This document shows, in pieces, positions 1 to 64,000 of a stretch of DNA of 64,000 nt (the first letter of the stretch is position 1; the number at the start of each line of letters is the position of its first letter). The notes beneath the pieces were generated by a model. It ran no database searches. It saw only the letters and a list, made by a program, of their open reading frames with translations, and was not told the DNA's origin. The DNA is from Lytechinus pictus (taxonomy: Eukaryota). A program made the position numbers and the translations under genes. The stretch covers positions 21,826,001 through 21,890,000 of the forward strand of contig NC_087250.1 in the NCBI RefSeq assembly GCF_037042905.1, given 5' to 3'.

Positions 1-48
1 CATTTGCACCATCTCTTCGATATATGCATTGACTAGAGACATAATCAT

Positions 49-580
49 AGCATGTATCATGATTTTCTTCTTTCATATTTACGTTTAATGTTCTTTTTAT
101 CTTGCATCTGTTTTCATGTGACTTTAATCATTTAAAGCAATAATCTTTTCATCAAAACTTAAGACATTGACTACGATTTTCTTCCCTTATGTAATTCTTT
201 TTGAACCTTTTATATTCTTAAAAAAACATGATAACTAAATGTATATATCGTAATTGCAGATGGTTATATTTTACAGATCTTTGGTAAGAAAATTTACATG
301 TTAGAGTTCAAAGCACAAAACTCGGTCTTTTTCAGCCATTGATTACTTTAGCATGTATACAATATCATGATTTTCTTCTTTCATAACATACTTTTTTTTT
401 TTTTATCTTGTATCTGTTTTCATATGCCTTTAATCATTTATAACAATAATCTTTTCATAAAACATTAAGATATTGACTACGGTTTTCTTCCCTTATATAA
501 TTCTTTTTCAACCTTTTATATTCTTAAAAAACAATAACTAAATGTATATACTTAATATGATATCGTAATTGCAGATGGTG
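49..580 (+). repeat. Diverged tandem duplication, period ~305 bp
   Basis: CATGATTTTCTTCTTTCATA...CGTAATTGCAGATGGT occurs twice. Confidence 0.75.
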
Positions 581-3500
581 TATAACTTCCTAAAAAAGCA
601 GGCCACTTCTTTATGTAATTTACATGATTTTTTACAAGCATCTGTAAAGAATAATGTAAATTGTCCAGTGCAGTTTTATGAATGGTCACTGGTGGCACAC
701 ATACTTCAGGTTGGGAAAAACAAGCGAAGAATGTTTGAATATGTATTACAAGTCATGTATAGATACAGTGCTAAATTGAATGCACTAGTTATGAACATGG
801 ATACTCAATAGCGAAATTGAACGCTCTGTCTTCAGTCACGTGACCTCCGGTGTTAACTTGAGTGCACTATGGCGAATCTGAATGATGTTTTGACACTTTT
901 GATTGCTCTATAGCCAAACTGATTGCCCATTATGAATTTTTGGCGGCCCTATGGCGATTTTGAATGACTAGTTTGAATTTTTGGTTGCTCTTTAGCGAGA
1001 TTGAATGAACTATTTATACTCTTGCATGCACTAAGTGCGAAATTGAGCGGGAAAACCTATATTATTCACTGTAAAAACGTTGTTTTAAGCACGTTGCTTA
1101 AGCCCGTCACTCTAACAACTACTGTTTAAATTTGGTAAACAAGTTGTTTAAAAAGGTTATAAAAAAGAAAAAATAAATAAACAACTTGTTATTCGAATGA
1201 CAGGCTTAAACAACGTCCTTTTTAATGTGTTGGGCCTACTTTTACCATGGATAAGGTAGTTTTATGTCATAGGCCCTATTCTTAACAATCATAGCGGCGA
1301 TTTGGGAATTAAGGTGAGTATGCAACAACGCTTTTGAAAAAGTATCGCTTAAGAGAGAACAGGATACTAGTATATCAGCCATTGTTCGATTGGTCAACAA
1401 TAATTACAATTCTACGCTCTCCCTATTTCTCCCATATCGTTTTTATATCCAATGTTATAGAAATGCCGCACTTTTCTTAATATATTCATTACCCCTTTTG
1501 CTCTGTGGAAATTAAAAAGAAATGAAACCGACTAATTCTCTTTATAATTCTCCTTAAAACAAAACGAAAATGAATGTAGATGAACGTATATACTTACTTT
1601 GGTAATTGCACGAAATATAAACCTTCTTATAACATCATCGACATATATGAGTTATGATCGAAACTATATGATTGTCGATAGTATCTCAGCTATCAGTGTA
1701 GTCATTGCGATATCACCCATTCGTTCCCAATATTTCCAACATATATCTGATGCACGTGTCAAAGATGATGATATGAGAGCGATCCTTAGGGGCGGAAATA
1801 GAAGGGCATCCGTCTTTCTCTCGTTGGATGGTTACCACACAAAGATTAAACTGCCAGTATCATCTAGTGTTTCTGGCGCAAACAGTGTTGGTTTCGTGCA
1901 TCAAAGATGAAGATGACATCGTTATGACGAATACCAATGAAAACAAAATGTTAATCCTTTTTAGACGATGTTCAATGTGAGAAAGTCATCCTTCATAACC
2001 ACTTCCCACATCACGATAGCTTGAAGAGTCTTTCCCGCAATGACAAACCGGTACGTACCGACCCTCTGTGTATCACTCGACTCACGCATCAATGCATAGG
2101 CTTAAGTTAATGCACAGATGGCAGTATCTTGGTCAAAGTACACGTATGCGTCTTTAGAATTTTTTTTAGAAAAAGGTAATCAATAAAAAGTCAATATTTT
2201 GGGAGAAGTCTTCAAAGGGAAGTCTAGGTCTACTGCAGTAGCCGACAGACCCGTTTGTTCCCATTAATAAAACCCATGCGTATACCTGCAATCATTCGAA
2301 TGTTAGTTTTTCACAACAAAGGCGTAACTATAGTGGTCAGGGTTAATAATTATATGCCGAATTACAGATGGGGATGGAATACATAAATAAGCATTATTAA
2401 CGACAAACACCCGTATATTCAATAGGTGGAAAAGTTGGAAGATGAACCAGGAATTTACATATATGTTAACTAGTATAATAGGATTGTTTGTGTAAGTAAC
2501 TATTCAAACAGGCGCGATGAAAAATAAGAATTTCAAAATGTAAGGCTCTTAAGAGTCATTTTTACACTTCATACTTATTAACTTTCTAACTGCCTACTTT
2601 AATCAGCTCTCATGTTCCGTCCATAACTCCATATATCTACATTTATTTTCATTCAATTCTGCTTATTTGATAATGTATATCATTATATCAGAAGGAAGAA
2701 ATTTGAAACTCAACGTTACTTTTCAACTTGATTTTTTGGAAATATGTAATATAATATCTAATGACTATTATCCTGAAAAAACCATGCCACAGTTGATATA
2801 CAGTAGTTCAATTCATTACTACATGATACAATGTCCAACCCCATTAAGCTTTTATGACGTTATTTAAATAGTTAATAAAAGATGCCATTTTGTATGAAAT
2901 TTGTATGATTGGGTGGTCGATGTAGATTATATATCTGTATATTTTTTTTATTTGTGCGATCTTCTCAAGCATAGAATAGGCTGCAAATTTTAGAATTTAT
3001 TCTGCAGACATATGACATTAATTCATTACATTATTTTTTAGGATGAGAGCTCGAATGAATCTCGCTAAACCAAAGAAAAGATACACTGCATGAGAGGACA
3101 CTCTTGGTATCTAAAACTTCATTGTCCCCAAAAAACAACAGATACAAGTCATGAGAAGGGTTGTCTTTATTATCTTCCGAATGTTTTAGAAGGCTAATCT
3201 TTGCTAAGATTATGATTAGGTCGAGACAACAAACATGTATCTCTTGAGCTGCTTAGTGCGATCGGGCTGAAATGGACCCCGGGTCCGTCTTACAAGGGGT
3301 TACGTTTGATCCGATCAACCTCTACTCCATCAATAATTTTTTTTTCGGAAGTTTGCAGACTCCTTTGCAAATAAAAAAAGAAGCACACTTAATGTTTGAG
3401 AAACGATGAATGTATGCATATACAGGATATCTAGAATACATTTTGAATAAAAACATGCATTTTAAATGGTGACGTTGCTGGCTTTCCATAGTTGTGGTTG

Positions 3501-5005
3501 ATCGGATCAATCGAGATTCTTTGTAAGACGGGTCCGTGACTCTGCTGAAGTGTAAAGGTCACTGCACTCTTATTTTTCTTAAGTGGAACGGGGGGGGGGG
3601 GCTTCAGCATCCACTTTCTACAATTACTTGTACAAGAACGTCAACATTACCATCTGACTGTTGGCTCAGTCACCTCTTTCAAAGCTAAAAATAACGGTAC
3701 AGGGGCCAAGACAGCAGAATTGGATGCAGGAGGAAGCTGCAAGGCCGAAGGCTTGTAAGGGGGTATTCCGGACTAAATATAATTTGATTTGAACAGATAA
3801 AGTAAAATCAGACAAACAAAAGACTGTAAATTTCATAAACTTGGTCTGAATAATATGTAATGATCTCTCAAGCTTTTCAAATACAGACTCATATCTTCAT
3901 GTTGCAAGAACCAGACTTATCCTCCTTGGTGTCATTGGCAATGTCTCGTATCAGTTTCCTGACTTTCATCCTGTTACTCTTCAATTTGTGTTTGATATAC
4001 ATTTCTCAAGACAGCGCCTTGTTGATCATGCTGCTGCAAACAGTACGTGAGTGACTAATAGCTCATTATTTTACCATGCTGTACTGCACTAAAGGCTTGC
4101 AGTTCTCCGGTGAACGGAGGAATTCAACACCGAAGAAGAAGAAGGTATGATATCTCCTCTTATTATTTTTGTTTTATAATTTGAAATAATATTTATTAAA
4201 ATTGTGTGCATCAAGAATTAACACATTTGGATTGACAACTTTAACGCATTAGGCATTAATTGCTGCAAATTATCTTGTTACGAGGAACACACGTTATACA
4301 CACATGCATTGAAATATGAAATAATTATGATTTCATGCAATAACATAAGAAAAGGAAAATAAGAACACGGCATCATCACCACCTATTGCTTATTCATGAC
4401 GTGAACATAACTTTAAAATATATATGTATTGCTAATCTTTAAAATTAAATATTTTCGTTATTTGTTATCAAATTTTGATGAAAATTTCATAATTCTTCTC
4501 AGACTGGTGAATATCATGCGATTTATTTAGATGTAATTGTTTTTTTCAGCATGGAATACTGAAGATCACAGCTAAGTAATTCTTATCACCTCCAAACGGC
4601 CTCGACGTAAATCATCTGAATAAACTGATAATACACGCATAAACATTATTTTCACTAGCAAAATTATATAGGCATGAATTACATATTTTGTTGTTTGTGT
4701 TTTTTTTGGGGGCCTTTTGATGATTACAAGATTTGAATACCCTGTTTGCCAAGAACACAATAGGCCGTTTCATAAAGCTGTTCGTAAGATAAGAGCGAAT
4801 TTAAGAACGACTGGTGAACCTTTCCTACGCGCTAAACCATCGCCAATGTACCATTTACCACAAGAAAGGATCACCAGTCGTTCTTAACTTACGAACAGCT
4901 TTATGAAACGCCCACCTGAGCTTATACTTTCTCTATATTTGCTTGTTTTGTGATACATAGCAACTGTTCGGAAATACCTACATCATGCAGGCAATTAATG
5001 ATCTG

Positions 5006-5150
5006 GGGCCAGTTGCAGAAAGAGTTGCAATCAAACGCAACTTCGAAAATCATGCGCAACTTGATTTTCAACCAATCAACAGCGCGCATTTGGGACTTGC
5101 GATTGATATTTTGACTTGCGTTTAAACGCAACTCTTTCTGCAACGAACCC
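5006..5150. mobile_element. Harbinger-like MITE with CTG TSD
   Basis: CTG|GGGCCAGTTGCAGAAAGAGTTGC...GCAACTCTTTCTGCAACGAACCC|CTG. Confidence 0.7.
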
Positions 5151-5185
5151 CTGAGCTTTTAGACCGAGGGTAAATATTAGGATTC

Positions 5186-5575
5186 ATTTTCGATTGGTCT
5201 AATGCCAATTCGTCCAATTACCAACTCGTCTACTATTATTTGGTCTACCATCAGTTCATCCTCTGCCCACATGGTCTAATTGCCATTTAATCCACTCACC
5301 ACTTCGTCTAACATTAATAACCAGTTGGTCCAATAGCATTTAGTCCTTATACCATTATAAATATAAACAATTTATGAAAATAAAGCCTACTGGTTATCAG
5401 ACGAAATGGTCATAGACGGATTGGAGATCAGACGAAATGATGATTGGACCAAATAGTTATTGAACCAAAGTCGTTGTTAGACGAACTGTTGATGGACGGA
5501 ATGGCATAGACTTAATGACGCCTTGAAGGTACACGGTGTGATGAGTGGACGAGTTGGCAATAGACGAATGTGCAA
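5186..5575. mobile_element. Mini-foldback element built from ~15-bp TCGTC(T/C)AAT repeats; related copies at ~9277-9660 (inverted) and ~13617-13990
   Basis: Left half carries TTCGTCTAAT-type repeats and right half ATTAGACGAA-type repeats; shared CCAACTCGTC / GACGAGTTGG motifs. Confidence 0.7.
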
Positions 5576-5875
5576 TTTATCATTATTGAGGATGGGATAT
5601 CTTCTAAAATCAGTACATCATACATCAATAACGCATGTTTTGACAGTAGCTTTCTGAAGTACTTACACTTTATAGGTTTCACCAACATGACCAAGAGGTC
5701 TCGGAAACCTTGGTAAAGCCAGATGTGTATTGTCTGTTTTGTGCAATTGTAGTTGGTCAGATTCATTGTAGGAACAAAATAAAGAAATAGGGGAAAGAAG
5801 AAACAGGATGGAAAATGAACACAAGTGAAGACATGGAAGAGTAGGGACAAAAGAGGAAACCAAAGAATATGTCAG

Positions 5876-6232
5876 GGGGTCGTTTCGTAAAGCTGTTCGT
5901 AAGTTAAGAGCGACTTTAAGAATGTGACTGGTGATCCTTTCTTACGCGCTAAACCATAGCCAATGAATTTACCATTTACAACAAGAAGGGATCACCAGTC
6001 TTTCGTAAAGTCGCTCTTAACTTACGAACAACTTTATGAAACACCCACCAGGGGGCCGTTTCATAAAGCTGTTCGTACGTTAAGAGCGACTTTAAGAACG
6101 ACTGGTGATCCTTTCTTGGGGTAAATAACATACACAAAAACCTTCATTGGCGAGGGTTTTGCGCGTAAGAAAGGGTCACCAGTCTTTCGTAAAGTCGTTC
6201 TTAACTTACGAACAACTCTATGAAACACCCAC
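5876..6232. mobile_element. Head-to-tail dimer of a ~175-bp Harbinger-like MITE; other copies at ~4763-4915, ~11059-11243 and ~57851-58134
   Basis: GGGG.CGTTTC.TAAAGCTGTTCGT...ACGAACA.CT.TATGAAACACCCAC units separated and flanked by CAG. Confidence 0.8.
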
Positions 6233-6540
6233 CAGCCGTAGCTGATGATAAGTCTGATGAAGCTGGGGAAGAACAAGGTGGTCATCAGAGGTTGGAAATG
6301 GAAACAAGAAGGAATAAGAAAAACAGTGGAAAGGAAAATTAAGTTATCAAAGAAAGCAACTGAGTAACGAAAGCAGGTTGAACAGCAGAAGCTGAAGCAG
6401 AAGAGAAAGAATCGAGGAAGGGCTAGTAATAAAAGAAGGAAGATAGAGTGCGAGAGAGGGCCAAGAGGGGCATAAGAAGAAGTAGAGAAAAGGAACATGA
6501 ATAAGTTGACCAAACGATAGAAGAGGAAGGCGAATACCCG

Positions 6541-6697
6541 GGGGGCGTTTCATGAAAGGACTTGTCGGACGTTTTATCCGACAAGTCCTGTTTTATCCGA
6601 CAGTTACTATAGTAACAGTGCTTCTCAACCAACCAGAATCAAGGAAAGTTGTCAGATCTGACAACTTGTCGGATGAAAATGTTGATGAAACACTCCC
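6541..6697. mobile_element. Harbinger-like MITE with CCG TSD
   Basis: CCG|GGGGGCGTTTCATGAA...TTGATGAAACACTCC|CCG. Confidence 0.6.
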
Positions 6698-6769
6698 CCG
6701 AGGTAGGGATAGTAAAAGAAGAAGGAAGAGAGAGAGAGAGAGAGAGAAGGGTGGGGTGGTAAGGAAGAG

Positions 6770-7795
6770 AGAGAAAAATAAAGTTAAGCAACAGTCTAAA
6801 AGACAAATAAAGACTCGAGAAAGGGATAGAAGGAAAGAAGAGATGGGAGGAAGAAAAATAGAGAAGCTATACGGAGAAAAGAAAACGAGGAAAGAGACAA
6901 GAATGCAATACAAAAAAAAATCAAGAAGAAAAAAAGCGGGACGATGCCGAGGAACGTAAGACACAAAAACAACTCCCCCCCCCCAAAAAAAAAAAGAGAA
7001 GAAAATCCCGTAAGGGGAAGATGAAGGAAGAGAAAGGGCAGAAATTAAAGGAGAAACGAAAAATAAGTAATAAAAGCAAGACATTTTAAGTGTTTTAAAA
7101 TAATATTTTATAGAGAAAAATAAAGTTAAGCAACAGTCTAAAAGACAAATAAAGACTCGAGAAAGGGATAGAAGGAAAGAAGAGATGGGAGGAAGAAAAA
7201 TAGAGAAGCTATACGGAGAAAAGAAAACGAGGAAAGAGACAAGAATGCAATACAAAAAAAAATCAAGAAGAAAAAAAGCGGGACGATGCCGAGGAACGTA
7301 AGACACAAAAACAACTCCCCCCCCCCCCCAAAAAAAAAGAGAAGAAAATCCCGTAAGGGGAAGATGAAGGAAGAGAAAGGGCAGAAATTAAAGGAGAAAC
7401 GAAAAATAAGTAATAAAAGCAAGACATTTTAAGTGTTTTAAAATAATATTTTATAGAGAAAAATAAAGTTAAGCAACAGTCTAAAAGACAAATAAAGACT
7501 CGAGAAAGGGATAGAAGGAAAGAAGAGATGGGAGGAAGAAAAATAGAGAAGCTATACGGAGAAAAGAAAACGAGGAAAGAGACAAGAATGCAATACAAAA
7601 CAAAATCAAGAAGAAAAAAAGCGGGACGATGCCGAGGAACGTAAGACACAAAAACAACTCCCCCCCCCAAAAAAAAAAAGAGAAGAAAATCCCGTAAGGG
7701 GAAGATGAAGGAAGAGAAAGGGCAGAAATTAAAGGAGAAACGAAAAATAAGTAATAAAAGCAAGACATTTTAAGTGTTTTAAAATAATATTTTAT
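6770..7795 (+). repeat. Three near-identical tandem copies of a ~342-bp purine-rich unit
   Basis: AGAGAAAAATAAAGTTAAGC starts at 6770, 7112 and 7455. Confidence 0.93.
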
Positions 7796-8538
7796 TTCTT
7801 CTTCATCATGAATAACATGTGAAAAACAATGTATAGCATGAAATCCTGAACATAATTGATTCACAATTCATACCTAAACATTTTAACTTGATTATTCTAG
7901 AAGTAAGCTGAGAGTCAATCTGTACACATTTTCTTTAAACAACTTATAATAACAGAGGGAATAGGAATACAGAACAGAATCTTTTAAAAATACATAAGAA
8001 CAGAAAAAACAAACACATTATAGATAAATTTCAAGCTGAACACAATTTTTTTCGTTTACAGTATCATTGAATAGAAATAATTTGAGGAAGTTATGATACC
8101 AGCACACAAAAACAAATAAAACATAAGCAAATCACACACTCAGCCACGTTTCACCCCCCCCCCCGATAAACGACGAATAAGAAGAAAGAAAGAAAGGAAG
8201 AGGAAAGGAAAAACAACAAACGGGCAAACAAACAATAATAATATAAAAAAAAACACCCCCCCGAAAAAATAAAAATAAACCAGGAAAGGAGGGGGGGGGG
8301 GGGGGAGATGAAGTAGATGTCCGATACAGACAAGAGTGACAGAATTGTCAATGATAGGTCACTCCGAACCCAAAAGAAATGCACTCCCCTAAAAATCGAT
8401 ATCTGACCATAGAATCATGACGCACGTTCTTAGCAGAGATCAATAATCAATCTTAGACAAATCCGTTGATGACCATTGTTAGTTTAGTTGGATCGGAGGC
8501 AAGGCGAAAGGGGGAAAACTACCCATTATTATATTTAA

Positions 8539-9006
8539 AGGAGAAGTTCACCTTGACAAAAAGATCATTGTAATACAACAGAAAAACTCATGAAGAAATA
8601 ATGCCGAAGATTTGAGAAAAATCCATCAAAGAATAAAAAAAAAAATCATTAGAATTTCAATCATTTTATTTGTGACGTCATATGCCAGCAGCTTTCCGAC
8701 ATCAAATGGTAAGATATCAATGAAATGTCATTTTCTCAGAAAATTGAAAATGATTTTGATTGTACATTCAGTATTTCAATAGCCAACTCATTTCACTCCC
8801 GTTTCCCAAAAAAGAACACTAAAAAAGTCGTCACGAACCATTTAAGAAGAATAAAATTTATTCATGTTATTCATGTCATGGCAGCTGCTCATTTATGACG
8901 TCACAAATCCAAAACTTAAAATTTCAATAACTTCTTTTAATCTTAGATGGATTTTCCTCAAACCTTCACCAATATATTTTTTTTTCTTCAGGGTGAATTT
9001 CCCCCT
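8539..9006. mobile_element. Kolobok-like non-autonomous element with TTAA TSD
   Basis: TTAA|AGGAGAAGTTCACC ... GGTGAATTTCCCCCT|TTAA. Confidence 0.7.
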
Positions 9007-10904
9007 TTAACAGTGATACCATAGTAGGCCCTCGATGTCCACAATTACATAAAATTAGTTGCTCTGCGTAAGGTCAACGGTGGTCGAAATATTTTGAACC
9101 CCTATCGATCCCTTTAGAATCTTGCATCCTCTTTTAGTTGCTGTGACCCGGGGGACATCTGTTGACCTTCGTTAGCACTTGATAAATTGTTACACTAGGG
9201 CAACGGACTATTTGGTCCACCCTAATAAAAAGAGTGATTCGAATGAAAGTGCTGTACACTGTAAAGGTAAATTATCATTTCGTCCACTGCCAACTCGTCC
9301 ACTTACCATTATGGTCTACCTTCATTTTAGTCAAATGCCATTCTGTCACTCAACATTTCGTCTAACAACCATTTGGCCCAATAACCATTTGGTCCATTCA
9401 TCATTTCGTCTAATCACAGTTCGTCTATGACCATTTCGTCTAATAACCAGTTGGTCTAATACCATTGTCTTTTCATTCATTTAGACCAAATGGTTTATGG
9501 ACTAAATGGCTATTGGACCAACTGGTTATTAGGCGATATGGTAAGCGGACGAAATGGCAATTAGACCATGTAGATAGTGGATGAATTGATGATAGACCAA
9601 CTGATAGTAGACGATTTGGTAATTAGACGTATTGGCATTGGACTAATTGGAAATAAACCGACTGTATACAGACTAGACTTGGGTGTTATAACTGACGCAT
9701 TTTTCTAAACTTTTTTGTTTTGCCAAAAATAAAATGAGATTCTGGCATGGATTGGGAAAAGGGAGGGGGGGGGGGGGGTTGTGAAAGTTGATTGGAAATA
9801 TATGATTTCTCATTTGATATTGATATGAAATATTGCAGAAACAGTATTTAATATATTTCATATTTCCATGATGATATAACATTTATCTCTGGTTATGTTT
9901 TATAAAAACCTTTGGTCAAATGATTGTATATAGCACAGTGCATATATGTCATTAACATTGCTTGTGCAAGGCATTTATTGACATAGCGCCAGCTAGTGTT
10001 CTCTATAGGACAGTGTTTTCTATTGCACCAATCACTGTATGAACATGGAAGAATTGACAGGTTTGAGGTGACAATATCATCCAAGTTCCAGTGAATCCTG
10101 GAAACCTGGTTATTGACTTTGATACAATAAGGAGGCAAAGAGGTTAGTGTCTCATAGGAAGTCTTTATTTTATGAAATGATAAATGTTAAAGATGAAAAT
10201 AAGTTGAATTGTTTTAGGTTCTAAATCCAGCTACTGTGCATGTAGATTACATAACAATTATACATTCACATGTGTGTTATAAGATTGTGTAAGCAAGAAA
10301 TAAGGTCAAGTCTGCTTATACATTGGATCCTCACATTTGAAGATGAAATTATATGATATTGTGATGATTAGGAGATTCATGTATGTTCACTGAATTTGAT
10401 ATAATTAGTTTACTGAAATAAGATTCAGGTTTTGTTTTGTGGAATTAATGACCAGAAAGATTACACTATATGTAGGTCAGCTGAAAGTCAAGATATGGTA
10501 TATAGCTTCATATTTAAAACACAAAGATACACCTGAAGTTATTGATAGTATAGTGGCAACTCTAATTGCTGTGTAAATCAACGTGTCAATATACATATAT
10601 TTTATTTATCAGATTAAGCACATTTCTCAATAATTGTTTAGTTTGTTGCTTTAAGAAAGGGTGAATTATCAGATGATCACGCATAAGCGTACACAACGTA
10701 TTTATGATGCTTTTTTGTATGTTTCCTTGATAGAGTTTTCACGGAGCTTTTGGAGCTATCAAAGTTTGAAGATGATAAATCGAAATAAGATGAATCAAGA
10801 ATAAAGTCTCGAAGCTCCCGTAGAAGCCTTTGTCTGTATTTCATTCGTGTACCTCGAATACTGTCACAGGTAGGGATAAAGCATATTCTAAAGTATATGA
10901 CCAG

Positions 10905-11055
10905 GGTCCCGTTTTATAAAGACTTGTTATAATTTATAACAAATGCCCAATTTCTATAACAAGTTTACTATCGGCCAATCATATCGAAGGATTTCGGTAG
11001 CTTAAAACTGTTATTACAAATTTGTTATTTTAACAAGTTTTATGAAACGGGCCCC
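10905..11055. mobile_element. Harbinger-like MITE directly abutting a second MITE
   Basis: GGTCCCGTTTTATAAAGACTTGTTA...TAACAAGTTTTATGAAACGGGCC. Confidence 0.65.
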
Positions 11056-11543
11056 GGGAGGGTGTTTCATTAAAAGCTGTTCGTAAGTTACGACCGACTT
11101 TTAATACGAACGACTGGTGATCCTTTCTTAGGAGCTAAATCAACGCAAATAGAAATTCAGCATGCATCACTTACCACAAGAAAGGATCACCAATCGTTTG
11201 TAAAGTCGATCGTAACTTACGAACAGCTTTATGAAAAGCCCACCGGATTCTTCGATTTCCGAGTGCCCTTGCTTAGGATTTGCACTGGGCTCAGGGAATT
11301 GGGACTCAATCCCTCTACGTTAGCTTTTGGAAAGGTTACCATTAACGCCCAATTAAGAAAAAAAATGAGTTCAGATTTGAAGTTGATAGAGAAAAGTTAC
11401 CTTTCCGTAGAGGGACTGACTCCCTAATTCCCCCACCCGGTGTGCTAATCTTCTCAGCACAACCCGAACCATTTCAGAGTCAGTTGGCCCTCTACGATAG
11501 CTTTAGGAAAGGTAGTTTCCTCCGCTCAATGTCAACGTCCAAT

Positions 11544-12093
11544 CCCGGGGGGGCCAGTTCCATTCACGAGTGGATACCATGCGCGACCATGGGGTCTCGA
11601 AAAGCACCCTAAACACGTAATTTCCATATTCTGAAAATGCACCCCTTAACAAGTTTTGGCGTGTGAAACCCTACCCTTAACAAGTATTGGAAACAAAACG
11701 ATACTCTTGGCAAATATTCCCTGAAATGAACCCCTAAACAAGTACAGGAATGTTTTATTGTTACGGGTCCTTCGGTCGTCGGCTTTACCTAATTTGGTTT
11801 AGTACGACCCCATCTTCTACACCTCGCGCAAATTGGACTCTAAACACGAAGTGTTGGGGCAAAAAGGACATCCTTTATAAAACATTTTAATTTTAATTTA
11901 TCATCCCCGCAAATTCGACCCTAAACACGTAATTGTCCTAGCGAAATAGATACCCTTTTTTCATTATTTTTGTGTTTTTGACACCCTTATCACGTTACGT
12001 ACGTAACGTGCCCTATCGTGAAAAAGACATCCTTTTTACGTGTTTTTTTGGTCGCGCATGGTATCCACTCGTCAATGTAAGTGGCCCCCCGGG
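11544..12093. mobile_element. 550-bp MITE with 8-bp TSD, just 3' of the MCT-like stop codon
   Basis: CCCGGGGGGGCCA...GAGTGGATACCATGCGCGACC TIRs; CGTCCAAT at 11536-11543 and 12094-12101. Confidence 0.88.
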
Positions 12094-12128
12094 CGTCCAA
12101 TCTGGATGACTGTGCGTAAAGTGAATTG

Positions 12129-12259
12129 TCAATCAATGCTGTGTTGCTGCCACTTGTCTATGATTATTGGAGTAAGCATTAGACAGAAGACAAGGCCATC
12201 AACCGCCGCGATGAACATGAAGGAAGCGTTAAAGGTTCCTGACACATCTGCAATAAAAC
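12129..12259 (-). CDS. MCT-like last exon (GFIADVSGTFNASFMFIAAVDGLVFCLMLTPIIIDKWQQHSID*)
   Basis: TACAG acceptor, in-frame TGA. Confidence 0.88.
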
Positions 12260-15200
12260 CTGTATGCAAAAATCAACAGTAGAATATTGTTTATCGACAC
12301 AATAAACACTCACCAATCTTAAATGACTTTCAATACCCAAAAGGTCGCAAAAAAGTGTTGGTATATTAAGTGGCTTGACAAAGGAACATCAGTCTTGTTC
12401 TGTTATACATTCATCTTCGACCGTCATTATCAGCATCATTATTATTATTAATATTATCATCACCATCCTGATCACCATCATCATCATAATCGTCAGCATT
12501 TTAATTACTTATCAGTGATTTTATCGACAATTATCTGCAGTTAGGACTTGACGTCTTGCACTTCTACTAACGGACGAGATCTAATAAGTACATCCACTAT
12601 TAGATGTGTAAATGAAAATGCTCTAACTGAATCTGGCGGTTCTTACCAGAAAATGAAGATCCGAGAAAAGTTCCGACTCCCAACACAATCTCATACGAGG
12701 CTAGTATAACTGGAAAGTGTGAACGATGAGCCCTCTCTTTACAAATCACCAATAGGAGAACGTTCCTCTCGGCAATCGTCAGTGACGTAATGAATGACGT
12801 CACAATCATCACAGCAAGTTCAGGAACAAAGGTATCTACAAGAAGCGATATGATGTTGAGTAAAGTTAGGAAAAGAAATAAGCATTTGCCATTGAATAGT
12901 TTGGAACCAATAAGCATTCCACTGGAACAACGGCCGATAAAGGCTGCAGTAGCCACTGAGTAAGCAATGTATAACGCCCTGGATGTAGGTTTCCCGATCA
13001 ATGCCACTGCACGTGGGATGAGGAAGGAGTACCAACCACCATTTAGAATGGCGTACACCAGACCAAGGAACATCAGAAGGACCATCATACGATCTTGATT
13101 GTAGATGGAGTCCTTGATGATTCGGCATCCAGTGGCGTAAAGCTCGGAACAAATCGATTGACCTTTTTTGCAACGCCCTTTTCCACTATGCACATTATTC
13201 ATGTTCGAAACGTCTTCATCCCGTTTACCAGTGGATGACCCCAGTATTAAAGCTGTATCTTCGCTTGCCTCTGCACTGAATTCCCCAAGCGGGACGCCCT
13301 CTACGTTGAGACCCACCATCAAGGCCAAAGGTATAAGGTGTGCCATGATGCCTGCGATGATCAATAAAGACCCTCTCCAGCCATATATTCCCATCAGGTA
13401 GTCAGCAAGTAGAGGGACAAGGGCCATCCCGAAGGCATATCCTGATTTGCCAATTCCGTAAAAGATCCCGAAGGCTTCACCAGATTGATTGCTCAAGGTG
13501 ATAACGAGCGAGATCGACAGAATGTTGGCACCGAGTCCTGCAAGAGACAAATATATACAATAACGTGACGTTATTTCTTTAATCCCTACTCAGGCAGCGA
13601 ATGGGATCTGATAATGGGCTTATTTCCGATTGGTATAATTCCAATTCGTCTAATTCCCAACTCGTCTACTATTATTTGTTCTACCATCGGTTCGTCCACT
13701 ATTTACATGGTCCGAATGCCATTTCGTTTACTCATCATTTCGTCTAATAACCAGTTTCTCCGATAGCCATTTAGTCTAATTGGACTAAGTCTTCATTGGG
13801 GGAAATGAATGGAAAATGGGTATTATACCTACTGGTTTATAAAACGAAATGGTCATAGACGAACTGGTGATTAGACGAAATGATGTTTATATGACCAAAA
13901 TGGTCGATAGATGAAATGTTGATGGGCGGAATGGCACTAGAACAAATGAAAGTAGACCACGTGATTAGTGGACGAGTTGGCAATATACGAATCGGCAGTT
14001 TACCGCTTTACCAGATGATGTCCCAATTATTGTTTGAAGAAAAGAGAAATAGGACTTGTATTAGGTTAAGTCTCTTTTCTGAAGTTGTTAATTTAGTACA
14101 TTCAGTATGTTTATGAAACATGGACCAGTAATCGTTTATCATTTACAAATTTAAATTGTTCTTGTACCACGACCCCTTTTGTTGGAATAAAGTGCTAGAC
14201 TGTACATACCAAATAAAAAAATTTGCTCACTGGATCGTCTTTTAAACGTAATTGTAGTATAATTTTTTTTCTCTGCATGGATATCAATAGAATGTATATA
14301 AACGGCTTTCTCAAAGACAAATATTGGATTATCTGTTTGTTTTTATTTTTCTTGATCTTTTTCTTCTAATTAAAAACTCAATAAGTTAATTATTTTGGGA
14401 CCAGCGTGTGATAAGCCCTTGGCATTTTCTAGTTCCCTCATACCCTCACTTATTATGTTCTTTCTATTGTGTGAATGTTGAAATTTTTATTTCTAAATTT
14501 GTTCGTAAATTTCGTATGTATTGATATTATTTATTGAAACTAATTAAACTTAAAATAATTGAATAAAATAAATAATGGAATAATCTGTTTATTTTCATCG
14601 TCGTCACCATCATCGCCATTACCACCAGGTGACACGACATTTGCTCCTGCGATTATTGCTTAATTCCGTCTAAGATGTAGGGTAGGGGTTAGGGTTGCAA
14701 TAGGGTTTCATTTAATAGCTTTAGGGTTAGGTTTGGGGTAGATTATAGTGTTAAACCCAGGGTTGAAGTTGGTCATTCGATTTATGTGTGAAATTTAGAG
14801 CGAAGCAGTTGTTACCGGAGCAAATATCATAGAACCAACCATCACCACTACATGTCATCACCACCTATGATATTTTTTTACAACATTATAATAATGATAT
14901 ACTTTATTGCTATCATTGAAACATTCCATACCGGCGACAGAAAGACACAGGCCTAATTGAACGCAGTTGGTAATTAACGATGCGAGCAAGAGCCCCGTTG
15001 TTGCTAACATTGCACCAGCCATCACGAGACACCTTCGAAATCCGCCGCGGAGTCTTTGGTAAAGGTATTCTACCATTGGTCCTGTGAAATACAATGATTG
15101 TATTTTAGATTTAAACAGTTAATGATTTGAATGATAGTTATGGAAAGAGTATAGAGTGGCTGATTAGTATCAGCAGAAGCACCAGTAACATGCAACAATA

Positions 15201-17815
15201 GTTGTTACACATGTATAGTGGTGGACCCCGGAAGCGAATTTAAAGGGGTGCCAGGAGTATCCCCCCCCCCCTCAAAAAAAAGAAAGGGAAACGAAGATAA
15301 AAAAGGGGGAAATAAATAAGACGAAGAGAAGGAGAAGGGAAAAGGAGAGAGAGAAAAGAACCGAAGTAAGGGGAAAGAAAAGGAAAGGAAAAATAAAGGG
15401 AAAGGGAGAAGAAAGAAAGGATCAGAAAGAGAAAAGAAGATGATGAAAAGGAGGGGAGGCCAAAGACAATTGACAACGGGAAGTGAAAAAGTGCAAGGTT
15501 CAGAAGGAAAATTGTAGATAAATAAAAGGGACAGAAAGAGAAAGAAAGAGATGGAAGATAAATCAAGAGAGTGAGAGGAAAGGAGAGTGATAAGGAGAAA
15601 GAGAGATAGAGAGAGGGGGGGGGGGTGAAGGGAATGCGAAATAATAGAACTATAGAACACCTTAAAAATAAGAATACAAAATCGTATTCAGATATAGCGT
15701 TCAAATATATCGACAGAATTGCTGTTTTGCGTATAGAAGAGGGACACCATACAAGATATATTAATGATTAATAACAGTATCATTTTTATATGAATGCCTA
15801 TAGTACAAGAGAAACGAAAATGGGGGGGGGGGGGTTGGAGACAAACCGCCCTTTCACACGGTAAAAAAAATCGTAATTTGAATGATTGCAGTGAAAAATA
15901 AGGCTAATGACGAATACTTAGCACGTGTGAAACCATACTAGAACATGATTAGAACCACGAATGCCTGCAATATTAAAAAAGAGAAGATCACTATCAGTGT
16001 AGTAAAATAACGCGAAATCGTCATTACGGTGTAGCGTTAATTTCGGTGAAAGTTACGTAATCTTCGCACACCGAATTCGCATAGCGGCAGCATGGTCGAG
16101 TGATTTTTGTAGCCTGTTAATAGTCGTTTCGCGCGTATTTGACACAGAAGCTTGCACCGTGCGATGATGCACACAGCACCCGCGTTCTTGACCGAAGAGC
16201 CGACCCAACATGCTCAATGAACTTACACACAAACTAAGGCCTATACCTCAGGTATCTTCCCTTGCATGCACACACCAAACCCCATCTCCCTGGTATACAC
16301 ATGATACATGTAATGATAAGCATGATAAGAGAGAATTGAGAGGAATGAGGGAAATTGTTCTCTGACCATCGTAATCATTGTGAATGTAGGCCTACAAAAC
16401 ATGCATTTTAACTGACTATACGGGACCAACCAGCCAGTATACCAGTTAAAATAGTCACCGTTTCCCCCTTTTCTGCACTTAACAGTCATTATAAAGCCAA
16501 AGGAAAAAATAAGGGATATTATGATTCATGTGATATTGGACAAGTCATGTAAGTTTTATAATTTCATCATGTTTCTGTTTTGTAATTGATGATCCTGATA
16601 ATTCCTTCACTGTGTCAGTGAACTGCATCAAGGACACATCATTTTTATATAGTTTTTAATGGTTTTTATTGTACATGTCAATCTTATGCTCCCGTTGATA
16701 TCACCTCTGAATATTAATACTAACGCAAATAACCTTCAATATCACTGTAGTAGTACGACGTTGTGTGCATACCAGTACACTACGCCGGTGTAGAATGAAA
16801 GTTCACATATCGGATACAAAAGTTTACGTGAATGACGGCTGTCATAAACGCCTACCAGACGTTTTATTCAGCTTTGCAAAACTGATGTACATGTTCTTTT
16901 GCTAATTTATAACAAAATGGCACGGTAAAAATCTAATCGGCATGGATAGATCGGATGCTAATAAAGTTGAAAAACAAAGTATCGTAGTTTGCGGAAATCC
17001 TTTTGTTTTGGGACAAATCGCCGGGAAGGGAAAGAAGGGGGAAGAGCTCGTGGAATCGTTCGCTCTCGCTTGTTTCTCATAGGGTTTGCGTGCAAATATC
17101 TGTGAACCGTTGGCAATGTGCAGTGCTCTCGCTGTTATCGATTCACTGTGGTGACCTCATTTTATGACATGTTTGCGTAATGACGATTTCGCGTGATTTT
17201 ACTACACTGACTATAGGAGGAGAAAAATAAATGAATCCTAAATTGTACATACAATTGTAACGTCAGCATTTTGATATTTTCAAAAAATAATTTCACGATA
17301 CTTTTCACCCTTTCTCACGGTAAAAAAAGTAATTTGAATGATGATTCCAGTGAAAAATATAGGTAAACGACGAATTTTTGCACGTGTGAAAACAAATAAA
17401 GAATTAAAATTCTACCCCTGAGGTGAATTTCAGTTAAGTTTTACTCAAATTACGGTACGAATTTTCCGTGTGAAAGGTCCGATGATTCTAAAGACGAATT
17501 GCAATCATCATTACAATGATGATTCAAGATTCACGTGTGAAAAGGCCCTAAGTCTGATTTCGAGTATTACGTGAAGATACATTTATTTATACCCGATATA
17601 ATTTATTGGCGCGAGTGTACCAGTAGGAATTGGATGACTCCCTCAACAGTGCTTCAAAATCGACCAATCCACTAATTTAGAACAAAGTGGGATAAGCATG
17701 AATTCAGCATAATTACCGAGAATCATTAACTCATTCTCATTTTACTCATTTTACTACCATCTGTTGAAATTGGAGAGTATTTTATCCTCTAGCCTTATAA
17801 TTACATGGTCTAAAG

Positions 17816-17860
<45 letters not shown>

Positions 17861-20800
17861 TAAAGATATATATATATATACATCCGATTTTGATAAAATT
17901 CTCAGCACTATGCTTGTATGATTTTGTTTTCTTTATTGATTCAAATCAACATTTTTCCGATGTTGACTTGATCTTTCATGAGTTGTTTGTTCGGCAAAAA
18001 TTTGCTTTAAATTGAAATTGAAATTGAAACTTTATTTACCACAATCTTCATAAAAAACATACAAATCAAGAAGTATAAATATATCAATAAAATACATTAT
18101 AACACAAGTGAGTATATTTAAGAATAGTGGGAGGATCACTGAAAACTTACAAAGAACTTGTAAATTAGTGATCCTGAAATTAACACAAAACAACACAATT
18201 GAAAAACAAATGCAGTGAGAAAATACAGAACAAACACACACAACATGTATACAATTGTATCTATATCAGTATTACTTTTAGTATTAGACTTTCTGCATGA
18301 AATGTATTTTTAAATGTCTTTTAAAGCTTTAAAGGGTTTTGCACTGCTTGATATTTTGAGGGAACTTATTCCAAATAATAGGACCCCTACATAAAAATAT
18401 GTTGTTTGAGAAAGAATAATGACCATTATATTGCACGAGCATCAGCTGAATTTCTAGTATTATATGTACATATATATACTGATTTATATAGCGCAGAAAC
18501 TATGTGCATATATTCTACTGAGCTGCAATTAAGAGCTGGTGAAATGCTTGAGAACAAATTTAGAAAAGGGGGTAAAGAAATGTATGGGAATTATTTGAAC
18601 AGATAGGTTTTTAGTTTAAGTTTGAACATTTCTACTGATGGACAGGATCTTATTACATACGGCAAAGCATTCCATAATTTTGGGGCTACACAGGCACAAG
18701 CACGATCTCCCAAAGTTATCTTTGTATTATGAGTGGGGATATGAAGGAGCAAATTATCATGAGAACTGCGCAGGTTAATTGTGAGAGTGTCTGTGAGCTT
18801 TTCTTTGTAAAAGCTCCGAAATATAACTGGGGGCTTGGCCACTTAGTGCCTTGTATACGATTAACAAAATCTTGAGAGATATTCGTTGGCGAACTGGAAG
18901 CCAGTGCAGATCTTTTAAGACAGGGGTGATCCTTGAAAATCTAGATTGACTACAAATCAGCCGTGCACATGCGTTCTGTACTCGCTGAAGACGCCCAATT
19001 TGAGACGAGGGGAGCCCATACAGCAAACTGTTACGATAATCTACCTTACTAATAATGCATGCATGGACAATTGTTTTCATGCTTTCATTGTCAAAGTATT
19101 TTCGTATACGTCTGAGGTTGTATATCATATGAAATGAAGATTTACACACATTGGTAATATGTGCTTCCATATTCAATTGCGAGTCAAAAAATACTCCAAG
19201 ATTTCATACATTAGAATCTGGTTCTATGACTGAACTGCCAACTGATATCCCGTCAAAATCTAGCTTATTCAGTTGTTTAGATGTGCCGGTAACTAGCAAT
19301 TCTGTTTTACTGTCATTTAGCATAAGTTTGTTATGCAACATCCATTCATGTATGTACCCAACACAATCTTCTAGAAGAGAGATGCTCTGCTGCTGAGCAA
19401 GCAAGTCTGACGTAAAAGACAGATAGACCTGTGTGTCATCTGCGTAGCAGTGACAAGATACTTGAGGAAATATACTATGTATATTTGTAATGAGATGACT
19501 TGTGTATAAAGTGAACAGTAGAGGGCCGAGACGGGACCCTTGCGGGACTCCGAAAGGTACTGGGAAAATTTCAGAAACAGTTTCATCAATTTGGATCCGC
19601 TGACATCTGTCAGTTAAATATGATTCTATCCAGTCAAGTACTACACCCTTAATACCAAAGTATTTGTTTAGTGCATGCAATAGGTTAGTATGATCTAATA
19701 AGATCTAATAAAAGTAATAAGGTGACTTTCTTATCATCCATAGCCATGAGAATATCACTCTTAATTCTTAACAGTGTGGTTTCAGTACTGTGATACTGTC
19801 TGTAGGCTGACTGATTAATTGGAAGAAGAGAGTTGCGGTCAAGGTGATTCATTATTTGCGTATATGCAGCACCTTCCACGAGCTTCGATACATACTTCAG
19901 ATTACTTACAGGCCGAAGATTACAGAATTTTGTTTCCAAACAGGTTTTTTTCAGAGCGGTTTTCCATAGCGAAGGAAAATTACCAGATGACAATGAAAGA
20001 TTAATTAGAGATGTGATGGTGGGAATCAGTGTGTCCGTACACTGTAAAAGAATCTTTGTGGGCATTGGGTCCGATGCACACGAGTTTTTGCTGTACTTGG
20101 TTATCAGTTTATTAACATCATGTTCTGAAAGAAGAGTAAAGTTAATAAAGTCAGGTACATCATGGGAGGAAACCTGAAGGTAATCTATCCGTGGATTGCT
20201 ACTTGCATTCAATCTTGACTCAATATTTTCATGGATCTGTATTACTTTGTTCTGAAAAAAATTGCCTAAATCATCCACAAAGCCCTGTTTGTCAAGAATG
20301 CATGGTATTACAGGTTGCTTATTAGCAATATTCAACAGAGACTTCACAACACGAAATAACTGTTTTTGATCAACTTTGTTTTCCATAATTAAATCATTGT
20401 GATTGCGCAGTGACTTATACCTGTTCCAATCGCTCTCCGTCCTAGATTTTGACCAACGCTTTTCAGCTTTCCTTTTCTGTATTTTTGAAATCCTTACATT
20501 ATCAGTGAACCAAGGCACTTGAGTTCGCAGAACAACTTTTTTAGTTACGACAGGTGCATGTTTATCTAAGATACTATTTAGTGTAATGAGACCAATTCCT
20601 CAAGATCACAAGGTGTATGTTTGCAAAGATTACTATCAGCTATATCAAGCTTCATCGCATCAATATCAATTACTCCAAGCCTACGGAATGACATTACTTT
20701 AGAAGGCAGTGGAGGTTTGTACGGAAGCTTAGACGTGCCCCCAGAAGACAAGATGAGAAGACGAGAAAAAGAGCCAAGATGACAAGAAGACGAGGAAAGA

Positions 20801-23800
20801 AGACAAGAATACGAGATCCTCAATCTTGTCATGTCGATTTATTTAGGATGAGAAGGCGAGATGACAAGATCCATTATCTCGACATGTTGACTTATTTTGG
20901 ATGAGAAGATGAGAAGACAAGATCATCAATCTCGTCAAGTCGACTTATTTAGGATGAGAAGGCGAGATGACAAGATCCATTATCTCGACATGTCGACTTA
21001 TTTAGGATGAGAAGGCGAGATGACAAGATCCATTATCTCGACATGTCGACTTATTTAGGATGAGAAGGCGAGATGACAAGATTCATTATCTCGACATGTG
21101 GACTTATTTAGGATGAGAAGATGAGAAGACAAGATCATCAATCTCGTCAAGTCGACTTCGTCAGGACGAGAAGGTAAGAAGACAAGATCCTCAATCTCGT
21201 CAAGTCGACTTATTTAGGATGAGAAGACAAGAAGACAAGATCCTCAATCTCGTCAAGTCGACTTATTTAGGATGAGAAGACAAGAAGACAAGATCCTCAA
21301 TCTCGTCAAGTCGACATGTTTAGGACAAGAAGATAAGAAAACAAGATACAGAATCTCATCAAGTCGACTTATTTAGGATGTGAAGATGAGAAGACAAGAT
21401 CCTCAATCTCGTCAAGTCAACTTATTAAGGATGCGAAGATGAGAAGACAAGATCATCGCGCTGGAGTTATCGACCAATAACGCCCGACCAATAAGGATTT
21501 TGAAGATAGCGGACTATAAATCATTATATTTTGCGTACAGTGTCTACAAAAGCACGAACTGAAATTGAAATTATATTAAAAGATATCAATTATCTATTGA
21601 AGTTAAAACTAAAAAACTTATAAACATCTATTAACCATTAGTAATAATATAAGAATAATAAAACTCTCAGTGCAGATTGGTGGTTGCGGGAGCGAGCCAG
21701 ATTAGGGGCGCGCATGGATGACAACGTAACAAAAAATGTGATTTTCCTTTTTTTTTAATCTTTATATGCCCACAATGCAAAAACAAGGATAAAAAACACC
21801 TAGAACATGGCCCATCAGTTGGAGTAAATAGTGTGTGTGTTTGGATGGGGGATGTGACAGACACAAATTTTGTTCTCTTCGGTGAATGAGGATTTTTTTT
21901 GGGGGGGGCTAGTTGTTGTTTTTTTGCAGGCGTAACCGTTAGTCAAAAATAATTATGGGTCATGGAGGGGGGGGGGTGGCAAATATGGCATAAAAGACAA
22001 ATTCTATTAATAAAAAATTGAAACTACGGGAACATCAGCCTCATCACCCACTTTAGTTTGTTGCACAAGGGCGTAAATACGGGGGATTCATGATCCGCCC
22101 ATGCCGTTCTGTTTGTTTCTGTTTGTTTGGCATATAAATACCCCCCTCACTTTTTAAGACAGGAACGATATTTTTTAATCATAAACTGATTAATATAGGC
22201 CACTGCCGTTAATTCGTGGATTCGTATGTTAATGCATTTTGGGTGCTTCGGTCGCTAGGCTCATTCGCTTAATCTATATAATATATTCTTATTGGATTTC
22301 GCGATGATAAATCCCAATGTTAAGCTCATGCACTGGCAGATCAAGGGGGGCACATCCCTATAGTTGGAATATTCTTTTAAAAATAGATATTGCCCTTTTC
22401 CCTGATAAATTTCACGTGCTGCAACACCGGGTCTAACTCTTATTGTTGCAATTAGAAAACTAAATCTAAGACCCCCTTAATCATGAAAATTAATTAGCGG
22501 AAATCTACGGCAAAATTCAATATTTTTCTTCAAAATAAAATATCGAGAGACATACCGCCATTTCGCCCAGTGAAGGTCCCATGCTGGAATCAGAGGTAAA
22601 AATGGCAATTAATGGCCATTATTACCTCTGCCATTTTTACCTTTGCCATCTTTACCTTTGCCCGTTTTTACCTCTGCATTATAAAAAAATTAACATTGTT
22701 AACACAAGGCGTAACGATCAATAACATTTTATGAACATTTATATTCTTTATCACCAGTTTTATTATGATCATCGTTTTGGATTATCATGATCATCATATT
22801 TATTTTTATTACCAGCAGAAGCTCTTATTAAAAATGACATCCCCTCCCAGTGACGTACCGTGGGTCACGACATTGGGGGGGGGGGGGACCAGCAAAATTC
22901 TTGAGTCACTTAGTGAGCGCGCGAAGCTCGCTCAGTTGTCAGGTATACTGACCTAATAGAGACATTTTAAGGAAGCACTTGTTGTCATTGTAATCATGAA
23001 TAATATTTGCATCTCAGCAATCAAATAATGCGAGCGCGAAGCGCGAGCTGAAATTTTTTGATATTCAGACCTAAAAAGGGACTTTATAATCGATTTTTTG
23101 TGATCATGATACGTACCTGTTTCGCTAAACAATGCGAGCGCGATGCGCGAGCCGAAATTTTTTGTATACATTGATCCCAAACAGGGATATCTTAAGGACT
23201 ATATTTTAGGAATCTCTTAATAGTATACATATCGCACCAAAGTCATCTAATGCGAGTGCCAAGCGCTTGCTGATTTTGTTAGAATTACATCTGAACACAT
23301 GAAGCACTTTTTGTAGTCAATGTAATCATGATTATCATACGCATCTCACTAATCAAATATTGCGAGCGCGAAGCGTGAAAATTTAGATAATTCAGACCTG
23401 AAGCGGGGCAGTCTAAGGCTTGTTTGTAAGAATTCACTAAGACCATTCGTATTTCACTAACCAAATGATGCGAGCGCGAAGCGCTAGCTGATTTTTTTTG
23501 GATATTTAGATCAGAAAAAGGGACATTTCAAGGACTGATTTTAGGAATTCATGGAGAGCAGACATATCTCACCAATCCACTGAAGCGAACGTAATCACGG
23601 ACAGGAAATGTTTAATATTAAAACCTTAACATGGGGCAATCACTTTAAGTAGTCATGAAAAAGAACCATATGTCACTACATAAAACAATAATATATTTGG
23701 TGTATATTGACTTGAAAACAGGAGGTTTTCGTACAACAGGTTTATATATCTCTTTAAACAGACAATGCGAGCACCAGGAACAATGAAGATATGGACCCTG

Positions 23801-26800
23801 AGCAAATTATGTTTCATAAAGTTATGATAAAAATGTTTCCTATGTAAAATAACATAACATGATCATAATACAATATACAATTATAATGAATAATAATTTC
23901 TTCTTTCCCACTACGTTCCTCTTCCTTTCTCCCTCTTTTTCTCCTTTTCCCCGTTTTTTTTTTGGGTCAGCCGATGGGGGGGGGGGGGGGGGGGGGGACA
24001 CGTGCCCCCCATGCCCCCCTGTAGTTACGCCGTCCCCTCTAATACAAATCCTATTTTATAGAGGTTACTCACACGCGACCAACACACTTAATCCCCTGCA
24101 TCTTTAAACCATTTGCTTGGGGTGCAATTGCTCAGATAAAATCGAAATTAAGCGTATGCTTGATCCGACCGCTTATTCTTAATGCAATACATGTTTGGAA
24201 ACAAAACAAACATGTCTCACCGTTCGTTATTTTATTATTTCATAATATCATGTTATCTTGTAAGGACAACACCTTTCTTTTTATCAAAATGAATTAATTT
24301 CATTTTCGGAAATACGCACCCTATTTAATTTTCGGATTAACGAACCTTATTTCGTTTTCAGACTAACACACCTTCGGATTAATGAACCTTATTTCGTTTT
24401 TCGACTAACGAACCTACGGAATTGCGAACCTCATTTCAATTTCGGATTAACGAACCTTCGGAATAACGGAGCTTCGGAATTACGAATGTATGCAAAATCT
24501 ACGACCCAATCCTGGAAATAGGCGAAAATCGCAAAATCAAGCCAAAATTAATATTTTTCTTTGATCGAAATAAAACATATCGAATGACACATATTGGGAA
24601 TAGTGATTGGCGTTTTCTAAAAGCCCAGATATTCCCCTTTCACCTGCCGTAGGTCCCATGCTGGAACACTCGAACTAACTCTTAATGTATACAAACGATT
24701 CTATGACCCATTCCAGGAAATAGGCGAAAATCGCAAAATCCCGCCAAAATTAATCTTTTTCTTTGATCGAAATAAAACATATCGAATGACATATATTGGG
24801 AATAGTGATTGGCGTTTCCTGAAAGCCCAGATTTTCCCCTTTCACCTGTCGTAGGTTCCATGCTGGGCTTTCAGAAAACGTCAATCACTATTCCCAATAT
24901 ATGTCATTCGATATGTTTTATTTCGATCAAAGAAAAAGATAAATTTTGGCGGGATTTTGCGATTTTCGCCTATTTCCTGGAAGGTGTCGTAGATTCAATC
25001 GTAAACAATAAGAGTTAGATTGAGTGTTCCAGCATGGGACCTATACTAAGTGAAAGGACAGTATCTGCGCTTTTAGAAAACGCCAATCACTATTCCAAAT
25101 ATATGTCATTCGGTATGTTTTATTTCGATCAAAGAAAAATATTAATTTTGGCTTGATTTTGCGATTTTCGCCTATTTCCAGGATTGGGTCATAGATTTTG
25201 CATACATTCGTAATTCCGAAGCTCCGTTATTCCGTAGGTTCGTTATTCCTAAGGTTCGTTAATCCGAAATCGAAATGAGGTTCGCTATTCCGTTGGTTCG
25301 TTAGTCGAAAAACGAAATAAGGTTCATTAATCCGAAGGTGTGTTAGTCTGAAAACGAAATAAGGTTCGTTAATCCGAAAATTAAATAGGGTGCGTATTTC
25401 CGAAAATGAAATTAATTCATTTTGATAAAAAGAAAGGTGATGTCCTTACAAGATAACATGATATTATGAAATAATAAAATAACGAACGATGAGACATGTT
25501 TGTTTTGTTTCCAAACATGTATTGCATTAAGAATAAGCGGTCGGATCAAGCATACGCTTAATTTCGATTTTATCTGAGCAATTGCACCCCAAGCAAATGG
25601 TTTAAAGATGCAGGGGATTAAGTGTGTTGGTCGCGTGCGAGTAACCTCTATAAAATAGGATTTGTATTGGAGAGGACGGCGTAACTACAGGGGGGCATGG
25701 GGGGCACGTGCCCCCCCCCCCCCATCGGCTGACCCCAAAAAACGGGGAAAAGGAGAAAAAGAGGGAGAAAAGAAGAGGAACGTAGTGGGAAAGAAGAAAT
25801 TATTATTCATTATAATTGTATATTGTATTATGGTCATGTTATGTTATTTTACATAGGAAACATTTTTATCATATAACTTTATGAAACATAATTTGCTCAG
25901 GGTCCATATCTTCATTGTTCCTGGTGCTCGCATTGTCTGTTTAAAGAGATATATAAACCTGTTGTACGAAAACCTCCTGTTTTCAAGTCAATATACACCA
26001 AATATATTATTGTTTTATATAGTGACATATGGTTCTTTTTCATGACTACTTAAAGTGATTGCCCCATGTTAAGGTCTTAATATAAAACATTTCCTGTCCG
26101 TGATTACGTTCGCTTCAGTGGATTGGTGAGATATGTCTGCTCTCCATGAATTCCTAAAATCAGTCCTTGAAATGTCCCTTTTTCTGATCTAAATATCCAA
26201 AAAAATTCAGCTAGCGCTTCGCGCTCGCATCATTTGGTTAGTGAAATACGAATGGTCTTAGTGAATTCTTACAAACAAGCCTTAGACTGCCCCGCTTCAG
26301 GTCTGAATTATCTAAATTTTCACGCTTCGCGCTCGCAATATTTGATTAGTGAGATGCGTATGATAATCATGATTACTTTGACTACAAAAAGTGCTTCATG
26401 TGTTCAGATGTAATTTTAACAAAATCAGCAAGTGCTTGGCACTCGCATTACATGACTATAGTGAGATATGTATACTCCTTTAAAAAAAAATCCTGTTTTG
26501 TGTCAATATAAACACAAATTTCAGCTCGTGCTTCGCTCTCGCATCATTTTGTTATTGAAATACGTATGGTTTTGCGAATTCCTACAAACAATCCTTAAAT
26601 TGCCTCTCTTCGTGTTTGAAATTCCTGATTTTTTAGCTCGCGCTTCGCGCTCGCAATATTTGATTAGTGAGATGCCTATGTTATTCATGATTACAATGAC
26701 TACAAGTGTTTCATATGTGTTTAAATGTAATTCTAACAAAATCAGCAAGCGCTTGGCACTCGCATTAGATGACTTTGGTGAGATATGTATACTATTAAGA

Positions 26801-29800
26801 GATTCCTAAAATATAGTCCTTAAGATCTCCCTGTTTGGGATCAATGTATACAAAAATTTTCGGCTCGCGCATCGCGCTCGCATTGTTTAGCGAAACAGGT
26901 ACGTATCATGATCACAAAAATTCGATTATAAAGTTCCTTTTTAGGTCTGAATATCAAATATTTTCAGCTCGCGCTTCGCGCTCGCATTATTTGATTGCTG
27001 AGATGCGAATATTATTCATGATTACAATGACAACAAGTGCTTCCTTAAAATGTCTCTATTAGGTCAGTATACCTGACAACTGAGCGCGCTTCGCGCGCTC
27101 ACTAAGTGACTCAAGAATTTTGCTGGTGCCCCCCCCCCCAATGTCGTGACCCACGGTACGCCACTGGGAGGGGATGTCAGCTTCTGCTGGTAATAAAAAT
27201 AAATATGATGATCATGATAATCCAAAACGATGATCATAATAAAACTGGTGATAAAGAATATAAATGTTCATAAAATGTTATTGATAGTTACGCCTTGTGT
27301 TAACAATGTTAATCTTTTTCTAATAATGGCAGAGGTAAAAACGGGCAAAGGTAATGATGGCAAAGGTAAAAATGGCAGAGGTAATAATGGCCATTAATTG
27401 CCATTTTTATCTCTGCCATTTTTACCTCTGATTCCAGCATGGGACCTTCACTGGGCGAAATGGCGGTATGTCTCTCGATATTTTATTTTGAAGAAAAATA
27501 TTGAATTTTGCCGTAGATTTCCGCTAATTATTTTTCATGATTAAGGGGGTCTTAGATTTAGTTTTCTAATTGCAACAATAAGAGTTAGACCCGGTGTTGC
27601 AGCACGTGAAATTTATCATGGAAAAGGGCAATATCTATTTTTAAAAGAATATTCCACAATAGGGATGTGCCCCCCCCCCTTGATCTGCCAGTGCATGAAT
27701 TTAACATTGGGATATATTATATAGATTAAGCGAATGAGCCTAGCGACCGAAGCACTCCAAATGCATTAACAGACGAATCCACGAATTAACGGCAGTAGCC
27801 TATATTAATCAGTTTATGATTAAAAAATATCGTTCCTGTCTTAAAAAGTGAGGGGGGTATTTATATGCCAAACAAACAGAAACAAACAGAACGGCATGGG
27901 CGGATCATGAATCCCCCCGTATTTACGCCCTTGTGCAACAAACTAAAGTGGGTGATGAGGCTGATGTTCCCGTAGTTTCAATTTTTTGCTCTCTTGCATT
28001 TATTAATAGAATTTGTCTTTTATGCCATATTTGCCACCCCCCCCCTCCGTGACCCATAATTATTTTTTACTGACGGTTACGCCTGCAAAAAAACAACAAC
28101 TAGCCCCCCCCAAAAAAAAATCCTCATTCACTGAAGAGAACAAAATTTGTGTCTGTCACATCCCCCATCCAAACACACACACTATTTACTCCAACTGATG
28201 GGCCATGTTCTATGTGTTTTTTATCCTTGTTTTTGCATTGTGGGCATATAAAGATTTAAAAAAAGGAAAATCACCTTTTTTGTTACGTTGTCATCCATGC
28301 GCGCCCCTAATCTGGCTCGCTCCCGCAACCACCAATCTGCACTGAGAGTTTTATTATTCTTATATTATTACTAATGGTTAATAGATGTTTATAAGTTTTT
28401 AGTTTTAACTTCAATAGATAATTGATATCTTTTAATATAATTTCAATTTCAGTTCGTGCTTTTGTAGACACTGTACGCAAAATATAATGATTTATAGTCC
28501 GCTATCTTCAAAATCCTTATTGGTCGGGCGTTATTGGTCGATAACTCCAGCGCGATGATCTTGTCTTCTCATCTTCGCATCCTTAATAAGTTGACTTGAC
28601 GAGATTGAGGATCTTGACTTCTCATCTTCACATCCTAAATAATTCGACTTGATGAGATTCTGTATCTTGTTTTCTTATCTTCTTGTCCTAAACATGTCGA
28701 CTTGACGAGATTGAGGATCTTGTCTTCTTGTCTTCTCATCCTAAATAAGTCGACTTGACGAGATTGAGGATCTTGTCTTCTTATCTTCTCGTCCTGACGA
28801 AGTCGACTTGACGAGATTGATGATCTTGTCTTCTCATCTTCTCATCCTAAATAAGTCCACATGTCGAGATAATGAATCTTGTCATCTCGCCTTCTCATCC
28901 TAAATAAGTCGACATGTCGAGATAATGGATCTTGTCATCTCGCCTTCTCATTCTAAATAAGTCGACATGTCGAGATAATGGATCTTGTCATCTCGCCTTC
29001 TCATCCTAAATAAGTCGACTTGACGAGATTGATGATCTTGTCTTCTCATCTTCTCATCCAAAATAAGTCAACATGTCGAGATAATGGATCTTGTCATCTC
29101 GCCTTCTCATCCTAAATAAATCGACATGACAAGATTGAGGATCTCGTATTCTTGTCTTCTTTCCTCGTCTTCTTGTCATCTTGGCTCTTTTTCTCGTCTT
29201 CTCATCTTGTCTTCTGGGGGCACGTCTAAGCTTCCGTAGGTTTGTATAAGTTAAGAGTGCACATAACAGGAATATGATCACACAAAAGAGAACTGTGTGG
29301 CCAAGGTTTGCCAACTATAATTTCATCTGACTGTCGATGAATCATCAATCATCGATGAGTCAAGGGCAAAGACCTTATATATTACTAGACCGAAAGCTGC
29401 GTGCGCGTTCAGCACAAAACAAATGAGATTAGGCTCCGCCTACCGCGATCATTTGAAGACAAAAATAAGCCCTCATTGACATTCATGAGCATGAAGATAT
29501 TCATAATCCGGCCTTTTCATTGGCTAGGAGCGTCATTAATACGCGATTTCCCCGATTCTTTGTCATCGATACTAGTGGTATCGTGTTACAGAATTAAGTA
29601 TTCATTTGACCTCATTACGTCATCTAATTTATTCATTCAGAAACTTTTCTTTCCACACAAAAATGGACCTACGAACACTCCGGTGAGTACGTATAAATTG
29701 ATATAACCACATTAATTCAGTGGACTATTTACATATTTCACACTGTATTTTGTGATCTTAGGTTATTTCTTTAACTAATTAGAGAGTTTGCTATCATTCT

Positions 29801-32800
29801 TCTGTTAAAGAAAAGCAGAATTTGGTCTTTTAAATTGAAGTTAGATTGTCATCGTCGCCCGGCCCAGTGCAGCCTGTATGTTGCTTTTCAGTGGTTATGC
29901 CGCTGTGTCAACCACATGTATTTTGTACGGGCTCCTAGCCGGCTGGGCATCGAGAGAAAATCGGGCCGGGAGCCCATGATTGATTAAAACAAGAAGAATG
30001 AAGCTTCTTTTTGTACACTGTATAACGTATAGATCTAGAGGGAGATCTGCATCTATCTTCAGTAGATCGAGACTCAGTCAGGAATAAACTGTGAAGCGGA
30101 GTGTGGAAGAAGATATGCCTGTCATCATTGTGTCAATCCTCACTAGATTCTCGTCAGTTTCAGATATCAAATTTATTTTGCATAACTTCAGGCTTCTTCT
30201 GCATTTACCCCCCCCCCACCCATTTTAATTCTTATTGTTATTTATAATATATAGTTAGACTCGGTATACTATTAGAAATAACATGCTGCTCTGCATGTTT
30301 GTCTTACTCTTATTATCAATAGATCAAGATCTAATTTCTAACATGGTTAACAGAGCCTAGTCTTGCCTCTTAATTTTACTTCATCAGTTTATGTTATTTT
30401 TATCCATCGATGCTTGTAGTTGTACGTAGATCTAGGCCTACCTAATTAAAATCTAGTCATCTAACTTTTACTTTCCCAACCCTCGACACGTACCCCCAGG
30501 GCTTAGGATCTAGGTCTATAATTTTAGGCCTAGATGTAGGTCTGGGCCTAAACGACTACATTTACATATGTACGAGTATGACTGTTAGTGGACCAAGGAG
30601 ATCTATAGATCTACTCTCGGTCAATAATGGCAATGAAGGTTAAATCAGACATCAAAAATTTCTAAATCGATATACCGGTAGGCCTACATCTAGGTAAAGT
30701 CATCGAAGGGTTAGCTTTACATTCTAGGTCTAGCTAGATAGATCGAGAGTCTATCGATAGTCTAGATCTAGACCTTATTTAGATACATGAATGCTGTCAC
30801 GAAGCACTGATTCTGGTTGGACTAGATCTATACTTTTTTACAAATAGATCTAGACCTAGTGCATGAGATTATGAAATTATGTTGTTAAAATCAAATGAAT
30901 TAAGATTCGGAATTAAAAGATGCAGATTTTTTTTTTTTGGGGGGGGGGGGCAGACATGTGAAAAATTTAGAGAAACCTGAAATTCAGAAAGCGAGGGCCC
31001 GAAGCAACCAATATTGCCTAACTTTTTTTAGGGCTGTTTTTTGCATTTTCTAAATTGGATTTCATGCAATTCTTTTTTTTATGAAGGTTTTCACATTTCA
31101 GCTCCCACCCAAACCCCTCCCCCTACAGTGTTAGAAAATTAATCCTTAAAATAAAAGAAGTTCCTGCAGCAGAGTCTCGAGAACACCTGTAATTTTACCA
31201 GCTAGATTGCATAATCTTACATCATATCATGTAAAATTACAGGAAATTCGTATTTGGTGTATGGAACCTTACAAATTTCCTTAAATAAAACACCATTTTC
31301 CCCTTTTTAAACAGACCTGTTCTGTAGAAAAATTCCTGTTTTATGAATTTACAGAATGATTGTTATTGCTTTCTGCAAAATCTTGTTTTTTTTCTGTAAA
31401 ATCAGTTTTTTTTTTAACAGTGTACATACGGCCATGAAAGAGATCACTTGACACTTATTGTTCTCTCTTTTCTTTCACAAACAGGTTGAGTTTGAAGAAC
31501 AAGAAAAACAGTAGAGGTCTACCCGGTACCTATGGTTAAACATGATGATCATAAGTGCATGCATCATTTTGCAGATTCTCATCCAGGTATAAAAGTTATA
31601 CTAACCCATACAAAATTACAGATACATTACATGCATTGAAATGAATGTTAACCATGTTTACATTAAATAAAAATAACCTGAGCAACTGCTAAGAGGTAGG
31701 ATCTATACTGAATATACACTTCTTATATATACAGGCTCTCGACTCTCTCGAGTCTAAAATAGAACCAATGCCAAAAGTTATGTACCTTGTTCAAATTTAT
31801 AAAATAAGGTCATGTCCTTGATCTACTATTATTTAAATGGCCTTTTTATTTCCTATTTGTTTATAAACAAAGCAATATTTATTTTTCATGTTTTATATTT
31901 TATAAAATTCATTTTATTCATTCTTTAGTGTGATATTCATATTTCATATTTGTAGATTTACAATCTTTTTTAAATCTTATTATTTTACATTTTGTCCAAT
32001 AGGATGATGCAGCTCTACAATTTCCATGGAGGTGATTGATGATGATAAACATTTGGTGAAGTAGGCCTAATAGAACAGTGATAGGACCACAAAGAGAAAT
32101 ACAACCTACAGCAGTTATATGAGTGAGTTAATTAGTGATTATTTGTAATAATGGGGGGTTTTCACAATTTTTTAGGCAACAAATAGACCTGCCTTTGAAA
32201 AAACCATTTCAATTCTGTGTTTAGATTATAGTTAGGTGTCGTTTTTATTCGCAGATAAAAATATTCTGTGCAACAAAACATATCAACTTTAATTCTGACT
32301 ATTATATATAATTTATATATGTTAATTCATATATTCATATTTATAGGAAATCTCTGACTTTTTTTTTTATAGAGTACATGTAGTTATAATGGAGAGTGGT
32401 ATGTAAACTGCATAGAACAGGTTTAAGTGATATGCTTTGTAGAAGTACAAGTTTATAATTAGTAGAAGTAAGATTTCCTATGTTATGTGATGAAGAAATA
32501 TATATACCGGTATGTATAGTCTTACTTTTCTTAAAACATTTATGTTTTACAAATCATGACAATTTTAATTTAAATTCATTGATTTTCTTTCTATATTTTT
32601 TCAATCTGCAGGACTGGTGTAACAGATGTTTTCATTCCAGAAATCCAACAAATTGAAGAGTGACTTAGCTTAGGAAGCACTTGATAAAGATGGAAAAGGT
32701 TTTTTTTTTCAAGTCAAATTTTTTTAATATTATTATCACAACCCCAAATTCATGAAGTATGAAATTTCCTGTTGATTTTCATTAAAACTGATTGCAAAAG

Positions 32801-35800
32801 GAGAAGCTATAAACATACAAATAGGAGCGGCGAAGTGAAGTTGAAAGTGGGGGGGGGGGGAACAGGGAAAATGCTGTATTATGTGAAATTTTTAAGAAGT
32901 TGCGAGAGAGCAAAATTTTGACATTTTAAAAAAGAAAATCCAATTTTGTGATAGATTTCGACAAAATATTCAGAATGATATATTTCACCCTTTTTTTGGG
33001 GGGGGGGGGGCAAGAGTCCTTCAAGCCCCCCCCCCTCCATCTGTAGTGTACGAAACTGCTTATCTACCCCCACTCACATGAATTATTAAACTTAATGCAC
33101 AAAGGATTTCCTTATTGTTTTCTTGTTTCAAAGGGCACTCGTCATGGTGACCATAAAACGGGTCCTCAGGTGAAAGGGGCACAGAACAAGTTCTTGAGGA
33201 GCACTTTTCTTTGGTAAAAGGGGGCAGTCATTCGAGAAAGCTAGGGCACTTACAAGAAGGCGAGGGGGCACTTTTTAACACATAAAACGCGCCCTCAGAT
33301 GAAAGGGCACAAAACACGTTCGGGGGGGCATTTTTTGGTAAAAATTTGCATACAAGGAAGAGCACTTGGTAACACCTAAAACAGGTTCTCGTCAGGTGAA
33401 AGGGACACAGTACACGTTCGTGAGGGGGCATTTTTCTTACATAAATTAAAGGCACTTTTCAGTGCTTCAAAAAGTAGGGGGAACTATGCCCCCCAGGATC
33501 GCTGCCCCTGCATACAAAAAACATTTTCGTTCGATCCAAAGTGTTAACATACGCTTAAGAAAAAAAGTAAGGCTAAATCCTCTGATAATGTGATATTTTT
33601 TCTGGCTATTAATAAAATTCACAACTAACCAGAAAATGCCTTCATGTCTTTCATTTGTATTCATATAGTATTTGTACAGAGCTAAAATGAAAGGGATTTG
33701 GAATTGGCAAAATTCAAAATGAGATGGAGATCGAGAGAAAGAGTGATGAGAAGGGGGTTGAAAAGAGATGAGAAAGAAATGGAGGGGCACATATGAAGAG
33801 ATAATTTAGAGGGGGAGGGGTAAGAGAGCATGAATGGTGGAAAGTAGGAACAAAGGGGTGGAAGAGAAATAAGATGAGATTTATGGAAACCAGGAGACAG
33901 ATAACAAGTGGGAAAAGAAGAAGGAAATATATGTAGGAGAAGGGCGGCACCAAAAGAACGTGAGTGGGAAAATTATTAAATGGAAAAACAGAGCAAGAAA
34001 TGCTGGAGAATAAAGGGGACAGGAAACGTATTAAACATAATAAACTGGGGCCCGTTTCATCATGAGTTACAAGTATGGTAATTATGATTGGTTATAGCCG
34101 TTACCATCGTAGGTAACTACGATGGTAACTGCTATAACCAATCATAATCTAGGTTACCACGGTAATCACAATAACAGCGATGTTTAAATAGCTGTAATTC
34201 ATTATGAAACGGACGCCAGATGAAGAAAACAGGCACGGGGATCCATGAGGGGGCCGGCCCCTTACGTATTATACCTTGAACAAAAGATTTTTTTTTTGCT
34301 TCTCGAAATTTGTAACAAGAAATGTACTCTATTAGTGGTGACAGTTATTTTTTTCAGTAACCATACTCAACCAGTGAAAATTACCATCAAATTGTAATAA
34401 CCATGTTCTGCCCCCACCCGCCCCCCCCCCCTAGAAAAAAAAGAAAACAAGACTTTTGGGTCAGTGCAACAGCCCCCTTTGATCCGTTCGGCGGCCTCTG
34501 CCGGCTATTTAGAGTCTAGTTTCAATTCAATTATTTTATTTTCCACTTTCAATTTCATATTTACAATTATGATACAATTGACAAAGTAACATATAATCAC
34601 ATTTGAAGTACATACAAAAATTGACAACATTATAAAATTACAATAGACAATTATCAAATCGAAATATAAATAATTGAAAGGGATGGAGGGCCAACTGAAA
34701 AGCAGAGTTTGCAATGTAGGCCCCCCTAATATTGATTAATTAATATTGATTCTTTACATTTGTTAAAAACTAAGATTGCTGTATATCTTAACATGTGACA
34801 ATTTGGGAATGGCAAAAGCAATGGAGACCTCTTTACCTAATCAAGACTTGATCTACTCTTTTCATCTTCCCTTTTAGAATTAGCATAGGCCTATAAGACG
34901 CAATACAAACAATGCTTTGTTTTTGAGTGATATCGCTTGTGATATCGATACTTTATAGAGCGCAACGTATCGTCTCAGATTTGCGCTTGCTTGATTCGCT
35001 GAATCCTTCGCGTCACGAGCGCGTAACAAAATGAATACATTAATGAATTTGCCAAGTTGACCTTTGTCATTGCGCTGATGTGCGTATTGTCTGATACACG
35101 TACAAAACCACAGTTAACGAGGGAGCATCGTACGAAATTAATATTAATGAGGGCTTATTTTAGCTTCTAATGGATTAAACAAAATGGCGGTAGCTTCGGG
35201 GGCTTGGTCAAGGGTATGACCATGAATATGTGTACTAAAATCAACCAGTTGTGTGCAAAAAAGAGACTCGAGCAGATCCGAAAAAGATCTTGCCTCTGCT
35301 TTGACAGTATCCACATGGATATTAAAATCTCCAACAATGAGCAATGGGAGATTAGACAACAAATGACATTGGATGTAATCATTAAACTTAGATATGAATG
35401 ATATAACTGTTACAGGATGAGATTCGGAGTATGGCGGTCTGTAAATATTAATCAATTGCATATTAAATGACTGATATGAGACAAGATATTCAGCGAATTA
35501 TTACCAGCAGCTGCCATACGGACATCAATTGTATGTATGTATATGTTATATGTATGTATATCTCTATTGGCGATTGGTTTGAAAAATGTTGTCAAAATTA
35601 TTAGGCAAAAGGTTGTTATAATAGGAATACATAAAAACAGATAATTGAAAATCATGTAGTAAAGAAATTGGGAATATATTTAATTTTAAGAAAAGAGGTC
35701 TGCTATGACTTAAATCTTCAGTTATTGTTATAGCAAATGGATAAGAAGATTAAAATTCGTTTTAGGCGAATTATTCTTTGTCTTTGAGTGTGGTCACCAA

Positions 35801-38800
35801 TAAAATTTTACAAAAATCTTCATGATGATCATGGGTCTTGCTTTAAACGAAAAATCAGAGTTCAGTTTTCCTTATTCTTTGAAATCCTCACTAAATTTGG
35901 AATGTTAAAGGCTTGTTGGGGGAGTTTCATTATATTGTAAATACAATTTATTGTTTTCAACCAACAAGCAAATAAGATCGCATTGAATACCTGATAAGTA
36001 AAAAAAAAAATCTAGGAACTAGCAGGATATGAACCTCTCATCTATACACAACAAAAAAAGTAACTCCCCCCTAAATTAAATTGCTGTAACTTTTGAACGG
36101 AATTATTTTGAGACATGATATTCCGTAGGTGGTTTTCTACACTCATTAAGCAACTCCTGGGGAAAAATAAGATTGATCGGTCATGCATGAGTAATTAAAG
36201 ATTGAATTAAAAATAACCATTTTTGAAAGTCACAAGAGTCGTTTTTCAGATTGTGCAAATACAAAGTTGGGCAAATGTTGTCTTTATGTGAATTTTATGG
36301 TGTTATGCTGTTTTACTATCCATCATTTAGCCACTCCACACACAATTTTGATATATGTTCATGGTTGAGTGAGCACAATGTATTGCAGGGGCCGCGGAAG
36401 CGGGGGGGGGGGCGGGGTGGGGAGCTTCAGCCCCCCCACTTTTTTCCAAAAGCATGTACAAAAATGTAAAAATGACCATACGATTGTGATTTTTTGCATG
36501 GTCAGCCCCCCCCCCCCCCACTTTGAAAACCCTTCCCCGGCCCCTGTATTGTGACGTATCATCATAGGGGTTTATATATCCTCTACAACTTGTAAGATAA
36601 TGTTAAAATTTGAAAATGTTGGTGGCTCCCCCGATTATAGGCCCCTCCCCCATTTTCAAATTCTGGACCCACCACTGATTTGTCCATAAATTAAACTGAT
36701 CATGAGATATTGTTAGGAAAATAATATTTATGCAGTATAAAGAGTATTCATTCCTAAGTTTTCGAATGTGCTCGCTCAACCATGAAAATGTTTAAAGTTC
36801 GGAAAGTGTGTGGTGATAGAAATGATGGATGATAAAAACAATAGCAATTATAGTCTTATTTGAAACCGAATTTGCCCCAAATATTCACTTTATTACCCTT
36901 AAAATGAGTCTGTGACATTGAAAATACAAATTTTTACACTTTGATGCGTGCTCACTCATCCATAAATAAACAAATCGATTTCATTTTTACACAGAATTCT
37001 GCCCATAGGTTGATAAATATTACTGCCAAATGACATTGCTAAAGACAGCCGTGAAAAAAAGTTCCACCATATTGAATAAGGGGTTACTTATTCTTAAACA
37101 TGTGCACCCATAATGTACACAAGTCTATGAGAGACGAAGTCAAAATTTTAACAAATATGAAATGAGGGTTTGTTTCATGGACGGTTTTGTTACTTCTGCC
37201 AATAGTTATTTCATGAAACTTCGTACATGGCTTCAGAGTAACACTATCCAAAAGGCGCGCACACCAAAATAACCATTCGATACGACACAGAGTGGGGCCA
37301 AGGCCTTGAACTTTCTTCTCATTTGCATAATTTTCGAATATTGTGTGCTCACTGATGCATTAAACTTCGGGATTTTCATAAAAATCAAATCAAATGAACT
37401 ATGCAAGGATGTTTGTGACAGATATCCATAGTAACAAATTGCATTTTTTCCAATAACGTACAAAAGAGCTAATCACATTCCACATGTTCATTCAAGCGTG
37501 GATATTTAATTAACGCCTTTGAATCATTGAAGCATGTTAATTGGTCATGAACATAACGAAAAAGTTGAGAAAAGATCATTTTCAGTTCCCAAAATGAACC
37601 AATACTTGCCTATGATATTTGAAAATCGTATTTTTTGTTTTCATTAAATGTTCATTGAACCGTGAAACGATGAATATTGTTGAAGAAACTCTTCCAAAAA
37701 TAACTGTCATCATATTCTATCATTTTTATTGATATGAATGTGTAAAAAATCCAATTATAGCAAATTTGGACTTGTGTTAATTCAACCGTGAAATTTAGCC
37801 AAAAAAGTTGTATCGTCTTTTAAAGAGTACCTTTTACAAGCCTTCTGACTATTTTGTATGATGAGAATGTGGAATTAGTTCCAATAAAATGGAATCAAAG
37901 TCATGATATTTGGCTTGTGACTTTTGAAAAGTGACATTTTTGCCTTCTGACGGTGCTCACTGAAGCATGAAGTGAAATACGTCCATTACGTTTACTCAGA
38001 GGGTATAGCTTATAAAATTACCTGTACGATCATATAAAAATATATGAAAAACTCGCATTGGTTCGGAAATTATTGATGTTTGTTTAAGGGGGGACTTACT
38101 TTTTTTGTTGTGTATATTTATTGCCAGTCAGCAACTGTACAACTTATTTTTTTTCTACCTACAATCGAGCAGTCATTTGGGTTATTGGTGATTAATTTTG
38201 ACAATGTACATATTATTTCAAGTTCAATAAAAGTCTCAAAATTTATTTTTGCTATTTTTGGACGATTTACGGTTAGTTTTGACGTGGAAGGTAGGATAAT
38301 TTCTATCATGCAACACACTAAAAACAAAATTGAACCAGAAATGAAACACTTTTACCAACCTCTTGAGGCAAAATTTTGGACCCTCATTGGAAAAGGGTGC
38401 CAAAATAGACCTTGTTTGTTTGCATTCTAAAAGATGCAACTTTTCATCTTTTAAAGTGCAAAAGATTCAAAATTTGAACTTTTATCACATGGTTCATCGC
38501 TGTACCCTATAGGGTACTTTATATAATGGAAGTGTACCCTTATATGTGTACAAATGAGCACAATTGCACTCAATAGCACCCCCTTTAGGGTGCTGCTATT
38601 GTACCAACCCCAAGGGTTCGAATTTGAACCTCTACTACTTTCCCACTTACCAGGTCCATGGGCAAAGGCATTGGACAAACCAAGCGAGATTCCTATACCA
38701 GTTGAGGTGAGTCCTAAGTCCCGTTCTAGGAGCGGTAGATAGACTCCGATAGACTTGATAGTTCCTAAGACATAGCAAGTCTGCAGGAATAAGGCCAGAG

Positions 38801-38832
38801 TCCAAGTGTCGGAAGGTCGAACAAGTCGCCAT
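12129..38832 (-). CDS. SLC16 / monocarboxylate-transporter-like MFS gene: join(~38832-38651,15081-14932,13537-12647,12259-12129), about 450 aa, with an apparent frameshift near the start
   Basis: Multi-transmembrane hydrophobic exons with MCT-like motifs (LGTIKSIGVYLPLL, GMALVPLLADYLMGIYGWRGSLLI, GFIADVSGTFNASF); three GT-AG phase-1 introns; TGA at 12131-12129. Confidence 0.85.
12647..13537 (-). CDS. MCT-like exon 3 (large exon spanning the central loop and several TM segments)
   Basis: TTGCAG acceptor, G|GTAAGA donor, 891 nt; ORF-track entry 12600..13550. Confidence 0.92.
14637..14829. mobile_element. Small MITE with a GGGTTAGGGTT-rich core
   Basis: GACATTTGCTCC / GGAGCAAATATC inverted ends. 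Confidence 0.55.
14932..15081 (-). CDS. MCT-like exon 2 (GPMVEYLYQRL...LGLCLSVA)
   Basis: TTTCACAG acceptor, G|GTATGG donor, 150 nt. Confidence 0.88.
15848..17548. mobile_element. ~1.7-kb non-autonomous TIR element (Harbinger-like) with mixed direct and inverted subterminal repeats
   Basis: GCCCTTTCACACG...CGTGTGAAAAGGCCC ends; direct repeat 15849-15933 / 17308-17393; inverted repeat 15995-16028 / 17176-17210. Confidence 0.55.
17819..17880. repeat. (TA)n microsatellite
   Basis: Direct inspection. Confidence 0.9.
18006..18420 (-). mobile_element. 3' remnant of a second CR1-like LINE with a (TTTCAA)n tail
   Basis: Minus-strand GPIIWNKFPQNIKQCKTL*SFKRHLK and a TTGAAA repeat at 18010-18030. 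Confidence 0.6.
18470..20720 (-). mobile_element. Decayed CR1/L2-type LINE, ORF2 reverse transcriptase and 3' end (fragment 1 of 3)
   Basis: Frameshifted ORFs with PWF, QSAYR..HSTET, GVPQGS.LGP.LF, YADDTQ, LNDSKTE, LHWLPV and APKLWNALP motifs; 3' GCGCTATATAAAT near 18490. Confidence 0.93.
20790..21456 (+). repeat. 53-bp tandem array (~12 copies), outer domain of the left foldback arm
   Basis: Unit GACTTATTTAGGATGAGAAGGCGAGATGACAAGATCCATTATCTCGACATGTC; starts at 20942, 20995, 21048 etc. Confidence 0.9.
22848..24032 (+). mobile_element. hAT-like non-autonomous element nested in the left foldback arm
   Basis: CAGTG(A/G)CGTA...TACGCC(-)G ends, 8-bp TSD TCCCCTCC/TCCCCTCT, many GCGAGCGCGAAGCGC motifs. 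Confidence 0.75.
25677..27166 (-). mobile_element. Mirror copy of the nested hAT-like element in the right arm, ~305 bp longer
   Basis: TSD GGAGAGGA/GGAGGGGA; extra internal repeat unit at ~26455-26770. Confidence 0.75.
28556..29170 (-). repeat. 53-bp tandem array (~11 copies), outer domain of the right foldback arm
   Basis: Reverse complement of the left array, one unit fewer. Confidence 0.88.
29238..29366 (-). mobile_element. Middle fragment of the same LINE (end of the APE endonuclease: LMIHRQSDEIIVGKPWPHSSLLCDHIPVMCTLNLYKP)
   Basis: Reads in frame into PLPSKVMSFRRL at 20712 once 20721-29245 is removed; CDH corresponds to the SDH motif. Confidence 0.88.
29367..35206. mobile_element. 5.8-kb non-autonomous DNA transposon, P-element-like
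   Basis: GTCAAGGG duplicated at 29359-29366 and 35207-35214; CAA...TTG ends; subterminal inverted repeat AAAATAAGCCCTCATT (29462-29477 / 35146-35161); interrupts the LINE. Confidence 0.8.
34048..34216. mobile_element. Harbinger-like MITE nested in the P-like element
   Basis: CTG|GGGCCCGTTTCAT...ATGAAACGGACGC|CAG. Confidence 0.6.
35207..35465 (-). mobile_element. 5' fragment of the same LINE (APE endonuclease: IYRPP...GDFNIH...THIHGHTLD), 5'-truncated
   Basis: ORF 35144..35461; homology stops exactly at the GTCAAGGG duplication. Confidence 0.9.
36047..38112. mobile_element. ~2.07-kb non-autonomous TIR element flanked by TA, with a nested small MITE at ~36386-36546
   Basis: ~30-bp TIRs CACAACAAAAAAAGTAA.TCCCCCC.TAAA / TTTAAGGGGGGACTTACTTTTTTTGTTGTG. 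Confidence 0.75.
38651..38832 (-). CDS. MCT-like exon 1 (TM1-TM2: LALFLQTCYVLGTIKSIGVYLPLLERDLGL...AFAHGP)
   Basis: G|GTAAGT donor at 38650; start position uncertain because the ATG at 38832 is out of frame. Confidence 0.7.
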
Positions 38833-40713
38833 TTTTGGGTCTCTTTAGCATCAAAGGCGCGGGGAAAGTGATACCGCGTCAAAGATATGTGATAAAAATC
38901 CAAAGATGACCATCAGCATTTAACACTGGTACTAAGATAGTTTAATCGAATTCAATAAACACAATTCTGCAGGGATCGGGTAATTGAGTGTTCCATATAG
39001 GATTGCCGTTAAATGATCGACGCTCACATAAAACGATAAATGCTTGAAATTACTCTGTTTTCCTCTCTGTTTAAACCTGACGTAAAAATGCAAAATAGCC
39101 AAGCCAGAGAGAGAGAGAGACAGAGGGAGAGAGGGGGGGGGGATAGCAGAAAGATCATTAGAGGGAGCGAGAAAGTCTGTGCGCGCGCGCCCGTGTGTGT
39201 GGGTAGGGATGGGTGTGTGTGTCTGTGTGTGTCATTGGTAAGTTTGGCCAATGGTTTAGTGCCACGGTACTCCGCAATGGGGGGGGGGGGGGTCTGAATG
39301 TTATCTATTTCCTCGGAAAACTGTCGGTATTGTTCAGGAGAGCGGAACGGTTTTGAAAGTGCGGGACTGAGCCGAAATAGGGGGCTGACCATCCAAAAAA
39401 TCAGAATCAGATGGTTTTTTTTATAGTTTTTGTACATGGTTTTGGAAAAAAAAGTGCAGAGGCTGAAGCCCCGCAGCCCCCCCCCCCCGTTTCTGCGGCC
39501 CTATTGTTAATATTCAGTTGTACAGCGTAGATCTGTAATTTTTTTATGGGCTATATACCTCTCGCGTCGTCATTTCTGCCCTCCGTTGTTCATCTTTCAC
39601 TACACATTAAGTCAAAGGGGTGGTAGTCATCTGCGCCCCCACCGGCTCGAACCCACCCTCTTCCCCCTCCTTCAGGCGCAGCTTATTACCAAACAATACT
39701 CAAGTCATGTTATTAGTATTCTATAATCTGATTGATGTCGTTAATGATTTTAATTATTTTTTGTTAGTTAGTAATTTATACAAACCGAATTTTGAAATGA
39801 AATGAATCCGTTTTCTTTTTTCACAAAACTGAACAGGCCTTCCTGCATTATGAAATTAATAAAAACAGAGTAAAAAAAAAAAATGTTGACAACAAAATTG
39901 ACAAAAACTGTTGACTGTAAGTGATAATGGAACTAGAGAACCATTGATTTTATTACTGGTAATTGAGGACACACGACATACTTTCAAACAAGCAAATCAT
40001 TGCAGATGAGGGTAGTATCGGCCAGTGTGCTGTGTAAAACCTTCACTCGAGTTAATACTATGATTGCGCAGCATACAGTGACTCGCGTACAGAAGGCTCT
40101 AAAATTGAAAAATCAAGTTTATATGTGATAGTCTTATGTGAAGACCCGCTTGTTGATCAGAATTTCAATCACGGCCCGTGCATGCAGACGAGGTATTGGC
40201 CGTGATAAATGTAATTAAGTACACTACTGCAAAAACGCTCCATTAACATTTTACACTCGACCTTACGAAATAATATCGTATTTTCGCAATCACTATACAC
40301 AGACGCTTTCTATAACGCATTAATTCCTCTGTATACATGGAATAGGCAAGTCAAACCACAATGGACAATTTAGAGGTTTTTGTCAGAAGCGGGTGGAACG
40401 GGACAAAAGAAGCCGCGTCCGAAGATTCGTACCGGACGAAAAAATGCAAATATGTCGTCTGTCCAGACAACCGCTGTTATGACTCACCATTTTGTCATTA
40501 AAGGTTTGTTGGCAAAATATTGTTTGCATTTTAGAAAGCGTCTGCGAAGTAATTGCAAAATTGTAATGATAAATGTTGCAAACCATCACAAGAGACTAAA
40601 CTCGAAAAGAACGCCATGCAACTCTGGTCGATACGATCAGTTGACCCATCTCTCATATAGTTTCAGGACACATCGAACAGTTTAGTCTACTATCAATTTT
40701 GATCTAAGTTATG

Positions 40714-40878
40714 CACTGTAAAAAATGAAGTGCTAATTTAGCACTTACAGTGCTTGTATAATGACTGCACTACGAATGTTGATTTTTTAGTTTAAATTTG
40801 AGCTAGAAAATCAGCACTAGTAGTGCAGTCCCTATACAAGCACTGTAAGTGCTAAATTAGCACTTCATTTTTACAGTG
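40714..40878. mobile_element. Near-perfect palindromic CACTG-ended MITE (EnSpm/CACTA-like, 2-bp TG TSD), with a degenerate copy adjacent to ~41112
   Basis: TG|CACTGTAAAAAATGAAGTGCTAATTTAGCAC...GTGCTAAATTAGCACTTCATTTTTACAGTG|TG. Confidence 0.8.
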
Positions 40879-42300
40879 TGTTAGGTCTACATTGCACTTT
40901 GTCTCATATACGAAGAAAGAAATAAAATAAAGTGGTAATTTAGCACTTAAAGCGCTCATATAGTGACTGCACTTGCTGATTTTCTTTTACTAGTTCAAAT
41001 TTGAACTAGTAAAATCAGCACTCCGAAGTGCTAAACAAATCAGCACTCCGAAGTACAGTCACTCTACAAGCTCCTTAGTGCTATCAAAATTAGCACTTTA
41101 CTTTTTACAGTGCAGTTTATATTCACAACCAAGCAGTCTATGTTTCAAATACTCTTAAACCACATGGGCTAAGCCCAACATACTTCGAATTTGGTAGAGT
41201 TGCCGTTCGGTCTGCACTTGATAAGTGATGTAATACACATTTCATTTTTATTTTGTCTGATTTCAAGATGGCTTAATTTCCATTTTGTCTATTTGTCTTG
41301 CCCTTGGCGAAAAAGAAAATTTGATCCATACACGGTTAATCTAATCATAGACCCCGTGGACTGAACGATGTTAGACCAAGTGGCTATTGGACGAAAATGG
41401 TCTAGCTTAACAGGCAATTAAGCAAATTAGGTTTAATGCGAATTAAGGCCACCGCACACCTTACGATTGCTCTGCGACCCGATTTTGGAATAACAAGTAG
41501 GAGAAATTGATGCTAATATTGAAACATAGAATATCTTACTGTGTGAATGTTCAAAATCATCGTACAAGTGCGCATGTTCAAATCTGTGACTATTCTGTAA
41601 TCGTTATAAGAATAAAAGTGAATTTGGAATCTAATCGCACATGTAATGACGACATAGTAATCGCAATTGGCTATGACTTGAAACTAATTTGGCCCTTACT
41701 CCAAAATAAAGGCTTGCAATAATTCAAATATATTATATTAGTATACTTTTAGTTAATTTGAACCTATTATAAAAAGATTTTATTCACATTTTCAGAAAAT
41801 GAGCAAAATGCGATTTCTTCCTAAATCAGAGAGTCGTAGACCGGTCGTTAGGTGTGTGGTGGCCTCTAGAGCGAATGGTAAGTAAACGTACTGGTTGTAG
41901 ACGAACAAGGTATAGACTACGTGGGATGGAAACAACATAAATAAGGCGAACTGGATGTAGACCTAGTGGTAATTTAGTGACGAACGAGTGAACGACCCAT
42001 TTAAGAATTTTTACTTACAAGAAGGACGTAAATGTACCTCTGAAATAGCGTGTGTAACATTGACAGTGTGCTCGTTTAATGGCTTATTTCAAATTATCGG
42101 GTCGTCAGGTCACGTCATCTTATCGTGTCACAGGCCCAATTATAAAACAAAAAAGGGCGCTATCAAGTGACGGGATAGAGGTAAACTGGAAGTAATTGAA
42201 CATTTGTTTAATCAAGCTTAATAGTTCGGTTTTTGCTGGGTAGCCAGATAATTATATACAATTATTAAGAAAAAAGAAATTAATTGAACAATAGAAATCA

Positions 42301-42459
42301 TTAAGCCTTGTGGTTAAGTTTTCTAGGGGTCATAAAATGCCGTCGGATGTCATCGGTCACGGCCCTTCGTTTCTCCTGGATGTTACCGATCAGCGATTGT
42401 AGGACGACAACGAGTTCTCTTTTGAGTTCACCTGTCATCATTCGCCCGCTGCTGTATTC
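42301..42459 (-). CDS. WARS1: TrpRS last coding exon ([13 protein letters not shown]...[11 protein letters not shown])
   Basis: TTTTAG acceptor, TAA stop at 42303-42301. Confidence 0.95.
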
Positions 42460-45400
42460 CTAAAACGAAGAGGTGAAAAGAGAAAATCACTCATACATGT
42501 AGGCCTACAACCTAAAAAAAAACACGAAAATGTGAACGGAGACGTAATACTATGGGCAATGGCGTACATATACAACGGCTTGGGAAGTTGCGTAATAAGC
42601 CACAATTTTTGAGGGGGCAGACATGACGTTTCGGGAAAAAAAAAATCGACGACGTTGGGAGCGAAAGAAGCGAACGAGGAAAAAATGCTGACCTTTTCAA
42701 TCCCCCCCCCCAAAAAAAAAATCGAATGTGGCATAACATCCAGAATGATGATATTGCATCCTTTTTATTTTCTATTTTTTCTCTTTTCTCTTGGTCGAGC
42801 AAAAGTGGGGAGGGGGCATGGCCCGAAAGACCCTTATCTGAATGCCAGTGTGCTTGGAGGGGGTATCAATTATTCCACAACCAAGAAAAAAACAAAACGA
42901 AAAGAAGGAGAAAAGAAAAGAAAAATAAGGGAAAGGTAGAAAGAGAAATATGAAAACATAATATTATTCGTTCAATATTTCACAAAACTAGGTTTTCCTC
43001 TGACGTGCCTTCATTTTTCACTCGTTCGCAAAACTTTATATACGTCGTGTCCGTCAAAAAATGTAGCTCATTATGCCACTGACCATGGATAGCCGATTGT
43101 GACTTGAAATATTGCGGATGTATAACAAATATTAATCTTTGCGCAATCCATACGCAAATCGTCCTATACGACATTATATTAGGATTTTTTTTTCAATCAA
43201 TACGCAGAAGCGTTCAATTAATACTTTGTCAAAAACCCTTCAATGATAAAATAGCCTTTGTCGAAAATCGGTGAATCAATACAGCTGTATCGTCCGAGAC
43301 AAATGACATATTTTCAATTTTGATTCCGGTTCGAATTTTCGGATGATGTGCTCTCTCGGTCCACCAACTTCGACAAAACCTCTCAGCTCACTATTCTGAT
43401 TTGACTTGCGTTTTTAAAGGAATTGGTGCGTTGTAGAAAGCGTCTGCGCGGTGATTGCCGAAAATTCCGATTATTAAAAAAAAAACAGAAATCGAATAAA
43501 ATCATGAAACTAAAAGGCCAACTCGCCTCTTTGATTTGAGCCAAGCGGGCATCATCTTCAAGGAAGAACGTCAGATACTGATAAGAGATATCAACATCGC
43601 AGTCGCCACCTTTTTCCCGATGCTCTGCCTCTGTACTACCACCTCCAGAATAAGCGTATTTATTGATCTGTAAGTCATAAACGGGAAGCAAAATAAGACA
43701 TCTTTAGTAAACGAATCAAGCAAAATCACATGTAGGTTGGTAAAATGATAGGTATGCAAAGAAGTGGAAATGTTATCAGAATAACCTCCATTTTGTAGTG
43801 CAAACTTTTCTTTTCTTTTTTTTCTTTAAAAAAATACAATAACAGTTAAAAGCTACTGAAATCCTTCAATCTGATTGGCTGGTCATAAATTTGTTATAAA
43901 AATTTTGCATTCGTTGTTACAAAAAATGTTATGTAAAAAGGGGGAAGGGAGGGGGCTGTAGTCAGTTGTGCCAGTGTGACGTCAGCCTTGTCTGAATAGT
44001 GTGGTACAGTTGGGGTAAAGGGATTGATAATTTGTTTTTTATGTTGTTTTAAATGCTTGTTTTTATTAATTGCATATATTTTGTTTTCTTTTTAATATGA
44101 TGAACGCACCTTATTCTATGAGTGCCTCCGATTCAAAGGAGTCTGTTAAAAAAAAAAAAAAAAACTACCTTATTCTTAATCTCTTCCTGGGTATCGGTAA
44201 GGAAGATTGATGATGTCTTATCGCTGGCACTCATCTTGGTTTGGGCTCCCTGGAGGGCTGGAAAGAACGTTGAATGGATGAGGGCGGGCTTCAGGTAATT
44301 AAGCTTTGGTGCTACATCTCGAGTCATCCTGAAATATGGGTCCTAGACAAGAGAGAGTGTTAAACGAATAAAAAAAAAAGTCTAAGCCTAAGCTTTCGAT
44401 CCTAGCAGAATCTTCGTCGGAGGCAAAATGACAAACATATAAAGTGGAACAACCATAATATAGACCACAAACAAGCTACAGCAACGCTAGAAACAAGGAG
44501 ACAAAAGGGGCATTAATTAGTGAGTAGAGAAGACCAATCAGGTTAGTGAAGGGGATGAAAGAAAAGGAGTAGGCAGACACAAAGGGAAGTTAGTGTAAGT
44601 AAGGCCAAGAGGGATTAAGATAATGAGGCAGGCAACATCAAACAGGATCTGGAACAAAACAGTGATAGAGGGATGAATGACTAGAGAATTAGTGAGAGGT
44701 GGGTCAAACAGGTTACAAAGAAAGGCATAATAAACTGGTGCATAAGAGTGGGGGAAAAATAAGGATGGAGTTCTATGATCTCCATTGTCATGGCCGTGGG
44801 AAGCGAGGGTGTTGAAAAACTCCCAGAATTTTCCGGGTGGTACTGCCAGTATTATTCTCCATAGGCAGCACCCTCTGTAATTCTGCTAGGTGTGACAAAA
44901 TGGAGAAATCTAACCAAATTGACGTAAAGAAACTCTTTTTTTTGCATGTCAATTTTCCCAGACCAAACTGACCTTCATTTTGTGATGAAACTCCCCCTGC
45001 TTGTCACATTTCTCGGGAGCAAAATGATCTACATTTTTTGTAGTGACACCCTTTTTTAGGGGTCTTATCAAATTTCTCGGGACCAAAATGACCTTTTTTG
45101 TGTACCCCCTTTTTATTGCTTGTCAAATTTTCATCAGCACCCCTAAAAAAAAAGTTCCTACGGACCTGTCCATTGTCAACGAGAACAGATATAAAATTCG
45201 TTTAACTTATTCATTTAACCATCGTCTGCTTAATCAAAGAGAGATAAAAATATCAAAACATTGTTTGTTCTAATTACTCATCTATATTCACTGGTTTTCC
45301 GTTAATCCTCCTTTGTTTTTAATTTGATTTGATTCTAGGTGAAATTCCGTTGATCTTTTCCTTCTGCGTACATAACGGACAATAGCACAGGTCCCAATGC

Positions 45401-48400
45401 TATGAATATGAAAAAAAAAACATTTGTCACTTTTCTTTTTCAAAGTACGGTTCACGAAAATTACCACAGCCATTGCACAAATTTGGTGAGTAGACAAATA
45501 ACGCACATAACAGAGAGCGTTAGTACGAATTACACCGACGGGGTACCTTTGGAATAATTCTAACATACCCTCGAAACCAGACCGGTCAATTTAATAAGTC
45601 ATTAGCAGATTTTCCTATTAATGATAACTTGTCACATGAACGAATTCACCAGATCAGTTTAAAATGATCTATTTTATCATTTCATATTAAAAGATAATTC
45701 ACACTTTACCTGGTCAATAGCACAAGGTATCAGGCATGGTACGTCTGCAGCTTCCCCGAAGATCTCGGGGAACGAGTTGCTGAATGATGGGGTGGCCTGA
45801 ATTGCTGGGAAGCTGATCTTACCTGTAAATACGTAATGACATTTTACACTAACGACGCTTCAAATATGTGCAAAGTAAATCACTAATGTACCAGGTTACA
45901 TTATTTATTTATTTAGCACTTTTAGAATGCAGAATTTTATGATTAAAATTCCTTTTTTGCAACTTGTACATTATTGGTATAATTATTATCATCCTCATCA
46001 TCATCCTCATCATCATCATCGTCATCACTATCATCATCACCATCGTCATCATTTTCATCACTATCATCATCACCACCGTCATCATCATCGTCGCCATCTT
46101 TACTATGAACACAATCATCATCATCACTATTATAATTTCCATCGTCTTTATCATCATCATCATCATCATCGTCATCATCGTCATCATCATCATCATCGTC
46201 ATCACTATCATCATCACCATCGTCATCATTTTCATCACTATCATCATCACCACCGTCATCATCATCGTCGCCATCTTTACTATGAACACAATCATCATCA
46301 TCACTATTATAATTTCCATCGTATTTATCATCATCATCAACAACATCACCGTCGGGGTCAGCGTCATCCCGATCATATTCACTCTCTACATCGCCATCAT
46401 CGTCGCCATTATTAATACGTACCTATAGCATCACTTTCGTTGAATCCAAAGATTCCTCTGACCTGATTGAAGGTAACCAACTTCTCCACCTTTAACATGT
46501 TCTTGTAGAAAGCAGCACATGACCTTAAACACGAAAATAGCAACAACAACAACAACAATGTTCAAAGGTCAACTTTAAATGGATGAAGTCAACAGTCTGA
46601 TTCATAACCAAAACTAGGGGAGAAATGAAAATTACCAAACAAAAACAAAAGTGAATAGAATATGATGGATTTAAAGATGTCTTTGATAAAGAGGAAACCG
46701 ATGATTCGGTTACTGTAATGATATGAAAACACGTTTCAGTAGATTTTATAGAAATAATTATTTCGAACTAATTCTCAGCAGTATTAACTCTTTTCCAAAG
46801 TTGTACATGAACTTTAAGAATGTGGACGGGGAGAAGAAGATAAAAGAAAAAAAAAAGATGGGAAAGGGGGAAATGAATTGTCACCAGACTTACGATATAT
46901 AGTCGATGTTTGAGAAAATAAAGGTCTTATCCCTGTGAAAACCGCATGAGATGATATCCTTGGCATTCTCGTAGGCAAGGTTCTGGGCGACGTCGGGTGT
47001 TTCCAGTTCCCTCCACAAGAACTTCTCATCGTCGGTCATCTGGACGACGAGTGGGACGTCGAAGACATCCTGTAACCATCTGCATTCGTGTGAAGGGTGG
47101 GGGGGGGGTGATGAACATGAAATAAATTAATAATACTAAAATAATTATAAGCAACATTCATCATGTTTAAATAGCACTTAACGGTGTTTCTAAGCGCTTC
47201 ATACGAGGCTAGTTCCCCGACTTTTACACGGCTACCCTGATAAGGTGCTCGAGCATTCAAGGAATTCCTTCCTACCGGGTACCCATTTACTACACCAGGG
47301 TGGAGAGTGGCAAATGTAGATAAACCGCAACTGCAGTGTTGCGATGGGATTCGAACCCAGAACCCTATGAAACTTATCCACAGCGTCACAACACCTCAAA
47401 ACATATTCATGATGCACCAATGCTGTGAAGAGCACAATGTCCCACAGTGACAGGAATGTAGTCGAGGACGCCTTCAACGTTACGGTTTTTTTAGCCTTGG
47501 TATCGGCACAGAGTCACTTGTGAATTGTTTTCTCCAACAGCCTCGTGACTTGGAAGTATCGGCCTTGCCTCCATCCCTGCGCGGGGTGTTCACAGTGTGG
47601 AACACGATCCTCTTCACACTGGTTAGTTTGGGCATTGCTACGAAAATATCAATTGAAGAACATTTTTGGTGCGCACCTATTTTTCAAATTGTTTATTATT
47701 ATTATTATTTTTTTTTTTGGGGGGGGGGGTGGCAGAAGTCCCCCATTGATGAGGTAGTATATCTTTGTTTGCAATTTTCGGCCCTGCTTCCCCTATTATT
47801 TGGCTTGCTCACCAATTCGCTTATTGCTACTGTTACACGAGTTCAAGCAACTCAAATCCAATCACATCTATTACATATGGTATATTATTGTTTGGTTAGA
47901 GTCGGTTTCGTTTGTGTCACTTGTGTCACTGTAACCATGGTAACACATAATAGGCCTACACAGCTTTCTTAATGGCGAGTTTTTGCAACGACCACGCATA
48001 CTCTATTTGGAGCATTGAGAATTTATTGAAAATACCCGTCACATCCCAATAAACAGATTAGAGTTCATTGTCGAAAATTAGTGAATCGGGACAGAAAGCC
48101 GTCCTACTATTCGGAGCTGACTAAAATGGGCAAATATGTCGTTAGGACGGACTGCTGTTTTGATTCACCGATTTTCGACAAAGGCTGCTTTGTGATGAAG
48201 GGCTTTTGACAATAGATTTTCAGCGTTGAAGAAATCGTCTGCGTAATATTGCGAAAACTCTCTATTACACTAACTTTGTAAAGATGAACGGGATTAGATG
48301 ACCAACATGCATGGAAGAAGAAGAAGGCCCTCTACCGGTGTATAGGAAGAAGGGTTTCTTTGCCTCGTACAAATCTAGAATGTTCTTCAACTCTCTGAAA

Positions 48401-48474
48401 TAACAAGAAATAAATCTATGTTAATGTATGCTTAGTTAATACGACTATTATATCTATTACTATGACTACTACTT

Positions 48475-48550
<76 letters not shown>

Positions 48551-48564
48551 TACTACTACTACTT

Positions 48565-48636
<72 letters not shown>

Positions 48637-48654
48637 ATATTGCTGCTGCTGCTG

Positions 48655-48686
<32 letters not shown>

Positions 48687-49318
48687 GCTAATAATAATGA
48701 TGACAATATAAGTAATAATAATAATAACAATGATAATAATGAAAATTAAAATAAAATGAAGAAGAAGGAGAAGAAGAAAAAAAAAGGAAGAAGAAGAAGA
48801 AAAAGGAGAAGATTAATTATTATAACTTTGATAATAATTGTATTAATAATGATGATAATAATAACATAATAGTATTGATGAAAAAAAAATCTCTGTGATC
48901 TATTCATGTGGTATTTTACTCTTTCTTTGATTTTGTTAGAGAAATGTCTGATAATAAATTAATCATTGCACCAAACAATTTACTTCCAATGAAGCCATGC
49001 TTCATACCACGTGATCTAGACTGACCTATGAGAGAAGAATATTCCTCGCCTGAGGAATCGATGCGGCTTATGTCCCGTCACCTTTTCAAATCTCTTTAAC
49101 ATCGCGTCATCGATCCGTTCACTGCCAAATTGCCCTATAAAATGAAAATTACAATAATACTCAATGCACATTTTTAGCTTAAAATCTTTACAATAGCCAT
49201 GTTAGAAAAAATAATTATAGTATTCATAATAATCATAATCATAATAATAATAATGATAGTAGTATTAATAACAATAATAACAATGATGATAATAATAATA
49301 CAACAACAACTACTACTA

Positions 49319-49402
<84 letters not shown>

Positions 49403-50543
49403 CTTCTACTACTAATAATAATTACGTTTCATTTACCCAGGGTAGCAATTTTAGCTGGAAACTGCTCTACCAGCGGGCCCTGCATAAAAATAATATCTTA
49501 TTATTAACCTTCTCCAATCTAAATGCCGAGCGCCTAGCAAGAAGGAAGAAGGTCTCATTTTATTAGTCTTTTGTATGACTCGGCCGGGGATCGAACCCAC
49601 GACCTCCCGTTCATGAGGCGGACGCTCTGATAATAATAGTAACGATAATATTAATAATAGTTAATATATAATTGTTAATAATAATGTAATAGTTCTTGTA
49701 TAGTGCATATCATGATATTGTGATAATATAATGATAAAACTTCCCTACGCGCTTCCAAATGACTTGGATATCATTACCCTGGCTTTAGCCCCGTAGCCTT
49801 TTTCAAGGTTACAAGGAATAAATTCCTGCCACCTTACTTAGGTTTATGCAGCAAAATTTGGATAAATTTCTTGCCTAAAGAAATTACGCAGTGGCTTGTA
49901 TTCAAACCCAAGGCCTTCTGTTTCAAAGTCAGAAGATTAATCCACTAGTCAACAAGACGTTTTTGGATACTTTCCTTTCTTTAGCCCATTTTCCCAATTT
50001 TTGGGGGTCATTTTTGGTCTTTTTTTTTTTTGGGGGGGGGGGGGGCAGAGAGATCTATTTGACATAAGCAGTAAAGGGTGATAATACACATACGCCGAAA
50101 GTGGACCGTGGCCGGCGTTGGATTCTCTACTGATATGAATCACCCCCCTCTCTTTTTTCAAAGCATGACTGACGCTAGCTCGGACTGAGATGTGGTTTGA
50201 AGCCGGGCGTTACGCGCGCCGATTTCAGTCCTGCAATCGGTACATTTTTTTCATTTTTTTGTAGCAGGAAAAATACTTTAATTGGTGAATAAGGTGGCGG
50301 GTGGCATTTCATAAAAGTGTGGTATAAGTTTATCAATGTTTTTATTAAACCATGGTTCTCAGAATACTACCATTTGAGTTTGATCAGACGGTCGAAATTC
50401 TCTGATGAATCTTAAGAAAATTACTTACTAATAAGCTTATCATAGTCCACACCCTTTTCAGATGTCGTTACTACTCTCCAGGGGTCAACGATCTGTTCCG
50501 GTTCATCCTTGTTAGCATCAGGTTGCTCCTTCTTTTCGGCCAT
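42301..50543 (-). CDS. WARS1: Cytoplasmic tryptophanyl-tRNA synthetase, complete 9-exon CDS: join(50543-50429,49134-49026,48394-48275,47079-46894,46523-46423,45822-45710,44342-44169,43667-43527,42459-42301), 405 aa, no N-terminal WHEP domain
   Basis: Hand-spliced exons total 1218 nt in one continuous frame with compatible phases. Contains eukaryotic TrpRS motifs [57 protein letters not shown] and GELK..TPRKL. Confidence 0.97.
43527..43667 (-). CDS. WARS1: TrpRS coding exon 8 (INKYAYSGG...YLTFFLEDD), followed by a GC donor
   Basis: TTACAG acceptor, GAG|GCGAGT donor, 141 nt. Confidence 0.93.
44169..44342 (-). CDS. WARS1: TrpRS coding exon 7 ([12 protein letters not shown]...[12 protein letters not shown])
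   Basis: TCTAG acceptor, GTAGTT donor, 174 nt; overlaps ORF-track entry 44133..44327. Confidence 0.97.
45710..45822 (-). CDS. WARS1: TrpRS coding exon 6 ([15 protein letters not shown]...CLIPCAIDQ)
   Basis: TTTACAG acceptor, GTAAAG donor, 113 nt. Confidence 0.96.
45985..46412 (+). repeat. (CAT)n degenerate microsatellite with an internal 180-bp duplication, in a TrpRS intron
   Basis: Source of the spurious poly-His, poly-Ile and poly-Met ORFs. Confidence 0.9.
46423..46523 (-). CDS. WARS1: TrpRS coding exon 5 ([23 protein letters not shown])
   Basis: TTTAAG acceptor, GTACGT donor, 101 nt. Confidence 0.95.
46894..47079 (-). CDS. WARS1: TrpRS coding exon 4 ([22 protein letters not shown]...KTFIFSN)
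   Basis: TGCAG acceptor, GTAAGT donor, 186 nt. Confidence 0.96.
48275..48394 (-). CDS. WARS1: TrpRS coding exon 3 ([25 protein letters not shown] motif)
   Basis: TTTCAG acceptor, GTTAG donor, 120 nt. Confidence 0.96.
48458..48880 (+). repeat. (CTA)n / (AAT)n / (GAA)n compound microsatellite
   Basis: Direct inspection. Confidence 0.9.
49026..49134 (-). CDS. WARS1: TrpRS coding exon 2 (RQFGSERID...RRGIFFSHR)
   Basis: TTTTATAG acceptor, GTCAG donor, 109 nt. Confidence 0.95.
49415..49628 (-). mobile_element. 5'-truncated copy of the same tRNA-derived SINE in a TrpRS intron; its tail runs into a (TAG)n/(TTA)n microsatellite
   Basis: Reverse complement matches 56070-56270. Confidence 0.8.
50429..50543 (-). 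CDS. WARS1: TrpRS coding exon 1 ([38 protein letters not shown])
   Basis: Acceptor AG at 50552-50551, ACAATGG start context, donor GTAAGT. Confidence 0.9.
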
Positions 50544-50627
50544 TGTTTATCTATTACACATAAGAAACATTTGCCAAGTCACATTATAGGGAAGTTTGAA
50601 AATAATAATAACAGGGTGCTAATCATA

Positions 50628-50637
50628 GTAATATTAT

Positions 50638-50720
<83 letters not shown>

Positions 50721-50853
50721 TTACTACTACTACTACTACTACTTTTACTACTACTACTACTACTACTATTACTACTACTACTACTACTACTACTACTTTT
50801 ACTACTACTACTACTACTACTATTACTACTACTACTACTACTACTACTACTAT

Positions 50854-50909
<56 letters not shown>

Positions 50910-50937
50910 TTACTACTACTACTACTACTACTACTAT

Positions 50938-50981
<44 letters not shown>

Positions 50982-51030
50982 ATAATAATAATAAAAGAAG
51001 AAGAAGAAGAAGAACAGAGGAAGAAGAAGG
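50628..51030 (+). repeat. ~350-bp (TAC)n microsatellite plus (GAA)n, just 5' of TrpRS coding exon 1
   Basis: Direct inspection. Confidence 0.92.
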
Positions 51031-51918
51031 GGATTGAAGAACAAAAAGAATAAAAACAGTAAGAAGAATGAAAATTATACTGTATAATATTGCAAGTGTG
51101 GGCTTGAGGTAAGTGCCCTTTTTGATTCCTGGTGATGAACGATCAGTCATACTGGATATAAGACACAGTGTCCCACAATGTGTTCACAGTGTGGAACACA
51201 TCGTGAAATCACCTTTACTCTGTTATATTTGAGTGATAATCACATCTTCACTACATAGTCGACTATGTGAACACACTGTGAACAGTCACACTGTCGAGGT
51301 GTTCAGTGTGAAAATATCTTCACACTATTGACTCTGAGCATTTGAACAGTGTGAATACTAATTATTTTCACATTAATGCACTATGTTAACACACTGTCAT
51401 TACAATGTGTGACACTGCTTCAGAAAGTTTTTTTCTACAAACTAACAGTCTCAGTCCCTCTTTGATCATTCTCGTATTACATACACAGTGTCATTCGGAG
51501 AACAACGAAATTCGTGCATCGGAAATAATAATAATAATAATAATAGTAATAATAATAATAATAATAATGATAATAATAATAATAACAATAATAATAATAA
51601 TACGAAAGAGGTTTAGCATTTATAGTAAAGGAAACATTGATACGTATATAAAATGCGGAAAGAACACTTCCAGCAGAAATAAAAAATTATTACACCTAGC
51701 TGTATCGCTTCATATATCTTTCTCACATGCAAATACTCTATCGCTCCTAGTATCCAAATCAAAATGTTTGGTCAGTGATGTACGAATAAAAATCTGGCAG
51801 TTGGTTTGATATTTTTAGGCTCTCACTGATTAATCGTTTGAATTTTCGACACATATCAAGCCCAAAACACCCCCCTATATACCCCACCCCTAAAAGCATA
51901 GTAATATATTCCGCATGT

Positions 51919-52302
51919 CCCTGCTGAAAGAACACAGTGTGATCAAAGTGTGGAATATGTGAAAATATAATTCACACTGTTAAAATTCTCAATTCAACAG
52001 TATTAATAAAATGTTCACACTGTGGACACTTTGACAGTGTGACTGTTCACAGCGTGGTCACCTGGTCGACTCTATGATTTTCTTGTTTATCGAAATGCTC
52101 AAATTCAACTGAGTGACGATATTTTCACACTGTGGACACCAATCCTCCACAGTGTGACTGTTCAAAGCGTGTTCACATGGTCGACTATATGAATATGGGA
52201 TCCACACTGTTAAAATGCTCAAATTTATCAGTGTGACGGTGATTGCATATTGTGTTTCACAGTGTGAGCACACTGTGGAAAACTGTGTCCTTTTCAGTAG
52301 GG
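51919..52302. mobile_element. MITE rich in CACAGTGTG motifs; related copies at ~51155-51420 (inverted) and 61003-61300
   Basis: CCCTGCTGAAA...TTTCAGTAGGG ends and shared internal sequence. Confidence 0.65.
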
Positions 52303-52340
52303 ATTAACAAACGCAACGTGTTCGAAATGATATTTCTTAC

Positions 52341-52462
52341 CTTTTTATTCAGCAAGCAGTGCCTATACAATCCACAAACTTGAGAGCGCGGAGATAACGA
52401 CGATTAAGTTGATGCCTGCAAGTAAACTGTGTCTCAGTTGCCCGTCGCCGCCGCATTTATAG
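52341..52462 (-). promoter_or_regulatory. Probable core promoter and non-coding first exon of the TrpRS gene
   Basis: On the minus strand: CTATAAAT at ~52462-52455, an Inr-like CAGTT about 33 nt downstream (~52428), local CpG richness, and a strong AAG|GTAAGA donor at 52340 that would join the acceptor at 50551. Confidence 0.55.
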
Positions 52463-53154
52463 AACATGTAGAAGGCGAAGTTTGCTTGCGAAGTTATTTC
52501 GGAGGCACGCGTACGGGAAAAAAGATGATGCAATGATTGTTCATAATCATGCCCTTCTTTAATTTAAAAAGAAAACAAAAATTGGAGAAGGCCTAATATT
52601 TCGGAGTCTCAGAAAAGTTCCGAGTTTAACAAATAAAAATAATTATGTAAGCTTTGAAGGTTTGCATGGTTGCAAGACTGGTTGGAGAGGTTTGCGGTTA
52701 CAACATCACATACGTTAGTCCTGAAAAGGACTGTTGGTATATCTTTCTGGCGAAGAGCAAAGCTTATGAGCTCGTAATGTCAAGAATAACAGTTCTTTTA
52801 AGAGTTATTAGCATAAAGATAAACCAACAGACCTCTGTTTTGAGGACTAACCAACATGGTGTTACCGCAAACCTCTCAAACTAGAAAAAAATACGTTAAA
52901 ATACTGTAACAAACTGGGCCTAAATGTATGCCAAAGAATGTTCGAATTATTTAGTCTCATTGAGGATAGATAAAAAAAAAAACAGAGGCGACACCAGAAA
53001 ATGTCGATAAGGTGTGGGAGCGGTGACGTCATAATTGATCTCAATTGACTTACTTTTAGGTGTATTGTAGATTTAAGTTTTATTTTTCGAAAGGGAAATC
53101 CGAATTAGAAATCCTCCGAATATTCATTTTACCCCAATAGTGAATCGTGAGTCC

Positions 53155-53332
53155 GGTAGCCACTGTGTAGCGCAAGACCGAAGTTGCTCTATCTCTTTGC
53201 ACAGTTGAACGCCAAACAGGGTAGCAGCAACTCTTATCTTTTAACGTCTTTTGGTCTGACGCGGCCGGGATTTGAACCCCCGACCTCCTGGTTGTGAGAG
53301 GGACGCTCTACCAACTGTGACAACACACCGGT
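53155..53332 (-). mobile_element. tRNA-derived SINE of a second family
   Basis: Minus strand CAGTTGGTAGAGCGTCCC...GGGTTCAAATCCCGGCCGCGTCAGACCAAAAGACGTTAAAAG. Confidence 0.65.
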
Positions 53333-53728
53333 AAGAAAGTGGGTGCTTGGGTATCCTTTTAAACTTTCTTACTTAATCACAAGTATCACTTACCGTTCTC
53401 TGCATGGGCAAGTGTTTATCCGGACGAAAGTATCAAACAATGTTTACTTTCCAAACGCAGACAATCACAAAGTTGTATGAGCACAATTGGGAGAAAAGCA
53501 TTACCTTGAAATGTTTTCCACCAATGTTTTGAACAGAAATCGTCATTTTCCACTAACAGTTTTGCTTTGATTTGATTTCTATTGTTTCTTTTGTATCATT
53601 ATCATACTGGATTGATTTGGATGTTTACTTGTCATTTCCATCCATGCCTATTGTAAAACCTTTGAAAGTGTCGTATCATTATCCACAGCAGATATCTATA
53701 AAAACATGTCGATCTGAAGTTATCTTTT

Positions 53729-54256
53729 ACCCTTTTTACACAGGATTTTCTTAACCCCGGACTATCGCTAACCCCGTACTATCTTTTTTCCTTTTCACAC
53801 ATGCCAAATCGTTATTGCTAACCCCGGATAAGGAATGCTTGCTTTTCACACACGAATCTCGCTAACCCCGGACTAGTGGTAGCTCATGAATATTCACGAG
53901 CACACTGAGGGTTCATTCCTTTTTACACACGCTAAAATTTCCTTAACCCCGTACTATAGGTGGGGCTAAATTGCCATTTAGCCCCACCTATAGTAATAAG
54001 CTTAGCCCACTTTCGTTTTACACTAGCGATCTTAACCCCGTACTATCGCTCTTAGCACCGCAATTGCTGGGATAACCCTGCTTTTTTGCAGGGCCAAATA
54101 ATCCCGTACTAAAGGTGGGGTTAGCCCACTTTGCAAAAATGCTGTGTAAAAAGAAAGTGGGCTAAGCTTAACCCCGTACTATAGGTGGGGCTAAATGGCA
54201 ATTTAGCCCCACCTATAGTACGGGGTTAAGGAAATTTCAGCGTGTGTAAAAAGGGT
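53729..54256. mobile_element. Harbinger-like MITE with AACCCCG(T/G)ACTAT repeats and an internal hairpin
   Basis: ACCCTTTTTACAC / GTGTAAAAAGGGT TIRs. Confidence 0.7.
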
Positions 54257-56047
54257 ATAAGCTTTCACTTTGTAAGGGCTATGATAATTTTCTATGTTTA
54301 TCGTCATTAACTAGTATTCCCTAAGTGCATGGATTGTATAACATTCGTAAAAGGATATGACATGTCTTTGTTAAACAATATACATTTAATCGCAGCTGAA
54401 ACAGGAAGCGTAGTTTATTTTATTTTCTAGGTAATGTATACACGTTGGAGAAATATTGAGTAAAATTTTGATTAACCAGCACGAGGGTAATTATGTTTTC
54501 AACCAATTTGGGGCAGTATTTTACCCAAATGTGGGAAGCATATTGTCCAGTAAGGTTTAAAAATGAGCAGCAATTATTTGGGCAAAATCACACTGGATAA
54601 ATAAAAATGCGCGAAATAAATACCCGATGTTGGTTGAACACACAATTACCCCTTTGGAGCATTTTCACCAAATATTTTTTAGAGTGTCAAATTTCAACCT
54701 TAAAGGATTTAAATATATTTGTGAAATGAAATTATGAAAAAATACGTCTTGAAATCTTTTAAAGAAATGAACACGCAACAACATGTCCGCTCACCTTTTC
54801 AAACATGTTTGTCATCATGAATATTAAAAAAGCAAACTGATGTTCTATCCCCACCTGTTCTTTAGTATATGAAATTATCTCTATTCCATTTCCAGGACCT
54901 AAAACTATCAGATGAAAACTAATTTAATACATTATATATTCATTGCTGCAAATTATTTCATTACAAGAAAGACATACCATTCCTACATTTGTGAAAAAAT
55001 AAAGTAATTATGATTTTTTTTAAGGCAAAGGAAAAAGGAAAGTGGGAATGTGACATCACCAGCACAATACGTGCATACTACTGTTGTCAGAAAATATTGC
55101 TAAACTTTGAAATTCAATAATTCCGTAATTTGCTATCGGACTTTGAATAATTGTTTAGTGTTTTGCTCGGTGAATTTTATTCTATGTATAATTATTTTCC
55201 GCATTTTTATACGCCTTTAACACTATCATAGAATGGAAATACGGTCACATAATTATTATTATATCAATTAAAAAAAAAGCCTCAAACTTTATATATAAAT
55301 GTAATATACACAACGAATCCTACAATAACTAATATTTTTATAAACTATACATAATCATATCTAGAGCAATGAAAGAGTCAGAAATGAACTAAATTTCATT
55401 CACCACTCAAACGGGATTATGGAAATGAAATATGCGATTTGGCATTTTTTCAGTGGTATAATCTCAAGAAACTCACATTATATCGTCTCGAGTGGGCAAC
55501 ATTAACTCATGCAAACAAATTATATATACTAATTACACTAATTATCCACAACAGATAAAACTTGTTTATTTTGCACCTTTAAGTGATAAAAGACCCTTCA
55601 AATTACCCTCATCAAATGTCTTCATCAGTTTTGGAAGAAAAAAAATTATTCGAGTATTTTTCGCGATTGCAAATATCTGGGACTACTGCACAGAAAAAAC
55701 AGAGAGAGAGAGAGGGGCGGGGAGAATTGGATTTAATTGGTTATATCATGGACCTACTACTCTGTCAGAGTAGTAGATCCATGGTTATATATACCAGCTT
55801 GACATTATGCCAGCAAAAAAGCTGCCATGCCCAGTTCCTATGTGAGTTACCGTAACATAAGTGCAACTACACTACAAAAAATATGAAAGGTTTGAAAGTG
55901 GGAAATCGCCATTCAAAGTGGACGAGGAGTGACGACGTTATACATAAGGGTGGAAAATGGTTTCACTCCTCTCCCTTCTGGCCTTATGTGCTTTAGAGTG
56001 TACCAAGTACAAGTCGCGAACAATCAAGTTCGTTATCTTGATAACAT

Positions 56048-56307
56048 GGTCATGGTGGCTCAGTGGTAGAGCGTCCGCCTCGTGAACGGGGAGGACGTGG
56101 GTTCGATCCTCGGCCGAGTCATACCGAAGACTAATAAAAATGGGACCTTCTGCCTTCTTGCAAGGCGCTCAGCGTTTAGATTGGAGAAGGTTAATACTAA
56201 CATATTATGTTATGCAGGGCCCGCTGGTAGAGCAGTTTCCTAACTGATGTGGCTACCCTTGGTAAATAAAACATTATTATTATTATTATTATCATTATTA
56301 TTATTAT
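56048..56307 (+). mobile_element. tRNA-derived SINE with an (ATT)n tail
   Basis: A box TGGCTCAGTGG, B box GGTTCGATCC, non-tRNA body, AATAAA followed by (ATT)n; a related inverted copy lies at 49415-49628. Confidence 0.85.
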
Positions 56308-56835
56308 TTTAAAGATGAAGGTACTAAGCATAACAAAAGTATGTTTGAAGCACAGAGTCCATCAAATATCATCAATTAACATCACAGGTAAGTAATTCGT
56401 TTTAACTAAAACATGGGTCGAAATAAGCAATCATAATTAAAAAAAACCTAATTAAAGAACAAAACCAAAATAATCCCCCTGTAACAGGCTAAGATATAGA
56501 CATTATTTGCATCTTGAATATAAAAAAACATCATCATTGCCCTCAATTCTGAAAATTACTTGGCAAAATATCATTTACAGTACTTTGAGAGAAATAAATC
56601 CTTCATATTCATCATGAATGTTAGGTCCTATATGTCTTACAGATTTATTGGCTAAGGTACTCCTCCAAGTGAACCAATAAAAATCAAATAAATGTCTAGT
56701 TGGTTAGCTATTGTCACAAAACTTTACAGGTTATAAGCAATTCATAAAAAAGTGCAATTTTCAATGTTTTGAGTGTACATAATAGAGAGTTGCATTCGAT
56801 TTCAATTGTGACACCCTTTTGTAAATGAGCCCCTT

Positions 56836-57080
56836 CACTGCAAAAACTCCGGTGTTGATTTAACACCATCAGCCCGGAATCTATATATGTCCACACCAGA
56901 GAATTGTTAAATAACACCCGTTTCGTTTTGGTCTAACACCAGAAAGGTGTTAATACAACACCAATTAGTATTAAAACAGCATCGGTTTGATTCCAAACTG
57001 GTGTTGTTTTGATACTTCTCTGGTGTGGACATATATAGATTCCGGGCTGGTGTTAAATCAACACCGGAATTTTTGCAGTG
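56836..57080. mobile_element. CACTG-ended palindromic MITE; sister copy at 58314-58568
   Basis: TT|CACTGCAAAAACTCCGGTGTTGATTTAACACC...GGTGTTAAATCAACACCGGAATTTTTGCAGTG|TT. Confidence 0.8.
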
Positions 57081-58988
57081 TTGTTTCCCACAGTGATGAA
57101 ATACATTTTTAAAGGGCATGCCAATAAAATAACTTTATTTCTGAGATTTTAGGATATTGCACTGCCGTTATCGACATTATTTACTCCATACTCATTAGAT
57201 GCAATTAATATGATATGACTCAAAATAAAAAAGACATAAAGTCACCCACTGCATCGCTTATCGCAACATCGTGATTAATAAATGCGTAAATTAATTCCCT
57301 TGTCATGTAGTGTGATTTTTTTTCAACGACTTGAGATTACGAATAGCTTTACAAATACGATTTTTATCTATTTTCTCATTTAATTGTTTATTTTTCATAA
57401 AATTAATGTCTATGAATCACGTGTTTGGAAACGCCCCCTCGTTAATTTTTATCATAACTTCAACAGTTTTGCGATCGTTTTCTTCCTTTAAACATGTTAA
57501 AACATCTTAGAGGAAATGGCACAACGTGATGAGAACCAATAAATTTGCTAAAGTTTGCTTGACCTTTCGAGGGGGAAAAGTCATATAGCATGCAGTATAT
57601 CCACTGTTTCACATGCAAAGTCCCACAACTGAGCTGTCCATCGGCCATTTGGTCTAATTACAACTTCGTTTAATTTTATGTTAACTTTTCTTTACTAGTT
57701 TTACGTAAAACTTTTTTGGTACATTACATAATGTTTGATATACTAGTACCTCAAGATTTAAATTACATTACCAAGTAGTTTGTTCCCGTGTTTTATTCTT
57801 TTGGTCACATCCCATCATGGTCAAGGTCTTTACGTGTTTGTAGACAGCCGGGGGCGTTTCATAAAATTCATACATTTTATAGATTCCATAATTTTCATCT
57901 TTGTTATTCATATCCCGATTTATTACTTTGCTAATATGTTTGAAATGAAAAAGAATCAATTCAATTCAACACAGCTGTTCGTAAGTAGAATGACTTTAAG
58001 AACGACTGGTGATCCTTTCTTATGGTACATGACATTCACCATTAAATGTTAATTTGTGATTATTTAGGGCGTAAGTTTTACCAGTCATTCTTAAATGCGC
58101 TTTTAACTTACGACCAGCTTTATGAAACACCCACCGGTTTTAACAACCAAACCATATTAACTACAACATACTGACCAAAAATACCACGATGTTTAAAATT
58201 CCGTCCACCTGTTCAATTGCTTCTGTGACATCTTAATTTGTGTTTATTTCTCTATTATACGTGTGATTTATTTGTAAATTCTGCTGAAACTCTGCAATCA
58301 CATGTTTTGATTGCACTGCAAACACTCCGGTGTTGATTTAACACCAGCCCGGAATCTATATAGGCCTACATGTATTTCCACACCAGAGAAGTACTGAAAC
58401 AACACCAGTTTGGAATCAAACCGATGCTGTTCTAAAACTAATTGGTGTTGTATAAACACCTATCTGGTGTTGGACAAATACCAAACCCGGTGTTGTTTAA
58501 CACTTATCTCGTGTGAACATATATAGATTCCTGGCTGGTGTTAAATCAACACCGGAGTTTTTGCAGTGTACGTGTGATTTTATAAATTCTGCTGAAACTC
58601 TGCGATCACGTTTTGATTGATTTTAACATGGCCCTGGGAAGCGGGACTGCTGGTGGTGTTTCAGCACCCCCCCCCCCAAAAAAAAAAAATCATTGGGGTG
58701 CTGCGTGTATTATTCTCCATAGGCAGCACCCTCAGGTATTCTGGAAGAGGTGTAAAAATTGAAAAAATGTAACCAAAATGACCTTCATTTTGCATTGTAA
58801 AATTTTTTTCCTTTTCGATTTTCTCGGGGCCAATTTGACTTTCATTTTGTAGTGTAATGAAAACCTTTTATTTTGAATAATTATTTGTTTTTGCTTTTCA
58901 AATTTACATCAGCACCCCCATTAAAACATCGTTTCCATGCAGGGCCCTGGATTTTAATAATGGAAAGAAGCAAAACATCAGACGCCTT

Positions 58989-59294
58989 CACTGTTAGAAA
59001 ATTTCTACTTAAAAAAAAACAGAAATTCCTGCAGCAGAGTCTCGAGAACACCTGTAATCTTACATGCATTTGTGTAAAATTACAGGAAACAGATATTTGG
59101 TGTATGTAACCTTACAAATTCATCGTAAAAAAATTGTTTCTCCCTCTTTAAAACAGAACTGTTCTGTAAATTCTATAAAAATTGTATAAAATCTTTCCTG
59201 CTTTAACAATTAAAAGAATGATTCGGTTACTTCTTTCTGTAAAATCTGTTTTTTTATTTTTCTTCTGTAAAATCTTCTGTTTTTTCTAACAGTG
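58989..59294. mobile_element. CACTG-ended MITE; related copy at ~31126-31403
   Basis: CACTGTTAGAAAA...TTTTCTAACAGTG; shared CCTGCAGCAGAGTCTCGAGAACACCTGTAA core. Confidence 0.7.
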
Positions 59295-62200
59295 TTGGTT
59301 ATCATATCACCTTTCAAAACAGAATGATAAATATATATTTTCTATTATGTTTTATTTTACATTCAATTTGTTAGTGAAACATTTTTCAATTAGCTATTAT
59401 ATGTTTCGATTAAATGAAAGGGCAAAAGGAAAAACTATAAATCGTGATATTTCTCACACATTTGATATTGACCTGACAAACATAAATGAACTATTATACT
59501 TGTAATAGATCATCACGGGTGGAAATGGCATGTTAAAGAACCTTACTAGAATATGGATATTAAAAGTAAAGTACAAATAACATAAAAATTGGAATAAAGT
59601 TCATTCGCCCAACGTATGACTATCAAACTAGTTTTCAAAAGGAGTTTCATTGAGCAATACTGTAAATAAAAAGGAGGCAGAGTGTTTATGTTTTTTCAAT
59701 GACTGAATAAATCGAACGTTTAATATTTATTAACAAAAGTAAACATAGATATGATATTGGGACTCTGTCTGTGTGTCTCAGTTTCTATCTCTTTCCTTTT
59801 TTTTTCCTTTTTCTCCAATTTCCCCACCCCCTTCTCTCTAAACATCGTAGATTGAGTCAATCTAATATATTTTGGTCTGGTACCATTCCGAAATTGGATC
59901 AAAAGTTTCAATTGAATAAGAATATAAGAAGAGAGAATAAAAATATTATAATACTAAACAACTTTGTATTGGTCCCTAATTGCAATCTATTTCAATCACA
60001 TTTTCCCTACGGCCGCCGCTGGCGAGTCGAAAACAAGCGTTTTAAGGGAAATTCCACGAAAAATGTTACCCGAGCTCAAAATCGTGAAATCTGTAATAAT
60101 TCATATATATAAATAAATAAATATATTTATATATATATATATGTTTATGTATATATATAGGCAACAGTCATAAATTGAGTATCATACAACAGGACTCCTC
60201 AAATTCTTTAATTTAAGTGGTATTTGAACACATTTAAAGTACAATAAGACATAATTTTCTTCAAATAAAAGCACAATCTTTGGGTCTTATTATTTCAAAA
60301 TCAACATCACTCCAGAATATAACTTATATTAGCTTGACATTAGTTATCAAATGATTGTAAGTATAAACATAAGGACCTAAAACCTAAAAAGTGGTCCGAA
60401 GTGTGATGTCCGTAACGCAACATTTATGGTCCTGTATGGGATGTATCTAATTATTGTCCGACAACTTAGACCGCTCCCCAGCACCCATTTCAGAAGAAAA
60501 TTGGATTCACTTCATGCTTTATAAGCTTCACAAACTTTTGACAAATGCGTTGGTAAGTGAATAGTCGTGCCCAAGAAATGTTTGTTTGTAATGGCAAGCA
60601 TTATGTGTTATAACTACCAAACGATTAACAGAAACGATATAATTTAAATTTAAACTGTTAAGTGCGACCTGCGTGAAACCAGGCTCAGAATGATCATGGT
60701 GGTTTCTAGTAATAAGCCCCCAAAGTTGCAAAGAATGTCTGCATGTAATTTCCGTCATGCTGGAGCTGCCCTTTACATTGCTGTATCAGCTTTATGGATG
60801 GTTTGAATAAAATTAGATAAAACGGCCGTTGAGGAAATGTGACTGAGGTATTAAAAAGTTCCTTGTTAAATTATCTGAAACTTATATAACATGAAAAGGA
60901 GAAGGATAAATAGAAAAAAAAGAAAAGAAAAAATTAACAAGGAAGGGGTGGGAAATTGGAAACATCAATCAAATAAAAGGAAAGAAATCAAAAATAAACG
61001 AACCCTACTGGAAAGAAAACAATATCACACAGTGTGATCATAGAGTGTTCACATCGTTCACTATGTTCACTACGTGAAAATAATATTCACACTGTTAAAA
61101 TGCTTAAAGTCAACAGTGTGAAGATATTTTCGCACTGTGGACACCTCGACGGTGTGACTGTTCAAAGCGCGTTTACATGCATGGTCGACAAAATATATGA
61201 ATATGAGATTCACACCGTTGAAATGTTCTTATTTAACACTGCGAAGGTGATTTCACATTGTGTTCCACACCATGTGAGACACTTTTTCTTTCCAGTAGCG
61301 ATTAAGTGAGTCAGAATGGGGTATTTGTTTTTTATTCTCTCTCTATTTTTTTTTCACGAGAAGCAGACGAGAAATCCCCAACCCCAATCTAAATACAAAG
61401 GGGTGGGGTTCGAGGTGAATTGCATTAAACATTTTTTTGTTTACCAGTATTTTTTGACAGCCTCGTGGGAAGACACAATACTTTTTTTTACCAATGTATG
61501 CTAAGTGAGAATATGAAGATTAATTACAATTTAGAGATGTGGAATGAATTAAGTTAATCCATAAAGTCTCTTGTCCTGCTATGATCATGGCCCTCATCCC
61601 TGCCTGGTTTCTGCCACTCCTGCATATGACAATAGATGTGAGACCTGAGTGATGAAAGCAGTATTGGTGACATATCATAGTCTTGGGGAACCCCAGTCAC
61701 GTTTCATAAGGACCCGTTTCAATAACAAATATACAACTTCTATAACAAATCACTTCAGTGTTCAGTTACGTTCAAGTGTTTTTATTTCTCATGTGTCAAA
61801 TGAACAATTAAAGAATACAATATCAAAACATAACTAAAAATGAAGTGAATTGGCAATAAATCTTAGATAGTAAATAAAAAGGCTTTAATAGGGGGAATTG
61901 TAATTTGTAAACAACTTTTGGGCATTACTTCTATCATGTCTATGTGTTTAAGATCGCAAGCTCGATCTGCTGTGAAAAAAAGAAAAAAAAAAGAAATGGA
62001 ACCAGTGGGATTCGAACCTGCCATCTATTTCTTGCCGGACTATTCTGGTTCGCGGCTAAGTCACGATGAACTAGAATACAAAATGATGCCCTCGATCCTC
62101 TTCTTTCTGACTCATTAAATCGACCCTCTTCTTTCTGACTCATTAATATGCTATTGCCCTCCGCCGTGGACAATAGATAGTAAATAAAGAGGCTTTAATA

Positions 62201-63554
62201 GGAGGAAATTATTTGTAAATAAATTTTCGGCACTTCTCCTCCTATGTAGGAGTAATGCCGAAAATTTGTAGATTTTGAATTGCATTCATTGTTATCAAGA
62301 CAAAACACGTTAACCCATTTAATGTTTGTGTTAGAAATCAATTCATCCTGAAAAAATAGTTAATGTCAAGTTTGAAGGGGTCATAATTAACTAAATGTGT
62401 GATTTAGATATATCATCTCATGTGTCTGAACTGGCGAAATTTACTCATATATCCATACTGATTAGTAAAACTTTTATCTAGGTATGAGATCGACCTCATA
62501 ATAGGTCGTTGCCCAGTTTTTCAAGCAGACGACGTGCGAGAAAAAGACAACGATTTTGACAGACCTTCGGAATAATAAAAAGAAAATACAACGCTGCAGC
62601 AACTTATGAGATATAGAACGTGATAACATCATTAAAAAAAAGTCTCTTCAGCAATATCATATCTACAATTACGTGGAAGACGACTATTAAATGATTGATC
62701 GTGATTATCAGGCGATATTATTATTATCACCCGCTCGTCGATTTCATTAGAAACATAAACATAAATTACATCTCTTACTGATTAAACACAGTCTCGTGAC
62801 AGATTTGAAACGCCCCCGATGAACAAATAATTTTCTGTTTCCATGATGATCTGAAATAGATTAAATATCTTATTTGCTTTTGTAATTTTACAAGTGCCTT
62901 CTAAACAATTTTAATATTAACGATAAACTTTTTCTCGAACTTTTTGATTTTTTTTTACTAACGACACTGTCAAACTTGCCATAACACGCCTTTATTAAAT
63001 CAACTTTCATGCTATTCTGTTTGTAAATATAGTCCTTATGAAACAAAACCAACTTCATTAAATTCTTCGCCTTCAGCTGCGGTAAGTCTAATCTTTTCTT
63101 CAATGTTGAGTATGATATTGATATATCTTAGGAATCTATGTGGGTCTACATGTATGTTGATTATATTACTTTTGTTGAAAGTACACTTATATTTTTATTT
63201 TTATTATTATATAGAATGCAGTCATGACTCCTTATTATTAACATTAACAACTATTTCAATATAGTTACAGTGGGAATTATTGTCTTGTTACTTGTATTAT
63301 CATCATTCATGAATTAGTATTATCATAAGTAGTAGTGGGAGCAGTGTATTTAGTATCATCTTAACTATTACTTTGGTTTATGATAATAATAATACTAATG
63401 ATAATATTGATAATAATAATAATAATTGATATCATTATTGTTATTACTACTTTAATTACCATCATTATTACTACCATCATCATTATTATTATTATCATAA
63501 TTATTGATATTAATATTATTATTGTTGATATTATTTTTATCATTATCATTACTG

Positions 63555-63761
63555 CACTCTAAAAGTAAAATGTTAAATCAACATTTGAAAGATTTGTGGA
63601 GACACAACAATTTCTGATTGTTGCATTTACCACTGTAAATGGTGTGAACGAACATTTAAATTGTTGACTTTGGCTTTATGGAAGAATGGATATAACATTT
63701 CAAAATGTTTGTCACTCCTCCACCCTTTCAAATGTTGATTGAACATTTCATTTTTAGAGTG
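63555..63761. mobile_element. CACTC-ended palindromic MITE
   Basis: CACTCTAAAAGTAAAATGTTAAATCAACATTTGAAA / TTTCAAATGTTGATTGAACATTTCATTTTTAGAGTG. Confidence 0.7.
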
Positions 63762-63779
63762 TATTGTTATTTCAATTAT

Positions 63780-63901
63780 TGTTATTATCATTTCTCACCA
63801 CACCACCACCATCATAATCATCATCATTGTCATCATCATCATCATCATCATCATCATTGTCATCATCATCATCATCATCATCATTGTCATCATCATCATT
63901 G

Positions 63902-63933
<32 letters not shown>

Positions 63934-64000
63934 TTCGCCATTGTTATTTATTATTATTTAAGTATTATTATAAGAAAATTAATATCATCATCATCATCTA
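63780..64000 (+). repeat. (CAT)n / (ATT)n microsatellite
   Basis: Direct inspection. Confidence 0.85.

Follow-up and report, generated by a model that had tools for sequence, protein, structure and literature searches.

How can an element that is nearly all palindrome, and without coding capacity, come to lie in an animal intron? What moved it there, and how did its two arms become so alike? These questions are raised by an insertion in a 64-kb stretch of sea-urchin DNA, here called the window. The element spans 20720..29238 (8,519 bp, no strand assigned) and has TACGG…CCGTA ends. We consider it quite probable that it is a gene-less member of a multi-copy IS3EU/GingerRoot-type family, moved in trans, whose arms were equalised by copying and whose middle was deleted.

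A single insertion into a LINE

The target of the element is a decayed LINE on the minus strand, presumably CR1/L2-like. Its 3' part (18775..20719) contains a reverse-transcriptase domain (RVT_1, E 2.4e-15), and it continues past the empty site at 29245..29366 on the same strand. The endonuclease part of the LINE appears to restart at 35207-35497, beyond a second insertion. Excision of the element together with one copy of its target duplication gives a single continuous frame, CDHIPVMCTLNLYKP|PLPSKVMSFRRLG, showing that the element arrived as one insertion into the LINE, as an earlier sequence-only reading of this DNA had claimed. In three contigs of run X6, the left flank runs directly into right-flank-like sequence; these contigs may stem from further copies of this LINE. 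The intronic location proposed in that reading agrees with our gene prediction. Three minus-strand exons with GT/AG sites, joined stop-free over 423 codons, predict an MFS/monocarboxylate-transporter-like gene with an intron of 23,569 bp (15082..38650, minus strand) that would enclose the element. The closest protein clusters of the host transporter are mostly echinoderm.

The two arms, 20720-24830 and 24863-29238, match in 3,924 of 4,002 aligned columns (98.05%), with 78 substitutions and 19 indel blocks, the largest of 317 bp; the left arm has one extra 53-bp unit. Paired bases make up 92% of the element. The palindrome recognised earlier is real, and its centre (24831-24862) has the claimed 32 bp, but its ends, placed at 20721 and 29237, are corrected to 20720 and 29238. 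The description "almost perfect" is apt for the outer 3.66 kb, with 1.4% mismatch, and not for the inner 346 bp, with 7.8%.

Fold-back long reads can be suspected of creating a palindrome during assembly. About half of the 19 indels sit in homopolymer runs, where sequencing error could account for them, and the junction between LINE and element is bridged by none of the run records listed, as an artefact would predict. However, the arms differ by all of the substitutions above and by indels that reach 317 bp, the flanks are unlike and yield one continuous LINE frame with a target duplication, and the terminus occurs with other flanks in independent data. An assembly artefact therefore has next to no probability.

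It had also been argued that near-spacerless palindromes of several kilobases are unstable. The puzzle is weaker than it seemed, as the arms agree to only 92% over their inner 346 bp and are separated by the 32-bp centre. These diverged inner ends, the centre and the scattered indels would limit the formation of a DNA hairpin or cruciform, allowing the copy to persist. With its 4-kb arms and 32-bp centre, a palindrome that persists in the intron of an animal offers a natural test of palindrome tolerance.

Ends, other copies and superfamily

Two readings of the target duplication fit this copy. One is a 6-bp duplication, GGTTTG, at 20714..20719 and 29239..29244 (both plus strand), with the element at 20720/29238; the other is the 8-bp AGGTTTGT, with the element at 20721/29237. 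At the local base composition, the chance of a 6-bp direct match is about 4e-4 and that of TAYGG about 1.7e-3. Other copies discriminate between the readings. T20720 is kept while the preceding flank differs in at least nine contigs of run X1, in at least eight of run X6 and in the metagenome contig L011, whose junction is acaaa|TACGG. These loose ends were counted among the listed matches, and 61 X1 and 104 X6 contigs were compared; agreement of the flank before 20720 is only 0.48 (X1) and 0.54 (X6). The left boundary next to GGTTTG is thus backed by other copies, which begin at the T of TACGG. The 8-bp duplication favoured in the sequence-only reading gives way to the 6-bp duplication with TACGG ends that it had mentioned as an alternative. 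Some copies may begin at 20721. As both ends are seen in this copy alone, the duplication length is read from one two-sided site together with one-sided junctions.

Since the other copies start at T, the duplication is 6 bp and the ends are of IS3EU type, so that the transposase class can be named. IS3EU elements have TA..TA ends and a duplication of usually 6 bp, according to the accessible part of PMC10045372, and TAYGG..CCRTA ends with a 6-bp duplication in that of PMC12730594. GingerRoot elements have TA..TA ends in 72 of 77 cases (PMC6839031, accessible text), and the inverted repeats of both exceed 30 bp in the same portions of the three sources. The present element has the full TAYGG…CCRTA form, GGTTTG on both sides of its single two-sided site, and inverted repeats that are perfect over the outermost 286 bp and 98% alike over about 4 kb. 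Its 8,519 bp also falls inside the size range of GingerRoot, 3.9-12.9 kb in the text available. It lacks the integrase-like DDE transposase of autonomous members (no ORF, no Pfam match), and its repeats are modular, measure about 4.1-4.4 kb and flank 32 bp, whereas GingerRoot repeats are described there as 100-150 bp and flanking genes. Because TAYGG…CCRTA ends and 6-bp duplications are published features of IS3EU/GingerRoot, we classify the element by its sequence features as a non-autonomous IS3EU-type element and not as a Mutator-type foldback.

A TU, FB or Mutator-type (or hAT-type) foldback with ACGG ends would explain AGGTTTGT, which fits this copy exactly, and the modular build and the differing inner domain of L011 resemble sea-urchin TU elements. 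The majority of foldbacks are regarded as Mutator-type elements whose duplications measure 8-10 bp (PMC4079207), and Tm1 duplications are mostly 9 bp (PMC3169594), in the accessible parts of these sources. This reading is nevertheless very unlikely. At least 17 contigs from two runs, and L011, retain T20720 with a differing flank, so that 8 bp fits this copy and not the other junctions, and TAYGG is the published IS3EU end despite its low expectation by chance. The element had been filed beside FB and TU, with 8-9-bp duplications; the 6-bp duplication and IS3EU-type ends place it elsewhere. Polinton termini are AG…CT, as opposed to TA…TA here, and the Pfam scan of the element's frames found no Polinton gene remnant. 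A Polinton/Maverick derivative with expanding inverted repeats would share the 6-bp duplication, and inverted-repeat expansion in Polintons is mentioned in the accessible text of PMC3573991, but we give this origin hardly any credence.

The IS3EU-type assignment refines the earlier proposal of a foldback family mobilised in trans. The family is multi-copy, movement in trans is inferred, and the transposase class can be named, while an autonomous partner with these ends was not found in scans of viral, genome and metagenome contigs. The terminus scan of metagenome contigs gave a single match, the genuine L011. Ten terminus matches in viral contigs (9-17 of 45 bases agreeing beyond the seed) and seven in genome contigs (6-20 of 43) are all due to chance, and the array core had no match in viral contigs. 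The one degenerate-terminus match in viral contigs (L019) lies inside a phage-like gene of 53.5% G+C that has no similarity to the window. The 64-kb window itself contains neither a second copy of the terminus nor a further TAYGG…CCRTA pair flanked by a 6-bp duplication.

L011 is a partial copy without genes. It has an end and a 53-bp array like those of this element and is divergent thereafter, with no convincing similarity to the window past its array (best E 0.012 over 22 bp). A constant end and array with a variable interior define, at the level of sequence, a modular family.

Modules of the arms and origin of the palindrome

The arms are modular as described before, and the 53-bp arrays and the 15-bp, 16-bp and 202-bp repeats were all recovered. 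The terminal 78 bp (left, 20720..20797, plus strand; right, 29161..29238, minus strand) are the same at both ends, carry A20750 and C20774, and match L011 in 76 of 78 positions. They are followed by outer domains made of the 53-bp array, with 12.4 copies on the left (20798..21457, plus strand) and 11.4 on the right (28557..29160, minus strand), the unit variants being in the same order in both arms. The array is rich in the palindrome GTCGAC and in the word GAYRAGA, which it has in common with the terminal 78 bp. GAYRAGA occurs 51-56 times per kb in terminus and array and 0.5 times per kb in the background (window 1-20719), and it is absent from the remaining 3,409 bp of the arm. The array and the terminal 78 bp are therefore likely, as putative sites, to bind the transposase. 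A transposase acting in trans would bind both and make a 6-bp staggered cut.

Left inner domain A (21458..22847, plus strand) consists of unique sequence and repeats and is absent from L011; it includes a diverged 202-bp unit at about 22460-22590 and 15-bp repeats at 22615-22677. It is followed by a nested element, which we take to be hAT-like, recognised earlier as a nested MITE and present in both arms. The left copy (22848..24032, plus strand; 1,185 bp) starts with CAGTG…, has a damaged end, TACGCCG, and is bounded by an 8-bp duplication, TCCCCTCC / TCCCCTCT. The mirror copy in the right arm (25677..27166, minus strand; 1,490 bp) has the same site and the same damaged end, is bounded by TCCCCTCC / TCCTCTCC, and contains an extra 317-bp unit (26416-26732) that is 80% like the neighbouring unit. 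Left inner domain B (24033..24484, plus strand) has 16-bp/42-bp repeats at 24297-24486. Next are the left 202-bp units L1 and L2 (24485..24866, plus strand), and L2 passes through the unpaired centre (24831..24862, no strand assigned), which is a continuation of that unit and contains no foreign middle domain. The right units, a truncated R2 and R1 (24863..25208, minus strand), have 27 mismatches in 346 columns with the left arm. CTGG at 24863-24866 is common to both arms.

The earlier view that the element has no credible ORF is borne out. The longest ATG-initiated frame has 113 codons, and the Pfam cut-off was reached by none of 31 stop-to-stop frames of at least 45 aa (29 of the 33 listed and two from the right arm). 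Three of these frames gave weak Pfam matches (E 0.02-0.06), and the element has no Rfam match.

Divergence between the arms changes in a step. There are 51 mismatches in 3,656 outer columns (1.4%) as opposed to 27 in the 346 inner columns (7.8%; Fisher p 8e-11), and the inner differences cluster at 24625-24710. Five outer segments are homogeneous in divergence (chi-square p 0.35). It is likely that one arm served as the template for the other, because both contain one and the same nested element, identically placed, identically damaged at its end and with a shared 8-bp duplication, and because both carry two terminal variants that are rare or absent in other copies. Over the first 448 bases the arms are identical at 447, and they match L011 at only 388. 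At the position of A20750, which both arms have, G makes up 1,192 of 1,239 and 482 of 543 in depth in two DNA runs; at that of C20774, also in both arms, T accounts for all covering depth (21 X1 contigs, 13 X6 contigs and L011). The DNA runs contain at most 0.18 of the window's words and may come from another individual or species, so A20750 and C20774 may mark a subfamily rather than arm copying.

In the proposed history, other mobile elements would have landed in one arm of an ancestor. Along the lines suggested for Galileo, repair or conversion starting from the outer repeat, with the other arm as template, would have copied about 3.7 kb, passengers included, in a tract ending about 350 bp before the centre. 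The loss of the middle would be due to a deletion that joined 202-bp units at the CTGG overlap. The centre is likely a remnant of the inner repeat whose CTGG overlap fits a deletion, and whatever lay between the arms was likely lost; this deletion is read from the junction, and no copy with a longer middle is among those examined.

The even 1.4% divergence is equally compatible with conversion and with a single joining event. In the latter case, two left halves of the same family would have been joined head to head in one step, by snap-back synthesis or by alternative transposition between sister chromatids, rather than by arm conversion. Such joining would account for the evenness of the outer 3.66 kb, for the 4-base overlap at the centre with no foreign middle, and for the mirroring of the whole arm, nested element included. 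It is at odds with the inner 346 bp, which are 5-6 times more diverged, as snap-back predicts evenness up to the centre. This objection lapses if the halves came from different copies or if tandem units were later reshuffled. We regard one-step joining as unlikely and prefer arm copying. The palindrome may have moved in its present form or have taken shape after insertion.

Known foldbacks and the predicted RNA hairpin

Foldbacks and arm extension are already known from Galileo and Tetris. Galileo of Drosophila belongs to the P superfamily and has 7-bp duplications and arms of up to 1,260 bp; the arms of its gene-less copies were lengthened by copying end over end (TIR1-F1-F1-TIR2), as described in the accessible text of PMC3573991. 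Like the Galileo 2T/2RT copies of that text, the ones with the longest inverted repeats, the element is a gene-less two-arm copy with long inverted repeats and internal tandem repeats. In contrast to them, its arms are about three times longer, its duplication is 6 bp and an entire nested element is mirrored. Tetris, FB and Tm1 have 8-10-bp duplications, a proposed Mutator origin and a middle domain (PMC4079207, PMC3169594), and Tetris arms reach 1,735 bp (PMC4079207), again in the parts available. The element resembles them, as described there, in its flanking, tandem outer and inner domains, the lack of an ORF and unequal repeat numbers in the arms. Long modular inverted repeats with tandem outer and inner domains place it in the foldback structural class so described; where that class has a middle domain variable in size and content, this copy has 32 bp of inner-repeat origin.

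TU of Strongylocentrotus purpuratus reportedly has an 8-bp duplication, arms of about 840 bp, a 15-bp outer repeat and a middle segment. Compared by description, both are sea-urchin foldbacks with a common tandem outer domain and a variable inner one (here, the element and L011), but the outer period is 53 and not 15 bp, and the duplication 6 and not 8 bp.

A literature search across openly accessible article listings and text passages found no IS3EU foldback. The foldback architecture, in print mainly a matter of Mutator and P elements, is now extended to IS3EU/GingerRoot. This backs the proposal, in the accessible text of PMC4079207, of repeated, independent origins of foldbacks in many lineages, by loss of the transposase and lengthening of the arms. 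The mirror-image nested insertion and the abrupt divergence step form an unusually clear record of arm copying over about 3.7 kb, measurable across copies, in what is one selfish element within a repeat-rich genome.

If transcribed, the arms could give a long RNA hairpin, as the sequence-only reading had pointed out. As a by-product of the insertion, the host pre-mRNA is predicted to form such a hairpin, which would supply more than 3 kb of perfect double-stranded RNA. Mu killer of maize is a transposon-derived inverted duplication for which a hairpin RNA of about 4 kb is proposed to arise by read-through from a flanking gene (PMC3440606, accessible part). The element is similar in its arms of about 4 kb, here within a predicted intron; Mu killer, in the same source, has transposase sequence and shown silencing; for the element, the hairpin RNA is a prediction. 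By analogy, IS3EU-type elements of this lineage might routinely rewrite their arms, and intronic palindromes might act as mobile "killer" loci through hairpin RNA, a speculation that we consider improbable. If it were true, mobile DNA landing in an arm would become a mirror pair, and read-through hairpin RNA would silence the element's own and captured families, as in maize. In two RNA runs, about 6% of each being sampled, 3 and 4 reads, too few to speak for or against expression or editing, fall on 20200-20830.

Structure of the palindrome

The element is a single long inverted repeat that spans about 20720 to 29238 in a self-comparison of the window. A global alignment of the left arm (20720-24830) with the reverse complement of the right arm (24863-29238) showed identity at 3,924 of 4,002 columns (98.05%), and 92% of the element's 8,519 bases are paired. 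The outermost 286 bp form a perfect inverted repeat. The arms differ by 19 indel blocks; in the largest of these the left arm has one more 53-bp unit and the right arm an additional 317-bp unit. The modular arms and 32-bp spacer described in the sequence-only reading were both recovered: the 53-bp arrays hold 12.4 copies in the left arm and 11.4 in the right, 15-bp, 16-bp and 202-bp repeats lie within the arms, and 32 bases at the centre (24831-24862) are unpaired. A diverged third copy of the 202-bp inner unit is present at 22460-22590, with its mirror at 27430-27560 (roughly 80-87% similarity in alignments of 86-102 bases). It may therefore be that an array of the 202-bp unit came first and that the 15-bp repeats, nested element and 16-bp repeats were all inserted into it.

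The element is real. A fold-back read artefact would be expected to yield neither differences between the arms, nor unlike flanks of one LINE, nor the terminus elsewhere. Such an artefact is very unlikely because there are 78 substitutions and large indels between the arms, two unlike flanks carry on one LINE, and the terminus occurs beside other flanks in independent data. The sequence-only reading saw no credible open reading frame, which agrees with a longest ATG-initiated frame of 113 codons, with none of the 31 stop-to-stop frames scanned in the element reaching the Pfam cut-off, and with no Rfam match in it.

Ends, class and family

Taken by itself, the window copy fits two readings: TACGG…CCGTA ends flanked by a 6-bp GGTTTG duplication, or ACGG…CCGT ends flanked by an 8-bp AGGTTTGT duplication. 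Other copies favour the former. In L011, a metagenome contig with a partial copy of the same family, acaaa is followed directly by TACGG… and the terminus is identical at 76 of 78 bases. Two DNA sequencing runs, X1 and X6, were compared with window 20200-20830; loose ends fall before exactly 20720 in at least nine X1 contigs (n=61) and at least eight X6 contigs (n=104), with flank agreement of 0.48 and 0.54, as for unrelated flanks. Since the two ends of one element are counted twice, these numbers correspond to a minimum of about five elements in each run. No more than 0.18 of the words in this stretch occur in the runs, which may come from another individual or species. Both duplications had been proposed from the sequence; with the L011, X1 and X6 junctions beginning at TACGG, the 6-bp version is favoured and the 8-bp one is unlikely. 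A related subfamily terminus, TACGGAAGCTTAAAAG…, occurs at window 20756 in three contigs of each run.

IS3EU DNA transposons have TA…TA ends and duplications usually of 6 bp (PMC10045372), and fungal IS3EU families are described with TAYGG..CCRTA and 6 bp (PMC12730594). GingerRoot is reported with 6-bp duplications, TA…TA in 72/77 copies, and 100-150-bp repeats (PMC6839031). The ends and duplication match these published features, and by these signatures alone the element is IS3EU-type; the chance of TAYGG here is about 1.7e-3. The element encodes no transposase, and a partner transposase was not found in terminus pattern scans of viral, genome and metagenome contigs. Foldbacks, the extension of their arms and two-arm copies that lack genes are already known, mostly with 7-10-bp duplications; no IS3EU foldback was found in print in a search of the main text of open-access papers.

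L011 and the element have the terminus and 53-bp array in common and agree in register at 388 of the first 448 bases; past its array L011 is unrelated to the element. GAYRAGA occurs 51-56 times per kb in the terminus and array and 0 times in the arm's other 3.4 kb. Because this part is common to L011 and concentrates the motif, it is probably what the transposase reads, with the repeats as putative binding sites, and the inner domains would be exchangeable passengers. The sea-urchin TU elements have exchangeable inner domains, a likeness to the organization suggested for this family. The inner domain of L011 (1980-2123) is unrelated to the window and finishes, at the contig end, in tandem units of about 42 bp.

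Origin and stability of the mirror arms

The nested element occupies an equivalent site in both arms (22848-24032 and 25677-27166). In either arm it begins CAGTG, with TCCCCTCC just before it and a 7/8 copy of that sequence after it, and its end, TACGCCG, stops three bases before it would fully mirror its start. Since one insertion and one lesion occur twice, mirrored, the pattern appears to demand that one arm be a copy of the other, made after both events. The first 448 bases of the arms are identical at 447 positions, and the array variants follow in equal order. Both arms have C20774, where other copies have T (all depth; 21 X1 and 13 X6 contigs, and L011), and A20750, where other copies mostly have G (depth 1,192/1,239 and 482/543); these two bases could instead be subfamily markers. 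The main rival to arm copying, though a less probable one, is a palindrome formed by a one-step head-to-head join. Arm copying through a tract of about 3.7 kb, halting before an older centre, would fit the mismatches, which are homogeneous over five outer segments (0/78, 4/607, 20/1,349, 19/1,162 and 8/460; p 0.35) and higher in the inner 202-bp units (27/346; p 8e-11 against the outer segments). An equivalent process has been proposed for Galileo, where the longest repeats reported, up to 1,260 bp, are likewise in gene-less copies (PMC3573991).

The second 202-bp unit of the left arm continues into the 32 central bases, and CTGG (24863-24866), where the right unit is truncated, is common to both arms. 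A deletion between 202-bp units would leave such a centre. A review states that the risk of palindromes rises with the length and similarity of the arms and with closer spacing, and describes fork stalling by inverted Alu repeats in eukaryotic cells when the spacer was 12 bp but not when it was 52 bp (PMC7999016). Given these spacer effects, a centre of 32 bp with adjoining sequence that is 92% alike may be tolerable.

Insertion site and host gene

Removal of the element with one duplication copy restores a single LINE frame across the junction, as had been claimed. The proposed location within an intron also agrees with exon joining. Three intact exons of an MFS / monocarboxylate-transporter-like gene on the - strand (12647-13537, 14932-15081 and 38651-38880) join over 423 codons, stop-free and with GT/AG sites, and this places the element inside a predicted 23.6-kb intron. 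The protein clusters nearest to these exons are mostly echinoderm. Should transcription of the host gene run through the intron, the arms are predicted to form a long RNA hairpin, with 39 perfect stems of at least 30 bp (total 3,339 bp) available. The central 801 nt have a predicted fold of -604.8 kcal/mol (z -61 against 20 shuffles). Maize Mu killer has been proposed to act via a read-through hairpin of ~4 kb (PMC3440606).

Nested mobile DNA makes up most of the intron. The same LINE holds a second insertion, of 5,840 bp (29367-35206), with an 8-bp flanking duplication, GTCAAGGG; this insertion is without terminal inverted repeats (6/20 bases match) and contains short exon-like pieces on the + strand. 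Past it, the LINE endonuclease part starts again at about 35207-35497. At 20398-20403, contigs from other copies of the LINE show loose ends and carry about 30 additional bases, which indicates a small deletion in the window's copy. At 6770-7795, a 343-bp purine-rich unit is present in three tandem copies that are 98% near-identical.
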